In this document: positions 1 to 64,000 of the stretch, in pieces
Numbering within the stretch: the stretch's first letter is position 1
How the letters are laid out: each line of letters begins with the position of its first letter
Assembly: GCA_043817155.1 (NCBI GenBank)
Contig: JBDRHE010000059.1
Coordinates: 97 to 64,096, forward strand
Reading direction: 5' to 3'
DNA: 64,000 bases
Source: Candidatus Omnitrophota bacterium
GTDB taxonomy: Bacteria > Omnitrophota > Gorgyraeia > JABMRN01 > RBG-13-46-9
Made by a program: the position numbers and the translations under genes
The notes under the pieces: generated by a model
Databases searched by the model: none
Told to the model about the DNA's origin: nothing
What the model saw: the letters and a program-made list of their open reading frames with translations, nothing else

Positions 1-56
1 AGAAGAATATGAGCCTGCGCCGAAGCCCCTCACCTCTGGCTTACACGCTCTAATGA

Positions 57-238
57 TGCTCGTGTGGGGCAATTCTGTAGCGACTCTCCAAATTTCATAT
101 ACAATCGATCCATAAAGAGTTATGACATCTTAGGACAATCTTTTGTCCTTTTATGACAATATGAAATTTGGATGAGAGCTCTCTAAGATGATCGCTCATC
201 TTAGAGAGCGGCAAGCGGAAGAATTGCCCCACACGAGC
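57..238. repeat. 18-bp perfect inverted repeats (57-74 GCTCGTGTGGGGCAATTC / 221-238 GAATTGCCCCACACGAGC) enclosing a 14-bp-stem hairpin (178-209), a small hairpin (138-155) and a TTATGACA direct repeat; MITE-like or regulatory palindromic element
   Basis: Read directly from sequence; arms are exact reverse complements; internal palindrome CTCTCTAAGATGA-TCGC-TCATCTTAGAGAG. Confidence 0.5.
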
Positions 239-399
239 AATAATTAACTAGCCCGGTAATTCTAACCAGGTTAGAAATGCGTTTAATATTGTAAACGCTT
301 ACATGAAAGAGGTGTAGAGAAGAAGAACAGAATTCATTCCCCGGAAAATGTTTACCTCAACCGTCTATAAGGTAACGCCTTTTATTGAGATAAGAAGAG

Positions 400-461
400 G
401 GGATGCCGCAACTCACCCCACACCAAAGGTGTGGGGTTCAAACATAGCGGCATCCTTTTTG
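400..461 (+). terminator. Nested hairpin followed by a T tract. Outer 9-bp stem GGATGCCGC/GCGGCATCC; inner 10-bp stem ACCCCACACC-AAA-GGTGTGGGGT; then TTTTT. Plus-strand intrinsic-terminator-like structure.
   Basis: Perfect complementarity seen in sequence; U tract only on plus strand; lies inside the weak ORF 348..566, which is therefore probably spurious. Confidence 0.45.
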
Positions 462-691
462 TATGAAAATATCCGCCTTCGCCAAAACTCCGGAGGACAG
501 ATTCTTACTAATGAAACCTCTTCTAATCTCAATAAAAGGCTAACATTTTCCAATGGGCCCCTTTGAATTCTGTTCTTCTTCTCTTCATTCAGCAGACATG
601 TGCAATTTCAATATCCCGTACGCTACAAACCCTTGCTATAAATGCCGTAATGGAGGCGAATTTAAAATTTCTCCCATTCATGCCTTTCGAG

Positions 692-775
692 CGTGGTTTT
701 AGGGCTTACGGTGAGCAAATCACGTATATCTTGGCTTACGACAGAAGATTTGCGAACCGTAAGTCTAAAACCACG
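692..775. repeat. Long imperfect inverted repeat (CGTGGTTTTAGGGCTTACGGT ... ACCGTAAGTCTAAAACCACG) with an inner 7-bp stem. Candidate terminator or structured RNA about 45 nt downstream of the last gene of the minus-strand array.
   Basis: About 19 of 21 positions complementary, seen in sequence; no clean U tract on either side. Confidence 0.35.
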
Positions 776-819
776 GGAGAAATTTTATGAGCCGGAATTA
801 CGGCATTTGTAACAAGGTT

Positions 820-1737
820 TTAATGCGGGAAGATTGAAAGGATAAAGCCTGATATGTTTCCCCTGGCTCTAAGGAGATAATTCCTATCTCTTAGAAATAT
901 ACCCTTAACAAGGTTATTCAGGAATAGACCGAAACAGGCCCAAAGGCATAGCGATGAGGAGAGTTCGGCGTTCTTCTTCACAAAGTACAACCTGTTTAAT
1001 ACCTGCATCCTTCCGAGAGTAACACTTGCCCCGGTAACGCTTTCAGAGTTCGATAAGTGCCTTACCCTGGCATCGGCAACGACAAATAACTTAAAACCCT
1101 TGCCGACTCTATAGCTGAAGTCAAGGTCTTCGCAGTGCGCATAGCCTGTGAATTTCTCATCGAAACGGAATTTTTCGAAGACCTGCCTCCGGTATACCAT
1201 TGCGCATCCGCTCAACCATCCGACTGGGATAGTCTCGGCAACTTGGCACTGCTTGCTTTGGAAGCCGGAACGCATAACCATTCCGGGTCTCTCAGTATTC
1301 ACCAGAAATAGCTTTTCGAGGATTGAAGGTCTTCTGAGTCTATCACTCACGTTATTGAATGATGCCCCGCCCGTATCAGGGCTTGCGCTCTCCCAGAATT
1401 TCATCATATTTAAGAGCGAATCCTTCTCTATGACTATATCGTCATCGAAGAAGGCAATAAGGGTTGCCGTATCTCCCAAAGCCTTTACTCCGATGTTCCT
1501 CTGCATCGGCAGCGAAGCGGGCCTCTTCTCAACATATCTTATATTCAGATCCTTAAATCGATCTCTCTTCGAAAGACCTTTAAGAGGAGTCTCTCCCCCA
1601 TCTATAATTAACGTCTCTCCGGGCTTAAAAGCCCCCTGATCGATGCTCTCCAGAAGACGTATAAGCTCATTAGGTCTATCCTTCGTAGCAATAATTATGG
1701 TCAGTTCTTCTTTAGATAGCATTCTTAAACAGCGCAT
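820..1737 (-). CDS. Glycosyltransferase family 2
   Basis: N-terminal TIIIATKDRPNEL...DGGETP motif typical of the GT2 GT-A fold; DxD-like region FFDDD. Confidence 0.75.
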   Translation of the reverse strand: MRCLRMLSKEELTIIIATKDRPNELIRLLESIDQGAFKPGETLIIDGGETPLKGLSKRDRFKDLNIRYVEKRPASLPMQRNIGVKALGDTATLIAFFDDDIVIEKDSLLNMMKFWESASPDTGGASFNNVSDRLRRPSILEKLFLVNTERPGMVMRSGFQSKQCQVAETIPVGWLSGCAMVYRRQVFEKFRFDEKFTGYAHCEDLDFSYRVGKGFKLFVVADARVRHLSNSESVTGASVTLGRMQVLNRLYFVKKNAELSSSLCLWACFGLFLNNLVKGIFLRDRNYLLRARGNISGFILSIFPH

Positions 1738-2815
1738 ATCGCAATCTTGTCAAAATATCCTCGATCACAAGCTTCGGCATACATCGAATGTTATATGGAT
1801 AACCGCAAGAGCAACCGGCGCATCTCTTATAAAACATATTCTTCTTTGCCGCCCTATACCTCGTTTCCTTTCTTAAATCCGCTAAAGGCCGGTCTTTAAG
1901 ATTTCCAAAGGCCCCCATCGCATAACATCCTCCCAGAAGATTACCGTAAGGATCTATATTTATCCTGTCCTGGGAGCTTACGCATGGTATTTTTCCCTGA
2001 CGCGGATCATCGAAATAGCGCTCAATATATCCAATAGCCGGAAAGCTCAGCAATAGAGACTTTGGCTTTTTGCGCTTCGCGGCTTTGAGTATCTCCAGAA
2101 ATCTGTCGAATTCTTTGTTCTTTCGTATCCAGAACGTCTCCCTGTTCTCATCCACTTGGAAGATAGAAGAATTCTTATCCAGGAGACACACAGAAACGGG
2201 TAGAGAAAGGCTATCGGCTAGATCTTTGACATCTTCAAAGTGCCGTATCGTATCTTTCATAAGCGTAAAATTTACCGACGCGTCTATCCCCTTCCTCTTT
2301 TTCATATTTGAAATCAATATAGCGGACTCTTCCACCTTTGCGAAAGAACCGGATATCCCCCGAATTTTTGCGTACTCGTCTCCGAGCGCATCTATTGAGA
2401 CAACTACGGACCGCAAACCCGCTTTTATGAGGCCATCTAGCCTTCCTTCATCCAGAAGCATTCCATTTGTGGTTAGCCCTACGGTGAGACCATTTCGCCG
2501 GCTGAACGAAATAAGATCTTCGAGGTCTCCCCTTAAGAGAGGCTCCCCGCCGCTAAAGTGCACATTCTTAATTCCATTCTTCTTAAAGTCTTGGATGATC
2601 TTCTTCCATTCATCGGCTGACAACTCTCTTCCGGAAGGCTGCCTCCATTGCCGGCACATAACACATCTCAGATTACATCTATTTGTTATCAAGATGTTGC
2701 ACGAGCTGGCTTTGATCTCGAAAAGCCGATACGTCCCCGGCATTCCGGTTAAAAGACCGGTCTTTATTATTGTCGGAATATAATTTGCAACTATCTTTCG
2801 TATCCGTTTATACAT
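1712..2815 (-). CDS. Radical SAM protein with C-terminal SPASM-like Cys cluster
   Basis: CNLRCVMC (CxxxCxxC); glycine-rich SAM motif FSGGEP; C-terminal CAGCSCGYPYNIRC; TAATG stop/start overlap with the upstream gene at 2815. Confidence 0.8.
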   Translation of the reverse strand: MYKRIRKIVANYIPTIIKTGLLTGMPGTYRLFEIKASSCNILITNRCNLRCVMCRQWRQPSGRELSADEWKKIIQDFKKNGIKNVHFSGGEPLLRGDLEDLISFSRRNGLTVGLTTNGMLLDEGRLDGLIKAGLRSVVVSIDALGDEYAKIRGISGSFAKVEESAILISNMKKRKGIDASVNFTLMKDTIRHFEDVKDLADSLSLPVSVCLLDKNSSIFQVDENRETFWIRKNKEFDRFLEILKAAKRKKPKSLLLSFPAIGYIERYFDDPRQGKIPCVSSQDRINIDPYGNLLGGCYAMGAFGNLKDRPLADLRKETRYRAAKKNMFYKRCAGCSCGYPYNIRCMPKLVIEDILTRLRYALFKNAI

Positions 2816-4740
2816 TAATATTCGATCCTGTAAATAACAAAACGGGCGCCGGGTTTTTTATGGAAACGGCCGGGGGTATTTTTAAAAGCTTTGACTAATG
2901 TTACGTTCTTTTGCGGCAATAGTCTCTCGATAGACGGCATCGCCTCTTCGTCACTGGTATTGGGGCCCTGATTATAATAGATAAGCTCCGGCTGATATTC
3001 GATGGCGAGCTTGCGGAGACTCTCGGCGCGATCCTCCTCTTTTGTAGCTGCGGTTTTAATATTCTTATAGCCGGAGGGGATATAAACGCGCGTATAGTGG
3101 TCAGCTACGATCGTTGTATCAGCAGGAATATTATTAGCCCACCATTCTCTTACATCATAGATAACATCCTCATACCTGCGAAGCTGGAGCAATCTTAACG
3201 ATGTCGTTTCAATTGCATTCATTAATATCTGCGCAAAAAATAATATGCCGAGAAAAATAAGAACCAACTTTTTGAGCAATACTTTGCCGTTAAGTAAAGT
3301 CCCCAGCATACAAAACCCCTGCATGCTTAAAATGGACATAGCAATAAAAAATGGGAGTATATTATGGTCTTCCAGCCTTATCATGGAAAACATAACGACA
3401 AAGGATGGCACGATAAATATAAGCAAAATGAGTCTTTTGTATAATTGCAATAAACTATTTTTTTCAATACCGGGCTGACCGGCTTTGACCTGAAGTGAAG
3501 ATATATCCCGCTTATGTTTCTGATAGAGCTCAACGCCTAAATAAACTATAAATAAAGCAAAGATGATCGGGACGAATGCCGTGATGATGTGGACTATATT
3601 TTGCAACAAGATATATGCTATTCCTTTTTCAGACAACATATTGGTAGCCCTGCTTGTAGTGGCAACAGGACCTAACTGCGCGTATATAGTGATAAAATGC
3701 TGCGGGGTAATAATCCATCTAAAACCAAAAAAGAGAAGAAAACCCGTAAACATTGCGCATGCGCGCAATGAATGTGAATTCAGCTCATTAACGAACGATA
3801 TGATCTTCTTCAGTAAGGGATTCCTGGTTTTATCCAAGACAAGGATTGCCAGCGATAAAAGAATAAGACAAAATCCGGCCAAAGACATAGCGAGCATAAG
3901 CCTATTTTCTAATAAACTTCCCAAAAAACCAAACTGTTCATACCATGTAAAGCCGGAAGACTTACGCACGTAAAAACGGATAAAAATGAGAGGAAGTATG
4001 CCTACAATTAAGCCGATCGATGACGGGAAGACCCATGATAACTTAAGTTCGCGGAAAACCTCTTTACCGGAAATACTATTTTGGTAACGCTTTGCGAAAA
4101 ACATAGAGGCGATTACGGCTGCCACCAAAAAGATGCCGGCAAATTTAACCAAAAAACCGATTGCCGCGCAGGCGACCGCTATATATAGATTCCTCCTTCT
4201 AAAGGGATTCTCGCAAGCACGCAGAGCGTAATCCAATCCTATTATCATGATCAGTAAAACTAGAGGTTCGGGCTTTGCGTTGGTGAAGAAATAGGCCACA
4301 GCCGGCCTAACCGCTAAGAGCGCAACAGCCAATGCCGGTTGCCAACCATCCCCAAAATGGTATTTTACCAGGCGCCATAGGAAAAAAAACGCCAGGATCC
4401 ATGAAAGGAGGTGCATCCAGCGTAATATCATAATAAATGTTCCCGGTGTAAAATGGATCAAATTGGATGGAATGAGTCGAGCAAAATCCGCCAAATAACG
4501 CATTTCGAGTCCGTAATCAAAATCCCATTGAAAGCTCGCCCTCTTTTCACCGGTAAAATAGAACCAGGTAAGATCCATCATCCCGCCTTCATCGCCATTA
4601 AAATAAACGATCATATTCGGGTCGTTTATATTGTCGTTCATGCTGGGTGCTATTAATAGGAAAGTAGCGGCGCATATGACTGCCATAAATGCCCCGGCCG
4701 CCATTTGTTTATAAAAGATTCTTCTATTTATTTCGGACAT
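2815..4740 (-). CDS. Polytopic membrane protein, putative GT-C-fold glycosyltransferase (ArnT/PMT-like) or glycan polymerase/ligase
   Basis: More than 10 predicted hydrophobic helices plus a C-terminal soluble domain; start placed at an internal Met to avoid overlap with the upstream ORF; family assignment tentative. Confidence 0.4.
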   Translation of the reverse strand: MSEINRRIFYKQMAAGAFMAVICAATFLLIAPSMNDNINDPNMIVYFNGDEGGMMDLTWFYFTGEKRASFQWDFDYGLEMRYLADFARLIPSNLIHFTPGTFIMILRWMHLLSWILAFFFLWRLVKYHFGDGWQPALAVALLAVRPAVAYFFTNAKPEPLVLLIMIIGLDYALRACENPFRRRNLYIAVACAAIGFLVKFAGIFLVAAVIASMFFAKRYQNSISGKEVFRELKLSWVFPSSIGLIVGILPLIFIRFYVRKSSGFTWYEQFGFLGSLLENRLMLAMSLAGFCLILLSLAILVLDKTRNPLLKKIISFVNELNSHSLRACAMFTGFLLFFGFRWIITPQHFITIYAQLGPVATTSRATNMLSEKGIAYILLQNIVHIITAFVPIIFALFIVYLGVELYQKHKRDISSLQVKAGQPGIEKNSLLQLYKRLILLIFIVPSFVVMFSMIRLEDHNILPFFIAMSILSMQGFCMLGTLLNGKVLLKKLVLIFLGILFFAQILMNAIETTSLRLLQLRRYEDVIYDVREWWANNIPADTTIVADHYTRVYIPSGYKNIKTAATKEEDRAESLRKLAIEYQPELIYYNQGPNTSDEEAMPSIERLLPQKNVTLVKAFKNTPGRFHKKPGARFVIYRIEY

Positions 4741-4766
4741 TATATCTGCTTTTCCTTCATCATTTT

Positions 4767-5192
4767 TTAATCTTCCCAGTAATAGCCGCATTTTATATAC
4801 CGGCATTCATCTTTTTTGTCAAATGGGTACACCTTGCATATAAAAGGAAGAGCGTCAAAACCTTTCTCCTTCCATAATAGGCATATCTCTGTCTTATAAT
4901 CCCAATATCTGCAAACGAACTGAAACCTTCCGATTCTGTGAGAAGGGGCATAGCCGCAACACCCGCATTTTTTGCACTGGCCCTTCCTTGTTTTGAGGCT
5001 ATTTTTTATATATCCCTTGCGAAAGATCATATAAAAATGTCTTCTTAATTGGCACTTAATACACGATGGAGATAATAAGCTCTTCTTGTGGTTCAGCATT
5101 GCTCTTTGTTTATCCGAGACTTTAAGATCGCCGTTCACTGCCGAATCTTTATGACATGCGTTTACCTGCGAATTATTTGAAATCGAACACAT
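4767..5192 (-). CDS. YkgJ/UPF0153-family Cys-rich (CxxCxxCC) putative Fe-S/Zn-binding protein
   Basis: CKKCGCCGYAPS resembles the YkgJ CGACCTAPS signature; further conserved Cys (CRYW, CKVYPF, CGYYW). Confidence 0.55.
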   Translation of the reverse strand: MCSISNNSQVNACHKDSAVNGDLKVSDKQRAMLNHKKSLLSPSCIKCQLRRHFYMIFRKGYIKNSLKTRKGQCKKCGCCGYAPSHRIGRFQFVCRYWDYKTEICLLWKEKGFDALPFICKVYPFDKKDECRYIKCGYYWED

Positions 5193-5261
5193 CTAAACTT
5201 GCTCCTTTCATCTTTATCAGCATGAGCTTTTAAAAAGTAGCTGAACAAAGTTACTATGCGC

Positions 5262-6788
5262 CTACCCCTTCATTATATTAGTGCGTTCTGCCTTCTTCCT
5301 TGTTATGCTAAGAATTAAAACCTTAAGAGATATTGTGAGAGCTCTTTTAAATATTATAAGGAAAAATTTTGTGAAGGCTAACAAGACATCCGGCTTAAAA
5401 TACCACCTCTTCGGTAGCGATAGCACGCCTCCGCCGGATAGGGGTGATTTAAAGAGCATCTTATATAAGATTCGCGGTCTAAAATAGAACGTTAAGTTAG
5501 CCACGATCGTATCGAATATAAGGACCGGTGGATGTGTATCTTTAGGAACATACGACAAATCATCACCCTGCATATAGTGTTGGTTGCTGAAATTGGTCCA
5601 ATTCTCATGAATATGGAGCCCATTCTCCTCTTTGCCTATCCTAAAAAGCTCTGTGCCCGGATAGGGTATCGCGATGTTGAATCTGGCGCCATCAAGAGGC
5701 AGCTTGCACATCAATTTTAGCGTATCGTAGCGGTCTTTCCGTGTTTCCGACGGTAAGCCAAATATTAAAGATGCATCCGCTAAAATACCGACTTCATTAC
5801 ACATCTTTATGGCTCTCAGGTTATCTTCTACCAGCTCTTTTTTGTTAATAATTTTCATAAGACGCTCTGATCCGGTTTCAACGCCAAATGCCAAAGATAC
5901 AAAATTACAATCTTTAAGCCTTTCAAGCATCTCATAATCAACCTCTTTGCCCCTCGATGTGCCGATAAAGGCGACTTTCTTGTGGTATCCGCTGGCTATT
6001 ATCGCGTCCAATAATTCATACAGTCTTCTTTTGTTTATTGTAATACTGTCATCTATAAACCATATCTTCTTCTGGCCGTATCTATCAACAAGTTTTTTTA
6101 TATCCTCTACTATGCGCGTAGCGGAATAAAATCTATATGCCTTTCCGGATATTGCCCTTTGAGAGCAGAAGATACAATCGAATGGACATCCCCTTGAGCT
6201 TATGATCGTCCCAAAATCTCCATAGCTCTCACTGTCTTTTTCAAACAATTCATAATAAAACGGAGGAAGATCGTCGAGATTCTTTATCAGCTCTCTATCT
6301 GAATTATGAAAAACCTTAGAATCTGTTTTATATGATATGCCTTTAATATCTTTATAATCTTTTCCATTTTTGAGACATTCATAGAGTTCGCCGAGTGTCA
6401 GCTCCCCTTCCTTTCTTACGGCTACATCAGCTCCGGATTTAATAAGTATATCTTCGGGCAGAACACTCGGGTGTATCCCCCCTAAGACAACAGTCACTTT
6501 CGGATCGATAGATTTTACCATCCCTGTAAGCTCGATAACCCTCTTTGTCGTAATAGTGAGATTCGGGATTCCCACAATTCTGGGATGTTTTAATTTTGCA
6601 AGCTCGCCTTCCAGTCTATCCTGTGTCAACTCAACGATCTGCTCATCGATGACACCCACCTCATCTTTATTCTTCTCACGAAGATATGCCCCGAGAAAAC
6701 CGATGGATGTCGGAAAACAGGCGTATGTAAATTTCTTAACAACTGTTGGCTGCGATATTTTATCTACGGCGGGATTAATGAATAACAT
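5262..6788 (-). CDS. Cobalamin-binding radical SAM enzyme (class B-like)
   Basis: N-terminal B12-binding-like Rossmann region (VVLGGIHPSVLPED) followed by SSRGCPFDCIFCSQ; GGAGG-like RBS upstream. Confidence 0.8.
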   Translation of the reverse strand: MLFINPAVDKISQPTVVKKFTYACFPTSIGFLGAYLREKNKDEVGVIDEQIVELTQDRLEGELAKLKHPRIVGIPNLTITTKRVIELTGMVKSIDPKVTVVLGGIHPSVLPEDILIKSGADVAVRKEGELTLGELYECLKNGKDYKDIKGISYKTDSKVFHNSDRELIKNLDDLPPFYYELFEKDSESYGDFGTIISSRGCPFDCIFCSQRAISGKAYRFYSATRIVEDIKKLVDRYGQKKIWFIDDSITINKRRLYELLDAIIASGYHKKVAFIGTSRGKEVDYEMLERLKDCNFVSLAFGVETGSERLMKIINKKELVEDNLRAIKMCNEVGILADASLIFGLPSETRKDRYDTLKLMCKLPLDGARFNIAIPYPGTELFRIGKEENGLHIHENWTNFSNQHYMQGDDLSYVPKDTHPPVLIFDTIVANLTFYFRPRILYKMLFKSPLSGGGVLSLPKRWYFKPDVLLAFTKFFLIIFKRALTISLKVLILSITRKKAERTNIMKG

Positions 6789-6806
6789 TATCCTCTACCT
6801 TTCTAT

Positions 6807-7553
6807 CTAATGTTTCTTTCCTACACATATGAGACCAACGCCAAACGGAAAATTTATAAACTTGAGCATCTTTGACTCAATTCTCAATATGCGATATAGA
6901 ATCTTATTTAGAAGCCGCGGCACATAAAAAACATCGAGTAAAAATCTATCTTCTTTCGGTGCGCAAAAATAGCCGTATCTCTGCATTATCCTTATTGCCG
7001 CTATACCCGGGAACAGAAATGAATTCACATAACTCAGCTTCTTTATACTGAAATCGCTCTCTTGCATAATTTGTTTTAAGCTTCGACTCGTATATCTCCT
7101 CTTGTGATGAGCAAGATCGTCGTGGCGGCTCCATAAAAACTGGAAAGCGGAAGTCAATATAACGAGATGTCCGTCCTTCTTAAGGATCCTGTGCATCTCC
7201 TTAAGGAACGCCTCCTCTTTCGCGATATGTTCGATCAGACAAAAAGCTATAATGGTAGAAAATGAGTTGCGTTTAAAACCGGCATTCTCGGCTGATGTCC
7301 TTACCAGGCCGCGTATACCCCTTTTTTTGCAGAAGGCAACGGCTTCCTCTGAAATATCCGCCCCGTATACATTCCCGAAATGTCCCAGCGTCCTGGTAAG
7401 CCCTCCTGTCCCGCATCCGATGTCCAGAATCGCTACATCTTTCTGACTCGTGCAGAACCTATTGAGCATATCACCGCACATCCGCCTCATGCCCATGGTC
7501 CACCAGTGATCCTTTTCGAATTCGTACCACTGTTTATATATATCGGATTCCAT
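6807..7553 (-). CDS. Class I SAM-dependent methyltransferase
   Basis: Motif I VAILDIGCGTGGLT; post-I acidic GADISEEA; N-terminal HWW typical of this MTase subfamily. Confidence 0.8.
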   Translation of the reverse strand: MESDIYKQWYEFEKDHWWTMGMRRMCGDMLNRFCTSQKDVAILDIGCGTGGLTRTLGHFGNVYGADISEEAVAFCKKRGIRGLVRTSAENAGFKRNSFSTIIAFCLIEHIAKEEAFLKEMHRILKKDGHLVILTSAFQFLWSRHDDLAHHKRRYTSRSLKQIMQESDFSIKKLSYVNSFLFPGIAAIRIMQRYGYFCAPKEDRFLLDVFYVPRLLNKILYRILRIESKMLKFINFPFGVGLICVGKKH

Positions 7554-7571
7554 GCATGCACCTTAAGAAGA

Positions 7572-8420
7572 TTACAGATCTGAGTAATTTATCAGCACAA
7601 TGTTATTAAGGCCGACTATCTCTTTCATTTCTTCGCTCATAAGAAGATCGTATTCCCGCACCCAATCGCAAGCCCACCCGTGTAAGTCCTTCAAAAACCC
7701 GTATCTTTTGCTGATCTCAAGGTTGTCGCTACCTGGATGAAAACCTATTTCCGTAACCCCTGGTCCGATGCGCGGTAAAACACGCCTCATATAAGAAGCA
7801 TCCATATTCCCGCTTCTAAAAAACCCGAGGAATCGGTCGGGACTCCGGTATCTTGTCTTGCGCAATACATTAACATATCTCGTAAAAAATGCAAATCCTA
7901 TCTTCACAAGATCGATTTCGCGATATTCATACCACGGAATATTAAGCGCCCTTATCCTTTGGACGCCATATTTTTTCAACAATGGGCTTAATATCTTAAA
8001 AATCGGCGGAAAAAAGTGAATGTGCTGATGACTGTCCAGATGCGTGGGCACGAGTCCTGAATCGATAAATCTGGCTATCTGAGTTTCGCATTCCACTTTG
8101 ATATGCTCCGGATTGATCTTTCGCTTAAATATCTTTGCGCATAGCTTAGAATAGTCTCCGGGTAACCTGCCGTTATCCTCGACTATCGACGGTATCTTTT
8201 CAGCCGGAGCAAGAGGCCTCTCTCCGGTCAATATAAGGTGAACTCCCACACCAAGATCTTTGTTTCTTTTTGCTATAGCTACGGCATCTTCGAATTCCTC
8301 GCCGTTGACTGCCAGTGATGCGCTCGTCAACATGCCCTCTCTATGCGCTTTTTCAACAGAAGTATTGATAGACACGTGCAATCCGAAATCATCCGCGTTT
8401 AAAATTAGACGTTTCTCCAT
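7572..8420 (-). CDS. ChbG/YdjC-family carbohydrate deacetylase (HpnK-like)
   Basis: LILNADDFGLH ... HLDSHQHIH motifs characteristic of the YdjC family; start set at MEKRLIL immediately after the upstream stop. Confidence 0.7.
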   Translation of the reverse strand: MEKRLILNADDFGLHVSINTSVEKAHREGMLTSASLAVNGEEFEDAVAIAKRNKDLGVGVHLILTGERPLAPAEKIPSIVEDNGRLPGDYSKLCAKIFKRKINPEHIKVECETQIARFIDSGLVPTHLDSHQHIHFFPPIFKILSPLLKKYGVQRIRALNIPWYEYREIDLVKIGFAFFTRYVNVLRKTRYRSPDRFLGFFRSGNMDASYMRRVLPRIGPGVTEIGFHPGSDNLEISKRYGFLKDLHGWACDWVREYDLLMSEEMKEIVGLNNIVLINYSDL

Positions 8421-8422
8421 CC

Positions 8423-9244
8423 TTATTTCCTTCTGCAAATTACGACCTGAAGTATCCCATCTTTGCACAATGTGGATAAAAAGAATATTATGCGAACAGC
8501 CGCCATATATAAAAACTTTGTAACGATACCGGACACCGGGTAATCAACGGCACGCGCGGGATGATTGTGATTGCGATGATCAACAATATCGAGGTCGTTC
8601 ATTATCATGAGCGTTCTGAGCGAGTTATTCGAAAAACATTGAAGGTGGTGCAGGTCATATAATCTTTTATATGCTGCGCTGATCCCTGCCCTTTTCAGGA
8701 CTCGCGCGATCCTGTATATCATGCTATCGTCATTATCTGTGACTGTAAACATGATACCGTCCGGCCTCAATAGATTTTTCATTCTTTTTACAAAGGAATG
8801 CGGCGAATCGAGATGTTCGACAACCGTAATATTGCAGATGACGTCAAAAGTATCTTCAATCTCGCTATTCATAATGTCGCCCTTAATATAATGTATACCC
8901 GGATCGTCGTTATCCGTTAGATCGATTCCATGGAGTTCGAACGCGGAATGCCTCTCTTTTAGATACTTCAGGAAATCTCCTCTGCCGCATCCGACATCGA
9001 GGATTCGAAGAGGCCCCTCGCCTTTAAGCCCTATTATCTTCTTACGAATAAGTTCAAACAGTTTGAAATCCGGGTTGCTAAACCAGTTCTTGTGGGAATC
9101 TGAAAAATAATCATCCCCGTATTTTTCCTGCTTTTCTTTAGGCATATCTTTAAAGATATGGCCACACGAAGCGCACCTATGAAGACTTAGGTCTTTGTCC
9201 TCCGGCGTTATCGAATTATGATTATGACAAATGCTACACTGCAC
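8423..9244 (-). CDS. Class I SAM-dependent methyltransferase with N-terminal Zn-ribbon
   Basis: CSICHN...CASCGH zinc ribbon; ILDVGCGRGDFLKYL motif I; VCNITVVEHL motif. Confidence 0.75.
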   Translation of the reverse strand: MQCSICHNHNSITPEDKDLSLHRCASCGHIFKDMPKEKQEKYGDDYFSDSHKNWFSNPDFKLFELIRKKIIGLKGEGPLRILDVGCGRGDFLKYLKERHSAFELHGIDLTDNDDPGIHYIKGDIMNSEIEDTFDVICNITVVEHLDSPHSFVKRMKNLLRPDGIMFTVTDNDDSMIYRIARVLKRAGISAAYKRLYDLHHLQCFSNNSLRTLMIMNDLDIVDHRNHNHPARAVDYPVSGIVTKFLYMAAVRIIFFLSTLCKDGILQVVICRRK

Positions 9245-9249
9245 TTTTG

Positions 9250-10233
9250 CTATCCACCGTATTTAAGCTCATCCTTTTTCGCGGGTCTTTGAGTCTCTTT
9301 TGCTATAAAGACCGGGCGATTCTTCGTCTGATCGAATATCCTGCCTACGTATTCGCTCAAAATTCCGATTGTCATAAGCTGTATACTTCCCAGAAAGACA
9401 ACAGCCATCGCCAGAGTCGTCCATCCCGGCGGCATCGGCACAGGAAATATATTGAATATCTTTAGAATCCATATAAGAAGAACTAAAAATATATAAATAA
9501 CTGACGCGCTGAATATGATGAGGCTAAGCAGCATAATAAGATGCAGCGGGTATTTGCCGAACGAAAATATGCCGTCAAGCGCGAGATTGTAGAGCGCCTT
9601 GTAAGAGTATTTGGGTTTGCCGCTGTATCTTTTTTCAACGGTATAAGGAATGCCTATTTGCTTAAAGCCTACCCACCTCACTTGTCCGCGCAAAAACTTA
9701 TGGTATTCCGGCATCTTCAATATTACATTCAGTACCTCCCTGTCAATGAGCCTGAAATCAGACTGTCCAAAATGTAATTCCAGACCCGATATCTTCGATA
9801 TAAACCAATATGCTGTTTTGATGATCCTGTATTTAATAAATGGCAGGTTGGCATTCTTCTTTGTCGTATACACAACTTCGGTCCCTTTCCTCCATAAATC
9901 TATCATTTGAGGGACAATAGACGGCGGATGCTGCAGATCTGCGTCCATGGTAATCACAGCATCGCCCGTGCAATGCATCATGCCGGCAAAGATGGCGTTT
10001 TGGTGGCCAAAGTTTCGTGAAAGTGAAACGTACCCTACTTTCACGTCGCCTCTCTTCAACCTCTTAATTATTTCAATCGAATTGTCTGTACTGCCGTCAT
10101 CCACAAAGATCATTTCGTAGTCAACGTTGGACTGCGAGCATGCCTGCTTAACCTGCGCATAAAGAACCTCTATATTGTCTTCCTCATTAAACACGGGAAC
10201 GACAACTGAGACTTTAGATATGATATTCTTCAT
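9250..10233 (-). CDS. GT2 polyprenyl-phosphate glycosyltransferase (Dpm1/ArnC/GtrB-like) with C-terminal TM helices
   Basis: VVVPVFNEEDNI...MIFVDDGSTDNS...DADLQHPP motifs; two C-terminal hydrophobic helices. Confidence 0.8.
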   Translation of the reverse strand: MKNIISKVSVVVPVFNEEDNIEVLYAQVKQACSQSNVDYEMIFVDDGSTDNSIEIIKRLKRGDVKVGYVSLSRNFGHQNAIFAGMMHCTGDAVITMDADLQHPPSIVPQMIDLWRKGTEVVYTTKKNANLPFIKYRIIKTAYWFISKISGLELHFGQSDFRLIDREVLNVILKMPEYHKFLRGQVRWVGFKQIGIPYTVEKRYSGKPKYSYKALYNLALDGIFSFGKYPLHLIMLLSLIIFSASVIYIFLVLLIWILKIFNIFPVPMPPGWTTLAMAVVFLGSIQLMTIGILSEYVGRIFDQTKNRPVFIAKETQRPAKKDELKYGG

Positions 10234-10264
10234 ATTTCGCGCTCCTTATCGTTTGTTTTATAGA

Positions 10265-11794
10265 TTACAGTTCAAATGCTTTTTCGATATTCTCTTCGGT
10301 AGCCTCACAAAAAAACATACTCTTATATTTGTCGGCAACAGCGCGTATCTTCTCGGGCTCATTTTCCAATAAATATTCGATTTTTTCTATTTGCCTTCTC
10401 AGTTCTTCGGGGCTTTTTACTTCTTCCCATATGATACCTTTTCCATACTCCGAAAGCGGGTTGCTGTAATCAAATTGCTTGGTTCCCTTAACCGATATGG
10501 AAGGTATGCCGATACTGGCAGCCTCCACAAGTACGCTGCTGGCGGCGCTTACGACAGCTTTCGCGGTTTTAAAAAGCTTGTAGGTATCTTCGTTCGTCAC
10601 CGTCACGTACGGGGGTATGCGAGACATGAATTTTTCTACCGGTAAAGCCGGATGAGCCTTAAGGAGAATGTTTTGCGAACGGAGGTCCGCGTCAGAAAGC
10701 ATTTGCAGTATATTGTCGGCCTCTTCCTTGAAGCATGGCAGTAACACGACGATGTTCTTCTGGTCTTCTTTCTTCACTACGACATCAAATACTTTCGCGG
10801 ACCGTAAAGACGGTCCAAGCGCGTAATTTAATCTGGTTCCCTCCGGAATATAACTTGGGCCATTGGCGATGATCTTATCGGGTATCACTCCGAAAACCTG
10901 TTCATCCTCATCGGGCAGAATGTACAGATAATCCCTCGGATGTAAGAATAGCTGCGCCCCGTAGATACTGGCCTTCCCCGGTTTTGTCCTAAGGCCCATG
11001 TACAAATTTTTGTGTATGGGTTGATTCTCATACCAGCTTATCAGCTTGATCTTCTCGTAAGGCAGCGTAAGGAGCCTTTTGCCTAAAAGATAGCGTGAAA
11101 AACTGTAAAACGTTACCTGTCCCAGTGTCTCTATTAGTTCGTGCCTGATCAACCTCTCTTTATAGGAGCCTCGTTCCAGTGTTTTTGAAAATCTTAATAC
11201 GCGAAAAGGATACGCAAGCATAAAAATTAAAAGGCTCCGAAGATCGCCAAGCGATAGCATCTGGAATTCGGTTACGATAGGCACCTTCTCCTTCTTTAGT
11301 ATACGGAGGGCATCGTATAACTCGAAGGGTCTTTTATAATAAGAGGCGCTGTAAAAAAACGGGATATAAGCAAAATGCTTATTTTTTTTCTTGAGGACCG
11401 CCTCGAGGCCCGGAAAATAAAAATCATGAAAGCCTTGTGATATTTTAATGCTTTCGATTATAAAACAGATATCAATGGCGATAAGCTCCTCCTTACCGCC
11501 GTCAGGATAAAAACGCAGGCCGGATAAGTAATATTCCAAAAACTTTAAAAGATACATAGCCAAATGCAGGAAGCTTTTAGCGTAATACGTGAAAAGTTTA
11601 CAGGTGACTACCCACCACGGTACATTCGGAAAATCTTTTTTATTCAAAAAGTTACTGATGAAATCATTATTTACGGGGTTTTTGCTTAAAACCTGGTTTG
11701 ATATTAAAAAGATGTCTTTGTATGCCTCCTTATTAATCGAAGATATCGCTTCGTAGGCGGCTTTTATTTCATCTGGCATATTGTTTGTGTCCAT
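10265..11794 (-). CDS. Hypothetical protein, possible CDP-alcohol/CMP-sugar-dependent GT-B-like transferase (TagF or KpsC/S-like)
   Basis: No diagnostic motif recognised with certainty; alpha/beta C-terminal region; context only. Confidence 0.3.
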   Translation of the reverse strand: MDTNNMPDEIKAAYEAISSINKEAYKDIFLISNQVLSKNPVNNDFISNFLNKKDFPNVPWWVVTCKLFTYYAKSFLHLAMYLLKFLEYYLSGLRFYPDGGKEELIAIDICFIIESIKISQGFHDFYFPGLEAVLKKKNKHFAYIPFFYSASYYKRPFELYDALRILKKEKVPIVTEFQMLSLGDLRSLLIFMLAYPFRVLRFSKTLERGSYKERLIRHELIETLGQVTFYSFSRYLLGKRLLTLPYEKIKLISWYENQPIHKNLYMGLRTKPGKASIYGAQLFLHPRDYLYILPDEDEQVFGVIPDKIIANGPSYIPEGTRLNYALGPSLRSAKVFDVVVKKEDQKNIVVLLPCFKEEADNILQMLSDADLRSQNILLKAHPALPVEKFMSRIPPYVTVTNEDTYKLFKTAKAVVSAASSVLVEAASIGIPSISVKGTKQFDYSNPLSEYGKGIIWEEVKSPEELRRQIEKIEYLLENEPEKIRAVADKYKSMFFCEATEENIEKAFEL

Positions 11795-11801
11795 GTGCGT
11801 T

Positions 11802-12443
11802 CTATGTCTCTAATATCTGTTTCAAATTTTTCAAATCCTTGACTTTGACACAATCTATACCGGCGAAAATGGAGCCGTTATCGTTGATCTTCGCGATAAA
11901 ACGCGCGGCGTTTTCCTGCGCGGCTCTATAATCGCTTATAGCGTCTCCGATATATACGGCCCTGGCAGGCTCGATTCCTTCTTTCTTGATGATCGATCTG
12001 ACCATATCGGTTTTTTCATCCGGAGCGCCATAGACACCTTGAAAAAAGCCGTTCAATTTTCGCCTCCGGACAATTTCTCGTATTTCATCTTTTGGCGTTG
12101 CCGATAGCACAAAGCACTTATATTTTTCAGAATACTGTTCCAAAAATTCTCTCGCGCCTTTTACATACGGGCATAAGACCACGTCTTCCATAACAAGATC
12201 GGAGAATTTCCTCGAAAGATCCCGAAACGTATCCTCGTCTAACGGTCGCTTAAGCATCTCTTTGTATATATATATAAATTTTTCATACCGCGATACACCC
12301 TCATGAGCCAGATGGTAATCAACCACTTCCTTCACGATTCTTTCGCCCTCATCTTCAAAGAGCCTGGCAAATGCATCGCGCTTGATATTAAGTGATTCCA
12401 CTATGACACCATCGAAATCAAAAAATATTACCTCTGTATTCAT
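11802..12443 (-). CDS. HAD-superfamily hydrolase (HAD-IA phosphatase)
   Basis: FFDFDGVIV motif I (DxD); YIGDAISD motif; start at the internal Met that abuts the upstream stop. Confidence 0.75.
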   Translation of the reverse strand: MNTEVIFFDFDGVIVESLNIKRDAFARLFEDEGERIVKEVVDYHLAHEGVSRYEKFIYIYKEMLKRPLDEDTFRDLSRKFSDLVMEDVVLCPYVKGAREFLEQYSEKYKCFVLSATPKDEIREIVRRRKLNGFFQGVYGAPDEKTDMVRSIIKKEGIEPARAVYIGDAISDYRAAQENAARFIAKINDNGSIFAGIDCVKVKDLKNLKQILET

Positions 12444-12444
12444 A

Positions 12445-13365
12445 TCACGCCTCGACCGGCCCTTCTTTAACAACGAGCCCATCATGCGTAGAATGCTTAT
12501 TAAGTTCCTCATAAACACTCTGAATGCATTTCAGGATTCCCTGCCCTAGATCAAAATATGATTTACTGACAATCCTTTTCGCCATCTTGGGGGCAAAGAC
12601 ATAGGGCGTTATCTCGTAGTGGTCCGTTTTTCTGGGCGGTCTATATTCGATCTCGATCTTGTTACCCAACATCTCCTTTATCATAAGGAGGAGATCCTTT
12701 ACTTTCATCTGCTGGTTGCCGGTGATAATGGCGTATTGATTGCGATATTCGTCATCAAGTATATCGACGCTTGCCTTTGCCGCATCGTGCACATGAATAT
12801 ATTCGCGTATCTCTTCGCCGTCACCCAGTCTCACAACCTTATTTTCCTGAAGGGCTTCCTTTATCTTCGTGTAGATAAAGTTCCTTTCATCAGCCCGCGG
12901 TCCGTAAAGCGACCCGTAACGAAGTATGGTATACGGAATTCCAAAAATTTCGTTGTAGTCTTCCGCGATAGATTCGCATGCAAGCTTTGTGCTCCTATAA
13001 AACGAGCCTGCCTTGCTGTAAACATAGAGCGAACTCGCGAACACAAAACGCTTGACACCGGATTTGCGGCATGCTTCCAGGATAATGGAATTTCCCAGAA
13101 TATTTGATTTTATGCTGTCCAGAGGCCGTACGCTCGCTTCTCCTATATCGGATATGCCCGCAAAATTATATACAACATCGCACCCTTCGATTGTGTTATG
13201 CACTTTTTTTTCGTCAAGTACATCGCCAAGCACCATTCCCTGAGACTTCTGCAGATATGGCGAGGCCTTAAGGTCGTATATTACAACCCCGTGCCCGGCT
13301 TCCGACAAGACATCAGCAACATGGCTCCCCAGAAAGCCGGAACCTCCAAAAACTGCTATCTTCAT
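12445..13365 (-). CDS. NAD-dependent epimerase/dehydratase (extended SDR)
   Basis: MKIAVFGGSGFLGSHV Rossmann motif; YxxxK region YRSTK. Confidence 0.8.
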   Translation of the reverse strand: MKIAVFGGSGFLGSHVADVLSEAGHGVVIYDLKASPYLQKSQGMVLGDVLDEKKVHNTIEGCDVVYNFAGISDIGEASVRPLDSIKSNILGNSIILEACRKSGVKRFVFASSLYVYSKAGSFYRSTKLACESIAEDYNEIFGIPYTILRYGSLYGPRADERNFIYTKIKEALQENKVVRLGDGEEIREYIHVHDAAKASVDILDDEYRNQYAIITGNQQMKVKDLLLMIKEMLGNKIEIEYRPPRKTDHYEITPYVFAPKMAKRIVSKSYFDLGQGILKCIQSVYEELNKHSTHDGLVVKEGPVEA

Positions 13366-13369
13366 ACTA

Positions 13370-14293
13370 TCATCCTCCTTTAACTTTAATCCCCATCCCC
13401 CTCAAGAGGTTAGAAACACATTCCCTCTCCATCTCAATCCTTGCTTCTATTGCATAAGATCCGACGTGAGGTGTCAATATCACATTCTTAAGCTTTTTAA
13501 GCGGCCCTTTATATGGCTCGTTTCTGAAAACATCAAGCGCTGCGCCCATAAGCCTCCCGTTTCTGAGCGCCCGATATAAGGCTTCCTCGTCGATAATCTC
13601 TCCCCGTGATGTATTTATAAGCCACGCGCCTTTTTTTACAATGCGAAGCTCATCCGCGCCAAAAATTTTCTTTTTTCCCGAAACATGAAATGAAATAATG
13701 TCTGCCCAGGCAAGTAATCTTTTAAACGGAAGATACCTCGTGCCGTTTATTTTTCCTTTTACCGCATTATCCGTATATGCTATTTGGCAGCCAAAGGGTT
13801 TTAGAAGTTCAGCAACGTTTCTGCCGATTCTTCCGAAACCCACGATTCCCATCTTCTTCCCGAATAGAAGATGCCCCATTATCTTTTCCCATCTTTCATC
13901 CAAAATAGAGCCATGCATTGCAGGGATCTCTCTTAGGGCATTCAAGATCAATCCTACCGTAAGCTCTGAAACAGCGCGCGTGGGCGCATCAGGGGTATTA
14001 AATATCATTATTCCTTTTTTCTTAGCGGCATTTCTGTCAACATTGTCAAGGCCGCTGCCACACCGGGAAATAACCTTTAGTTCGGACAGCTTGCCTATAA
14101 CCTCAGCGTCTAATGATTCCGTTCCCGCGATAATGCCCTCGGCATCCCCGCAAAGCTCGAGAATCTCTTTTTTCTTCAATTTCCTTTTATGCGGATTTAA
14201 CACTACCTTAAAGCCGTTAGCTTTTAAAAGCTCTAAAGGTCCCTTGTCGTACCGAGCAAAGCTCGTTGTTGTAATAGTAATTTTACTCATCAT
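13370..14293 (-). CDS. D-isomer-specific 2-hydroxyacid dehydrogenase (phosphoglycerate dehydrogenase-like)
   Basis: GIVGFGRIGRNVAELL NAD-binding motif; catalytic region LINTSRGEIIDEEAL; start set at MMSKIT, overlapping the upstream stop. Confidence 0.75.
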   Translation of the reverse strand: MMSKITITTTSFARYDKGPLELLKANGFKVVLNPHKRKLKKKEILELCGDAEGIIAGTESLDAEVIGKLSELKVISRCGSGLDNVDRNAAKKKGIMIFNTPDAPTRAVSELTVGLILNALREIPAMHGSILDERWEKIMGHLLFGKKMGIVGFGRIGRNVAELLKPFGCQIAYTDNAVKGKINGTRYLPFKRLLAWADIISFHVSGKKKIFGADELRIVKKGAWLINTSRGEIIDEEALYRALRNGRLMGAALDVFRNEPYKGPLKKLKNVILTPHVGSYAIEARIEMERECVSNLLRGMGIKVKGG

Positions 14294-15155
14294 GCCCCTT
14301 TCGCCAATCCGAATATTTGGATGACCAGGTGTTGTCTTTTTTGAGAACCATTCCATAAAATCCCTCAAAATCAAATTTTTTCCAAAGGGGCTTTGTAACC
14401 CACAGAAGCCCCCTTTTCGGATATTGCAGATAAACACTTTCATCAACGATCTTCCATCCGGCATGCTTTACAATAAGCTTCCAGTCTTCGGGGCAAAGTT
14501 CGAAAATATGCGTGTTTTCGGCGTTTATCACGTCCTTATGATGTCCTCTTATATGATGCAATCCCACACGGCTTTTTCTAAGATACGGAACGGTGATTAT
14601 AAGCCTCTTTGCGTCTGTTTTTGATGAGAGCTTGTGAAGAAACCCGGCTGGATCCGCAAGGTGCTCTAGTATCTCGAAACATAAAAATAGGTCCGCATTG
14701 ATATTGTGGTCGTTTATATCCTCAGCCCTGGCGTTAATTGCCGTAAGCCCTCTGGCTTTGATCCTTTCGACTGCCTCCGGATCCATATTAACGCTTAAGA
14801 CGTTTATATCTTTCTCTTTTGAATAAAGCCCCATGATGTATTGTAGATGCGTCCCGGCAGAATCACCGATGTCGACTATTGAAGCTTTTTGAAATTCTCT
14901 CATGACTTTGTCTACAAGTGATATTTGAAATGCGTGTGTATTTCGTGCCTTGATCCTTAAAAACTCTGTGTCGAGCGTAAACATCGTATACTGGTTGGTT
15001 ATGTCGGGAACGATCTCTTTCAGCTTCGCGGCTAAAGAAGAGAGCCCCTGCTCCCCGGCGGCCTTTTCAAGCGAATTCCTGCCTATAAAAAATACGACTT
15101 TCTTAATGCAGCTTTTCATCTTTTTCATCTTATTTACCATATTTCTATAACGCAA
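14283..15155 (-). CDS. Class I SAM-dependent methyltransferase
   Basis: IVDIGDSAGTHLQY motif I; LCFEILEHLADP motif. Confidence 0.65.
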   Translation of the reverse strand: MRYRNMVNKMKKMKSCIKKVVFFIGRNSLEKAAGEQGLSSLAAKLKEIVPDITNQYTMFTLDTEFLRIKARNTHAFQISLVDKVMREFQKASIVDIGDSAGTHLQYIMGLYSKEKDINVLSVNMDPEAVERIKARGLTAINARAEDINDHNINADLFLCFEILEHLADPAGFLHKLSSKTDAKRLIITVPYLRKSRVGLHHIRGHHKDVINAENTHIFELCPEDWKLIVKHAGWKIVDESVYLQYPKRGLLWVTKPLWKKFDFEGFYGMVLKKDNTWSSKYSDWRKGHDE

Positions 15156-15179
15156 GCCTTTCAGTTCTTTATCAAAGAT

Positions 15180-15938
15180 TTATTCGCCGCCCGACACGGT
15201 CACAGTCTCATTGGTTATAAAATTGTTTTTTTCGCTCCCCAGATAATAGGCCATGTCTGCGATATCTTTGGGGCTACCCATCTTTTGCAAGGGTATCATA
15301 GCAACCCTTTTTTTCATGTCCTTAGGAAATTTCTTATGAAACCGGGTATCTATCACACCCGGCCGTATTGTATTTACTAAAATGTTGTGCCTGGCGCCTT
15401 CTTTCGCAAGTGTTTTTGTTACCCCTTCCAGCGCCAGCTTAGAACAACCGTAATGCATAGAACGGCTCGATCCCCCGTACTTGGCGGCAATGGAACTTAT
15501 GTTGACGATCCGCCCAAATCGCCTGTTTTTCATATGCTTAAATATATGCGCGCACAGCATCATAGGAGCAAAAGCATTGACCATGAATGTACCCGTGATG
15601 TCCCTCAACGTCAGCTTATTAAAATGTTTGTTCACTGTATAGGTTCCGGCATTGTTGATAGCGCTGTCGATGCCGGATTTACCGAGCCTTTTAACCAGGC
15701 CCATAAGTTGATTTTTGGACGCGAGGTCCGCCCTGATCAACCCGCAATCAACGCCTAGGCGCTCTATCGTCTTCTTTAGCTCCTTCGCTTTTTTTTCCGA
15801 CGAAAAATAGTGACATAACACATTCCAGCCTTCCTCTGCAAAGCGGATACACGTCTCTTTTCCTATGTCACTGGTCGCACCGGTTACAAAAACGGTTTTA
15901 CGTGATCTTGCGCGGTTTTTTAGGTTTTCCATAATCAT
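15180..15938 (-). CDS. Short-chain dehydrogenase/reductase (SDR)
   Basis: VFVTGATSDIGKE; NNAG; YGCSK (YxxxK) catalytic motif. Confidence 0.85.
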   Translation of the reverse strand: MIMENLKNRARSRKTVFVTGATSDIGKETCIRFAEEGWNVLCHYFSSEKKAKELKKTIERLGVDCGLIRADLASKNQLMGLVKRLGKSGIDSAINNAGTYTVNKHFNKLTLRDITGTFMVNAFAPMMLCAHIFKHMKNRRFGRIVNISSIAAKYGGSSRSMHYGCSKLALEGVTKTLAKEGARHNILVNTIRPGVIDTRFHKKFPKDMKKRVAMIPLQKMGSPKDIADMAYYLGSEKNNFITNETVTVSGGE

Positions 15939-15950
15939 TTACTCCTCAAA

Positions 15951-16694
15951 TTATTGTCCGTGTCTTTTAAGCCAATATTCTACCAGCGGCATCTGCCATT
16001 CATAATCTACGTCGAACCCGCCCCATTGTTTTAGCGGATATATTTTTTGCCCCATCCACTTCTGCGGAAGGAGACCTGCCTGGAGATTTTCGAGGCATCG
16101 TGGCCTCACGATAGAGGCCCCCATATCGGCAAACCAGACATCACCCTGCGAGTCTCTGTCGCAATTCAGTGTTTTTGGATCGCCGAAAGCTTCAAATGGC
16201 ACAAACGGCTTTAACAATCCGTCTTCCGCGATCCTTCTTGCTCTCAGCGGACTCCACATGTTATACCGCGATACGGTAACGGCAGAATCGTACTGCGGCT
16301 TGTCTTTCAGAACATTTATCCCTTGAGATAATGTTTCCGACGTAATCGTTGGGGCATTACACATGAGCAAAACTATAAGCTCTATTTGCTCACCCTTGTT
16401 CCTTTCTTTTGCGACTTCGTAGGCGTGAACATAAACATCCTCCCCAAGGGCGCTATCCGCGCATAACCGTGGAGGCCTTTCGATTACTTCCACACCGTTA
16501 GACTTCGCAAGTACCGCAAGGCGGTCATCATCAGTAGAAAGATATATTTTATCCACTAGAGCGCAACCCCTGGCGGCTTTCATCGGGTAACTGGCAAGCG
16601 GCTCTCCTAATACTTTTTTCAAATTCTTTCCGGGAAATCCCTGGCTCATCTTTCTCCCCATAAGTAAAGCAACTATCATTGTCTTACACCTCAC
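15951..16694 (-). CDS. Acylneuraminate/ulosonic-acid cytidylyltransferase family (CMP-sugar synthetase)
   Basis: N-terminal ALLMGRKMSQGFPGKNLKKVLGEPL matches the CTP_transf_3 P-loop region; adjacent SDR mirrors the ptmB-ptmA arrangement. Confidence 0.7.
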   Translation of the reverse strand: MRCKTMIVALLMGRKMSQGFPGKNLKKVLGEPLASYPMKAARGCALVDKIYLSTDDDRLAVLAKSNGVEVIERPPRLCADSALGEDVYVHAYEVAKERNKGEQIELIVLLMCNAPTITSETLSQGINVLKDKPQYDSAVTVSRYNMWSPLRARRIAEDGLLKPFVPFEAFGDPKTLNCDRDSQGDVWFADMGASIVRPRCLENLQAGLLPQKWMGQKIYPLKQWGGFDVDYEWQMPLVEYWLKRHGQ

Positions 16695-18184
16695 TTAAAA
16701 TATTTACTAAAATAAATATCCCTTAACTCGCCGAGCATCCGGTCTCCTTCATGCGTTAACCGTTCGGCTACCTTGATGTTATCGAAATAGGTCTTGGGCA
16801 TCTTGACATATAGTGGAAACGTCCTGACGAGCCCCTTTATTTGATCTGGCGGAAACTGCGGCATATTCAGAATGGAGCTCCTCATAAGGTTGGCTGTTTT
16901 TGCCTCTGGATCGAGATACCCCTTATCGATGCAATACTTTCGTAGCGGTATGCCCCTGTAAGGCACAAAGAAATAGGCATTTATGCTATCCGCTTTTATT
17001 TGCCTGTTTAAATTTATCGTATCGAAGACAAGGTCTCTTGTCTCATCGGGAAAGCCGATTATATTATTCACGGTAACAGGGATTCTACTTGTTTCAAGAA
17101 TCGTGAAGGCATCTATGACTTGCTTATTGGTAAAGTTCTTTCTTAAAACGTCTTTTCTGAATTTCTCGTTGCCCTGTTCTATGCCGATCGAGATCCTGTC
17201 GCAGTTCATATCTTCGAGCATCTTTATCTTTTTTTCGGTTATGGTTTCGATCCGCGTCTGGCACCAGAACGGCAACCCTATTTCTCTTATATATTCTTTC
17301 GCGAATTTATCGAGGTCTTCTTCTTCTCTCGCAAAAAATGTTTCGCTGTTGAAATAGATGTAATCGGCTTTATGTTTCTCGATCTGGAATTTCAACTCCT
17401 CGATTATTCTCGGTATCCGCTTTACCCGAAAATACTGGTTTTGACCCGCATCCAGGTACATCTTTCTTTTTAAGGGCGCCGCGCAGAATGAACAATTAAA
17501 CGGGCAACCCCTGTCCACGGAAATAGGTATCATCCGGAATACCTTACCCTGCATCGGCCTGAATAAGCGCTTTTCCTCAAACGCGCTAAAATCTTCATAA
17601 GGAAGATTATCCAAATTCGCGAGTTCTCCGAAAGTATTTTTGTAAATCTTTCCATCTTTTTTTATCCAGAGATTATTTATTGAGGTTATATCCTTATTGT
17701 CCCTTATTTTTACGCAGAGCTCAACCAGGGCTTTTTCTCCCTCGCCTATGCATATGGAATCGACATTTTCATTCTTTATGACCTCTTCCGGAGAGAATGT
17801 CGGACGGACGCCGCCAACTATAACATGCGCACCCTTATCTTTTACGCATGAAACTAAATCTATCCCGAGATCATAGGTATCATCGGTAGAAGAGACCCCT
17901 ATTATATCGGGCGCGTACTCGCAAACGGTCTTCTTGAAATCATCAAATACATCAGCGTCTTTATAGCTGACGCCCTTCTCTTCAAGGTTAAAGGGCCGAA
18001 GCTGCATATGTTCTACCCTTATTTCATCAACACTTTTTTCGGCCGTTCGGTAAAGAGTTGTATCAAATAGCTCTACTTCCATGCCGGCTTCTTTAAGACA
18101 GGCTGATAGTAAAGCTATATTAGTAGGCAAGAGATTCACCATCTGGAGGTTGGGATAGACCAGGAGTACTTTAAATTTACCCAT
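16691..18184 (-). CDS. Cobalamin-binding radical SAM enzyme
   Basis: B12-domain-like N-terminus (IIGVSSTDDTYD...VIVGGVRPTFSPEE); DRGCPFNCSFCAAP; start set at MGKFKVLL just after the upstream stop. Confidence 0.8.
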   Translation of the reverse strand: MGKFKVLLVYPNLQMVNLLPTNIALLSACLKEAGMEVELFDTTLYRTAEKSVDEIRVEHMQLRPFNLEEKGVSYKDADVFDDFKKTVCEYAPDIIGVSSTDDTYDLGIDLVSCVKDKGAHVIVGGVRPTFSPEEVIKNENVDSICIGEGEKALVELCVKIRDNKDITSINNLWIKKDGKIYKNTFGELANLDNLPYEDFSAFEEKRLFRPMQGKVFRMIPISVDRGCPFNCSFCAAPLKRKMYLDAGQNQYFRVKRIPRIIEELKFQIEKHKADYIYFNSETFFAREEEDLDKFAKEYIREIGLPFWCQTRIETITEKKIKMLEDMNCDRISIGIEQGNEKFRKDVLRKNFTNKQVIDAFTILETSRIPVTVNNIIGFPDETRDLVFDTINLNRQIKADSINAYFFVPYRGIPLRKYCIDKGYLDPEAKTANLMRSSILNMPQFPPDQIKGLVRTFPLYVKMPKTYFDNIKVAERLTHEGDRMLGELRDIYFSKYFK

Positions 18185-19211
18185 TTGCGCCTTCCCTCTC
18201 CTGTAGTTTAAGTATTTCGCTGTCCCTGAGGTAACAGCCATCGCACGAGGGAACTTCGTGAGCCAGGCCACTCTTATGGGCATCTCGCAGCTCCTTAAGT
18301 TTTGCGCATTTCCATGCATGCTTAAGTGTCGTCTTATTTATCTTGCCAAGCTCAAGAAGGCCGTCATCATCATGATTGCAGGGCAAGATGGTGCCGTCCC
18401 ACCAAACGGCCATTCGCTGCCATATTTGAGGACATGCCCACTTAAACGGCACTCCTCTTTTCTTCTCTTTCATCTCTTTATAATCAAGAAGCGCGACTTC
18501 GTTGGCGCGACTTTGCCAGAACTCTTTATAGGTTCCAAAATCCGATTCGATCTCTGGAAGCATCACCGTTTGGATCCTCACCTTGGGATGCTCCACATTC
18601 ATGCTCCTTTTTAGACTGTTTAGCTTCTCGATGTTTGCAAGCACGGTCTCGTATGTCGCGCCCGCCCTGTATCTCTCATACACATCCTTTGTATAGCCTT
18701 CGAAAGATATCGAGATCCTGTCAAGCCCGGCATCGATCAGTTTTCGCGAAATACCTTCGGTAAGGAGCATGGCGTTGGTATTGAAATATACGTCTATGAG
18801 GCCATGTTTTTTCGCGTAGCGCACGAACTCGGCAATGCGGGGATGAAGAAGCGGCTCTCCCCTTATGTTGAACTTAACACCGTATAAATTGTTGTCGGCG
18901 CCTTCATCGATAACGCTTTTCACCGTATCATATGAGATAAGTCCCTTCCTTATCGTCTTACCCCTGAAAGTTGTCGCGCAAAAAGAACATTTCAGATTGC
19001 AGGCGCTTGTTGCCTCAATGTCTATAAAAAGCGGGAAGTCTCCGGCATAAAACCGGAGAGGCCACGTCTGCCATTTTTCGCGATATTCAGCGAATCTCCT
19101 GTCCTTATTCTTCAGTATCTCTTCGCCTGCCACATGGCGGAAATTGGAATTCACCTCGATTGTGGCAAGACCTTTTACACTATATTGCTTATTCATCGCT
19201 CTATCGTCCAC
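18177..19211 (-). CDS. Radical SAM / SPASM-domain enzyme
   Basis: ACNLKCSFCATT; C-terminal CPQIW...CNHDDDG...CDGC auxiliary-cluster motifs. Confidence 0.8.
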   Translation of the reverse strand: MDDRAMNKQYSVKGLATIEVNSNFRHVAGEEILKNKDRRFAEYREKWQTWPLRFYAGDFPLFIDIEATSACNLKCSFCATTFRGKTIRKGLISYDTVKSVIDEGADNNLYGVKFNIRGEPLLHPRIAEFVRYAKKHGLIDVYFNTNAMLLTEGISRKLIDAGLDRISISFEGYTKDVYERYRAGATYETVLANIEKLNSLKRSMNVEHPKVRIQTVMLPEIESDFGTYKEFWQSRANEVALLDYKEMKEKKRGVPFKWACPQIWQRMAVWWDGTILPCNHDDDGLLELGKINKTTLKHAWKCAKLKELRDAHKSGLAHEVPSCDGCYLRDSEILKLQEREGANG

Positions 19212-20326
19212 CTTTTAGCTTTTGAACTAAATCTTGCGAATTCCTTGCCCATAAATCTTCTCTGGCAGTAAAGACAGCTGCCCTGAATATCGCCTTTTAT
19301 AACCACTTCCCGGAAACTCACCATCTTCGGTGTATTGAAATCATAATCTTTATGTATGTTACCTATGTTTCCCCCGTGGCTAAGATGGCAGCAGTATGAA
19401 ACATCGCCATCCGAATTAAAGCAGAAGTAATACCAGGGCTGGACGCATTTCGCCTCCCGAAATGAAGGTGATTCGGGATCAAAGATGTGCGGCAGGCGAA
19501 CGTCAAACGGAAAATTACGCCTCTCAAGCATCTTCGCGAGGAAAATTCGTGTATTTTCATCCTGGAGCGTAAGCGGCGTGTAGCCTTTTGATCCGTGAGG
19601 ATTTATATTATGAAAAACCACGAAACGAGGTTTTATTCTCTCTGATAGTTCCAGCATTTTATCTATAGCCGCGATATTCCCGGTCGAAAGCAGGTATGAC
19701 ACCGAAAAGTTCATATCTCTTTCCCTTAACATGCCAAGCCCCTCCATTATCGAATCAAATCCCGCTTGAGCGCCTCCTCTGGCTTTCTCATATGATTCGT
19801 AATCGTAGGCGTCCATACTAACGTTGATATAGTCCACCCGCGAAAGTCGGGAGATCTTATTTTTTATAAGGACGCCGTTGGTGGATATCTTGACGGTCAA
19901 ACCATGGTCCTTGCATATGCTAACAAGGTCTTCGATCTCGGGATGCAAAAGCGGTTCGCCTCCTGTCAGAAAAACAGTCTCAGCCATCTTAGGGGCTTTG
20001 TATTTCTCAAGCGCAGCGCGAAATTTCTCCGCGGTTATGTAGCTGGGAGTGAACTTATCAGGATCCCTGAGAAGATACAGGCACGTCGGACACCTCAAGT
20101 TACAATTGTCAGTGATTGTGGCCACAAATATCGGTGGAATAAAATCAATTTTTGATCTTCGCAGCACGCTTCTATCATATCGCAACCTGTTTAGATGCTT
20201 TTTGATGCTCCCGGGTTTTCTAATTGTTTTGTAAGGCATTCTCAAAAGCCCCATGTACCTATCCGGTAGTTTAGGCCTGAGATTGCGTTTTACCTGTTTT
20301 TTGCTATACGCTAAATTGTGCATCAT
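19193..20326 (-). CDS. Radical SAM / SPASM-domain enzyme
   Basis: DNCNLRCPTCLY; C-terminal CVQPWYYFCFNSDGDVSYCCHL...CLYC. Confidence 0.8.
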   Translation of the reverse strand: MMHNLAYSKKQVKRNLRPKLPDRYMGLLRMPYKTIRKPGSIKKHLNRLRYDRSVLRRSKIDFIPPIFVATITDNCNLRCPTCLYLLRDPDKFTPSYITAEKFRAALEKYKAPKMAETVFLTGGEPLLHPEIEDLVSICKDHGLTVKISTNGVLIKNKISRLSRVDYINVSMDAYDYESYEKARGGAQAGFDSIMEGLGMLRERDMNFSVSYLLSTGNIAAIDKMLELSERIKPRFVVFHNINPHGSKGYTPLTLQDENTRIFLAKMLERRNFPFDVRLPHIFDPESPSFREAKCVQPWYYFCFNSDGDVSYCCHLSHGGNIGNIHKDYDFNTPKMVSFREVVIKGDIQGSCLYCQRRFMGKEFARFSSKAKRWTIER

Positions 20327-22088
20327 ACAACCTTTTGTACAATCCGTCTTTTTCTAAGAGATCCGCGTGACTGCCTTCCTCGGAAATGCCGCCTTCGCTC
20401 AAAACGATAATATTGTCGGCGTGCAAAATTGTCGAAAGCCGGTGAGCGATAGCTATGACCGTGCGATCCTTTGTCAGTTTATCTATTGATTCTGTTATCA
20501 AACGTTCTGTTTCCGTATCCAGGGAGCTGGTTGCCTCATCTAACACCAATATTTCAGGATTATGCATTATGGCCCTCGCGATGGAAAGCCTCTGCTTTTG
20601 GCCTCCCGAAAGCTTCACACCCCTCTCGCCAAGCACCGTATCGTAACCGCGCGGGAGGGCCGCTATAAAACTGTGCGCGTTTGCAGCCTTTGCGGCTCTG
20701 ACAAGTTCCTCCTGCGAAATATCCGAATGCCCGTACGCGATATTCGCTTTTACGCTCACGTTAAAGATAAAAGCATCCTGGGAAACAAACCCTATCTTTC
20801 TCCTCCACTCCTTTAGCGAAAGGTCCTTTATATCTATCCCGTCCACCAGTAAGACGCCTGATTTCAGATCATAAAATCGCAATATCAGATTCACGATAGT
20901 ACTCTTGCCGGCACCCGAGGCTCCGACAAGAGCGGTTATCTTACCATTGGGTATAACGATACTTACGTCTTTCAAAACCTCGCGGTCTTGCATATAGGAG
21001 AAGCTGGCATGTTTAAACTCAAGTGAGTGAGAGAATCTGTCGATCATCTTTTTTCCGCTCTTTAACGTCCTCTTGTCGCTCTCTTCACACATTCTCTCGT
21101 AGTTGGTAAAAGCCGCCAGATTGCTCATTGCCTCCGCGCGTCCGCTATTCAGGGTATTTAGCTGGGTGAGCGTCTTCCCGAGCACAAGCAGGTAGGTGGC
21201 GATTAATGGAAACGTGCCGGCAATGTTTATTTTAGATACGTTTATAGCCACCAAAAAACAGATGACGACGATAGTGAATATCAAAACTTCACATAAGGGC
21301 ATAATGAGATATATATATTTGTTATTCTTGAATTGAAAATGCCACAGATTTTTAACAACGGCTTTAAAATTTCTCTTTTCCAGGTCCTCGGTACTGCACT
21401 GCTTTATAAGTCTTATTCCGCCCAGGATCTCCGTAAGTTTATAATTGAAGTCGGCCAATGCGGCTGACAGATTTATCCCGATTTTCTCCAACTTCTTCAT
21501 GATAAATTCAAGCGGTAGAATAACCATCGCTATCAACGCAAACACAACGATGCTCAGCTTCCAAGAAATCAAAAATAGAAGTAACATATAGGCGCACACC
21601 CTTCCTGAAAGAGCTATAAACTGCAATACCGCCAACGCAAAATTGCCGATACGCTCCACTTCATAACTGATATTACTGATAATGTGGCCGATCTTCGCGC
21701 CGTCAAAGAAGGATGTATCGTATTCCAGTAACTTATTCATGAGCCTGAGGCGCAGATCTCTTACGAGATTAAACCTCAATCGGGCTATCAGAAGATTGGA
21801 AAAATATATAAATACATTTTTAAATATCACTAAAAAAAGCAGCAGTATGAAGATGGCGGATATTATGGTCCCCTGGTTAACTGCTTTAACTGAAAGATCT
21901 AAATTTTCTATAAAAGGTATCTTCTCGATTAGACCCGTAGCATCGGTCGTCATCGCCTTTATAAGAGGTATAAGCATCGCGAAACTCGCGCCTTCAAAAA
22001 GCGACGCAACTACAATTAAAAATACGACCGAAACAGAAAGAATCGGGTATCGCTTCAGATAATTATAGGCAATCGCTACGAGTGTCAT
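20304..22088 (-). CDS. ABC transporter, fused permease/ATPase (MsbA-like exporter)
   Basis: Six TM helices N-terminal; Walker A GASGAGKST; signature LSGGQKQRLSIARA; Walker B ILVLDEATSSLD. Confidence 0.9.
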   Translation of the reverse strand: MTLVAIAYNYLKRYPILSVSVVFLIVVASLFEGASFAMLIPLIKAMTTDATGLIEKIPFIENLDLSVKAVNQGTIISAIFILLLFLVIFKNVFIYFSNLLIARLRFNLVRDLRLRLMNKLLEYDTSFFDGAKIGHIISNISYEVERIGNFALAVLQFIALSGRVCAYMLLLFLISWKLSIVVFALIAMVILPLEFIMKKLEKIGINLSAALADFNYKLTEILGGIRLIKQCSTEDLEKRNFKAVVKNLWHFQFKNNKYIYLIMPLCEVLIFTIVVICFLVAINVSKINIAGTFPLIATYLLVLGKTLTQLNTLNSGRAEAMSNLAAFTNYERMCEESDKRTLKSGKKMIDRFSHSLEFKHASFSYMQDREVLKDVSIVIPNGKITALVGASGAGKSTIVNLILRFYDLKSGVLLVDGIDIKDLSLKEWRRKIGFVSQDAFIFNVSVKANIAYGHSDISQEELVRAAKAANAHSFIAALPRGYDTVLGERGVKLSGGQKQRLSIARAIMHNPEILVLDEATSSLDTETERLITESIDKLTKDRTVIAIAHRLSTILHADNIIVLSEGGISEEGSHADLLEKDGLYKRLYDAQFSV

Positions 22089-24046
22089 TTATAGACCTTT
22101 CTTTTGTCAAATTCTGTCTTTAATAATTCATCAAGCGGGGTACGGATGTTTTCCGGATAGATGTACGGCTCAAAAAGACGTCTCTCATTTACTTGACCCT
22201 TTTTCAAGTCAAATATGCCCCGTATAACATATTCCAGATCTTTCGTCTCTCTTGCGTGATATACGGCCGAGGGCTCTATCTTTCCGTTTTTTCCCGCATC
22301 GCAAGCCGATACGTGACGATAACGTCCATTTCCGCCATACAGCAATACCGGTATCCTATTCTGAAGCGCTTCTTCAATTGTTGTAGAAGAAAAACTCACA
22401 AGCAGTCCGGACATGCCAAGCACATCCCTAAAAGGCTCGTCGATACTCAATACCACTTTTTCCGAAAAAGGTATAAGTCGCTTAAGTGCCTCTGTGTTTA
22501 TTTCGGCGGTAGGACGGAATCTTATTACTAGGACCGTATCGGCCATCGCCGAAACGACACGCGCTAGATCGGAAATAGATCTGATATACTCATCCGGTGT
22601 TTCATATATGTGGAATCTTAAGATATTGCTTGATTTAGGCGTCCCTGCGTGTAAAACTACCTTTATATCTTCAAAATTATGTTTTCCGCCAAACATACTC
22701 TCGAACAATAACTCACTCTTCTCGAGGTTCACAGGGGTTCCCCATATTAAGGGACCGGTCTTAACAAGACGCGCGCGGGAAGGAAATTGTTCCAGATACC
22801 CTTCCGCGAGAGGAGATTGAAGCGCGTAAAGCGGGAACGGACCCCTTAAAAATAGCCTGCCGTGCTCTCCCCACTCGATCCGTTCATAGTCATCCTTTGG
22901 CTTAACGAACGAGCCGTGACTGATAAAAACGGAAGGTATCTCTCGCTTCCGGCACAATTCTGCAAGAATGAGGTCGTCTACCCTGTTTCCGTTTGTGACA
23001 ATGGCACTCGGCTGCAAACGGTCTATAAATTGATCGAGCGTTGCCGTCCATAAGAATTGCCCTACCGTATAGTGGGCGATGTTATCCCGCACTTTCCGGG
23101 ATATGACCCATCCAAACGGAATTCCCTTGTGCGAAAACATCTCTTCTTCTTCACGCATTGCCCGGTCCAGATTTGCGAAGACATTTTTCTGAGTCCCTAT
23201 AGTTTGCGACCGTCTCTTCCATAAAAGATTGAAAAGCAAGTCCGGGACATTAAAAGCGGGCACATATGGTCCTCCGAGATAATAGAATGATGCATTTGGC
23301 ATCTTGGCTTTAAGATCTCTTGCGAGGCTATCCATTCCGTACATCTTTGTGGTAAAAAGAATCACTTCTCTCTTATTGCCAAAAGCTTTTTTCACTAATG
23401 TCATTTTTTCTGACATTTTAAATTTTGCAAATCTCAAAAGGAATTTGGCCGCATCGCCTGCATGAAGTTTCATTGAAATAAGCAATGAATTCCCCCCGGG
23501 GATCTCTTTTTTTAAGAAATCCTCATAATTGAGATTCTGCGCTTGTGCAACTGACCTGGTAAAATATCCGAGATATCTCTCCTCCGGTTCTATGTAGACG
23601 CTCGACGTAGTTTTTCTCCCGAGGGAGGAGGCGTATAACGTCCCGGGTCTATGCATTTCCGTGGCGCTTGTTATAATCTCAATTATCCACAGACAGTAGT
23701 TAATGGAAAAACGTATTAGAAACAGAAACCAGTCTTTATAGGCCTCCCCGACACCCAGGTCCGGATCAGAGAAATTGACCCTCTTCTCTATCCATTCCAT
23801 AAGAATTTTAGATTTCTCAAACGCAGCGATACGCGAACCATCTCCGAAATAAGGCAATGTGCTTTCCGCTGAAATCCCATTTTTCGCCAGGTCGGACCGG
23901 ACTACCGGACTGGTAGCTATAGAAAGAGAATCTTCCGGCATAAGCGTCCCATGACCGGGGTTCTCTTTTACGAATTTCTCGATATCCAAAACAGTATCGA
24001 AGAAAAATATCTTTTTTAGTTTTTTTGGCATTTCGAACAAAACCAC
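22085..24046 (-). CDS. Large hypothetical protein (653 aa), candidate surface-carbohydrate biosynthesis transferase
   Basis: No confident family motif; alpha/beta repeats; context. Confidence 0.3.
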   Translation of the reverse strand: MVLFEMPKKLKKIFFFDTVLDIEKFVKENPGHGTLMPEDSLSIATSPVVRSDLAKNGISAESTLPYFGDGSRIAAFEKSKILMEWIEKRVNFSDPDLGVGEAYKDWFLFLIRFSINYCLWIIEIITSATEMHRPGTLYASSLGRKTTSSVYIEPEERYLGYFTRSVAQAQNLNYEDFLKKEIPGGNSLLISMKLHAGDAAKFLLRFAKFKMSEKMTLVKKAFGNKREVILFTTKMYGMDSLARDLKAKMPNASFYYLGGPYVPAFNVPDLLFNLLWKRRSQTIGTQKNVFANLDRAMREEEEMFSHKGIPFGWVISRKVRDNIAHYTVGQFLWTATLDQFIDRLQPSAIVTNGNRVDDLILAELCRKREIPSVFISHGSFVKPKDDYERIEWGEHGRLFLRGPFPLYALQSPLAEGYLEQFPSRARLVKTGPLIWGTPVNLEKSELLFESMFGGKHNFEDIKVVLHAGTPKSSNILRFHIYETPDEYIRSISDLARVVSAMADTVLVIRFRPTAEINTEALKRLIPFSEKVVLSIDEPFRDVLGMSGLLVSFSSTTIEEALQNRIPVLLYGGNGRYRHVSACDAGKNGKIEPSAVYHARETKDLEYVIRGIFDLKKGQVNERRLFEPYIYPENIRTPLDELLKTEFDKRKVYK

Positions 24047-25383
24047 TTTCCGATCAGCGAAGAAGCCATCTCAACATCTTCTTCGGTTCTTACCTCTATG
24101 TGTGAATACGGATCGCTGACTTCAAAAATACCTATTCTCTGTCCCATGAGATTCCCTTCACGCAGGAATTCCGGATGCGTTACACACCCTATGCCTTTCA
24201 GCCCGATGAAGCTCGGTTCCTTGAATTTGCGGGGAACGATACCTTCGTCAAGCTGAACAATTTTGCTCGCGTTCTCCTTCCATATGGCTTTGTTCTCCCT
24301 CTTTACTGCGACTACGCTGTCAAATCCTTCCTGGGCAAGGTGCAAAATCATTTTATCCAGAAGTCCTTTTGGCCGGAACGGAAAGGTTGCCTCAAGGGAG
24401 ACTACGATATCGGGAAATATGCCTCTCTCTTCGATCTTCCCAAGAGAATATTGAAGCACCTTGGCTAAGTCGACATGATCATCGGATAGGGCCGAATCCC
24501 TTATAAACGGCGCTTCAGCGCCGAGCTCAATAGCCACTCGCGCGGTCTCTTCGGTGTCCGTAGATACAATGACTCTCTTTATGTACTCTGACTCGGTTGC
24601 CCTCTTTATCGTATAGTAGAGGAGCGGTCTGCCTGCAAGATCTTTTGTGTTCCCACGTACCGGCACAATAGCTACAACATCCAGTTTATTCATATCTATA
24701 TGCTTGTATTTATAATCCGCATTGAGGTCCTCCAATATTCTCACTACATTGGCGCACCGTTCTACATTGCCGTTCTGGTGAATACCATGGTAGTGATAGA
24801 CGCTGGCTTCCGGTTCATATACGATCTTGTAACCGTCTTGTATAGCCCTGTGCGCCCATACCCGATCCTCTATATTTGTTACCGTTTCGTCAAAAGGCAT
24901 CTTCTCCCACAGATCCCGGCGTATCATGCTGTTGGCATTGTGAAAAAAGCTGTCCTTCTTCTGAATCTTGCGGTCCAGACCAAAGATCAAAGCCAGATCT
25001 CTCTTATCCGAATCCGATGTGAAGCTCATTGCCTCCTGTCTACCGTAAACACCGGCTACACCATGATCAACAAAGTTGCTGACGAGCTTCCCGAGCCAGG
25101 AAGAACTTACCGGTATGCAATGTCCGGAAAGAAATGCGATATAAGTGCCCTCCGATTCTTTTATACCCATGTTGAGAGCCTTGCCGGGCAGATAATCCCT
25201 GCAGGTTATGATCTTGCTCACACCGAACTGTCTGACCTTCTCGAGCGTCTTATCGGCGCTCTCGTTGTCTACAACGATAATCTCGAAATCCTTATGGTCC
25301 TGGTGTGAAAGCGCATCCAGAACCTGGGTGATCCAACGCTCCTCGTTCTTTGTTCTTATAATAATGGAGATCGCCTTCTTCAT
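24016..25383 (-). CDS. Bifunctional GT2 glycosyltransferase (N-terminal) / cytidylyltransferase (C-terminal) fusion
   Basis: N-terminal ISIIIRTKNEERWI...FEIIVVDNESADKT (GT2); C-terminal VVAIVPVRGNTKDLAGRPLLYYTIKRA...RVIVSTDTEE (acylneuraminate cytidylyltransferase-like). Confidence 0.7.
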   Translation of the reverse strand: MKKAISIIIRTKNEERWITQVLDALSHQDHKDFEIIVVDNESADKTLEKVRQFGVSKIITCRDYLPGKALNMGIKESEGTYIAFLSGHCIPVSSSWLGKLVSNFVDHGVAGVYGRQEAMSFTSDSDKRDLALIFGLDRKIQKKDSFFHNANSMIRRDLWEKMPFDETVTNIEDRVWAHRAIQDGYKIVYEPEASVYHYHGIHQNGNVERCANVVRILEDLNADYKYKHIDMNKLDVVAIVPVRGNTKDLAGRPLLYYTIKRATESEYIKRVIVSTDTEETARVAIELGAEAPFIRDSALSDDHVDLAKVLQYSLGKIEERGIFPDIVVSLEATFPFRPKGLLDKMILHLAQEGFDSVVAVKRENKAIWKENASKIVQLDEGIVPRKFKEPSFIGLKGIGCVTHPEFLREGNLMGQRIGIFEVSDPYSHIEVRTEEDVEMASSLIGKWFCSKCQKN

Positions 25384-25389
25384 GATCTC

Positions 25390-26133
25390 TTACGCCCTAT
25401 TCTTGCTTAGTATCCGGTCATATCTAACCGATAGACCCGCGCCTCTTTTAAGGCCCTTGATCAGAGACTGTACCATCATAAGATCAGTCCGGCTCTTAAC
25501 GATCACAGCCGAGAGCTTGCTGACCGGATAGGTCCCAAACCTCCCACAGAAGAACGCATGCCCATTCCTTTCGAAGGTCTTCATAAAAAGATCTCTTCGC
25601 CATATCATTATCGAATATACAAAAGGTTGTACCGGTACAAGGTCCTGTGTTCTTGAGAAGATTGTGTCGATCTTAAAATTGATCGGTCTGCCCTTATGCA
25701 AACAGTGCACCTGCTCATTCTTGACTGTAATAAGTGAATCTAACCCGGACTTTACGAAATAAGTTACTACGTCCCTTATCTCCTTTGCCCCCTGCAAGGG
25801 TGAAGTCGGATTGACCCATGCAATGATATCGCAAGGATTCTCTTTTAAGAAGTCATAAACCACGCGGTCGGATTTGGCCTTGGATGTTGCCCATCGCTTC
25901 GGCCGTTTATAAAACTCTGCGCCATAGCGTTTGGCTATCTTCTGAAACAACGTATCCTCCGAATTAACGACTATACGGGTGAAAACACCGGACTCCTTTG
26001 CTGCCTGGATAGGATAATATATAAGCGGTTTCCCTGAAATAAGGGCCATGTTCTTCATCGCAAGTCTTGTACTACCCATGCGCGCCGGGATCATGGCGAC
26101 TATATTCTTTCCCTTAAACTTAAATCTTTGCAT
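25390..26133 (-). CDS. Acylneuraminate cytidylyltransferase family
   Basis: IVAMIPARMGSTRLAMKNMALISGKPLIYY P-loop region. Confidence 0.7.
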   Translation of the reverse strand: MQRFKFKGKNIVAMIPARMGSTRLAMKNMALISGKPLIYYPIQAAKESGVFTRIVVNSEDTLFQKIAKRYGAEFYKRPKRWATSKAKSDRVVYDFLKENPCDIIAWVNPTSPLQGAKEIRDVVTYFVKSGLDSLITVKNEQVHCLHKGRPINFKIDTIFSRTQDLVPVQPFVYSIMIWRRDLFMKTFERNGHAFFCGRFGTYPVSKLSAVIVKSRTDLMMVQSLIKGLKRGAGLSVRYDRILSKNRA

Positions 26134-27229
26134 TCTTCTCCTCTGTTTTAACGATCGATTGGTAATAATACCTGAAGTATAAGCTTTGCGCCTTATTAAA
26201 TATCCTGATTACAGGATCACCGCCAGAGTCTTTACGCAATAGCTCCTGTAGATTCTTCTTTTTAAAATTCATGCCGGCAAGGACGCTCTTCATTATCAAG
26301 GCCCCTATCTTTTCAGCGGATACAATGACTCGGCTGGCCCCGGAAGGTTCGTAAGCCAGGTTCGGCGTGCATAGAACACGGGAATATTCGTCCGCATAGA
26401 TTATCTTAAACCTGTGCTTCCGAAGTAGCCCGGTGATGCTCCTTAGATCAAAATTGTAATTATGCTCGATATCGAAGTACCTTAATGTATCTACCAGGCC
26501 ATGGACCTTTATTCCCGGAACCTCTATAAATAGGTACCCGTCCGGTTGCAATATATCATGAAGTCTGGCCAAAACCGCGTTTACATCGCTCACATGCTCA
26601 AGCATGTGTGAAAGGATAATAAGGCCGGGCCTTCTCTTCTGAAAGGTATAATTCATGAAATCCCCATGTACCAAATTAATTCCTTTCTCCTGTCCAAATT
26701 TTATCATCTTTGGATCGAGTTCTATGCCGAGAACGGCAAAACCTTTTCGAAGCCAGGGAAAAAGATTAGCCCCGTCGCTACATCCAAATTCGGCAATCAG
26801 ATCCTCCCGGGGTAACAGTTTGATAAAGTGTGATATAAAACGGAATCTTTCATAAGCAAAGCTATTCACCCTCTCTAAGAAAAGGTCTTCCATTGCCTTA
26901 TGTGAGGTATCCTTTCCTCTCAATGCATAAGAAAGATTCTCATATAGATACCTACTCCCTTCGGGATTTAGTATAGTAGATTTGAAACACCCATCACAAA
27001 AGTCACATATAACTACATCGGACGGAAGCCCCCTTCTGTTGGTTTCGGAAATCTTTGTAAAATCCTTTGTGCCGCAATACGGGCATATATCTATCTGGAT
27101 ATACCTACCCTTATAGTGTATCTCTTCCAGAAAGAGGCGCCTGGCTTCTTTCTGGAACTCAGTTAACCGGTAAGGCATATAATCGGTTCTAAAACTATGT
27201 TCCTTATTTAATAGCTTATCTGTTATCAT
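26120..27229 (-). CDS. Class I SAM-dependent methyltransferase with N-terminal Zn-ribbon
   Basis: CPYCGTKDF...CDFCDGCF; MTase core LIAEFGCSDGANL...GIELDPKM. Confidence 0.7.
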   Translation of the reverse strand: MITDKLLNKEHSFRTDYMPYRLTEFQKEARRLFLEEIHYKGRYIQIDICPYCGTKDFTKISETNRRGLPSDVVICDFCDGCFKSTILNPEGSRYLYENLSYALRGKDTSHKAMEDLFLERVNSFAYERFRFISHFIKLLPREDLIAEFGCSDGANLFPWLRKGFAVLGIELDPKMIKFGQEKGINLVHGDFMNYTFQKRRPGLIILSHMLEHVSDVNAVLARLHDILQPDGYLFIEVPGIKVHGLVDTLRYFDIEHNYNFDLRSITGLLRKHRFKIIYADEYSRVLCTPNLAYEPSGASRVIVSAEKIGALIMKSVLAGMNFKKKNLQELLRKDSGGDPVIRIFNKAQSLYFRYYYQSIVKTEEKNAKI

Positions 27230-27302
27230 CTCTTCTCACTCGTATCCAAATGAGCGGTTTTATATCGTCGAAAATAAGGATTTGAGATTCAAATCCGTGT
27301 CA

Positions 27303-27322
27303 TCCCCGCGAAAGCGGGGATC
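27303..27322. terminator. Strong GNRA-tetraloop hairpin ATCCCCGC-GAAA-GCGGGGAT in the 197-bp spacer between two sub-operons. Candidate terminator, processing or regulatory site. A second interrupted hairpin lies at 27365-27402.
   Basis: 8-bp perfect stem (6 GC) seen in sequence; only weak U tracts flank it. Confidence 0.35.
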
Positions 27323-27426
27323 CAGAAGTATATCTTTCTAATGCATTTGTTATTTACGCCTGGATTCCCGCTGGAGTTTAGACCGCAGCAGCGGTCCGGG
27401 AATGACAAACATTCTTATTTGGACCG

Positions 27427-29097
27427 CTATGATCTCTTCTCTTCGATTAGTCTCCTGTTTATCTTTTTGAGCGAAATACCCTGGTCTCCTCCTGAGCAGG
27501 TACCTCTCAACATGCTATCAATACTCTTATCCTTTCTGAATTGCCGATCTATCCTACCGGTGCCAGGCATCCTTCCTGGCTTAAGGGGCGAACGCATAAA
27601 ATAGCTGGCCCTCTTTTTTAGCCTTGTCAAGAGCGTTCCTTTCCTGTAATTGAGCCGCACCAGCATAATGAAATGCGCAAATCTAGCCGGGAGTCGATTC
27701 TTCTTCTTGCGGTTCCTGTCAAGATAATCCATATCGAGAGAATTTTTCAATCGGCCGGCCCAACCTGCTACAACCCTATCCGGAAGATCTGTGAGATTTA
27801 CACTGAAATTACCGTCTCCCGCGTCACCCGCAAGCGATGAAAGATACTTATCTTCATCCTTTATTATGCCGATAAGCTTAGCATACTTATAGAGCTGGGA
27901 GCCAGGGATGGGAATCGCGTACTTCCACTGGTATTGCTTGAAATTAAAATTCAGCGACTTCAGGAACTCGATCGTCTCTTCTATCGATTCATCCGTCTCT
28001 CCCGGCATACCTAGAACAAGCGCCGGTGATGTATATATCCCCGCCTCCTTGGTCCAAAGCGCCGCATCTACATTCTGTTTAACCGTGACGCGCTTATTTA
28101 TGATATTCAACATCCTCTGGCTACCTGATTCGAAACCATATTCTATCATCCAGCAACCTATCTCTTTAAAGCCATGCAGTATGTCACGATCCACGGTATC
28201 TACCCGCATACCGAGTATCCTGAATATTATGTCGAGCTTCCTTCTCTTATACTCCTCTATAAACTCCCAATTACGCTTCTTACTCGGCGCAAAACATTCA
28301 TCGCCAAAGGTGAAGAACCCTACATTAAATTTCTCTATACAGTATTCGATAAAATCGAAGATATACTTTATCGAATGTACCCTAAGTCCTTTGTAGGCCC
28401 TAAAACAGAAGCTACATTCGTTGAAGCACCCTCTGCTTGTTGGAATAGTGATCATTCTCTTTTTTCTTGAGGGGCTATAAATACGTTCATCCGAAATATC
28501 CATACCGAATTTCCTGATAAGTCCTACCCCATCCGGAAGATACTTATCCATATTTACCAGGTCGAACGCCGGGTAAGGTAGTTTATCCAGGTTTATTATA
28601 AGTTGCCTTTTATCCGTAAATACGGGTTTAGAGTCCTTCCTATAGCATATGCCGGCAATGCTCTTTAGATCCCCCTTCCCTTCCAGGCACTTTATCAGTT
28701 CGACAATGGTTACATCCCCCTCACCGCAAACAACAATGTCTATATCTGAATTGTTGAGCACAACAAGAGCAGCGCTTGACAGGCCGCCGCCCAGAATCTG
28801 GGTCTTATGTGGGAACGCCCTTCTGATCTCCCGGCTTAACTCCTTAACATATATATATGAGGTCGCTATTATTCCGCTTATTCCTATATATTTTGGGTCG
28901 ATCTCCTTTATCCTCTCTATAATCTCTTTGATCGTGATCCGTTCGGTATCGATATCCAATATCTCAGGCACATATCCGCTATCCCTAAGCGCGCTGGCTA
29001 TATACATTGAACCGTACGGCGGATACACGGTATTCTTCATGCCAAGCGGCGGAATGACGATCAAAAGATCCGTATTCCTGTCAGAATTCGATACCAT
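27427..29097 (-). CDS. Cobalamin-binding radical SAM enzyme with C-terminal extension
   Basis: B12-like N-terminus (IGISGIIATSYIY...ILGGGLSSAALV); SRGCFNECSFCFRA. Confidence 0.8.
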   Translation of the reverse strand: MVSNSDRNTDLLIVIPPLGMKNTVYPPYGSMYIASALRDSGYVPEILDIDTERITIKEIIERIKEIDPKYIGISGIIATSYIYVKELSREIRRAFPHKTQILGGGLSSAALVVLNNSDIDIVVCGEGDVTIVELIKCLEGKGDLKSIAGICYRKDSKPVFTDKRQLIINLDKLPYPAFDLVNMDKYLPDGVGLIRKFGMDISDERIYSPSRKKRMITIPTSRGCFNECSFCFRAYKGLRVHSIKYIFDFIEYCIEKFNVGFFTFGDECFAPSKKRNWEFIEEYKRRKLDIIFRILGMRVDTVDRDILHGFKEIGCWMIEYGFESGSQRMLNIINKRVTVKQNVDAALWTKEAGIYTSPALVLGMPGETDESIEETIEFLKSLNFNFKQYQWKYAIPIPGSQLYKYAKLIGIIKDEDKYLSSLAGDAGDGNFSVNLTDLPDRVVAGWAGRLKNSLDMDYLDRNRKKKNRLPARFAHFIMLVRLNYRKGTLLTRLKKRASYFMRSPLKPGRMPGTGRIDRQFRKDKSIDSMLRGTCSGGDQGISLKKINRRLIEEKRS

Positions 29098-30118
29098 ACT
29101 CTACACCAATCTTTCTGAATGCTTCATGTTCGATCGGTTTCAGCTCTATTCCAATCTTCCGTCTTCGTTCATATTCTTTTTTCTCCGGATCGCCCGCAAC
29201 CTGTACCGGTGTCCTATCATCAACAGCAGGTTCTCTTCTCAATTCATTCATCATCAGCGATAAGCGCTCCTTAAAAGCTTCTTTATCCTGAAAGCAGTCG
29301 ATCCTTATCGCGGAGATAAAATGACCGAGAAATCGCTTTTCACTCATGGGGGCCTCAAACATCATTGGAATATGTGGACCATGCGGCATACCGGTAAGCA
29401 AACTACACAGTATCTCAACCATCATACTGAGGCCATATCCCTTATAGCCGCCCATCGGCAAAAGCATGGTTATATCGTTCGGGTTCGTAGTCTCATTACC
29501 GTCCTTGTCCGCGCCTACACCTTCAGGTGCGACCTTCTTCTCATCCCTCAATTGCCTTATCTTGTTAAAAGTTACAACGCTTGTAGCCATATCCAAGCAG
29601 AATGGTTCTTCGCCCTTGCACGGAGCGGCAAAACATATTGGATTATTCCCAAGGAACGGCCTCTTGCCGTCATATGTCTTGATAAGAGCATCTGTATTAG
29701 TAAAACTCATGCCTATCATATCATGTTTTGCTATTTCTAACGCATAATACGACGCGGCTCCAAAATGACTGGAATTATAAATTGCGACATGCCCTGTTCC
29801 CGCCTTTGCAGCTAGTTCCACGGCTCTCTTTGCCGCTTCCATGCCTGCTGCATGACCGAATGTATGGTCGGCATCAAATGTTCCCGTGGACGCGGAAGTT
29901 TTTCTGAATCTGTATTGTGGATCCGGGTTAATGCGCCCGCCTTTAACTCCTTTAAGATAATGCGGCAAAAGCCTGACCCCGTGGGAGTCTACGCCTCTTA
30001 AGGAAGTCTGGGTAAGCCCCTCTGCGACATACAAAGCCACATCATCGCGAACACCGGCCTTCAATAGAACGCTTTTGATAAAATCTTTGAGATTGCCAGC
30101 CTGTATAGTGGCGCTCAT
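29081..30118 (-). CDS. Ldh_2 family (malate/L-lactate/sulfolactate dehydrogenase family 2) oxidoreductase
   Basis: GVDSHGVRLLPHY; AIYNSSHFGAASYYA; GNNPICFAAP, characteristic of the Ldh_2 family. Confidence 0.75.
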   Translation of the reverse strand: MSATIQAGNLKDFIKSVLLKAGVRDDVALYVAEGLTQTSLRGVDSHGVRLLPHYLKGVKGGRINPDPQYRFRKTSASTGTFDADHTFGHAAGMEAAKRAVELAAKAGTGHVAIYNSSHFGAASYYALEIAKHDMIGMSFTNTDALIKTYDGKRPFLGNNPICFAAPCKGEEPFCLDMATSVVTFNKIRQLRDEKKVAPEGVGADKDGNETTNPNDITMLLPMGGYKGYGLSMMVEILCSLLTGMPHGPHIPMMFEAPMSEKRFLGHFISAIRIDCFQDKEAFKERLSLMMNELRREPAVDDRTPVQVAGDPEKKEYERRRKIGIELKPIEHEAFRKIGVEYGIEF

Positions 30119-30127
30119 ATTAATCTC

Positions 30128-31336
30128 CTACATGTGGACATTTACAGCCGGCAAATCCGCCTCTACCGAACTGACAGGTATCCACGCTCCTTCACTTTCA
30201 AGACTTTTGTTTACTGCTTCGAGAACAGCTGTCGGCACAAGAGACTCTTTAAACGTCGGTCTTTTACCTTCCAGCTCTTTGATCTTCAATATACCTTCTC
30301 CGATTGCCGCTACGTCACTTAGGAATTGATGAAAACTTTCGATTCCATAACCACGATAAGCAACACTGCCTTTTGCCCCGTATGGTGCGCAGAAATACGG
30401 GTTGGGATTTTCCACGCCCTTTTCATCAGTTACAATTGTAATGCCCCGGTTCTTCTGATCTGACTTAAAGCTACCTTTCGTTCCCACGGCGTCTATTTTC
30501 TGGTAGGACATGGCGGTTGTCTTTTCCGGATCTACCCAATTGGTTAGAATATATGATATGAACTTTTTGCCTGAAGGAACCTCCCACTCTATCGCGGCCT
30601 GAATAGAATCATGCGCATCTATTCCTTTCGAAAGAAGCCAACCTTTCTGGCCTGTTGCCATCGCACGTTTCGGACGGGCGCCTGTTACGAAATAAATAAT
30701 ATCCACATAATGTATTCCCAGATACTGAAAAATGTTTGTCGAGGTAACCCAGTTTTTAAATAGTTTGGATGGTACGCTCTTCCTCTGACTATATTCTACT
30801 ACGAAACGCAGCAGATCACCGAGCGATCCTTCTCTTATAACGTCCTTCAATTTTTGATTGGCGAGATCAAGACGTTTGTGAAATTCGACTGCGCAATAAA
30901 CCTTATTCTTCTTCTGAACATTGATAAGCTCCCTAACCTCCTTCAAGGTAGGCGCAAGGGGTTTTACTACAAGTGTATGCAAACCGTTTTCTATGGCATA
31001 ACGCGCTATCTCAGTATGTAAGTTATCCGGCACAACCACTATCGCGCAAGCCGGCTTTGGTATTTCACGAATAGCCTCTTTGTAGGATTCCTTGTTTTTT
31101 TTACCATTATGCGGAAAATACTTAATGGTCGCTTCGACACCCATATCGCGTTTCAGCTTACTGATCTTTTTTCTGCCCTCTTTGATACCTTCGGGATCTG
31201 TTCCGGCAATATACACATTTCCAAGCGTATTATTCTTTTCCCATTCGCAAATAGCCGGCATAACTGTTCCGAATCCATCCGTTCCTCTGCCTGTAACATA
31301 CGCTCCCGTTCCGATCACCACAATATTTAAAGACAT
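30128..31336 (-). CDS. Gfo/Idh/MocA-family NAD(P)-dependent oxidoreductase
   Basis: N-terminal Rossmann IVVIGTGAY; VVKPLA (EKP-like motif); start set at MSLNIVV. Confidence 0.55.
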   Translation of the reverse strand: MSLNIVVIGTGAYVTGRGTDGFGTVMPAICEWEKNNTLGNVYIAGTDPEGIKEGRKKISKLKRDMGVEATIKYFPHNGKKNKESYKEAIREIPKPACAIVVVPDNLHTEIARYAIENGLHTLVVKPLAPTLKEVRELINVQKKNKVYCAVEFHKRLDLANQKLKDVIREGSLGDLLRFVVEYSQRKSVPSKLFKNWVTSTNIFQYLGIHYVDIIYFVTGARPKRAMATGQKGWLLSKGIDAHDSIQAAIEWEVPSGKKFISYILTNWVDPEKTTAMSYQKIDAVGTKGSFKSDQKNRGITIVTDEKGVENPNPYFCAPYGAKGSVAYRGYGIESFHQFLSDVAAIGEGILKIKELEGKRPTFKESLVPTAVLEAVNKSLESEGAWIPVSSVEADLPAVNVHM

Positions 31337-31353
31337 CGGTCCTCCCTTACATT

Positions 31354-32865
31354 TTAATCCGGCTTTAATACCCTGCGTAGCAGTTTGCATGCTCCGGAAT
31401 ACGTAAATCTTCTATAAAGTCGATGCACGTGATAGTTTGACCTGAATCTTGAGATCATCATCTTGGTCAATATTTTATATAAGGGTCTATGGCCTTTGTA
31501 AACATTATAATCGAACCACACAAAACCCTTTTGTATATCTTTTTTCGAGAACCCCGGAAGATCCAAAACAGCATGGCACCTTTCCAGCTTAGGATCGGGC
31601 TCTTTTTTTAATAGGCCTCTTTTGCGGCATATCGAATGCAGCTCGGTCCCGGGATACGGAAAGAAGATCGATGTAAAGATCTTATCCGGCAAACAATCCC
31701 TGCTGACCTTCAATGTCTCTTTAAAATCTGCCAGGGTCTCCCCGGGAATCCCTATCAGGGTATAAAAATTGATCTTGAGCCCGCACTTCCTTGCCAGCTT
31801 AGTCGCTCGCACGACATCCTGGTTCGAGTAGTCTCTTTTCAGGACCTGGCGGCGCACTCTTTCGCTTCCCGATTCAAGCCCGATATTCACGAACGTAAAA
31901 TTGGCTCTTTTAAATGCCCTAAAAAGGCTTTCCAGATCCATGTTTGGTGTAATTCTTAGGTTCACACCGAATGAAAGCGGCTCCTCCAGCGTCGCATTTA
32001 GCTTTTCGATTTTCGTGCATAGTTCGAGCGCCCATGCGTTACTGGTCCCGATCGTTTCAACTTCGAGATATATGTTTTTTTTATTCGGGAATCTGCCCGC
32101 AAAGTCCTTTAATTCCATGATAATCGCATCAGGGTTTCTAAATCTAACATAGCGCCCCTCTGTCAGTCTTCGCAGCGCGTGATTGCAGCAATATGGGCAA
32201 TCGAATGGGCACCCGCGACCAAGAAGCATCGGGTATCGCGCGCCTTTCTCTTCCTCTATCCACTCGGTCCACATTCCCCTGTCTGGAAAAGGCAGTTTGT
32301 CAATATCCTGAAAAAAAAGACGCGGTTGGTTTTTTTCCACCTGGTTCCCGTTCTTGATCCATAGATTCGGAATACCTGAAGGCGTGTTATTCTTTTCGAG
32401 CTGCGAAACCAGTTCAAGGGTCGGCTCTTCACCCTCCCCCACACATAACGCGTCAAAACTACCCGATAATACATTTTCGGGGTTAAGCGAAACGTGGTGA
32501 CCCCCTATTAAAAGGTAGATACGCGGGTACTTCGCCTTTGTATTATCGGCTATACGCGCGACAAAATCATATTCGGTACTGACGGCTGTAAAACATATTA
32601 AGCCCGGTCGAAATTCTTCTATACGTTTATCCAGAATAACCTCATTTCTTTTACCAAGGATCCTGCTTAAAACCACAAGCTGCGTTTCGTGACTATTTTT
32701 TTTAAGAACCGAAGATATATAGGAAATACCGAATTGCATCTGTTCGGGTGTCCTAAGCGGTCTTCCGGGAGAAAATATATCATCTACCGAGTAAACAAAC
32801 AGAATCTTCACGTCCGCCGTCCTCCGAATGATAAGGACCCTTCGATAATGGTATCGATGCCCCAC
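31354..32865 (-). CDS. Cobalamin-binding radical SAM enzyme
   Basis: B12-like N-terminus (LIGGHHVSLNPEN); GRGCPFDCPYCCNH. Confidence 0.8.
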   Translation of the reverse strand: MGHRYHYRRVLIIRRTADVKILFVYSVDDIFSPGRPLRTPEQMQFGISYISSVLKKNSHETQLVVLSRILGKRNEVILDKRIEEFRPGLICFTAVSTEYDFVARIADNTKAKYPRIYLLIGGHHVSLNPENVLSGSFDALCVGEGEEPTLELVSQLEKNNTPSGIPNLWIKNGNQVEKNQPRLFFQDIDKLPFPDRGMWTEWIEEEKGARYPMLLGRGCPFDCPYCCNHALRRLTEGRYVRFRNPDAIIMELKDFAGRFPNKKNIYLEVETIGTSNAWALELCTKIEKLNATLEEPLSFGVNLRITPNMDLESLFRAFKRANFTFVNIGLESGSERVRRQVLKRDYSNQDVVRATKLARKCGLKINFYTLIGIPGETLADFKETLKVSRDCLPDKIFTSIFFPYPGTELHSICRKRGLLKKEPDPKLERCHAVLDLPGFSKKDIQKGFVWFDYNVYKGHRPLYKILTKMMISRFRSNYHVHRLYRRFTYSGACKLLRRVLKPD

Positions 32866-34841
32866 CCTTTTTCATACTGTTCGTTCGCATAACGTACAGC
32901 CTCAAAATTCGATGAACCATCGTTAAACATCTTCAAAAGATCTCCTATATATCCCCGCATTCTCCCGGTAGTATTTCCGTCGGCAAACGGGTCAATATTA
33001 GAACCTGAAATCGGCTTCAACTCATCGGAATATCCTTTTCTGCGACTCTCCTCGATCGCGTTCTTTACACCCTCGCGTATCTCGGCTGACTTGGAGATAA
33101 CATTCATATTGCAAAGCCCAAGAGAATAATTCTTGGAGGTACCGTGTATATCATAGTAAACAAAAAACCTTCCCAGGATGGCGGCTAAAGAAGGTATCGT
33201 CATCGAGGCGCTAAAGACCGTATCTGCGGCCAGACAGGGATATAGGGCCGATTTTTCATAAAGAACAAGGGCGCGTTTTCGCTCGCAGAAATCTCTAACC
33301 CTCTCCTTGATAATGAGTTGACTGTTTATGCTCTCCGGTCGTTTTGCCTTTATGACAAGAAAATTCGAAGAATCGCTCTCCAGCCATTTAAATAACTCTT
33401 GATAAATATCCCGAAGGTTGCCGGGCGCAATATCCGAGTCTTCCGCGGCCACATTGTCAACGAAAGCAAGAATATTCTTTTTCGGATCATCATTCAATAT
33501 GGAAGAGCGCAGCTTCTTCGCTCTTTCGAATTCCCGGGCAAACGATATATCTGCCGGAAAGCCGGTTACGACAAAAAATATACACTGGTCATGGTTATCC
33601 ATTCGCATACGCGTCAGCCTTTCACCCCAGGTAAAGAAGATATCGTGTTGGTTCTGCTGGATATCCCATTCGGGCAGGTTGCTTTGCGACCATGAAGTAC
33701 CTAGACTTACGCCCCCTGACCGGTTAAGGGCAATGGTCGCAAACTGTGTCTTTGCGTCATCGGCATTCATCGTCCAGAGCACTTTTGTCCCCTTGATCCG
33801 AAAGAGGGCTTCGAAAAAGCTCACATAGCTTAAGATGTTCATTAAATACTTTGACATCCAGCGATGGATCCCCCCGGGCCTCATCAGCCCACGATAAATC
33901 CATACATTCCTCGCAAAGTAGTTTATGAAATACGCCCAGGCCAGCATGATCTCCCGGCACTTACTGCCGTAAAAAGGGTTGAAACTGTACTCCAGGGCGC
34001 AGTCTGAACGTTCCGCGTAAAAAACCTTAGCCGCCTTAGGTAAACTGGGAAGATAAAGCGAAAGGGTCTGGTCCCTTAAGTAGCACGCTTCTTTAGCGCC
34101 CCATGGAAGACAATTGCATAATTCTGTCGCATAGCGGTTAAAGACCAATGCGCATATCCTTTGTCTCTTCACCGTTTTCCCCGCGCGTAAGAAGAAGGAG
34201 GCTATCTTGCATATAATCGAATTAAGAATAAGCATGGTAATCCTGGCTAATTCACGTATATGTGAACATTTCTCTCTCAACATCGCCTTATCCGCATAGA
34301 AGTTCTTGCGAGGCAAGAGCCTTCCCTTTCCAAATGACCTATAAAAAAACGGCTTCAGACTACGTTCCTTATAAAGATCCAGGACGATATCCCGGAACAA
34401 CGTATTTTTTAATAAAACGGCTTCTATTTCGCCTACGTGTAAAAAAGTAGACGTAATTGCTGTGGCAAACTGTATTGGAAAGTAGAGCTCCCTACCTCCA
34501 TATTTACCAAAGATCGCGGATAATCTTGCGCGTTCATACCCTGTAACACCGTGGAAGGTCCTTAATATATTAGAAAAAAAACTATCCCTGATACGCTTAA
34601 TACCGTTCATCATCAATTTCTGAAATTCCGCGTAAGACTGGACCCTGTCCCCAAAAGAACGCCTGTATTCGATCTGCTCAAAGGACCAGCCCAGCATGTT
34701 CAGTAATTTCATAACGAAACGAATTAAAAATGCTCTGTTTTCATGAAAGTAATATATTCTGCGAACGGGGCGAAACTTTGTAAGCGCCGCAATAAGGCTA
34801 AACATGTTGATCGCGTCAATTATTAGTACGGGCCCGGTCAT
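32808..34841 (-). CDS. Large hypothetical protein (677 aa), candidate novel transferase
   Basis: No recognised motif; possibly distantly related to the 22085..24046 product. Confidence 0.3.
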   Translation of the reverse strand: MTGPVLIIDAINMFSLIAALTKFRPVRRIYYFHENRAFLIRFVMKLLNMLGWSFEQIEYRRSFGDRVQSYAEFQKLMMNGIKRIRDSFFSNILRTFHGVTGYERARLSAIFGKYGGRELYFPIQFATAITSTFLHVGEIEAVLLKNTLFRDIVLDLYKERSLKPFFYRSFGKGRLLPRKNFYADKAMLREKCSHIRELARITMLILNSIICKIASFFLRAGKTVKRQRICALVFNRYATELCNCLPWGAKEACYLRDQTLSLYLPSLPKAAKVFYAERSDCALEYSFNPFYGSKCREIMLAWAYFINYFARNVWIYRGLMRPGGIHRWMSKYLMNILSYVSFFEALFRIKGTKVLWTMNADDAKTQFATIALNRSGGVSLGTSWSQSNLPEWDIQQNQHDIFFTWGERLTRMRMDNHDQCIFFVVTGFPADISFAREFERAKKLRSSILNDDPKKNILAFVDNVAAEDSDIAPGNLRDIYQELFKWLESDSSNFLVIKAKRPESINSQLIIKERVRDFCERKRALVLYEKSALYPCLAADTVFSASMTIPSLAAILGRFFVYYDIHGTSKNYSLGLCNMNVISKSAEIREGVKNAIEESRRKGYSDELKPISGSNIDPFADGNTTGRMRGYIGDLLKMFNDGSSNFEAVRYANEQYEKGWGIDTIIEGSLSFGGRRT

Positions 34842-34853
34842 TCTCTTACCCTT

Positions 34854-35852
34854 TTATGATAGTCTGTGATTCGCGGTACAGGTGTTACATATTAAATCGG
34901 AAAAATCCAGCTTCTTATGCCTCGCTCTCAGAAGGCTCAGTTTCTCGCAGTGCCACAATTCCATAAGGCTACTGTCGTATACGTTTCCTATTTTTAGCGA
35001 ACCGTTATAATCGTTACAGCAGACCGTTACCTCCCCGTTCCAAAAGACAGACAGCCTTTGCCACATCTCGGAGCACGGCTTCTTTGGGAAAGAGCTGTAA
35101 TCGACCATAGATTCGGCCAGGATCTTCCTGTCACCGCTGGCGGCATTTACGTTAGTCACTGAAATAAAATCTACTTTATCTTTAAATCTATTGACAAAAG
35201 CCGGGATATATTTTGAGTTACTCTTCATCATCATAAACTGCAAAGTGAGAAGCGGTTTATGCCCTATGGGCTTAAGGGCAATAAAATCTTCCACGCTCTT
35301 CATGGTCGCCTCGAATTCTGCGCCCTTTCGCGTACGCTCATATGCCTCCCTCATGCCGCCTTCTATGGAAAAGGTGATTCTATCGAGCCCCGATGTAAGC
35401 AGCCTTTGGGCATTTCTACCCGTTAAAAGGGTTGCATTGGAATTAAACTGTGTATAGATATTCTGTCGTTTCGCGTAATCCACCATTTTGAATAAATCCC
35501 TGTGCAAAAAAGATTCGCCCCAGAGATTCAGTTTAACGGAACATACGCCAAGCTCGGCGCACTGGTCTATTATCCTTTTAAAAAGCGCATAGTCCATAAA
35601 ACCCACGCTGCGTGTCATCATGTTACGTTCGCACATGGGGCACTTAAGATTACAGGCATTTGTAAGTTCGATGTCAACCTGAAGAGGGGCATTGCTTTCG
35701 CAAAGGGAACTGCCGTAGTCTTCCCAGTCCTTCCTGAATCGCTTATAACGTTCGTCCTCCGGGAAAGCGTTTGCGCAGATCACCTGGAAACATCTATTAT
35801 ACTTTTTTCCGTCCGCCATATGCTTCTTTCCCTGTGTTCCCATTCTTGACAA
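34854..35852 (-). CDS. Radical SAM / SPASM-domain enzyme
   Basis: NACNLKCPMCERN; C-terminal CSEMWQRLSVFWNGEVTVCCNDYNG...CNTC; true start may be the internal MADGKK. Confidence 0.8.
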   Translation of the reverse strand: MSRMGTQGKKHMADGKKYNRCFQVICANAFPEDERYKRFRKDWEDYGSSLCESNAPLQVDIELTNACNLKCPMCERNMMTRSVGFMDYALFKRIIDQCAELGVCSVKLNLWGESFLHRDLFKMVDYAKRQNIYTQFNSNATLLTGRNAQRLLTSGLDRITFSIEGGMREAYERTRKGAEFEATMKSVEDFIALKPIGHKPLLTLQFMMMKSNSKYIPAFVNRFKDKVDFISVTNVNAASGDRKILAESMVDYSSFPKKPCSEMWQRLSVFWNGEVTVCCNDYNGSLKIGNVYDSSLMELWHCEKLSLLRARHKKLDFSDLICNTCTANHRLS

Positions 35853-37668
35853 TCAAATTGTCGTTCAAAATAAGTCCGTCCAGATCTGTTTTGAGAAATA
35901 CTCCCGTAGCATCCTCGGCCGTACGCACAATCGGGTATCCGTGAAGATTAAAACTCGTATTTACGAGCGCGTAGACACCGGTAATTTTTCCAAATTCAAA
36001 TATGAGATCATAATAGAGCGGGTTCTCCCGGCGTGACAATATCTGAGGCCGTACCGTATTGTCGTAAGGATGCTTGGCGGCCTGCAAAGCTCTCATGCCA
36101 AGAGCGCTTGTAGGGAACGCAACCGTCATATAAGGAGAAGGGATGATCTTATTGGACTTTTCTATATATCGGCCCTCATATCCCTTCAATATCACAGGCG
36201 CAAAAGGCATCCAGAAATCCCTGAACTTGATCTTGTCGTTGATCTTCTTTACGTTGTTAAAACACGCCGGATTCGCCAGGATAGACCTGTTGCCGAGAGC
36301 TCTGGATCCGAACTCCATCCCGTAAGTAGCCCGGGCTATAACCATATCTTTTTTCAAAAATGACGCTATTCTCTTAGCGGAGACTTTTGGATAGACAGTG
36401 TAACGACGCGGATCCCGGAAGTGCCTGCTTATCGCATCCTGACACTCTCTCTCGGTAATCTCATATCCCAGATATATCGTGGGGAAGATATCTTTTTTCC
36501 TATCGAAACGACCGTCGTATCTCGAAGCTGTGTGCAAACAGGCGCCTATGCTTGTGGATTCGTCCCCCGGCGAAGGCGAGACGTAGAAATTTTTCACTTC
36601 CTCGGTCCTTCCTATCTCCATATTTGTCTTAACATTCATTGCCGCTCCCCCGCCATAGAAAAGAGAATCCCTCCCGTATTTTCGCAAGATACGCTTTACC
36701 ATAGTGGTAACAAAGGATTCAAAATATAGCTGTATACCGGCCGCTACCTCATCAAATCTGTATCTTTCGAGGATGTCCCTGAAATGAAAATAGCAGTCCC
36801 TCGGCCTGGAATTCGATCTCAATTTCAGATTACGGTCTATCCACAGGGCCTCTTTATATACTTTAAAGACCTCTTCTTTGGCCTTGTCATTTTTGCAGTA
36901 AGGCGCAAGTCCCATAACCTTATACTCGTGTTCCAGCGGCTTCATCCCCAAAAGAAGCGTACAGTATTTATAAAAACGCGCAATATTCAACGAAGAATAA
37001 TGACGCAGGCACTTTATATCATTGCCGGTCCCTATTTCACCGATCATGCAATTCCTGCCGTCACCAAAGGCATCCAGCGTAAGAATAAGATTTTTACTGC
37101 CGCGGTTTCGTATACGCGCAGGCGCCGCCCAGTACGCGTACGCCGCGTGCGCCATATGATGATCGCAGAAAAGGATATTTGCGTGGTATCCAAAATGCGT
37201 ACAGAACTGTTCTTTACGCAACGATTGGTAGAAAGGAACCACATTCCTGTTTCCCCGGGAAGAATCTCTGGCATTTGCGATCTTATAATGTTTTTTACTG
37301 TATCTTTTCAAAATTTTGTCGGTCAAATTTTTTTCTATGCGCTTGGCGAAAAAGTTGCTTTTCCTTCCACCGTACAACACGGGACGCCAATACTTATACT
37401 GCTCCTCTATGTAATCATTCACGGTAAACCTGTGGGTGAAGGAATTGATCCAGAACGGATCGTGATTCACGGTAGAAAAAACGACGTAATCCAGATCTCT
37501 GACTTTTATATCCATACTTTGAAGACAATGCTCTATCGCCCTTTTCGGAAACCCCGACTGGTTTTTCTCTCTGGTAAACCTTTCCTCCTGCGCGGCATAG
37601 ACTATGCGGGAATCCCTGTAAAGGCAGCAGGAGGCATTGTGGTCATCGTATATACCGAGAATTATCAT
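35797..37668 (-). CDS. Carbamoyltransferase, NodU/CmcH family
   Basis: N-terminal ILGIYDDHNASCCLYRDSRIVYAAQEERFTREK matches the NodU/CmcH signature; ~620 aa two-domain size. Confidence 0.8.
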   Translation of the reverse strand: MIILGIYDDHNASCCLYRDSRIVYAAQEERFTREKNQSGFPKRAIEHCLQSMDIKVRDLDYVVFSTVNHDPFWINSFTHRFTVNDYIEEQYKYWRPVLYGGRKSNFFAKRIEKNLTDKILKRYSKKHYKIANARDSSRGNRNVVPFYQSLRKEQFCTHFGYHANILFCDHHMAHAAYAYWAAPARIRNRGSKNLILTLDAFGDGRNCMIGEIGTGNDIKCLRHYSSLNIARFYKYCTLLLGMKPLEHEYKVMGLAPYCKNDKAKEEVFKVYKEALWIDRNLKLRSNSRPRDCYFHFRDILERYRFDEVAAGIQLYFESFVTTMVKRILRKYGRDSLFYGGGAAMNVKTNMEIGRTEEVKNFYVSPSPGDESTSIGACLHTASRYDGRFDRKKDIFPTIYLGYEITERECQDAISRHFRDPRRYTVYPKVSAKRIASFLKKDMVIARATYGMEFGSRALGNRSILANPACFNNVKKINDKIKFRDFWMPFAPVILKGYEGRYIEKSNKIIPSPYMTVAFPTSALGMRALQAAKHPYDNTVRPQILSRRENPLYYDLIFEFGKITGVYALVNTSFNLHGYPIVRTAEDATGVFLKTDLDGLILNDNLIVKNGNTGKEAYGGRKKV

Positions 37669-38303
37669 CTCTTAACCGCGCCCCTTTCAGTCCTTAAGTT
37701 TTTACGCCTTACCATTTTGGCTTTTTTGAAATCTGACGCTGTGTCGATGTCCACAGAAACTTCGTTATCCATAGCGTAATACGCGATCTTTTTCAGGTTA
37801 AATGTTTTTTTCTCTAGCAACTTATCCGATTTTATGATATAGATGGCGCCGTTCGGAGCGTAAGCAAGGCGCCTGTCGGACTTTGCAACACTTATTAAAG
37901 AGTCCACCTTCTTCTTAAAAAAAAGTTTTAGGGCGCGGTCGATATCCGTTGCCGCTCTGAGAGGCGAAGTAGGCTGTAAGAGAATAACTGCGTCGAAATT
38001 CTGCATCTTTTTCCTGAAACGATCTGCCACGTACGCCGCGACCTCTGTGGCGCTTACCGAATCGCCGCAGAGTCTCTTAGGTCGCATAAAAGGCACTGAA
38101 GCCCCGTATCTTTTCGCGATAGCAGAAATTCTCTTACAATCCGTACTAACTACCACTCTATCGAGAAATTTACTCTTTTTCGCCTCCAGGATAGTCCATA
38201 TTACAAGCGGTTTCCCGAAAAAAAGTTTTAGATTCTTTTTCGGCAAGCGCCTGCTTCTACCCTTAGCGGGAATAACGCCCAGTATTGAATTGTTTTTATA
38301 CAC
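37665..38303 (-). CDS. Acylneuraminate cytidylyltransferase family
   Basis: ILGVIPAKGRSRRLPKKNLKLFFGKPLVIWTI P-loop region. Confidence 0.7.
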   Translation of the reverse strand: MYKNNSILGVIPAKGRSRRLPKKNLKLFFGKPLVIWTILEAKKSKFLDRVVVSTDCKRISAIAKRYGASVPFMRPKRLCGDSVSATEVAAYVADRFRKKMQNFDAVILLQPTSPLRAATDIDRALKLFFKKKVDSLISVAKSDRRLAYAPNGAIYIIKSDKLLEKKTFNLKKIAYYAMDNEVSVDIDTASDFKKAKMVRRKNLRTERGAVKR

Positions 38304-38334
38304 CTTTTACACCCTATAATATTGAGCCGGGTAA

Positions 38335-39399
38335 TTACATCAGCTTCTCTGTATGCTTCTTATATTCTTCCCATTGCCCTATATCGGAATAAGACTTCTG
38401 TGTCACGGGATAAACGCCGACATTCTCCTTCTCTGCCAGTAGAAGCTGTATTAATTCCGTCATGTCAAAATGTCTATCTTCCGGTATATACGAGAGAACT
38501 TCCCTGGACACCAAATACACACCTGTGTTGACGGTAAAGTCCAATTCCGGTTTTTCACGTATCTCCAGCATCCTGCCGTCTTTTTCAAAATTGACAATGC
38601 CATATGGAATTCTGTGGTGCTGAAGCGAGCCGACAACGGTCAGCATATTGCGCCTCTGGTGATGAAAGCGTAAAAGATCAACGTAATCTGCCTCAACAAT
38701 GATATCGCAATTGGAAACAATGAACGTATCTCCCACGGAAGCCGGTAATAGCCTGAGGCTTCCGGCGGTCCCCAGGAACTTCTTTTCCCAAATGTAGTGA
38801 ATTTTATAATTCTTTTCGATGCTATTGAAGTAGGTCTTTATCATCTCGCCTTTATAGTTCAGGGTGACATAAAAGTCCTTTATACCAAACCTGCCGAACC
38901 TATCCATTATCACCTCTATTACCGGCGTCTCCCCTATGGGTATGAGGGGTTTGGGAAGTATCCTTGTAAACGGACCAAGCCTCTCACCGATTCCGCCGGC
39001 CATTATGACAACGGGTACTTCTACATCTCCGTAAGCCATATTTTTGTCCCTGAATACGTCACTCCAGCACAAAATGTCCACAACCTTTCTTTCGCTCCCG
39101 GTAACTACCGGAACCACCTCAACCATATTTTCCGCCATTAGTTTTTTCACACCGAAGATACTGTATTTTTTTTGGGTGACGAAAACCGGCTTCCTGTTGA
39201 AACAATCGGTGATCCGGTCTTCGAAAGCTGCATTCTTTAACAACTTTCTTCTTATGTCCCCGTCCGAAAGGGATCCTATTAATGAACCGCCTTTGTTGCA
39301 TACAAAAAGAACTTTAAGCCCTGCTTCGTCGATTTTCTTCAGAGCCTCTTTTATGGTCGCTTTAGATGAGATCGATATCTTACTTATTATTTTTTTCAT
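38335..39399 (-). CDS. CBS-domain pair + sugar-1-phosphate nucleotidyltransferase (PtmE-like architecture)
   Basis: N-terminal CBS-like region; VVIMAGGIGERLGPFTRILPKPLIPIG nucleotidyltransferase motif. Confidence 0.7.
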   Translation of the reverse strand: MKKIISKISISSKATIKEALKKIDEAGLKVLFVCNKGGSLIGSLSDGDIRRKLLKNAAFEDRITDCFNRKPVFVTQKKYSIFGVKKLMAENMVEVVPVVTGSERKVVDILCWSDVFRDKNMAYGDVEVPVVIMAGGIGERLGPFTRILPKPLIPIGETPVIEVIMDRFGRFGIKDFYVTLNYKGEMIKTYFNSIEKNYKIHYIWEKKFLGTAGSLRLLPASVGDTFIVSNCDIIVEADYVDLLRFHHQRRNMLTVVGSLQHHRIPYGIVNFEKDGRMLEIREKPELDFTVNTGVYLVSREVLSYIPEDRHFDMTELIQLLLAEKENVGVYPVTQKSYSDIGQWEEYKKHTEKLM

Positions 39400-40594
39400 A
39401 GATCGCTCTCTTTCTGGGAGTGCTTTCTGATATTATAGTTTGATCGCATGGGCTTATTACCATGTTCCCCCATTTCATTTTGTAGGTATCTCCGGCATAC
39501 CGAATGGCCTGGTCTCTTTCTTTGCTATTATCAAACCCCTCCAGCAAACAATTTATAAAGTTGCCCATCCTCTCTCCTCCTCTGCCATCTCGGTAAGAGT
39601 CCAATTTGTCGGCATACGAAGACCAATCACCCAGGCGCGGATGATTGTTTGAATTCTCTTTATAGCTTTTTAACGTATTCATGAGCTCGCCTAAATCGTT
39701 AAAAATGAGCCTTCCGTATCCCCATTTATAGTATTTATGACCATTGAAGTTTGCGGGATCATAATGAACCCCTCTCTGCCCGGCAATTGCTACCTCTGCG
39801 ATAGCCGAAGCAATACCTATTCCCACAGTCATATCCGTACCGAACGAAACGCCGGAAGGCAAATAACCGACCATATCCTCGATCTTTTTGCACCTTCCGG
39901 TTCCGAGTGCCCTCTCAAGCAGGGGAAGAACGGAAGACAGGCTGTCCAGGATAAGATTGTTCTTAGATTTTATTATTAACCCAATGTCATCGTCTTGAAA
40001 TAACCACTCAAAAAATGCTTTATACAGCATCTCCACCGCGCCCTTGGCGATAGGGGTATGTGAGCTACATGCGTTATCAAAGAGGCTTATTATAAAATTC
40101 GCGCCTTTGTCTCTTAAAGCCTTGGAAATTTGCAATGACGATTCTACATTCTCTTCGGAGAATATGTCGATTGGATACCCGCATATAACGAATTTTTCAA
40201 TTCTGTCATGATTTACCTTGAAATAATCGAAATAATCTTTGTTCCAAATAAACATTATATGTTTTGGATGAAAACCGATATCAAAAAGATGGATTGGCGA
40301 TAGCTCCGATCGTTGTTTTCCTACAAGGACACCATTTTTATCCATGTCAAACGCTATGGCCTGGGCTATGTTTTCCGGTGACCCCTCTTCGGTTATATAA
40401 TGAACGCTGATATTAAAATGGTCGTAAAAAGAACGCCAGTAATAAACGCGTTCCGATAGAATATCACCCATTTTTACTATCCACTTTTCTGTAGGCCTTT
40501 CTGTTTTGTCTGCTTTTAAGGTCATGGCCTTCAAAATTTTAGGTGCTTGCCAGTAATGGCAATCTGTGCCGTTTTCAATGATACCTTGCTCCAA
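39380..40594 (-). CDS. Hypothetical protein (404 aa)
   Basis: No recognised motif. Confidence 0.3.
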   Translation of the reverse strand: MEQGIIENGTDCHYWQAPKILKAMTLKADKTERPTEKWIVKMGDILSERVYYWRSFYDHFNISVHYITEEGSPENIAQAIAFDMDKNGVLVGKQRSELSPIHLFDIGFHPKHIMFIWNKDYFDYFKVNHDRIEKFVICGYPIDIFSEENVESSLQISKALRDKGANFIISLFDNACSSHTPIAKGAVEMLYKAFFEWLFQDDDIGLIIKSKNNLILDSLSSVLPLLERALGTGRCKKIEDMVGYLPSGVSFGTDMTVGIGIASAIAEVAIAGQRGVHYDPANFNGHKYYKWGYGRLIFNDLGELMNTLKSYKENSNNHPRLGDWSSYADKLDSYRDGRGGERMGNFINCLLEGFDNSKERDQAIRYAGDTYKMKWGNMVISPCDQTIISESTPRKRAIYEKNNK

Positions 40595-40647
40595 AACTAC
40601 CCATCTAAAACCTTTGTCCTCTATGTCACGTATGACTTCTTTGCGTA

Positions 40648-41334
40648 TTACGAGGACCTTTCTTCCCCTATCAGCGTCATCGGCCGTATAACCCCTTTGG
40701 TAACATACGGAGTATTGTAACGCTTATCGAAATAAATCAGAACTTTTTCGGGTTTTATACCACTTTTTGCGTACCAGCACAGGTCGTTCCGTCTTGACGC
40801 GTCTAGACCCTCGGCGTAATGACAAGCAATAGCGTTCCGCGGTCTATCCTCCGCGGGCAGACAGTAATTCTTCTTGGTATCAAACAACCTGCGCTTAATA
40901 AGAACGACAAATTTCCTTAAGTGGTCACGGACTTTTTTTTTCAATAAATGGGCATGAGCTACATAATAAACCGCCCGGTTGTGCATAACTAATGGCACAT
41001 CTTCGAAAGACCAGCAGTTTTCTAACTCCGGCAATATACCTTCTCTCGGTATTGATACTGACTGCTCCCTCAAAGGTATATGCTTACCGGCGCGCCTATA
41101 CCATTGTATAACACATGCCTGGCGCACAAACGGAAATATCTCCTTTTTTATGGAGTATTGAAAATACAGCATGACCCTTTGGCTGGGCATCTTTTCAGCC
41201 ACTTCTTTATACGCATGCGAAGATGTAATGATATCCGATATGCGCAGTACATAGTCGAATGTTATGCGCTCGACTTCGTATCGAAGCGCAACACCTTCTT
41301 TGCATTTCATTTCTCCAAGATCATACTTTAACAT
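40648..41334 (-). CDS. Hypothetical protein (228 aa)
   Basis: No recognised motif. Confidence 0.3.
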   Translation of the reverse strand: MLKYDLGEMKCKEGVALRYEVERITFDYVLRISDIITSSHAYKEVAEKMPSQRVMLYFQYSIKKEIFPFVRQACVIQWYRRAGKHIPLREQSVSIPREGILPELENCWSFEDVPLVMHNRAVYYVAHAHLLKKKVRDHLRKFVVLIKRRLFDTKKNYCLPAEDRPRNAIACHYAEGLDASRRNDLCWYAKSGIKPEKVLIYFDKRYNTPYVTKGVIRPMTLIGEERSS

Positions 41335-42349
41335 TCAAGCTTTCCTTTTTTATTCCGGTCAGAGACGGGTAGGCTTCGACCCCTTCACCCGTTTTTTGCC
41401 AGTGATCATATCGCTCCTTTAACAACCCGTTCTCGAGGAGGATCTCATCCAGCCTTTCCCGGAAGGACCTTCTTATCTTAATCCCCGATAACTCATATCC
41501 AAAATGTTGCATAACTTTGTTGTTAACCAATTCGGCAAAGAATATTTCAAAAGGGTCTGCGCTCTTCTTCCATCTTCCGGCAGGGGCGCTGGATACAGTG
41601 TTCATTTTTTTATTAAAAGACGAGTCGCCGGTCCACCGGCGCCCCTGTCTATCCTTAAACTGCTTTACATCCAGCATAGCAGGCTCAAACTTTATCCTTA
41701 AAAATTTACAGAGTCTTTTTGCCTCGGTAAGTGGATTGTCGACAAAATTCTCATATTTCAGGATGTAATAGTTGTCTGGGTCAAGTGTCTCTCTGTACTC
41801 AACAGCCTTTTGGAATGAATGCTGTGAACAAAATACTGAATCAAGATAAGAATATCCTGGTTCGTACGTCATTTCTCTATAGCTACACAACACATCTCGC
41901 GGGTCCCTGAGAACATGAATCACTTTTCCCGAAGGAAACATCTGTAAAAAATTCGGGATCTGCCCCCAGCAAACATTCGTTTTTTCTCCCCATCCGGTTA
42001 CTATCTTCGCACAATCAGATGCCAGGGCTTTCATCACAATATCATAGATGTGCTTGTATTCGATTTTTTTGAGCTTCCGTATTTCGCTTATGGCTTTATC
42101 GAGATTAAATTCCATTTTCCATCTTTTTAATATGCGATCGTGGATTTCTTGTACAAGTCTCATAGCTTGATCGGCATCCCTTATCGGCTCGTATTTGCCG
42201 TAAGAAAACCTCATAAAATGGACGGAATCATATGTGACCCAAAGCTTAGAATGATTGTTAAGCATGCGACTGACAAGGGTTGTGCCGGAACGATATATGC
42301 CGGTAATAAATATTCTTGTTTCAAAACCAGAGATCATCTGTCGCCTCAT
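41321..42349 (-). CDS. Sulfotransferase (PAPS-dependent)
   Basis: 5'-PSB-like IFITGIYRSGTTLVSRML and 3'-PB-like VIHVLRDPRDVLCSY motifs. Confidence 0.75.
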   Translation of the reverse strand: MRRQMISGFETRIFITGIYRSGTTLVSRMLNNHSKLWVTYDSVHFMRFSYGKYEPIRDADQAMRLVQEIHDRILKRWKMEFNLDKAISEIRKLKKIEYKHIYDIVMKALASDCAKIVTGWGEKTNVCWGQIPNFLQMFPSGKVIHVLRDPRDVLCSYREMTYEPGYSYLDSVFCSQHSFQKAVEYRETLDPDNYYILKYENFVDNPLTEAKRLCKFLRIKFEPAMLDVKQFKDRQGRRWTGDSSFNKKMNTVSSAPAGRWKKSADPFEIFFAELVNNKVMQHFGYELSGIKIRRSFRERLDEILLENGLLKERYDHWQKTGEGVEAYPSLTGIKKESLNVKV

Positions 42350-43686
42350 TTTTTCGGTTTCACAATTTTAACGAATAGACTACCGTACCTGTCATTTGCA
42401 GCCACACCGATTGTGTCAATATCATCGGCATGTATCGAGTCATAATCAAAGGTGTATGACCATTTATCCAAAGAAGTGTCAAAATCAAAATTGTCGTGAA
42501 TAAAGCGACCCGTCTTCGTTTTTACAGAGAGGAAAGGTTGTGGGCCAAAAACTTTTCCCTCTACCGTTTCTACTTCCAGAAATGCCCTTTCGGCACTATC
42601 TTTAAAAGATACTTTAAGCTCAAGGGGTTCAAAGCTATTTCCGTCGCAATAAATCGCGGATCTAAACGCATCTACTGCTTCGCAAAATTTGAATTTGACA
42701 TCGGGATATCTTTTGCTTACATGACTGATTATATCTCTTGCAAAATCAACTTCATACGCCATATTGCGAAAATCATGGTTGGCGATACCCATGATCGTCG
42801 GTTTTCCGTCGCGGGCTCTTAAGAAGGCTTTTTCGACTTCATCAGGCGTAAGCTCCCTGCCCCTGGTTTTTATATCGAGGCATCTGCATATCCACCGCCT
42901 GCAGTTACCGGGAATTTGATAATTATCGTGGTTTGGTTGGTAAATAGACCAGTCATCCGGCGCCAACCTCCAGTCGCCGGACCGGCCGCCGGCTATGTCA
43001 ATTTGGTTCTCATGAACATCGTTCTCTTCCCGATATGCCCAGTTACTTGCGTCAAAGGGTACCCACTGTTCCAGGAATAGATGGCTGTCCGGCCGCTCTG
43101 TTTGAAAGCCTGCTCGAAACGCAACCGGAAACCAATTTCGTTCAATAATTCTTCTGCAAAGAATTTCATAAAGATACGGCGAATTCACATAACTTGTAGC
43201 GCAGCGATGAGCCTCTTTATACACGGACATTGGGTGAAAATGCCAATGTATTCCGTCTTGACTCGATCCGGTTCTTTCTTTCATCTGTTTGTAGTGGTCG
43301 AATATTTTATGGAAGCCCATATCGCGCCGCCTCGGATTGTGCGCGTAATTAACGTGGTCCACACAATACCAATTATATACCCATCCGTTCCCGAATGAAT
43401 CGAGCGCCTTATTTCTGAACTCCGGACTCATGACTTTTATAAGCATTGAGTCGATCTTCCCCCACGTATCGTTATAACATAAATTTCGGCTGCTAAAAAT
43501 GCTTGCGATAACGTCCGTATTTTTTCCGAAATCGATACATTTATCCTGAATGCGTTTTAAGTTTTCCCTTGTTGGCTCCAACGTTATGCCGAACATTTCA
43601 TGCAATCGTTGAAATGTTGCCTCTAAAGACTCATATAAAGGGCCTTCCGCATCTACACAGTGAATGATATAAACGATCTTTTCCAT
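42346..43686 (-). CDS. Hypothetical protein (446 aa), possible carbohydrate-active enzyme
   Basis: No confident motif; His/Asp-rich segments (DHVNYAHNP, WHFHP). Confidence 0.3.
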   Translation of the reverse strand: MEKIVYIIHCVDAEGPLYESLEATFQRLHEMFGITLEPTRENLKRIQDKCIDFGKNTDVIASIFSSRNLCYNDTWGKIDSMLIKVMSPEFRNKALDSFGNGWVYNWYCVDHVNYAHNPRRRDMGFHKIFDHYKQMKERTGSSQDGIHWHFHPMSVYKEAHRCATSYVNSPYLYEILCRRIIERNWFPVAFRAGFQTERPDSHLFLEQWVPFDASNWAYREENDVHENQIDIAGGRSGDWRLAPDDWSIYQPNHDNYQIPGNCRRWICRCLDIKTRGRELTPDEVEKAFLRARDGKPTIMGIANHDFRNMAYEVDFARDIISHVSKRYPDVKFKFCEAVDAFRSAIYCDGNSFEPLELKVSFKDSAERAFLEVETVEGKVFGPQPFLSVKTKTGRFIHDNFDFDTSLDKWSYTFDYDSIHADDIDTIGVAANDRYGSLFVKIVKPKK

Positions 43687-43802
43687 AGCTACTTAAGAGA
43701 TCTTGTGTTAATAAACGTGTCGAATGTTCGCTTGTGACATCCTCCTCACAAAATCAGCTTCTCTCTTTCTTTGCTGTATTTTCGGCTCTTCAAACGTTAC
43801 TT

Positions 43803-45032
43803 TTACCGTGCCATATCTTCATAAACTGTTCTTCTCAATTTCCATTTGCCGTCTTTGTTTTCCCATAAATGGGGCGATCGAAATTTTTCACAAAGTTCCA
43901 AAAATTCCTCTTTCTCCATGCCGATATACTCCATTACTTCGTCAAAATACTTTATAGGAAATTCTCCGTCGAACCTCCGGACAAGGGCCTTTCCTTCCTC
44001 CCTTGTAAGGTGCTTGTTGCGGATCTCCTGGGAAGCATCATAGGTAGCCCGGCCGATACCGAACTTTATATAGGTTGCGTAATACTGCAATCCGTCTATG
44101 CGATCGTCCAGACTGTTATATTTACTGTAAGTCCCTTCTGTCCTTTCCGGGTTTGCCGCGAAACCGGTATGCTCAACGGCGTAATAATAGGACTCCTGGG
44201 GCGTCCATTTTAAGTAATAACCGAGATAGTTCACCTTGATTTCGGATCGTTCCAACTGCTTATAGTCAGCCGGCAGATAGGTCTGTATATCATTCGCTGT
44301 TAAGCCGTGCTTTTCCATTAACTCTTTAACGCTTGCGCCGGCAATGTAGATTTCATCTAAATGCCGCATTGTATAATACGATTTGCCCCTGAGAGACGTA
44401 TTGGTATCGGCAATGGGATTGCCGTATTCGGCTTCATTTTCGCCGTAAAAAACAAGCAGAATGCCGAGCCTGGTCGCGAGTTTCGGCGCCAGATTTTTTT
44501 GGCCCAGAATAAACGGTTGAAAAGGGTGTAACAGATTTCTGATAGCTAACCTGGTTAACAGAGCGTGAACCCTGCCGTTGTAATTAAAGGATATATTGTC
44601 AAAGCCGCCTACGTCGATCCAGTTTCTAAAATTCTTCCATCCGATCTCTGTGTAAATGATAGGCGGCCAGGTTACTGTAAGCGGGTGCATGCCATATTTA
44701 TATTTTAGAATATGCGCCGCGTATGCGCTGTCTTTTCCTCCGCTTCCGGGCACGATACAATCATAATTACCGTCTTTCCTTCTATATTTTTCGAGAAGTC
44801 TTAAAAGCTCTTCTTCGCGGGTTTTCCAATCAATCTCTTTCTTGCGTTCGGCAAAGCGACACGCGTCGCATACGCCTTCTTTATCAATAAAAAGTGTCGG
44901 CTTCTTCTGAGTTACCGTGTGCTTAAATTCAGGCACTGACGAGGGCCTTTGGTTCGACATAACACAGCGCTTACAAAACTTTACAACTTTCGGTAAGCCG
45001 TATTTTGCCTCGAGTTTTTGCGTTTCTGCCAT
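43803..45032 (-). CDS. N-acetyl sugar amidotransferase (WbuX/PseA/AglX-like, PP-loop ATPase)
   Basis: N-terminal Zn-ribbon CKRCVMSNQRP...CDAC; PP-loop CIVPGSGGKDS. Confidence 0.8.
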   Translation of the reverse strand: MAETQKLEAKYGLPKVVKFCKRCVMSNQRPSSVPEFKHTVTQKKPTLFIDKEGVCDACRFAERKKEIDWKTREEELLRLLEKYRRKDGNYDCIVPGSGGKDSAYAAHILKYKYGMHPLTVTWPPIIYTEIGWKNFRNWIDVGGFDNISFNYNGRVHALLTRLAIRNLLHPFQPFILGQKNLAPKLATRLGILLVFYGENEAEYGNPIADTNTSLRGKSYYTMRHLDEIYIAGASVKELMEKHGLTANDIQTYLPADYKQLERSEIKVNYLGYYLKWTPQESYYYAVEHTGFAANPERTEGTYSKYNSLDDRIDGLQYYATYIKFGIGRATYDASQEIRNKHLTREEGKALVRRFDGEFPIKYFDEVMEYIGMEKEEFLELCEKFRSPHLWENKDGKWKLRRTVYEDMAR

Positions 45033-45034
45033 CT

Positions 45035-45718
45035 CTATCTATTCTCCTTTTTTCTGATCAATTCAGCCCAATTTTGGTATATCTTAAGGCCCTGCCCGGC
45101 GCTTCTTTCCGGATGAAACTGACAGGCAAAAATATTATCACGCTCAAGACTTGAGCAATACCTGATGCCCTCATAGGATGTGTATGATAACACGCTATCA
45201 TGCGTATCCGGCGCCACAAAGTAGGAGTGCACAAAATACATGAATTCCCCATCCCGGATGCCCCTTAACAGCGAGTCCTCCCAATAATCACCCTTTTTAT
45301 CATCGGGCCTCTTTAACTTATTCCATCCCACCTGCGGCACCTTCATGCCTTTATTGGAATCCCTTCCGGAAGAAAAGTTGACAACGGAACCTTTTATTAT
45401 ATTCAGGCCCTCGTGAACACCGAACTCTTCACTTTTCGTAAGCAAAAGTTGCATCCCTAAACATATACCCATAAAAGGTCTCCCCGTACCGATAAAGTCT
45501 TTGATCGGGCCTGCCAGATCCAATTTTTTAATATTACGCATGGCAATTCCAAACGCTCCCACGCCCGGCAATATTGCCGAGTCGCTGTTTACTATACCGG
45601 CGCTATCTGAAGTAATAAAGGCGCTTAGCCCCGCGTGTTCACAGGCCCGCTTTATGCTGAACAGATTGCCCATACCGAAATCTATTATAGCAACGTTTGA
45701 CTTAGAATTTACCGGCAT
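45035..45718 (-). CDS. HisH-like class I glutamine amidotransferase (WbuY/AglY-like)
   Basis: VAIIDFGMGNLFS; GVGAFG; catalytic ICLGMQLL; FHPE. Confidence 0.85.
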   Translation of the reverse strand: MPVNSKSNVAIIDFGMGNLFSIKRACEHAGLSAFITSDSAGIVNSDSAILPGVGAFGIAMRNIKKLDLAGPIKDFIGTGRPFMGICLGMQLLLTKSEEFGVHEGLNIIKGSVVNFSSGRDSNKGMKVPQVGWNKLKRPDDKKGDYWEDSLLRGIRDGEFMYFVHSYFVAPDTHDSVLSYTSYEGIRYCSSLERDNIFACQFHPERSAGQGLKIYQNWAELIRKKENR

Positions 45719-46589
45719 AAACGTCTTTCCCCTTTAGCGCTTCCCTGCATGGTATCCCGTGTTCGGACAGGAAGAACTTTATCTCGCTTAAGTTTGTCGG
45801 TCTAATTTTAGAAAAGATACGTCCGCTCTTTGCATACTCGAGATTTCCTTCGAGAGTATAATCGCCTTCATTAATTTTTCTGCGTTTGATGAAATCGTAA
45901 TGCAGAATTGAGGCAAAGCTTACTGCGTCAGCCTTCCCGTCAATAATTACATCTTTAATGTGGCCGGTTTGGCCTGCGCCCCCACAGGCTATGACCGGGA
46001 TAGACACTGTCTCCGAGATTTTACGCGTTAACTCCAGGTCGTAACCGATCCCCGTTCCTTCGCGATCAACAGAGGTCAGCATGATCTCACCGGCGCCAAG
46101 TTCGGTAACCCGCAAGGCCCACTGGCATACATCCATTCCGGTATGCTCTCTGCCGTTGTCGGTAAAGGCCTGGTAGCTGCCATCCGGTTGCTTGATAGCC
46201 TCTATAGAAATAACGATGGTTGATGATCCGAATTCCCTTGAGGCTTCACGAATGATGTCCGGGTTATTGATAGCCGCGGTATTAAGACTTACCTTATCCG
46301 CGCCGGCACGCAAGACCTCTTTTATGTCCCGAAGAGTCCTTATCCCCCCGCCGACCGTCAGGGGTATAAAAATGTCCCTGGCTGTCTTCTCGATTATCCG
46401 ATTCAAACTGTTGCGCCCGTATAAGCTGGCGACAACATCCATATAGATAAGTTCGTCCGCTCCGGTTTCGTAATAATACTGCGCGAACTCTTCGGGTTTG
46501 CCCAGAACCCTCAGGCCTTCCAGGTGAATGCCCTTGACTAAATTGGGCCCTTTAATATCCAGACGCGGTATAATTCTTATGTATTTCAA
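45702..46589 (-). CDS. HisF-like cyclase subunit (WbuZ/AglZ-like)
   Basis: RIIPRLDIKG...DELIYMD...TVGGGIRTLRDIKEVLRAGADKVSLNTAA is the HisF (beta/alpha)8 signature. Confidence 0.85.
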   Translation of the reverse strand: MKYIRIIPRLDIKGPNLVKGIHLEGLRVLGKPEEFAQYYYETGADELIYMDVVASLYGRNSLNRIIEKTARDIFIPLTVGGGIRTLRDIKEVLRAGADKVSLNTAAINNPDIIREASREFGSSTIVISIEAIKQPDGSYQAFTDNGREHTGMDVCQWALRVTELGAGEIMLTSVDREGTGIGYDLELTRKISETVSIPVIACGGAGQTGHIKDVIIDGKADAVSFASILHYDFIKRRKINEGDYTLEGNLEYAKSGRIFSKIRPTNLSEIKFFLSEHGIPCREALKGKDVYAGKF

Positions 46590-47308
46590 AACCCGCTTTC
46601 CTTATTTAAACGTGAATCTATAACTGCTTTGGCTAACGTAAGATCTTTCCTGGTATCGATATCTACAACCGTTTCGTTTACAATCATCGCTTTAATCCTG
46701 TCGCCGTAAATCGAGTAAAGAAACCCCGCCTTATATGGAATTTCTTTTGTAAATTTTTTATAAAATTTCTGCGCTTCAAACACGAGTGTATGGCCGTCAT
46801 GAATCATAAGCTTAGGCAATGCCTGCCTTCTGTAATGCGCTTCCCTCTTCATGGGTAGTTCGCGGTCAGTAAATTCAAACATCCATTCCGGATGATACTT
46901 CTCGATTCTTTGCATACTGATGACGGCGTCATAACTCCGATTTTTTCTTAAAAAAACAATGGCATCATAAAATAATTGTGGATACCGCGTCGGAATATTT
47001 CCGTATACGAGACTGCAATATCGGTACCCGGCCCCCTCTCTCTCGATAGCATCTGCCAGTACGTCATCGATCCTGCTTGCGTCACCGCACAACTTGCTTG
47101 GCCTGCTGATGTATGGAATTTTCTTCCTTTTGCAATAACTTATTACCCGCTCAATATTTGTCGATACGACCGTTTTTACCTCCTTCCCCAGCGACAAAGA
47201 GTAATCGATAGCGTATTCGGCCGCCATTCTGCCCCTTATTCCTCTGGTGCACTTGTCTCTTAATCCCTTGCTGCCTTTTCTTGCGCACACAACTGACAAT
47301 GTTTTCAT
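46586..47308 (-). CDS. Acylneuraminate cytidylyltransferase family
   Basis: LSVVCARKGSKGLRDKCTRGIRGRMAAEYAI P-loop-like region; weaker than the other paralogs. Confidence 0.55.
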   Translation of the reverse strand: MKTLSVVCARKGSKGLRDKCTRGIRGRMAAEYAIDYSLSLGKEVKTVVSTNIERVISYCKRKKIPYISRPSKLCGDASRIDDVLADAIEREGAGYRYCSLVYGNIPTRYPQLFYDAIVFLRKNRSYDAVISMQRIEKYHPEWMFEFTDRELPMKREAHYRRQALPKLMIHDGHTLVFEAQKFYKKFTKEIPYKAGFLYSIYGDRIKAMIVNETVVDIDTRKDLTLAKAVIDSRLNKESGF

Positions 47309-47319
47309 AATAAATTCCC

Positions 47320-48780
47320 CTAAAAGATATCGATTCCGCCATGCTCGGCACGGTGCTTTAATAATGCTTCGTCCTTAAAATAATCATCAGCCATGTCTCC
47401 GAAAAGATTCGTCAACTTGGCCATGTAACTTTCCTCGGTCTCCGGTTTGATTCGCGAGCGTACCTCGGATATCATCTCTTCTCTTTTGGAAATAAGTTCG
47501 GTATCTGTAAACACATTGGTTAAATTAATAAGAAAATCTCTGGCGTCCCCCATGGACATCACAAAATCATGTATTCGGTCCTTTTTGATTCGGCCTGTTC
47601 TGAGAGCGTACTCAAAAAGTTGCGTTCCCGGGTACGGCACGGCAAACATAATGGATTTTAGTGGTATATTATTTCTTACGCAAAACTCTACGGTTTTGCG
47701 GCATGATTCAACGTCCTCTTCCGGCATCCCTATCATAAAGCTTATAGGTAACATCATCTTATATCGCCTGTTTAACACGACCGCGTTCTCCATCTGGGCT
47801 ATCGTCACGTTCTTCCCCATAGACGCGAGCATCCCTTGAGAGCCGGATTCAAATCCATAAGATATGGACACACATCCGGCGCTCTTCATCCTTCGCACAA
47901 TATCATCGTCAACAAGGTTAACGCGCCCGGTACAGGACCACAAAAGTCCCGGAACGTTTCTCTCGATCTTCTCACAGAACTCATATATGCGTTTCTTTCC
48001 CATCAAAAACTCGTCATCCTGAAAAGAGATAAAGTCCACTTTATATTGTTTCCTTAAATACACAAGCGCCTCGACTATAAAATCAGCCGAATGCGCCCTG
48101 AAATTTCTACCCCAGGGTTGATAACAAAATACGCAGTCGTATGGGCATCCCCGGCTTGAGATAAAATCTATATCCCTTCCAAGACCTACCACGGGATTGG
48201 AAAGGTAAATTTCCATCGGAAGTAAATCGTAAGCCGGCAGATCGCTTTCGATATCGAGGTCCTGCAGTAGCTCCTGTTTCCCGGAACATATTATTTCGCC
48301 GTCAATTTTAAAGTAAAACCCCTTTACATTCGTCAATTCGCTAAAGGCGCCTCCTCCGGCCAGTCCTTCGATAAGGTCAACCATAGCCTTTTCACCTTCA
48401 CCCGCGCAAACAATATCTACATTCGAATGACGCAGCAAGACCTCGGGTACCGACATTGCCACGCTGCCACCCGCGATCACTATTGCCTCCCGATTTATTG
48501 CTTTTATAATGCCGGCATACTCGACAATAACCCTGTAAACCGGTATTAGACCTCCCATAAGGACTATATCAAAAGGCATCGAATTCAAAATTGACTTTAG
48601 CTCCGTTTTTGTATAGCGATGCGCGTTAGCGTCTATAAACGTTGGAGTTATACCCGTCTTCTTTCGAATAACATTCGCCAGAATAGCCAGGCCATGAGGT
48701 ATGTGCCTCGGTTTATCGTTTAAACGTATCGGAGGATTAATAATTATTATTCTGGGTAATTTTTTATTCAGTTTTGTCAT
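47320..48780 (-). CDS. Cobalamin-binding radical SAM enzyme
   Basis: B12-like N-terminus (IVLMGGLIPVYR...VIAGGSVAMSVPE); SSRGCPYDCVFCYQPW. Confidence 0.8.
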   Translation of the reverse strand: MTKLNKKLPRIIIINPPIRLNDKPRHIPHGLAILANVIRKKTGITPTFIDANAHRYTKTELKSILNSMPFDIVLMGGLIPVYRVIVEYAGIIKAINREAIVIAGGSVAMSVPEVLLRHSNVDIVCAGEGEKAMVDLIEGLAGGGAFSELTNVKGFYFKIDGEIICSGKQELLQDLDIESDLPAYDLLPMEIYLSNPVVGLGRDIDFISSRGCPYDCVFCYQPWGRNFRAHSADFIVEALVYLRKQYKVDFISFQDDEFLMGKKRIYEFCEKIERNVPGLLWSCTGRVNLVDDDIVRRMKSAGCVSISYGFESGSQGMLASMGKNVTIAQMENAVVLNRRYKMMLPISFMIGMPEEDVESCRKTVEFCVRNNIPLKSIMFAVPYPGTQLFEYALRTGRIKKDRIHDFVMSMGDARDFLINLTNVFTDTELISKREEMISEVRSRIKPETEESYMAKLTNLFGDMADDYFKDEALLKHRAEHGGIDIF

Positions 48781-50546
48781 TTTGATTCCAACAGTTGCAA
48801 CCTTGCCATCTGGTTAAAATGGCCGCCTATCTCAATTAGCTCGGAATACGCCCCTTCTTCGACTACTTTTCCGTTTTTTAACACATATATATAGTCGGCA
48901 TTAGCGATCGTTGAAAGACGATGGGCTATTACTACAATGGTGGTCTCCTTGGCGATTCTCTCAACAGCCTGTTGAATTAACCGTTCGGATCGCGTATCCA
49001 GCGAACTTGTAGCCTCATCTAGAATCAGAAGAACCGGCTCCCTAAGAATGGCCCTGGCAAGCGCTATTCTCTGGCATTGGCCGCCTGAAAGACAAATACC
49101 GCGATCCCCAACCATTGTACCGTAGCCCTTGGGAAACTCGCTTATGAATTCATCCGCATTGGCTAAAACGCAAGCGCGTTTGATACCTTCGTTTGTTGCG
49201 TCCTCCTTAGCCCAGAGAAGATTATCTTTGATGCTCATATTAAAGAGAACGCTCTCTTGAGGTACATAACCTATCCTTTTGCGATAAGAATCGATATTGA
49301 AGTCCCGTAAATCAACGCCGTCAAACATGATTCGGCCTTCTCTTGGCTCATTAAACCCCATGATCATATCAATAAGTGTTGACTTCCCTGAGCCTGATTC
49401 GCCTACGATCGCTACCATTTTTCCTTTTGGAATTTTTATACTAATATCTCTCAAAGCCAAATCATGATCAGGATAGGCAAATGAAACATTCTCAATGTAT
49501 ATAATTTTCTCGAATTTTATAAAAGAACGTTCACCTGATCCTTGCTTCAAGATCTCAGCCTCCGTCTTGAGCTTTTTAATCTGTTCGTAACTGGGACAAA
49601 AATTTGCTAACGCATTATTTTGAGTAATTATGGTTGCCAACAGCGGAATAACATATCGCAATGCCAAGAAGATAACGCCTATGTCCGATAAGGGTACCAT
49701 CAATCTTTTAGAAACCAAGAAACCTATTACAATGACCAATACACCAACTGGTTCATAAATAAGCGGGATCGACTCTTTAAGGGTATTCGCCTTCAGTACA
49801 ATTTTGCGTAAGGTATAAAGAGAGCGAGCGGTCTTTTCTATATTTTTTTTCTGATTTCCGAAACCAATTATCAGTTTAGCCAAACTTAAGCTCTCCTGCA
49901 TAACATGTGTTAATTCATTGGAACTGTTAGTCGCTTCCTTGCCAAGATTGTATCCTATGCCACTTAAATAATAAATAGGTGCAGCGAATAACAAACTCAC
50001 CATTAAGCTAATGGAAGTTACCTGCCAAGAGAGGTAAAATGGTATACTGAGATAGAATATTATCTGCAGAAAACAAGAAAGAAGCATTACCGCCGATCTA
50101 AAACCCTGCCCTACCATCTCCGTTTCGCGTGTCAATGTGTTAAACAGTGTCCCTTGCCTGTTACTGCTGAAAAATAACCATCGTGCCGAAAATATCTTCT
50201 CGAGAGTTTCGACAAAAATAGTGCGCCACACAACATTCCAAGTCTTTAGCGCCGTCCATCGTGCCAAAAGATAAAATGCATTTCTCAGGATCTGGAAGAG
50301 TAGAAAAAAAACAAGATAAGTACCCAGCGTAAGTGGTAATCCGAGGCTCTTGAATAATGTTACGATTTTTTGCGTAAGAACACTGATGCCTTGAGCTCCA
50401 GGGGACACAAAATAGTCAATAATGGGCGCAATGGAACAAAAAGACAACACCCCAAAGACGCTTACCGCAAGCAAAACCAGAGTATTAAGAATGAACAAAA
50501 AAGGAAATTTTTTAAATAGTTCGTAAAAGAATATAAGTACCTTCAT
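48777..50546 (-). CDS. ABC transporter, fused permease/ATPase (second MsbA-like exporter)
   Basis: Walker A GESGSGKST; signature LSGGQCQRIALARA; Walker B LLILDEATSSLD. Confidence 0.9.
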   Translation of the reverse strand: MKVLIFFYELFKKFPFLFILNTLVLLAVSVFGVLSFCSIAPIIDYFVSPGAQGISVLTQKIVTLFKSLGLPLTLGTYLVFFLLFQILRNAFYLLARWTALKTWNVVWRTIFVETLEKIFSARWLFFSSNRQGTLFNTLTRETEMVGQGFRSAVMLLSCFLQIIFYLSIPFYLSWQVTSISLMVSLLFAAPIYYLSGIGYNLGKEATNSSNELTHVMQESLSLAKLIIGFGNQKKNIEKTARSLYTLRKIVLKANTLKESIPLIYEPVGVLVIVIGFLVSKRLMVPLSDIGVIFLALRYVIPLLATIITQNNALANFCPSYEQIKKLKTEAEILKQGSGERSFIKFEKIIYIENVSFAYPDHDLALRDISIKIPKGKMVAIVGESGSGKSTLIDMIMGFNEPREGRIMFDGVDLRDFNIDSYRKRIGYVPQESVLFNMSIKDNLLWAKEDATNEGIKRACVLANADEFISEFPKGYGTMVGDRGICLSGGQCQRIALARAILREPVLLILDEATSSLDTRSERLIQQAVERIAKETTIVVIAHRLSTIANADYIYVLKNGKVVEEGAYSELIEIGGHFNQMARLQLLESK

Positions 50547-50570
50547 CCCTTTATCTTTCTATCTTCAAAG

Positions 50571-51515
50571 TTAGTCGATATCCATAAGATCCGTATACAC
50601 TTCCTGAAGAAGTGACGCGTTCGGATAATAATCCAAGAAATCCTTTACTGTCGAACGGTAGTCATTTTTATTTGTATCGGAAAAATAGTTTTTCCAAATA
50701 CCGATTTTTCCTGTCCAGCCACGCGGATACTTGGTTGAATTACTGCTGTTGTTCTCGGTATGCTTTTTGGCACCTTTTACAATTACGTTACACTTCTTCG
50801 CGCAATCCTGACTCACTGGAAATCCAACCAAGAAATTAGACATCACATTCAACGTCTCCTCTGTTTTTAAGACAAAGTCCTCGTATTTCAGTATCAGTGA
50901 CCTTTCTGCATTCCTGAAACGCAACCAATCAACCATCCAGCTGAGTGTCGCATTTAGATATCCTTCCCGTATCAAACATTGGAGGGATTCATTTATATCA
51001 ACTCCGTTTCTAAAAACCCATCCAGGAACCGGATAGACATTAGTCTTTACCCATCCGTTCTTTTCGTGCTCCTCTGCCGAAATAAGATAATCGCAAATGT
51101 TGCAATATAATGCAACAATCTGATCTGCAGGATGCCTTAACAGTATAATGTACTTAACTCCCAACAACTCTAAAACCTTCAGATTCTTGCCTGTCGCGCG
51201 TGTGTGAAATTTTAATACCCCTCCTTTCGGAAAGTCTTTTACCAATTCGGGCCGTAAATCCGAATCCCTGTTGGCGAGCATATATTTCGCATAGGACCTT
51301 GATTTCTTACTGACCATAGACAGAATCTCGGCGACGCATGAACCGATAACCGAAGAGGCGGACTTTGGTATAGCCGCTATAATTGTGAGGCGATCTTTAA
51401 AATAATTCTCTTTTAATTTTTTATTAGCTTCTTTGTTGGCTAGCAGATCCCTAATGGCCGCAATAACAGAAAACGGCAGATGTCTCATCTCGGGGATCTG
51501 GTTAGATCTTTTCAT
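50571..51515 (-). CDS. Putative sulfotransferase-like protein
   Basis: Degenerate 5'-PSB-like IIAAIPKSASSVIGS and 3'-PB-like YIILLRHPADQIV; tentative. Confidence 0.35.
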   Translation of the reverse strand: MKRSNQIPEMRHLPFSVIAAIRDLLANKEANKKLKENYFKDRLTIIAAIPKSASSVIGSCVAEILSMVSKKSRSYAKYMLANRDSDLRPELVKDFPKGGVLKFHTRATGKNLKVLELLGVKYIILLRHPADQIVALYCNICDYLISAEEHEKNGWVKTNVYPVPGWVFRNGVDINESLQCLIREGYLNATLSWMVDWLRFRNAERSLILKYEDFVLKTEETLNVMSNFLVGFPVSQDCAKKCNVIVKGAKKHTENNSSNSTKYPRGWTGKIGIWKNYFSDTNKNDYRSTVKDFLDYYPNASLLQEVYTDLMDID

Positions 51516-52732
51516 CCCAATAACTCCTTATTCTGACGTAAAAATTCCGAGCCAATCCGCAAAAGAAAGAGTTTATTTAGGTAGCTGGGTTTAAATAGAG
51601 ACCAGAAGCTACGCTGGAGCTCCTCATCCTCTTCTGTGGTTCTCCATCTTCCGTTCAAACGATCATCCATCTCACGAACCATATCAGCGATCTCCTCCGG
51701 TGTATTGTCAACCACCTCTATCCCTTCCTCAGCAAAATGCTCGGTCATAATGAACCTGCCCACACCGGAATCTATGACCTCCCGGAATGTTAATAAACGG
51801 TCCTCGCCTTTCCTACGATACTTCTTGGCAATTAAGAGCCCCCTGGAATCCCATGTAGGAATATACTCAAGGGGAGCTAGGTTTGACCACGCTATCGGCT
51901 TTCGAAAAATCCATGGAACTGTAACAAGGCCCGAGGCAGAACTTATAAAGAATCTGCAATTGGCGCATAGATAGATATCCAGAAAATCGTCTCTACACTT
52001 TGTCGCATAATCTATAATTCTCGGGTTCTTAACTCTTAGTGGCGCATTAACAGCGGCGCCCATTCTCACAACAAAGTATCCACGCATGACCAACTCTTCG
52101 GCCGTCAAGATATAATTTTCTACATCCACATCCTTGTAATCCTGATAGCTTGAATCAAGCTTTGGATGAATTTTGTCAAGATAGGCCGAATCCCTTGCAT
52201 GAAAACAGACAAAGGGAACACCTTGTGGGATTCCCAACTCTCTCAACTTCTTCTCCCCAATCTCAGTCTCCTTTTTGGTAAAGAAGAGGTGGGGCGATCT
52301 CAAGCAGTAACCACTTATATCCCTATCCGTAGGCAATTCGATGGTGTGCAATTTTCCACCCGGCAAAAATCTGTTAACCTTATCTAGAACGTGTGCATAC
52401 TGAAATATATGTATGTGGCGGCCCAGCATCCTCTTAAGCTGTTGATTGCATACCTCATACATAGACTGTAAATAGAAGATGTCTATCGTTCTCTTGCCGT
52501 ACTCATCATCATCACGTTTGCAAAGATAATGTTCCGTTTGAGCGGCGAAGTGGCCGATTCTACTGCTTGCCAGAAATCCAAAACGCATAGTGATGATAGG
52601 GCGCAATAGCCGCACAATGATAACGATTAAGAATGCCGGAGGCATCGATAATAGGATAGCGCACTTTTGCCTAAAGACACGCAATCCACCATTGGTTATC
52701 ATTCTTATTTGGCGCTTAAAAAACTCTGTCAC
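51512..52732 (-). CDS. Hypothetical protein with N-terminal TM helix, possible GT-B-like glycosyltransferase
   Basis: Hydrophobic N-terminus; no firm motif. Confidence 0.3.
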   Translation of the reverse strand: MTEFFKRQIRMITNGGLRVFRQKCAILLSMPPAFLIVIIVRLLRPIITMRFGFLASSRIGHFAAQTEHYLCKRDDDEYGKRTIDIFYLQSMYEVCNQQLKRMLGRHIHIFQYAHVLDKVNRFLPGGKLHTIELPTDRDISGYCLRSPHLFFTKKETEIGEKKLRELGIPQGVPFVCFHARDSAYLDKIHPKLDSSYQDYKDVDVENYILTAEELVMRGYFVVRMGAAVNAPLRVKNPRIIDYATKCRDDFLDIYLCANCRFFISSASGLVTVPWIFRKPIAWSNLAPLEYIPTWDSRGLLIAKKYRRKGEDRLLTFREVIDSGVGRFIMTEHFAEEGIEVVDNTPEEIADMVREMDDRLNGRWRTTEEDEELQRSFWSLFKPSYLNKLFLLRIGSEFLRQNKELLG

Positions 52733-52748
52733 TATTCTCTCCGATCAA

Positions 52749-53957
52749 TCAAACATCCACTTTAAGATTTTCTCGATTCGACTTTCTTATAACGATATAG
52801 TGATACGGTGTTCCCCACAGATTGCTTACATACTCTGTCCCGTGGTATGCAGATATCAAGTCCTTCAGTTCTCTGCCTCTGAGAGCATCATACAACTCTT
52901 TCATCTCAGAATTAAAAGACCGCACTCGTTCATCTTTACACTTCATAAGGTATTCATCTAAAGCGACCGGATACGCTATGGGCTGGGCAGTAAGGTTGCC
53001 GTCCTTCGTCCGCCTTGAAATCTCCCTTATCAAAAGAGAGACCGAATTGATCACCTCGGTTGTAGCGGGTTCGATTTCCGCACGCGATGAATAGAATCCT
53101 GTAAGAAAGAATGGAAATACCGCTGACCAGTTAGCGAGAATTCTTTTGTTCAGACTGCCTGAATTGGGGATATTCTTGTACCAGGAGAAATGATCGAAGG
53201 TACTCCACTTGGGTGAAGATGAATAGAATTTCGCATCATATTCTTTCGCCAATGAAAGAAGTTCGGAATAACTCCATAGGTACCGATCGCAGTAGAATGG
53301 GTTCACAAGACCATCCTTCCACCAAATTTCGAAAGAACGTGTGGTATTCAGTCGTGAATAATCCTGGCCATACAGATCCCTGGCTAGCTTACAAGAAGCC
53401 TTGCTACGAACATTCTTAATTCCTGCCAACTTGCATGCCCGCCAAAGCATAAGACGCCTCGTAAATTCAAGAAGGCTTCCATAACGATCTATGAATGAGA
53501 TAACCGCCAGTCCCCCCGGCACCAACGTTCTCAAGATCTTATGAACCATTCGATCCCGATTATCGAGCGTAAAGAGAAACCCTTCGGCAAGAACAATATC
53601 GTACGACATTTTGGGTGCAAAGCTCGCGAGATCATTCTTCTCCAATGAAACGATTCTATCCTGAAAGCCGAAACTCTTAAAGAGCATCTTGAGTCTTGGC
53701 AGCACCTGCCCATTCGGTTCCACCAGCGTGAGATCCGCTCCTAAAGAGGCAAGAACAAGCGCATTCTCTCCTGAATTGCATCCTATCTCAAGAACTGAAC
53801 GCCCCTTTATTAGCGAAAGAGGGATGTTCAAATGGCGCTCATACAGGTTGCACCTTTTTTGGAAGTGAGCGTTCCACTCCTTCCGGTCTCTGAGTTCAAT
53901 CGGTACCGGATTAAAGTTGTTACTTTGATAGTATTTCAATAAAGATTCTCTTGGCAT
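52749..53957 (-). CDS. Class I SAM-dependent methyltransferase with long C-terminal extension
   Basis: VLEIGCNSGENALVLASLGADLTLVEP motif I and post-I. Confidence 0.65.
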   Translation of the reverse strand: MPRESLLKYYQSNNFNPVPIELRDRKEWNAHFQKRCNLYERHLNIPLSLIKGRSVLEIGCNSGENALVLASLGADLTLVEPNGQVLPRLKMLFKSFGFQDRIVSLEKNDLASFAPKMSYDIVLAEGFLFTLDNRDRMVHKILRTLVPGGLAVISFIDRYGSLLEFTRRLMLWRACKLAGIKNVRSKASCKLARDLYGQDYSRLNTTRSFEIWWKDGLVNPFYCDRYLWSYSELLSLAKEYDAKFYSSSPKWSTFDHFSWYKNIPNSGSLNKRILANWSAVFPFFLTGFYSSRAEIEPATTEVINSVSLLIREISRRTKDGNLTAQPIAYPVALDEYLMKCKDERVRSFNSEMKELYDALRGRELKDLISAYHGTEYVSNLWGTPYHYIVIRKSNRENLKVDV

Positions 53958-53990
53958 CGGTTTTCTTTCCGGTTAATATTTAGCCTGCTA

Positions 53991-54665
53991 TCATACCCCT
54001 TTACGCTTACCGCAACCAATGGCTATTAAGTAGTGCGCCATTGGCCTAAAACCTGTGTGGATCACTTCATCGTTTGCCCCAAAGATAAAGACATTTGAAA
54101 AATATTGTCTCATCCTATCTTCAATCCGATCACCAGAGAAAAGATTGACATGACCGGCTTTCGTTATATCTTTTGCAAAGACTTGTGAAGTTACATTTGG
54201 TGTCCCTATGATAGCGATCCCATCTGGGTTAAGACAGTCAACGCACTCTTTGAAGAATCTGGACTCATTCTCGGGCAATATATGTTCTATAACATCGAGA
54301 ATAACCAAAGCATCACATTGGTCCTGTTTTCTATTTAAAAAATCGGAACATTCGAATGACACCCTGGGATCCTTCCAGTTCTTATTGCCGATATCTATTG
54401 AATCTTTATCCATGTCTATACCCTTTGCCTGGCCGCACTCAGTAGCCAGAAGCCAGGTACCGAGCCCCTCACCGCACCCAACGTCAAGCACGCGCTTGCA
54501 TGTGCCGATCACCTTTGCGGCAAATTTATAATAGCTCATCGAATAGAGAATCCTTCTGGGGCTACTCTTAAATTGGTAAGATAGATATCTTCCGAGTATA
54601 ACCTTGTCGTCTCCCATCAGCTCTTTCACGGATTCCCACTTTGATCTTTTACCGCAATCGCTCAT
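53991..54665 (-). CDS. Class I SAM-dependent methyltransferase (tandem paralog 1)
   Basis: VLDVGCGEGLGTWLL; VILDVIEHI; C-terminal VIHTGFRPMAHYLIAIGCGKR shared with the neighbouring paralog. Confidence 0.75.
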   Translation of the reverse strand: MSDCGKRSKWESVKELMGDDKVILGRYLSYQFKSSPRRILYSMSYYKFAAKVIGTCKRVLDVGCGEGLGTWLLATECGQAKGIDMDKDSIDIGNKNWKDPRVSFECSDFLNRKQDQCDALVILDVIEHILPENESRFFKECVDCLNPDGIAIIGTPNVTSQVFAKDITKAGHVNLFSGDRIEDRMRQYFSNVFIFGANDEVIHTGFRPMAHYLIAIGCGKRKGV

Positions 54666-55348
54666 AGCGAATATTCCGATCTTTTGTTACAACCTATGCA
54701 TACTAGATAATGCGCCATCTCCGTATAACCTGTATGTACCACCTCGTCATTGATCCCGAAAAGAAATACGTTTCTGAATATTCCTTGCATGGAGGTTTTC
54801 AAACGGGATGAGTCGAACATGTTAAGATGGCCTTCCTTACTCGCGGGTGACGCATAGGCTCGAGCTCTTATGTTAGGTGTACCGACAATGCCTATACCGT
54901 CCTCTTTTAAGTTGCTATAAATAGTGTCAAAGAAACGCTGTTCGCTTGATAGCGCTATATGTTCAACGACGTCTAAGCTTACAACCGTATCAAATTGGCC
55001 ATAAACTCGTCCCAGGAAATCATCTTTCATGAATGATATACGGTCGTTTGACCAGTTTTGCGTTGCTACCTCTATCGCGCTTACATCGGAATCTACACCT
55101 CTGTAACTCTTGGCAAATTCTGTTAGTATCGGAACGCCCATTCCTTCGCTGCACCCCAGCTCCAGGATGCTTCTGTCCTTAGACCCCACCTTAGCGGCAA
55201 ACTTATATCTGGAAAGGACGAAAGCCAGACGTTTGGGATCGTTCTTAAGATTGTAGGACCAATGTCGTCCGAGCGTCATCTGGCGATCACCAAGCATGTC
55301 TTTAACCCTTCTCCATACCGCTTTCTCGTTAATACCCTTATTACTCAT
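54662..55348 (-). CDS. Class I SAM-dependent methyltransferase (tandem paralog 2)
   Basis: ILELGCSEGMGVPIL; VSLDVVEHI; VVHTGYTEMAHYLVCIGCNKR. Confidence 0.75.
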   Translation of the reverse strand: MSNKGINEKAVWRRVKDMLGDRQMTLGRHWSYNLKNDPKRLAFVLSRYKFAAKVGSKDRSILELGCSEGMGVPILTEFAKSYRGVDSDVSAIEVATQNWSNDRISFMKDDFLGRVYGQFDTVVSLDVVEHIALSSEQRFFDTIYSNLKEDGIGIVGTPNIRARAYASPASKEGHLNMFDSSRLKTSMQGIFRNVFLFGINDEVVHTGYTEMAHYLVCIGCNKRSEYSL

Positions 55349-56285
55349 TGCTTATGCCCTTCCAGTTTGCCGCGACACGTTCTATGCAATCTGAAATTGG
55401 CGTAAAACCTATATCAGTTTCTCGTACTAATCGCTCTGTGCGCATGCTGGTATTCTTGGGACGCATAGTATTGAATCCGATTTCGTCTAATGAAACTCGA
55501 GAGATCTTACGGGTATCGCATCCCAGCGCTCTTGCCATCTCTATTGCCAGATCATACCGCGACCACCTCTCGGGCGAGCATACATTTACTACCCCGCAAA
55601 TCCCCCTGCTTTGCAGATCTGCCACCACCCTGACCAGATCTGATCTAAGCGTGGGGCAGAATATCTGATCATGGGCAGCCCTGATAGTACCGCCGGACAT
55701 AAGGATCCCTGCCATCTCGTCAAGCAGCGTGCCATCGTTTCTATTTAGCGAAAAGATCTTGCTCAGACGGATAATCAGGTAGTTTCCTTCGGTAATTTCG
55801 TCTATCTTCTTTTCAACCTCGGCCTTATGCCTGCCATACTCTACTATGGGAGATCTATCTGATTTATCCCTATAACCGCCTGAATAGCCATCAAATACAC
55901 AATCGCTCGAAGTAAATATGGGTTTCATACCTGAAGCAGCAAGTTGTCTAATAAGCTCAAGGGTACCATCAACATTAACTTTTCTGCTAAACTCCTTATT
56001 CTTTTCGCATTCAGAAATATCCGTGATCCCGGCAAGTATGAGAGCGTCTTTATAGCCTCTCTCCTTAAGCTTGAGACGACTTGTGTTCACCTCGAGAAGA
56101 TCCAATCGAGAGTCGCTTTGCTCTTCCTTTCTGCGAACTGTGCCTACACAATCTCGATGACTGGTCCGATAAGCTTCGAAGAAAGCAGAACCTAAATACC
56201 CGGACCTGCCTATTATTACGGTCTTGGGCAGTTCCAGTGGCAACTGCAAGTCGCTTAGTTTCTTTGCACCCTCTTTTATAAACAC
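55341..56285 (-). CDS. RmlD-like NAD(P)-dependent sugar-nucleotide reductase (SDR fold)
   Basis: VIIGRSGYLGSAF Rossmann motif; YGRHK (YxxxK); overall RmlD_sub_bind-like organisation. Confidence 0.6.
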   Translation of the reverse strand: MFIKEGAKKLSDLQLPLELPKTVIIGRSGYLGSAFFEAYRTSHRDCVGTVRRKEEQSDSRLDLLEVNTSRLKLKERGYKDALILAGITDISECEKNKEFSRKVNVDGTLELIRQLAASGMKPIFTSSDCVFDGYSGGYRDKSDRSPIVEYGRHKAEVEKKIDEITEGNYLIIRLSKIFSLNRNDGTLLDEMAGILMSGGTIRAAHDQIFCPTLRSDLVRVVADLQSRGICGVVNVCSPERWSRYDLAIEMARALGCDTRKISRVSLDEIGFNTMRPKNTSMRTERLVRETDIGFTPISDCIERVAANWKGISNE

Positions 56286-56289
56286 GCTT

Positions 56290-57051
56290 CTACTCCTTTA
56301 TAACATACGCTGCCGGGGCATTGGTCCATGACAGTGTCTTAATCTTGAATCCCTGCTTTCCCCCGAAAAACTCATCAACGGCTCTCGTCTCTCCTTGCCA
56401 TTCCGGCATCGAATATTCATCAAATAGCATAAGGCCGCCTGGCGAAAGAATCGGCCAGAGAGATTGGAGGGCCACTTTTGTAGGTTTATAAAGATCGCAG
56501 TCAAAATGAATCAATGAAAATCGAACCCCGCTATTTTCATTGACGAAATTAGGAACGGTCTCTTCTATGTCGCCCCTTACGAGTTTTATACGGGATTTCC
56601 ACGGTATAAATCTGTCCTCGTCAAATATCGCGATCGCCTCCCGGAGCTCCTCATAGTATTTGTCCGGGCTGAATCCTCCTTCAAACTTTTCAACCTCATC
56701 GGCGCTCTTGCCATCCTCAGGAGCAAGTTCACCAAAACCTTTCCAGTTATCGAACCCATAAACGACCTTCGTGCGGTCACCGATACAATAGGCCTCCAGA
56801 AGATTGGCCCAGGTCATAAGACCTAGGCCCCTGAAAACTCCGAGTTCCGCGATATCTCCTGGAACCTCAAGGGTCTTCTTGAAGAGTTCCGCATGCGCCA
56901 GGAATCTCTTGAGCCATTGCCTGCGAGCCAAAACGGGAAATAGCTTAACTGCATTCAAGGGGTCAATATGAAATTTCCGGCAGAAGTCCTCTATTCTGTC
57001 CTCTATGCTGGAATCCACCCCAGTCTTCTTAAATCCGTCAAACTCTCTCAT
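56290..57051 (-). CDS. Class I SAM-dependent O-methyltransferase, TylF/MycF (macrocin-OMT) family-like
   Basis: IAELGVFRGLGLM motif I; acidic residues D...D typical of metal-dependent sugar O-MTs. Confidence 0.55.
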   Translation of the reverse strand: MREFDGFKKTGVDSSIEDRIEDFCRKFHIDPLNAVKLFPVLARRQWLKRFLAHAELFKKTLEVPGDIAELGVFRGLGLMTWANLLEAYCIGDRTKVVYGFDNWKGFGELAPEDGKSADEVEKFEGGFSPDKYYEELREAIAIFDEDRFIPWKSRIKLVRGDIEETVPNFVNENSGVRFSLIHFDCDLYKPTKVALQSLWPILSPGGLMLFDEYSMPEWQGETRAVDEFFGGKQGFKIKTLSWTNAPAAYVIKE

Positions 57052-58057
57052 ATTTAGCAGCCTCCTTCAAATTGAATATATTGTACGCGTCTAATGGTTT
57101 AGGCCTATCTACGTTAGGCATAATATACGTATCAATAAACTCCTTGCTCTCCCCGCACAAACAGGACGGGTATTCCCCGTTAAACCAGGCGCTGCTTAAT
57201 AAACTTTCGCGCATCTCGCCAAGTGTTTTGTCGCGAATATTTCCAAGTGTAAACTGCATAAAATTGCAGGGAAGAAAGTGTCCGTCTGCAGATAACGCCA
57301 TAAATTCAGTGCCCGCAGGACAGTGGTCTTTCTCTCCGGAGTATATATCCCTATTCACCATTCTCTGCCCGTTCTTTAGCACCGGGGAATCTATCTGGAG
57401 TTGCTTAATATATCTGGAGTCTTCGGGGTTTACAAGGAGCTCTCTTCTGCCATCCCACTTGCCCCACGGCTCCGCTATCTGTACCTCCAGTCGTATACCT
57501 TTGGACTTAGCGTATTCATATGCTTTCTTAAAGCCGGTGTTATATAGCGATTTGTGCGTTACAACAATAGAGATTGAAACCAATAGCCCTTCTGACAACA
57601 CATAATCTATAGATTCAAGCACCCTCTTATAAGAGCCGGTCCTCCTGTTTGCATCATGTTCCTCCTCTATACCGGAATCGAGACTGAAAGCGATCTTATC
57701 AACCTTGAGACTCTTAAGCCAACGAATCTTATCCAGAGACATATTCCATCCGTTTGTAACGACGTTCAGATAGGTCTCGTCCGGATAACAAGAACGCAGT
57801 ATCGTTTCAAGGCGTTCAGGATCTTCAATCGGCTCGCCTCCCTGAAATACATAGTGGAATACTCCCAGGTTATATGCTTCGTCCAAAGTACTCTTCAATA
57901 TGTTCATTTCTACAGGCTTTACATGTGCAAAGGTTTCGGCGTAACAGTGAGTACACCTCATATTGCAGCGGGGAGTAACGTCAAGCGCAATAGTCCTTAA
58001 GGCCCCATTCTTATGTTCGTATTGCTTTTTATGTAACCTATTTTTTTCAGAATACAT
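57038..58057 (-). CDS. Radical SAM / SPASM-domain enzyme
   Basis: TPRCNMRCTHCYAE; C-terminal CPAGTEFMALSADGHFLPCNFMQF...CLCGE. Confidence 0.8.
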   Translation of the reverse strand: MYSEKNRLHKKQYEHKNGALRTIALDVTPRCNMRCTHCYAETFAHVKPVEMNILKSTLDEAYNLGVFHYVFQGGEPIEDPERLETILRSCYPDETYLNVVTNGWNMSLDKIRWLKSLKVDKIAFSLDSGIEEEHDANRRTGSYKRVLESIDYVLSEGLLVSISIVVTHKSLYNTGFKKAYEYAKSKGIRLEVQIAEPWGKWDGRRELLVNPEDSRYIKQLQIDSPVLKNGQRMVNRDIYSGEKDHCPAGTEFMALSADGHFLPCNFMQFTLGNIRDKTLGEMRESLLSSAWFNGEYPSCLCGESKEFIDTYIMPNVDRPKPLDAYNIFNLKEAAKYERV

Positions 58058-58070
58058 GCCTTACTTCCTC

Positions 58071-59180
58071 TTAAACAAATTCCAGGTGTTCTCTATCCTG
58101 TTCTAAATATTCTAAAACAAGCTTGTTCTTTACATTCGCCACACAGTGATGGTTGCATGCCGCTCGGGGATCAATTTTAAAGAATTTGCTTTTATCCAAA
58201 AACCAGAAATCCTTAAACCTTCTCTCTTTTATAGATCCGATCAAGCCGTCTTTCAGGTTATATGCTTTGTCCTGGCACGGATATATATTCAGGTCTGCGC
58301 CGATGACAGGGAGAATCTGAAGATACGGACACCATGAATACTCTTTGTTGAATCTCTCTTCAAGGGTATGGTATGAATCGTTTATCTCAAAACCATCATC
58401 GGCAAAGTCATTCACCATTCTCCCGATCGCTTCTTTAACCGTATCAAATATGGAACTGTGATAAAGATTGTTCTCTGCGCCGTCATTGCTGACAATACAG
58501 GGTGAGATCTTCACATTATCTATTCCAATATCCTTAAGTCTTTTGACAAATTGGTATATATGAGCAGCGTTAACCCTATCGACTATTATGCTGACGCCCA
58601 GAATGCATTTGCCGCCCAATTTTTTGAAGCGCTCTATATTACTCATTACCTTTGCAAATTCCCGCCTATCCACACCCCTGTATCCGGAGTAGCTCTCTTC
58701 ATCCCACCCATCCATTGAGACACGAAGCCATGTTCCGTAACGCGCAAAGATCGCAGCCAAATCGCCATCCAACAGTGATCCGTTCGTCAATGCTGCAAAT
58801 TTGACCGAGCTCGATCGCAACCTGTTAATAGCTTCCGTAAGGTGAGGGTAGCAGAGGGGTTCCCCCCCTCCGCTAAAGGTAACGGACTTAACCCCCATCT
58901 CTACTATGTCATCCAATATCTCCATCACTTTCTCCCTGGGAATCTGGTCTCTCCTATTCATATCCTTCCCGAGTTGCAGCCCGTCCACCCTGTATGCACA
59001 ATATCTACAATTGTGATTACATATGTTTGTTGGCTTTATCCTTATATGGATGGGGTTCATCACCCTGTCTACAGAGGGCGAGAGAGAGTCTATCTTATCC
59101 ATATAATGGAATATCTTAAGATTCGAGTATATAACCTTCTTATGACAATTCCTGTTCCTAGTCGAAGTATATGAACTCAT
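58071..59180 (-). CDS. Radical SAM enzyme with C-terminal Cys-rich (SPASM/twitch-like) region
   Basis: TNICNHNCRYCAY; C-terminal CPYLQ...YPCQD...CNHHC; start uncertain, one candidate Met follows an AAGGTGAT RBS-like sequence. Confidence 0.7.
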   Translation of the reverse strand: MSSYTSTRNRNCHKKVIYSNLKIFHYMDKIDSLSPSVDRVMNPIHIRIKPTNICNHNCRYCAYRVDGLQLGKDMNRRDQIPREKVMEILDDIVEMGVKSVTFSGGGEPLCYPHLTEAINRLRSSSVKFAALTNGSLLDGDLAAIFARYGTWLRVSMDGWDEESYSGYRGVDRREFAKVMSNIERFKKLGGKCILGVSIIVDRVNAAHIYQFVKRLKDIGIDNVKISPCIVSNDGAENNLYHSSIFDTVKEAIGRMVNDFADDGFEINDSYHTLEERFNKEYSWCPYLQILPVIGADLNIYPCQDKAYNLKDGLIGSIKERRFKDFWFLDKSKFFKIDPRAACNHHCVANVKNKLVLEYLEQDREHLEFV

Positions 59181-59820
59181 AATCACCTTTATATCCAAAC
59201 TCATTAAACAACCATATCCACTCTTCGGGTCTAAAGAATCCCTCGCAAGTAAGCGCCCAGCACTGGAGGTTCGTAAGCTCCTCCTCGGTTCTATAGCTCT
59301 CAACTGCTATGTATTTATATTTACCGACCCTCTCGATCTCCTTCAAAGATGACTTTAGGTCGTTTATAAGAAGATTGTGCAGGGTTGTTATGGATATTAC
59401 AAGATCAAACTCTCCGTCCTTAAATGGGAATTTATCCTCGGCCCTATATACAAAGAGAGACTCCCTTATCTCCTCCTTTGCATTCTCTATGGCATATTTT
59501 GAAACATCGAAACCCATAACGCTTGACAGCGGAAGTAGCTTTTTAAACTCATAAAGCAGAAAGCCCTTTCCGCAACCCACATCCAGGATCCTGGCCTTTT
59601 GGGGAAGACCATACAACTCTTTAAGTCTCTCCGCGACAACGCTCCAGCGCCCGTCGTATCTGTACCCGCCGTAGCCATACCTTCTCTCCCCATCCCAGTA
59701 TTCTTTCCCATATTCCCTGGCGGTCTTCATACATCCGGCTTTACTGTTTGCCATTCTACCTGTATAGTCTCTTTTTGTCTTCTTATGCAACGGGTTTATT
59801 GCGCTAATCAATCTTCCCAT
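59158..59820 (-). CDS. Class I SAM-dependent methyltransferase
   Basis: ILDVGCGKGFLLYEF; MGFDVSKYAIE; start uncertain (several in-frame Met between 59754 and 59847). Confidence 0.7.
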   Translation of the reverse strand: MGRLISAINPLHKKTKRDYTGRMANSKAGCMKTAREYGKEYWDGERRYGYGGYRYDGRWSVVAERLKELYGLPQKARILDVGCGKGFLLYEFKKLLPLSSVMGFDVSKYAIENAKEEIRESLFVYRAEDKFPFKDGEFDLVISITTLHNLLINDLKSSLKEIERVGKYKYIAVESYRTEEELTNLQCWALTCEGFFRPEEWIWLFNEFGYKGDYEFIYFD

Positions 59821-59857
59821 AAGGCCCTCTCTTCTCTTTAAAACCATTATCCTTTTG

Positions 59858-60907
59858 CTAAACAACCTTATCGCCTTGAGAGCGGGGCATATTCTGGACA
59901 TAACCACCCCCGTGGGTTGTAACCGCAAACTTTCCAAGGCACAAATTAACGAGCTCCTCAAAAGATGATTCACAATCCTTTATCTTTTGATATGCTCTCG
60001 GGATCCCATGTAGATCTACTCTATTACGGGCACGCAATCGGCCGACTTCGGCAAATCCTATTTTTGGCAATAACTTGTCATAATTAATGGAATGGCGAAG
60101 TGGTTTCAGCTTGGAGCTATCTCTTATGTAGAGATATCCTCCTTTACGCAGTACCCTGGATGTTTGAGACATGAGCCATAGAATGCCTGCAGAATTTATT
60201 TCGTTAAGTACCCATGTCGCGGTAATAAGATCTATAGAGCCACTCTCAACGATACCAAAATGCCATGACGGAATATGCTTAAGTCTATATTCAGGATGTT
60301 TGTTTACAAGCGCTTTGATGGAACTCTCGCTTAAGTTAAAATTCTCACATTCAACGACATCCAGATATATCGCTTCACCTCCTGACAAGAACCTGAAGAA
60401 GTCGCGTTGGATCGAATAGCTGTGCGGACTTGCTTCAAGGGCGTAAAAGTTAGAATCGAATCCTTTCCGACTATAAACGGCATGCGTGCCAAGACCCGGA
60501 CCAATGTCCAGATGGTTTATAGGAGAGCTTATTCCCCCACAAAAACTGCGCAATGCGCAATAATCCTGTGCCCTCACTACAGCATTGCACGTAACGCTCT
60601 TCTTGAAATCGTCTTCCATATCGCTTGGGAACGGAACGAAATGACGATATGCTTTAGATAGACACTCTTCGATGGTCCTTAGCATTTCATCATAGTCATC
60701 TGTCCTTATTCTCTCGGGTGTGGGGTACTGCTCAAAGAACATTGTAAGATACTGCAGGAATGCCTGCGGGCCATGAACAACCTCCACTTTTGACAGCTGA
60801 TCAGCATCAACCCAGGAGAACGGATTACCTATGCGATGTAGCTTCTCGCCATACGCCCAGCCCTGGCTTATAAAGGCCCTATTCAACGAACGAATAATAT
60901 CTTCCAT
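59858..60907 (-). CDS. Class I SAM-dependent methyltransferase
   Basis: HLDIGPGLGTHA motif I; LRKGGYLYIRD motif. Confidence 0.65.
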   Translation of the reverse strand: MEDIIRSLNRAFISQGWAYGEKLHRIGNPFSWVDADQLSKVEVVHGPQAFLQYLTMFFEQYPTPERIRTDDYDEMLRTIEECLSKAYRHFVPFPSDMEDDFKKSVTCNAVVRAQDYCALRSFCGGISSPINHLDIGPGLGTHAVYSRKGFDSNFYALEASPHSYSIQRDFFRFLSGGEAIYLDVVECENFNLSESSIKALVNKHPEYRLKHIPSWHFGIVESGSIDLITATWVLNEINSAGILWLMSQTSRVLRKGGYLYIRDSSKLKPLRHSINYDKLLPKIGFAEVGRLRARNRVDLHGIPRAYQKIKDCESSFEELVNLCLGKFAVTTHGGGYVQNMPRSQGDKVV

Positions 60908-60920
60908 ATAACTCCTTTGA

Positions 60921-62681
60921 TTACTGTATGCATCTTACCTTCTCTGACCCATCTACAGCCAGAGCCGAGAGAAAATGCCTGAAGACCAGACCGCTTAAAC
61001 TGACACCTGAATCATTAATTCTATTCAAGAATCGATCATATAATTTACTATAGAGCAACCTATAACGCCCATAGGTACTATCGAAAAAGCTACTTGCTTC
61101 CTCTCTCAATCTCTCATCCGTACAATCATCCGATATGAGATCTATTATGTTGTTGAAGTACTCATATTGCCGCTTGCCCACTTCTTTATTTAGTTGTTCG
61201 TAGTTATTCTTAAACTGCAGATACTCATCTTGCAACATTTCAAAAACCTTTCGATTCATCCTGTTAGTCATCCTTGCGATCAGGTTGCCTATATTTGTCT
61301 GTAATGAGTGTACTTCCCTGGTATTGGGAAAACGCACCAAGAGACTCTCCCAATGACCGGTAACGCGCGCCGCCAGTGGATCCCTTATCTTATACTTTGG
61401 CAATTCCCAGTGCCTGCCTGTTTCAATTACCCTCCCTTCTCTTTTAAGCCGATCATAGATCTCGGAATCCCGGATAAGCATTAAAACATTCGAAACAAAA
61501 TTTATATTGTCCGTAAAATCATATTTATGTAAAAATTCAATATTCTCTCTAAGCGTCTCCTCCGTAGAGTTTGGCCCAAACATAATGAAACCTGTTAATA
61601 CATAAAAGAGGTCGAGATCCCTTAAGATCTTTGCGGTGCGATGATTGTCTTCAACTGTTGCCTTCTTTCCGTAAAGCTTGATCTCACTATCGTTGGCAGC
61701 GTCAGATCCAATGATAACGACATCGACCCCTGCCTCCTTATATAGCTTTAAAAGCTCAATATCCTCTTCGCCCCTCCATGAATCACAGCGCAGATAGACC
61801 TTTGCGGAAAAGGGAACCCCGCGCCTTATAATGCCTTCGCAGATACGGCGCGATCGAACCTTCCCGAGTTTACCCGGATCCTCAAAGGAACTATCAGAAA
61901 AATTGAATACCCTGGCGCTGTAACGCTTGCTTAGGTACTCTACCTCATCGATTACCCTTTCCGGCGATCTTCCTCTCCACCTCTTACCCGCATGAACCTT
62001 GTGATAAAAGTTGACTGCGCAAAAACTGCAATTGCCTACACAGCCCCTGGAACTTATCATGCGCACACTCTCTATAAGACCGCCATCTACTAAATCCCTC
62101 TTTGCGTCTTCCAAAAGATCCCTTGCCGGAAAAGGTAATGTATCCAGGTCCTCTATAACGCATCTCTGCCTGTTTCTTATGATGTCGCCCGATTCATTTC
62201 GCCACACAAGCCCGTCTATCGAGTGGAGATCAGTTCTCTTGGCCCCTACTGCCTTTAATAGCTCCAGGGTCGTTACTTCACCTTCCCCCAAGATTATGAA
62301 ATCGTAAAGAGGTTCTTCTTTTAGTATCTCTTCCGACTTCGAGCACAGAAATGGGCCGCCAAAGATCGAGATCGACTCTGGTCTTACCGATTTGATCTTT
62401 GCGACTACCGTCCGAACCGGATGGTAATTTACCGTATTCAGCTGAAACCCATATATGTCCGCTGAGATCCCGGTTATCTCATTCTCATCGGTGATTAAGG
62501 CAAAAGTGTCACCCTCTCTTCTTACAAAGCATTGCTTGAATATTACATTATATTCCTGGTCTCTTAAGTACGCACCTACGCAAGCTATGCCGAGGGGAAT
62601 CTCCTGTTCATACTGGTAGTCGCCTTCTGTAACGACATTCATCATAGCAACTGTTAGATTGCGCGCACTCATACCTTGCAA
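60921..62681 (-). CDS. Cobalamin-binding radical SAM enzyme
   Basis: B12-like N-terminus (ISIFGGPFLCSKSEE); SSRGCVGNCSFCAV. Confidence 0.8.
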   Translation of the reverse strand: MQGMSARNLTVAMMNVVTEGDYQYEQEIPLGIACVGAYLRDQEYNVIFKQCFVRREGDTFALITDENEITGISADIYGFQLNTVNYHPVRTVVAKIKSVRPESISIFGGPFLCSKSEEILKEEPLYDFIILGEGEVTTLELLKAVGAKRTDLHSIDGLVWRNESGDIIRNRQRCVIEDLDTLPFPARDLLEDAKRDLVDGGLIESVRMISSRGCVGNCSFCAVNFYHKVHAGKRWRGRSPERVIDEVEYLSKRYSARVFNFSDSSFEDPGKLGKVRSRRICEGIIRRGVPFSAKVYLRCDSWRGEEDIELLKLYKEAGVDVVIIGSDAANDSEIKLYGKKATVEDNHRTAKILRDLDLFYVLTGFIMFGPNSTEETLRENIEFLHKYDFTDNINFVSNVLMLIRDSEIYDRLKREGRVIETGRHWELPKYKIRDPLAARVTGHWESLLVRFPNTREVHSLQTNIGNLIARMTNRMNRKVFEMLQDEYLQFKNNYEQLNKEVGKRQYEYFNNIIDLISDDCTDERLREEASSFFDSTYGRYRLLYSKLYDRFLNRINDSGVSLSGLVFRHFLSALAVDGSEKVRCIQ

Positions 62682-63613
62682 CCTTTGCGGTCGTATTTCA
62701 GTAAAGATACCGCAGCATCCATGATATGGCGTTTCGAAAGGCCGTTCAATTCTTTCATCTCCTGGTATGTTCCGTACCCCGAAGGGAATACACCTTTTAA
62801 CCCTAACCGTTTGAACCTGACAGGCATATTCCCCTCTTCGAGTATGACTTCGGCAACAGCGCTGCCTAAGCCACCGAAAATCGTATGCTCTTCAACAGTT
62901 ATAATGGTTCGGGTATCACGAGCCGCAGCCAATATGATCTCTTTATCTATCGGTTTTATAGTATGAATGTTTACCACCCTGGCGGAGATACCGGATTCCT
63001 CCAGCTCATATGCCGCCTCGAGAACATCCTTAAGTATACCGCCGGTGACTATAAACGTGATGTCCCGGCCTTCTTTCAAAGTTACGCCTTGTCCGGTTTT
63101 AAATTCATAATCTCTGCTATATATCTGTGGGCTCCCACCGGTTGCGAGCCTGATATAAACCGGGCCATCGATCTTTCGGGCCGCAAAGGTTATCTTTCTA
63201 GATTCCATCGGGTCGGCCGGGGAAAGAATTGTCATATTCGGCAAAGCCCTCATCAGGGCAATGTCCTCTACCGCATGATGCGTAGGACCTAAATCGCTGT
63301 ATACGAATCCTGCGCCTATGCCAACGAGTTTGACATTCATCTTCTGCATGCAAACATCATTTCTTATCTGTTCAAAGGCCCGCATGGTAAGAAAAGCGGA
63401 GATCGTATACGCAAAAGGGATCTTGCCGCATGAGGCAAGACCGGCCGCGACACTTACCATGTTCGCTTCGGAAATCCCGAAATTTAAGAATTGATCTGGA
63501 AACTCCTTGCGATATTTATCATACACAATAGCGCCGTTGTCCGCAACCAGGGCAAGGATCCTATTATCGTTCTTTGCCAGCCCATAGAGCGCCTCTATAT
63601 ATGCGTTTCTCAT
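62669..63613 (-). CDS. Transketolase, C-terminal (pyrimidine-binding) subunit of a split transketolase
   Basis: FLNFGISEANMVSVAAGLA...GPTHHAVEDIALMRALPNMTI is the transketolase Pyr-domain signature; ~314 aa matches the split-TK B subunit size. Confidence 0.85.
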   Translation of the reverse strand: MRNAYIEALYGLAKNDNRILALVADNGAIVYDKYRKEFPDQFLNFGISEANMVSVAAGLASCGKIPFAYTISAFLTMRAFEQIRNDVCMQKMNVKLVGIGAGFVYSDLGPTHHAVEDIALMRALPNMTILSPADPMESRKITFAARKIDGPVYIRLATGGSPQIYSRDYEFKTGQGVTLKEGRDITFIVTGGILKDVLEAAYELEESGISARVVNIHTIKPIDKEIILAAARDTRTIITVEEHTIFGGLGSAVAEVILEEGNMPVRFKRLGLKGVFPSGYGTYQEMKELNGLSKRHIMDAAVSLLKYDRKGCKV

Positions 63614-64000
63614 TATATCTTTTCCTCGAAATCGGCAATGTCCAGCTCTTTACACGCAATTTTCATCTCTTCGGCGTTTGGCAATCTGTAATGCCAGATA
63701 GGGGCATTTTCCATAAATGAGATCCCTTTGCCTTTAGTGGTATTGGCCACTACAAGGCCTGGTTTGCCCTTTCTGAAGGGAACATCTTTAAATACACCTA
63801 CCAGCTGTGAAACATCGTGACCGTCTACCTCTTCTACTTCCCACCCAAACGCCTTCCATTTATCGACCATCGGGTCCAGTGACACTATATTCTCGAGTCT
63901 GTCCATAGCTTGAAATCTGTTGTTGTCTATTATGACTACAAGGTTATCAAGCTTATGCTGCGGGGCAAATAGCGCAGCTTCCCATACCGAACCTTCCTGA
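63613..64000 (-). CDS. Transketolase N-terminal (ThDP-binding) subunit, 3' end only; gene continues beyond the window
   Basis: C-terminal part GKPGLVVANTTKGKGISFMEN...WHYRLP typical of the TK N-terminal subunit; reading frame open to the window edge. Confidence 0.7.
   Translation of the reverse strand, partial: QEGSVWEAALFAPQHKLDNLVVIIDNNRFQAMDRLENIVSLDPMVDKWKAFGWEVEEVDGHDVSQLVGVFKDVPFRKGKPGLVVANTTKGKGISFMENAPIWHYRLPNAEEMKIACKELDIADFEEKI

Follow-up and report, generated by a model that had tools for sequence, protein, structure and literature searches.

A split transketolase with a remodelled substrate pocket, possibly recruited to nucleotide-sugar tailoring, in a Candidatus Omnitrophota glycan cluster

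Organization of the locus

The window, by which we mean the whole 64-kb stretch of DNA that was analysed, is a one-strand cluster with genes for methyltransferases, radical-SAM enzymes, sulfotransferases, cytidylyltransferases and glycosyltransferases. As the first-pass annotation had stated, the edge of this cluster carries a transketolase (TK) split into two genes (Table 1), and both were matched by Pfam profiles. TK-C matched PF02779 (Transket_pyr, E 9.2e-31) and PF02780 (Transketolase_C, E 8e-28). It scored 244 bits against the transketolase model, 182 against the DXS model and 78 against the E1-beta model, and its closest solved structure was the split TK of C. hydrogenoformans (6yaj, E 2.7e-78). 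The protein was 100% identical to an NCBI protein of a Candidatus Omnitrophota MAG that is labelled transketolase, and relatives found in the genome-contig search reached at most 73% identity, so that the source MAG is no species representative; an exact 50-mer scan of metagenome contigs gave 0 hits.

The TK-N reading frame was open from 63999 to a TAA at 63613-63615. The fragment matched PF00456 (Transketolase_N, E 3e-11) over profile positions 157-256 of 334, which indicates that no more than the C-terminal ~47% of the subunit is encoded inside the window. Full-length TK-N proteins of relatives are 271-281 aa long. The 97-aa ORF at 63613-63906 in the ORF list was discarded as an artefact of the window edge, as the frame actually extends to 63999.

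Table 1. Genes of the split transketolase locus and associated genes in the window. L081 is a related locus.
Feature	Position	Strand	Description
TK-N, 3' part (ThDP/PP-domain subunit)	63613..64000	-	128 codons + TAA stop; gene runs past window end
TK-C (transketolase C-terminal subunit, Pyr + TKC domains)	62669..63613	-	314 aa, complete
B12-binding radical-SAM protein (B12-rSAM; class B, methyltransferase-like)	60921..62681	-	Radical_SAM E 2.7e-18; B12-binding E 1.8e-12
Methyltransferase-like protein	59858..60907	-	349 aa; Methyltransf_23 E 4.8e-06, just below cut-off
SAM methyltransferase, MT229 ortholog	59158..59973	-	Methyltransf_31/11/25; 64% identical to L081 MT229
Radical-SAM protein, rSAM356 ortholog	58071..59303	-	Radical_SAM E 2.3e-25; 66% identical to L081 rSAM356
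TIGR04372-family glycosyltransferase	51512..52732	-	234 bits vs cut-off 45

The stop codon of TK-N and the start codon of TK-C have one base in common (TAATG), and GAGGA is found 8 nt upstream. TK-C and the B12-rSAM gene are read in the same direction with zero intergenic space, whichever start of the latter is used. A 13-bp overlap between these two genes had been described previously. This length requires TTG at 62681 as the start; an alternative in-frame ATG at 62672, which is at least as likely, reduces it to a classic ATGA stop/start overlap of 4 bp. From this arrangement, co-transcription of the TK-N, TK-C and B12-rSAM genes is plausible. Scans of the sequence for consensus promoters and terminators gave none above the shuffled expectation.

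The B12-rSAM had been emphasised as the partner of the TK. We rejected it as a functional partner, because it was at most 24% identical to the B12-rSAMs of related loci and appears to be a window-specific insertion. Its NCBIfam matches, all sub-threshold, were to BchE, HpnJ and PhpK-type B12-rSAMs. The 349-aa methyltransferase-like gene next to it had no counterpart in related loci and is also window-specific. The conserved downstream partners are instead MT229, which comes after TK-C in relatives, and rSAM356. The true start of the MT229 ortholog is probably near 59847 or 59820, and homology of the radical-SAM ortholog to rSAM356 begins near 59135. The latter protein showed weak sub-threshold matches to MoaA, viperin, twitch and W-cofactor maturase types. 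The TIGR04372 glycosyltransferase was 47-48% identical to genes of two related loci (L086 and L088) and is common to related clusters. It may be the enzyme that transfers the modified sugar.

Substrate-site residues

TK-C retained R358, the cofactor-activating E411, F437 and the donor-binding H473 (E. coli numbering). The substitutions were S385 to I, F434 to I, H461 to G, D469 to L and R520 to T, at positions that were canonical in 83 other split TKs, C. hydrogenoformans TK, human TK and E. coli TktA. R358 was thus the sole ligand left at the sugar-phosphate site (R358/S385/H461/R520), the other three being replaced. D469, which binds the C2 hydroxyl of the acceptor, was Leu in the window and in every clade member, and the changes S385 to I, F434 to I, H461 to G and R520 to T (G/A) were likewise invariant clade-wide. 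The pocket, which is situated where the N and C subunits meet, is hydrophobic and enlarged. In engineered TKs, mutation of R358, S385, D469 or R520 widens the acceptor scope (PMC7661550). Judged from these positions, the acceptor/phosphate site of the window TK has been rebuilt and the catalytic machinery retained. Since R358 is kept, some phosphate or diphosphate binding may persist, and a sugar-phosphate substrate would also be compatible.

The TK-N fragment carries the clade-type motifs DNNRFQAMD, in which Asn corresponds to N185, and WHYRLP, in which His corresponds to H261 and Gly262 is changed to Tyr. The positions of the GDG motif, H26, H66 and H100 fall beyond 64000. The GDG motif was present in all full-length clade relatives, as were H26, H66, H100, G114 and D155. 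DXS, which uses pyruvate as donor, has Phe at the position of His100, and His100 goes with hydroxylated donors (PMC7661550). All clade N subunits had His100 and not the DXS-type Phe. Retention of H100 and H473 points to a hydroxylated C2 donor.

The clade and its gene neighbourhood

The proteins bearing this signature formed a monophyletic clade, nested in a larger non-canonical superclade apart from the canonical split TKs. Its members occur in Omnitrophota, Planctomycetia, Bacillota and Nanoarchaeota. A group of Clostridia loci with A358/A469 (L054, L055, L063 and L079) belongs to a clade distinct from that of the window. Non-canonical pockets were found in about 130 of the nearest 150 cluster representatives (50%-identity clusters), and the best 150 representatives varied widely in the pocket, with E411, F437 and H473 invariant. 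No clade member was found in the plasmid collection, where matches reached at most 46% identity and lay in contexts that look catabolic. By its residues and its place in the tree, the window pair represents a lineage with a remodelled substrate pocket and not an ordinary pentose-phosphate transketolase.

The gene neighbourhood was compared in 33 unique loci of the clade, which span four phyla, and the denominators below refer to informative loci. The cassette of the clade comprises an HldE-like kinase/nucleotidyltransferase, a GmhA-like isomerase, a dehydrogenase, TK-N, TK-C, a methyltransferase and a radical-SAM protein. Beside TK-C we found TK-N (31/31), MT229 (22/25), the HldE-like gene (16/19) and the GmhA-like gene (13/19). 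MT229 was not nearby in 3 loci, and rSAM356 was not close downstream of TK-C in 4 loci with 10 kb of downstream sequence. Directly upstream of TK-N was a Cj1427-like SDR (11 loci) or a SPASM radical-SAM gene (10 loci), never both, and only 2 of the 23 informative loci had neither. This mutual exclusion fits two alternative routes to a carbonyl. Bacillota loci of the clade were without the SDR. The best solved relative of the SDR was 6vo6 (E 8.4e-44), which we take to be Cj1427, a GDP-heptose C4-dehydrogenase. The function of Cj1427 has been described (PMC10680097).

The GmhA-like protein scored 113 bits against an NCBIfam equivalog cut-off of 209, and the HldE-like protein, in which the domain order is reversed, scored 168 against 521. 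The SIS phosphate-binding motif ISSSGxSEN was retained in the GmhA-like protein. The cassette has no GmhB gene; in C. jejuni, gmhB is also located outside the heptose cluster (PMC10680097). By analogy with the relatives, we presume that the upstream half of the cassette, with the dehydrogenase, GmhA-like and HldE-like genes, lies beyond 64000, ahead of the window TK-N.

As a control, sugar-module neighbours were present at 36 of 45 non-canonical loci, against 2 of 70 canonical split-TK loci. Sister clades are without heptose genes. Their TKs have SDRs on one side and a DegT aminotransferase or a TylC3-type C-methyltransferase on the other, a setting that by gene content is one of classic keto-sugar-nucleotide chemistry. 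Pentose-phosphate genes adjoined none of the clade TKs in annotated relatives. That the pair could be a housekeeping transketolase adjacent by chance, a caveat of the first-pass annotation, therefore runs against the remodelled channel and the nucleotide-sugar synteny across phyla, where the upstream context is that of the relatives only.

Proposed role and alternatives

We tentatively favour, with somewhat less than even confidence, the view that the pair forms a heterotetrameric ThDP-dependent TK-like carboligase, recruited into nucleotide-sugar tailoring, that adds a C2 unit to an oxidised nucleotide-heptose. The acceptor, donor, regiochemistry and order of steps are what we infer in the following scheme. 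In relatives, sedoheptulose-7-phosphate would be converted to a nucleotide-heptose by the GmhA-like isomerase and the HldE-like kinase/nucleotidyltransferase, and the same is presumed here. The nucleotide-heptose would then be brought to its keto or aldehyde form by the Cj1427-like SDR or the SPASM radical-SAM enzyme encoded upstream of TK-N. The TK-like enzyme would form the dihydroxyethyl-ThDP carbanion from a ketol donor that lacks phosphate or is unusual, for example hydroxypyruvate. Attack of this carbanion on the new carbonyl would attach a hydroxyacetyl group (C2), and the resulting sugar nucleotide would have nine carbons and be either branched or extended in its chain. This product may be further modified by the conserved downstream methyltransferase and radical-SAM enzyme, and the window has further B12-rSAM and methyltransferase genes in addition. 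The Bacillota loci without SDR count against this scheme, and so do the location of the upstream half of the cassette outside the window and the fact that transketolases normally take aldehydes, ketone acceptors being unusual. The loci that lack a nearby MT229 or rSAM356 also count against the scheme. Transfer of a two-carbon ketol unit to a sugar intermediate had been suggested for this locus before; it appears the best-fitting reading, with a precedent that is itself a proposal (PMC12247030), and its result may be a branch or a longer chain.

Two variants of the early steps were dropped. A non-phosphorylated route through TK, isomerase and anomeric kinase with no phosphatase was rejected because the GmhA-like protein keeps ISSSGxSEN and gmhB is off-cluster in C. 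jejuni as well. Formation of 7-deoxy-sedoheptulose from 5-deoxyribose, as salvage of a radical-SAM by-product, was dropped on the same phosphate motif and the same off-cluster precedent.

The TK might instead act before activation. Its acceptor for the C2 unit would then be an aldose phosphate that is longer or 2-substituted, and its product an unusual ketose phosphate such as octulose-8-phosphate, from which the GmhA-like and HldE-like enzymes would make a higher-carbon NDP-sugar. We consider this rather unlikely. It draws on the frequent proximity of both heptose genes, on scores so far under the equivalog cut-offs and a domain order so unusual that the substrates need not be canonical, on the SIS motif, which implies a phosphorylated ketose as substrate of the GmhA-like enzyme, and on R358 in TK-C. 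The loss of three of the four phosphate ligands argues against it, as does the occurrence of similar pockets (Ile434, Gly461, non-Asp469) in sister clades without isomerase or kinase, among NDP-sugar enzymes. Moreover, the immediate upstream neighbour of TK-N is a nucleotide-sugar-type dehydrogenase and not the isomerase, and the nearest structure to the kinase domain is a genuine heptose-7-P kinase (4e84). A different reaction of TK type, on a substrate that is not a sugar phosphate, seems improbable. This could be ketol side-chain cleavage as in DesAB, or transfer of a glycolyl unit to an amino or hydroxyl group, as with Rif15 and the two-component TKs that form glycolyl-ACP. Split TKs have repeatedly been neofunctionalised (DesAB, Rif15, 'two-component transketolase'), and the diversity of pockets around the invariant E411, F437 and H473 and the hydrophobic, enlarged pocket of the window enzyme would suit such a reaction. 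Beside the pair there is no conserved gene for a carrier protein, a lipoyl domain or an acyltransferase, and the upstream dehydrogenase better suits making an acceptor carbonyl. Cleavage of the heptose side chain after its oxidation was rejected by chemical reasoning: in the pyranose, C5 bears the ring oxygen, so that a side-chain ketone has no free hydroxyl in the alpha position.

It is very improbable that the pair is an ordinary transketolase, whether housekeeping or a cluster-dedicated copy supplying sedoheptulose-7-phosphate for heptose synthesis. Sedoheptulose-7-phosphate is both a TK product and the substrate of GmhA (PMC10680097), the two genes lie close together in relatives, and the database annotation reads transketolase. 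The residues for cofactor binding and catalysis are also all intact, those beyond 64000 as judged from full-length clade relatives. S385, H461, D469 and R520, replaced throughout the clade, are nevertheless kept in the biochemically active C. hydrogenoformans enzyme. The annotated relatives are without nearby pentose-phosphate genes, and precursor supply involves neither of the tightest partners of the TK, the methyltransferase and the radical-SAM enzyme. The clade also occurs in Lachnospiraceae and Syntrophomonas, although canonical split TKs are common in Clostridia.

The favoured addition of C2 to a nucleotide-heptose leads to a wider speculation, to which we give little credence, that C7 + C2 is a PEP-independent route to nonose-type sugars, a second entry beside NeuB/PseI/LegI whose products would pass to the CMP-sugar-synthetase-like cytidylyltransferases, which are unusually numerous in this cluster. 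Such a route would explain the absence of a PEP-condensing synthase in the 64 kb. Replacement of that synthase by the TK had been raised before, and the case for it is circumstantial: no NeuB-type Pfam match was found in the 57 ORFs of at least 150 aa in the window, against several CMP-sugar-synthetase-like genes.

If the favoured reading is correct, TK-type ThDP enzymes for nucleotide-sugar tailoring would be widespread and diversified as a class among uncultivated bacteria and archaea, whereas TK-type sugar tailoring has so far been a proposal for two Streptomyces antibiotics only. The cassette would be a compact and testable one for branched or extended nine-carbon sugars from sedoheptulose-7-phosphate. 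Its TKs would also be natural templates for carboligases with bulky non-phosphorylated acceptors, for which TK engineers target exactly these positions. The residue signature would separate such tailoring TKs from housekeeping TKs, which carry the same database label, and this label misleads pentose-phosphate reconstruction in MAGs.

Comparison with known systems

No description of the cassette was found in searches of the literature linking transketolase to heptose, GmhA, O-antigen or flagellin glycosylation. On the sequence comparisons, the clade appears to combine a two-gene TK architecture that is already known with a rebuilt pocket and a heptose-gene cassette not previously described in the literature searched. 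The split TK of C. hydrogenoformans (6YAJ/6YAK; PMC7661550) is likewise a two-gene alpha2-beta2 enzyme with the same domains, cofactor and catalytic residues. It differs in retaining S385, F434, H461, D469 and R520, where the window has I, I, G, L and T, and in belonging to the canonical clade; the window TK, unlike it, sits in a glycan cluster.

Other ThDP enzymes that make acyl-branched sugars are YerE, AviB1/AviB2 and KbDH-alpha/beta (PMC9306805, PMC12247030). As in our reading, they use ThDP to deliver a two-carbon acyl anion equivalent to a keto group of a nucleotide sugar, and the E1-type enzymes also have two subunits. YerE, of acetolactate-synthase type, and AviB/KbDH, of alpha-ketoacid-dehydrogenase-E1 type, belong to other ThDP branches and form an acetyl branch from pyruvate, whereas every profile places the window enzyme with the transketolases; it keeps H473, and all N subunits of its clade keep H100. 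A YerE-like gene is present separately in L081.

In the octose pathway of lincomycin, which runs through octose-8-phosphate, the transaldolase LmbR is followed by the GmhA-like LmbN and then by a kinase and a nucleotidyltransferase. As in the cassette, a pentose-phosphate enzyme of C-C bond formation stands beside a GmhA-like isomerase and a kinase/nucleotidyltransferase on the way to a higher-carbon NDP-sugar. LmbR is a transaldolase that transfers C3 through a Schiff base on sugar phosphates, whereas the window enzyme is a ThDP enzyme of TK type with most phosphate ligands lost. DesAB is a steroid-17,20-desmolase that cleaves a ketol side chain, Rif15 delivers a glycolyl unit, and two-component TKs form glycolyl-ACP in tetrahydroisoquinoline pathways. 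DesAB and Rif15 resemble the window pair as two-gene TKs with non-phosphorylated substrates, but these are steroid and ansamycin substrates and the genomic contexts are unrelated.

For miharamycin and amipurimycin, split-gene TKs have been proposed to move a hydroxyacetyl unit to a keto sugar made by the preceding oxidoreductase, a step unproven in vitro (PMC12247030). The proposal is credited to Romo 2019, Zhang 2021 and Krug 2024, and 13 further Streptomyces split-TK candidates are known (PMC12247030). These TKs are similar to the window pair in being split genes in a sugar-tailoring cluster, with the same inferred logic and a C9 branched product. Compared by description, they differ from the clade in being limited to Streptomycetes, to secondary-metabolite clusters and to nucleoside-linked sugars. 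The clade of the window, in contrast, lies in clusters of cell-surface-glycan type, where heptose-nucleotide genes accompany it along with genes for a methyltransferase and a radical-SAM enzyme.

Organisation of the transketolase genes

The last complete ORF at the high-coordinate edge of the window encodes a transketolase C subunit (TK-C), in which both the pyrimidine-binding domain (E 9.2e-31) and the C-terminal domain of transketolase (E 8e-28) are recognised. Before it lies an open frame of 128 residues, which aligns with the Transketolase_N profile (334 positions) from position 157 to 256 (E 3e-11). As the full-length N subunits (TK-N) of relatives have 271-281 aa, the window contains the C-terminal half of TK-N and the remainder is cut off. 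The TK-N stop and the TK-C start have one base in common in the sequence TAATG, with GAGGA located 8 nt upstream. The ORFs, the domain matches and this junction confirmed the split transketolase that the first-pass annotation had placed at the cluster edge. TK-C was 100% identical to an NCBI protein of a Candidatus Omnitrophota MAG, and the next database proteins were at most 77% identical.

The stop of TK-C lies inside the following ORF, which encodes a B12-binding radical-SAM enzyme (B12-rSAM). The overlap of 13 bp described in that annotation was obtained only with a TTG start at 62681; a start at the in-frame ATG (62672) shortens it to 4 bp (ATGA). Promoter and terminator consensus scans of 55000-64000 gave sites no more numerous than in shuffled sequence. 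Because TK-N, TK-C and B12-rSAM follow one another without gaps, there is no predicted promoter or terminator between them. Co-transcription of the three genes, which had been stated outright, is suggested by their arrangement.

Coordinates of the features in the window and in related loci (L numbers) from other genomes and metagenomes
Feature	Position	Strand	Remark
TK-N, partial	63999 (open) to TAA at 63613-63615	-	
TK-C	62669-63613	-	314 aa
B12-binding radical-SAM paralogs	5262-6788, 16691-18319, 27427-29097, 31354-32865, 47320-48780, 60921-62681	-	last overlaps TK-C
Radical-SAM with SPASM match	1712-2815, 18177-19211, 34854-35852, 57038-58057	-	first match weak
Radical-SAM without SPASM match	19193-20326, 58071-59303	-	second is rSAM356 counterpart
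MT229 counterpart	59158-59973		
CTP_transf_3 cytidylyltransferases	15951-16694, 24016-25383, 25390-26133, 37665-38303, 46586-47308	-	second fused to GT2 glycosyltransferase
HAD phosphatase	11802-12518	-	
D-2-hydroxyacid dehydrogenase (SerA/glycerate-dehydrogenase family)	13370-14464	-	two genes from HAD phosphatase
HisH-like glutamine amidotransferase and HisF-like cyclase	45035-46589	-	
TIGR04372-family glycosyltransferase	51512-52732	-	234 bits, cut-off 45
HldE-like enzymes	L081:6035-7567, L088:6030-7562, L086:63-1589		
Gene directly upstream of TK-N, example pair	L081:8162-9178 vs L086:6638-7705		from loci L001-L012, L081-L110
Divergent split transketolase, Lachnospiraceae MAG	L044:9177-10927		

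Pocket residues of the two subunits

The C subunits of 85 split transketolases from public genomes were aligned with E. coli TktA, human transketolase and the split transketolase of Carboxydothermus hydrogenoformans, the best PDB relative of TK-C (E 2.7e-78). In E. coli numbering, TK-C kept the canonical R358, E411, F437 and H473 and differed at S385 (I), F434 (I), H461 (G), D469 (L) and R520 (T). The sugar-phosphate site of transketolase consists of R358, S385, H461 and R520, and D469 is a ligand of the C2 hydroxyl of the acceptor. The pattern was common to all proteins at least 55% identical to TK-C, hereafter the clade, with minor variants (520 occasionally G, A, V or I; 385 V or M, in two loci each; 461 A in one locus). 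Canonical split transketolases, mostly from Clostridia, have S or A, F, H, D and R at positions 385, 434, 461, 469 and 520.

The N subunits of the clade keep H26, H66, H100, G114, D155, N185 and H261, whereas the canonical motifs SGHPG, NGxQIDG and WHG are changed to GGHI, N(K/R)xQAMD and WHY or WHF; the window fragment carries the clade motifs DNNRFQAMD and WHYRLP. Judged from the sequence, the retained catalytic residues and the changed pocket residues and motifs indicate an enzyme that looks competent for ketol (hydroxylated C2) chemistry, with an acceptor channel that appears enlarged and more hydrophobic, most phosphate ligands being gone. E. coli transketolase has been opened to bulky, non-natural acceptors by mutating R358, S385, D469 and R520, and the donor ligands are H66, H100, G114 and H473, with Phe replacing H100 in the pyruvate-using DXS (PMC7661550). 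Retention of H100 and H473 would favour a hydroxylated C2 donor.

Phylogeny and conserved neighbours

In a neighbour-joining tree, the window TK-C fell in a monophyletic clade with proteins from Omnitrophota, Planctomycetia, Bacillota (Lachnospiraceae, Syntrophomonas) and Nanoarchaeota. Its sisters were other non-canonical groups (Acidobacteria, Parcubacteria, archaea and another Omnitrophica), and all of these were separate from the canonical split transketolases, including the C. hydrogenoformans enzyme. A HMMER scan of 1.84 billion cluster representatives returned 2,641 at E ≤1e-30. Among the best 150 of these, only about 20 had the canonical F434/H461/D469/R520 set, and in the remainder E411, F437 and H473 were invariant while the pocket around them took many different forms. 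Split TK-C relatives are a large, diversified and essentially uncharacterised radiation.

Annotated contigs with proteins 70-77% identical to TK-C contained a recurring cassette in the order GalE-like SDR, nucleotidyltransferase plus PfkB kinase, SIS/GmhA-like isomerase, second SDR, TK-N, TK-C, methyltransferase and radical-SAM enzyme. The bifunctional kinase/nucleotidyltransferase is HldE-like (168 bits against an equivalog cut-off of 521), with the nucleotidyltransferase N-terminal and the kinase C-terminal, the reverse of E. coli HldE; the nearest structure to its kinase domain is a heptose-7-phosphate kinase. The phosphate motif of SIS proteins is intact in the GmhA-like isomerase, as is its catalytic His. 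The best solved relative of the second SDR was 6vo6 (E 8.4e-44), which we take to be Cj1427, a GDP-heptose C4-dehydrogenase. This function of Cj1427 has been described (PMC10680097).

Neighbours were counted in 33 non-redundant clade loci from genomes and metagenomes, with informative loci as denominators. TK-N was found in 31/31, the methyltransferase MT229 in 22/25, the HldE-like enzyme in 16/19 and the GmhA-like isomerase in 13/19. Upstream of TK-N, a Cj1427-like SDR (11/23) and a SPASM radical-SAM enzyme (10/21) were mutually exclusive, and only 2/23 loci had neither, a pattern that resembles non-orthologous displacement, with an oxygen-independent radical enzyme taking over one oxidation step. 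As a control limited to loci of at least 8 kb, a sugar-module neighbour of any such kind occurred in 36/45 non-canonical versus 2/70 canonical loci. Both genes that follow TK-C in relatives, MT229 and the radical-SAM gene rSAM356, have counterparts downstream of TK-C in the window (64% and 66% identity), and the B12-rSAM and methyltransferase-like gene lying between these and TK-C had no counterparts elsewhere. The upstream half of the cassette, if present at this locus, would fall beyond position 64000.

In sister clades, which have no heptose genes, the transketolase is flanked by SDRs on one side and a DegT aminotransferase on the other, or has a TylC3-type C-methyltransferase as the gene immediately following it. 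DegT aminotransferases and TylC3-type enzymes act on keto-sugar nucleotides, and these contexts strengthen a nucleotide-sugar reading.

The Acidobacteria-type sister clade (L013, L016, L113-L129) has the signature R-G-E-I-F-G-M-H-K, and the TylC3-type NDP-sugar C-methyltransferase directly follows the transketolase in 13/17 loci. Some of these loci encode, a few kb upstream, an E1-beta-like protein 23-27% identical to TK-C, and L101 contains two transketolase pairs. The divergent L044 enzyme (H26 to F, R358 to I, H461 to G, D469 to L, H473 to Q) adjoins the same HldE-like, GalE-like and radical-SAM genes as the cassette; either a transketolase-like enzyme was paired with the heptose module a second time, independently, or the catalysis of this enzyme may be altered.

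The surrounding cluster

The long credible ORFs in 1-64000 all lie on the minus strand, and the overlaps or gaps from one to the next are mostly short. GC skew was negative in 32/32 two-kilobase bins. These features indicate one very long array of co-directional genes. The 57 ORFs of at least 150 aa, annotated with Pfam and NCBIfam, form a very large sugar-tailoring cluster with sulfotransferases, glycosyltransferases, two ABC exporters, a carbamoyltransferase and many SAM methyltransferases. No GmhA, HldE or NeuB-type synthase, nor any NeuB/KdsA-type condensing synthase, was found among these 57 ORFs. The load of six B12-radical-SAM and six other radical-SAM enzymes is unusually high for such a locus, and the six B12-rSAM paralogs were only 21-28% identical to those of related loci. 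Five cytidylyltransferase genes resembling CMP-Kdo/CMP-nonulosonate synthetases occur in the one cluster. HisH/HisF-type pairs, one of which is present, are linked with amidino or related N-modifications in known surface-sugar clusters. The TIGR04372 glycosyltransferase is 47-48% identical to genes of two related cassettes, L086 and L088, and is a candidate for the enzyme that transfers the modified sugar.

Proposed reaction

The window transketolase is very probably specialised. An ordinary enzyme, supplying sedoheptulose-7-phosphate or serving a housekeeping role, would agree with the GmhA link but misfits the residue signature, the partnership with methyltransferase and radical-SAM genes and the control count, and we consider it improbable. 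As the simplest account using all these facts, we infer a four-step pathway. Sedoheptulose-7-phosphate would be converted to a nucleotide-heptose by the GmhA-like and HldE-like enzymes, and this would be oxidised by the dehydrogenase encoded immediately before TK-N, a role in which the NAD-dependent SDR and the radical-SAM enzyme seem interchangeable. The transketolase-like enzyme would then transfer hydroxyacetyl from dihydroxyethyl-ThDP onto the carbonyl so formed, and the methyltransferase and radical-SAM enzyme would process the adduct. R358 lies at the mouth of the channel, where it could be a ligand of the nucleotide's diphosphate. That the window enzyme itself adds C2 onto an oxidised NDP-heptose is a tentative proposal with a reasonable chance of being right. 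The first-pass suggestion of C2 ketol transfer in sugar tailoring is partly supported and is made more precise by the pocket signature and by the partners that are in fact conserved. Substitution for a PEP-condensing synthase, also suggested there, is of low probability and would be of high interest if true.

With the phosphate site lost, the donor is probably not a normal ketose phosphate, which makes hydroxypyruvate, a classic non-phosphorylated donor of transketolases, a candidate. The HAD phosphatase and D-2-hydroxyacid dehydrogenase could in principle make it, but this is only a thought, since the pair is not conserved in related loci. The transketolase might instead supply the GmhA-like and HldE-like enzymes with an unusual ketose phosphate that it builds, by the logic of LmbR/LmbN in lincomycin, because these two enzymes are divergent and R358 is kept; given the lost phosphate ligands, the sister-clade contexts and the gene order, we find this unlikely. 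Still less likely is another transketolase-type reaction, side-chain cleavage or glycolyl delivery, for which DesAB and Rif15-type enzymes are precedents but whose needed partners are absent at clade loci.

[quoted passage not shown] The window transketolase belongs to a kind of enzyme that has been proposed but never demonstrated, and its clade represents the same idea in another phylogenetic and functional setting.
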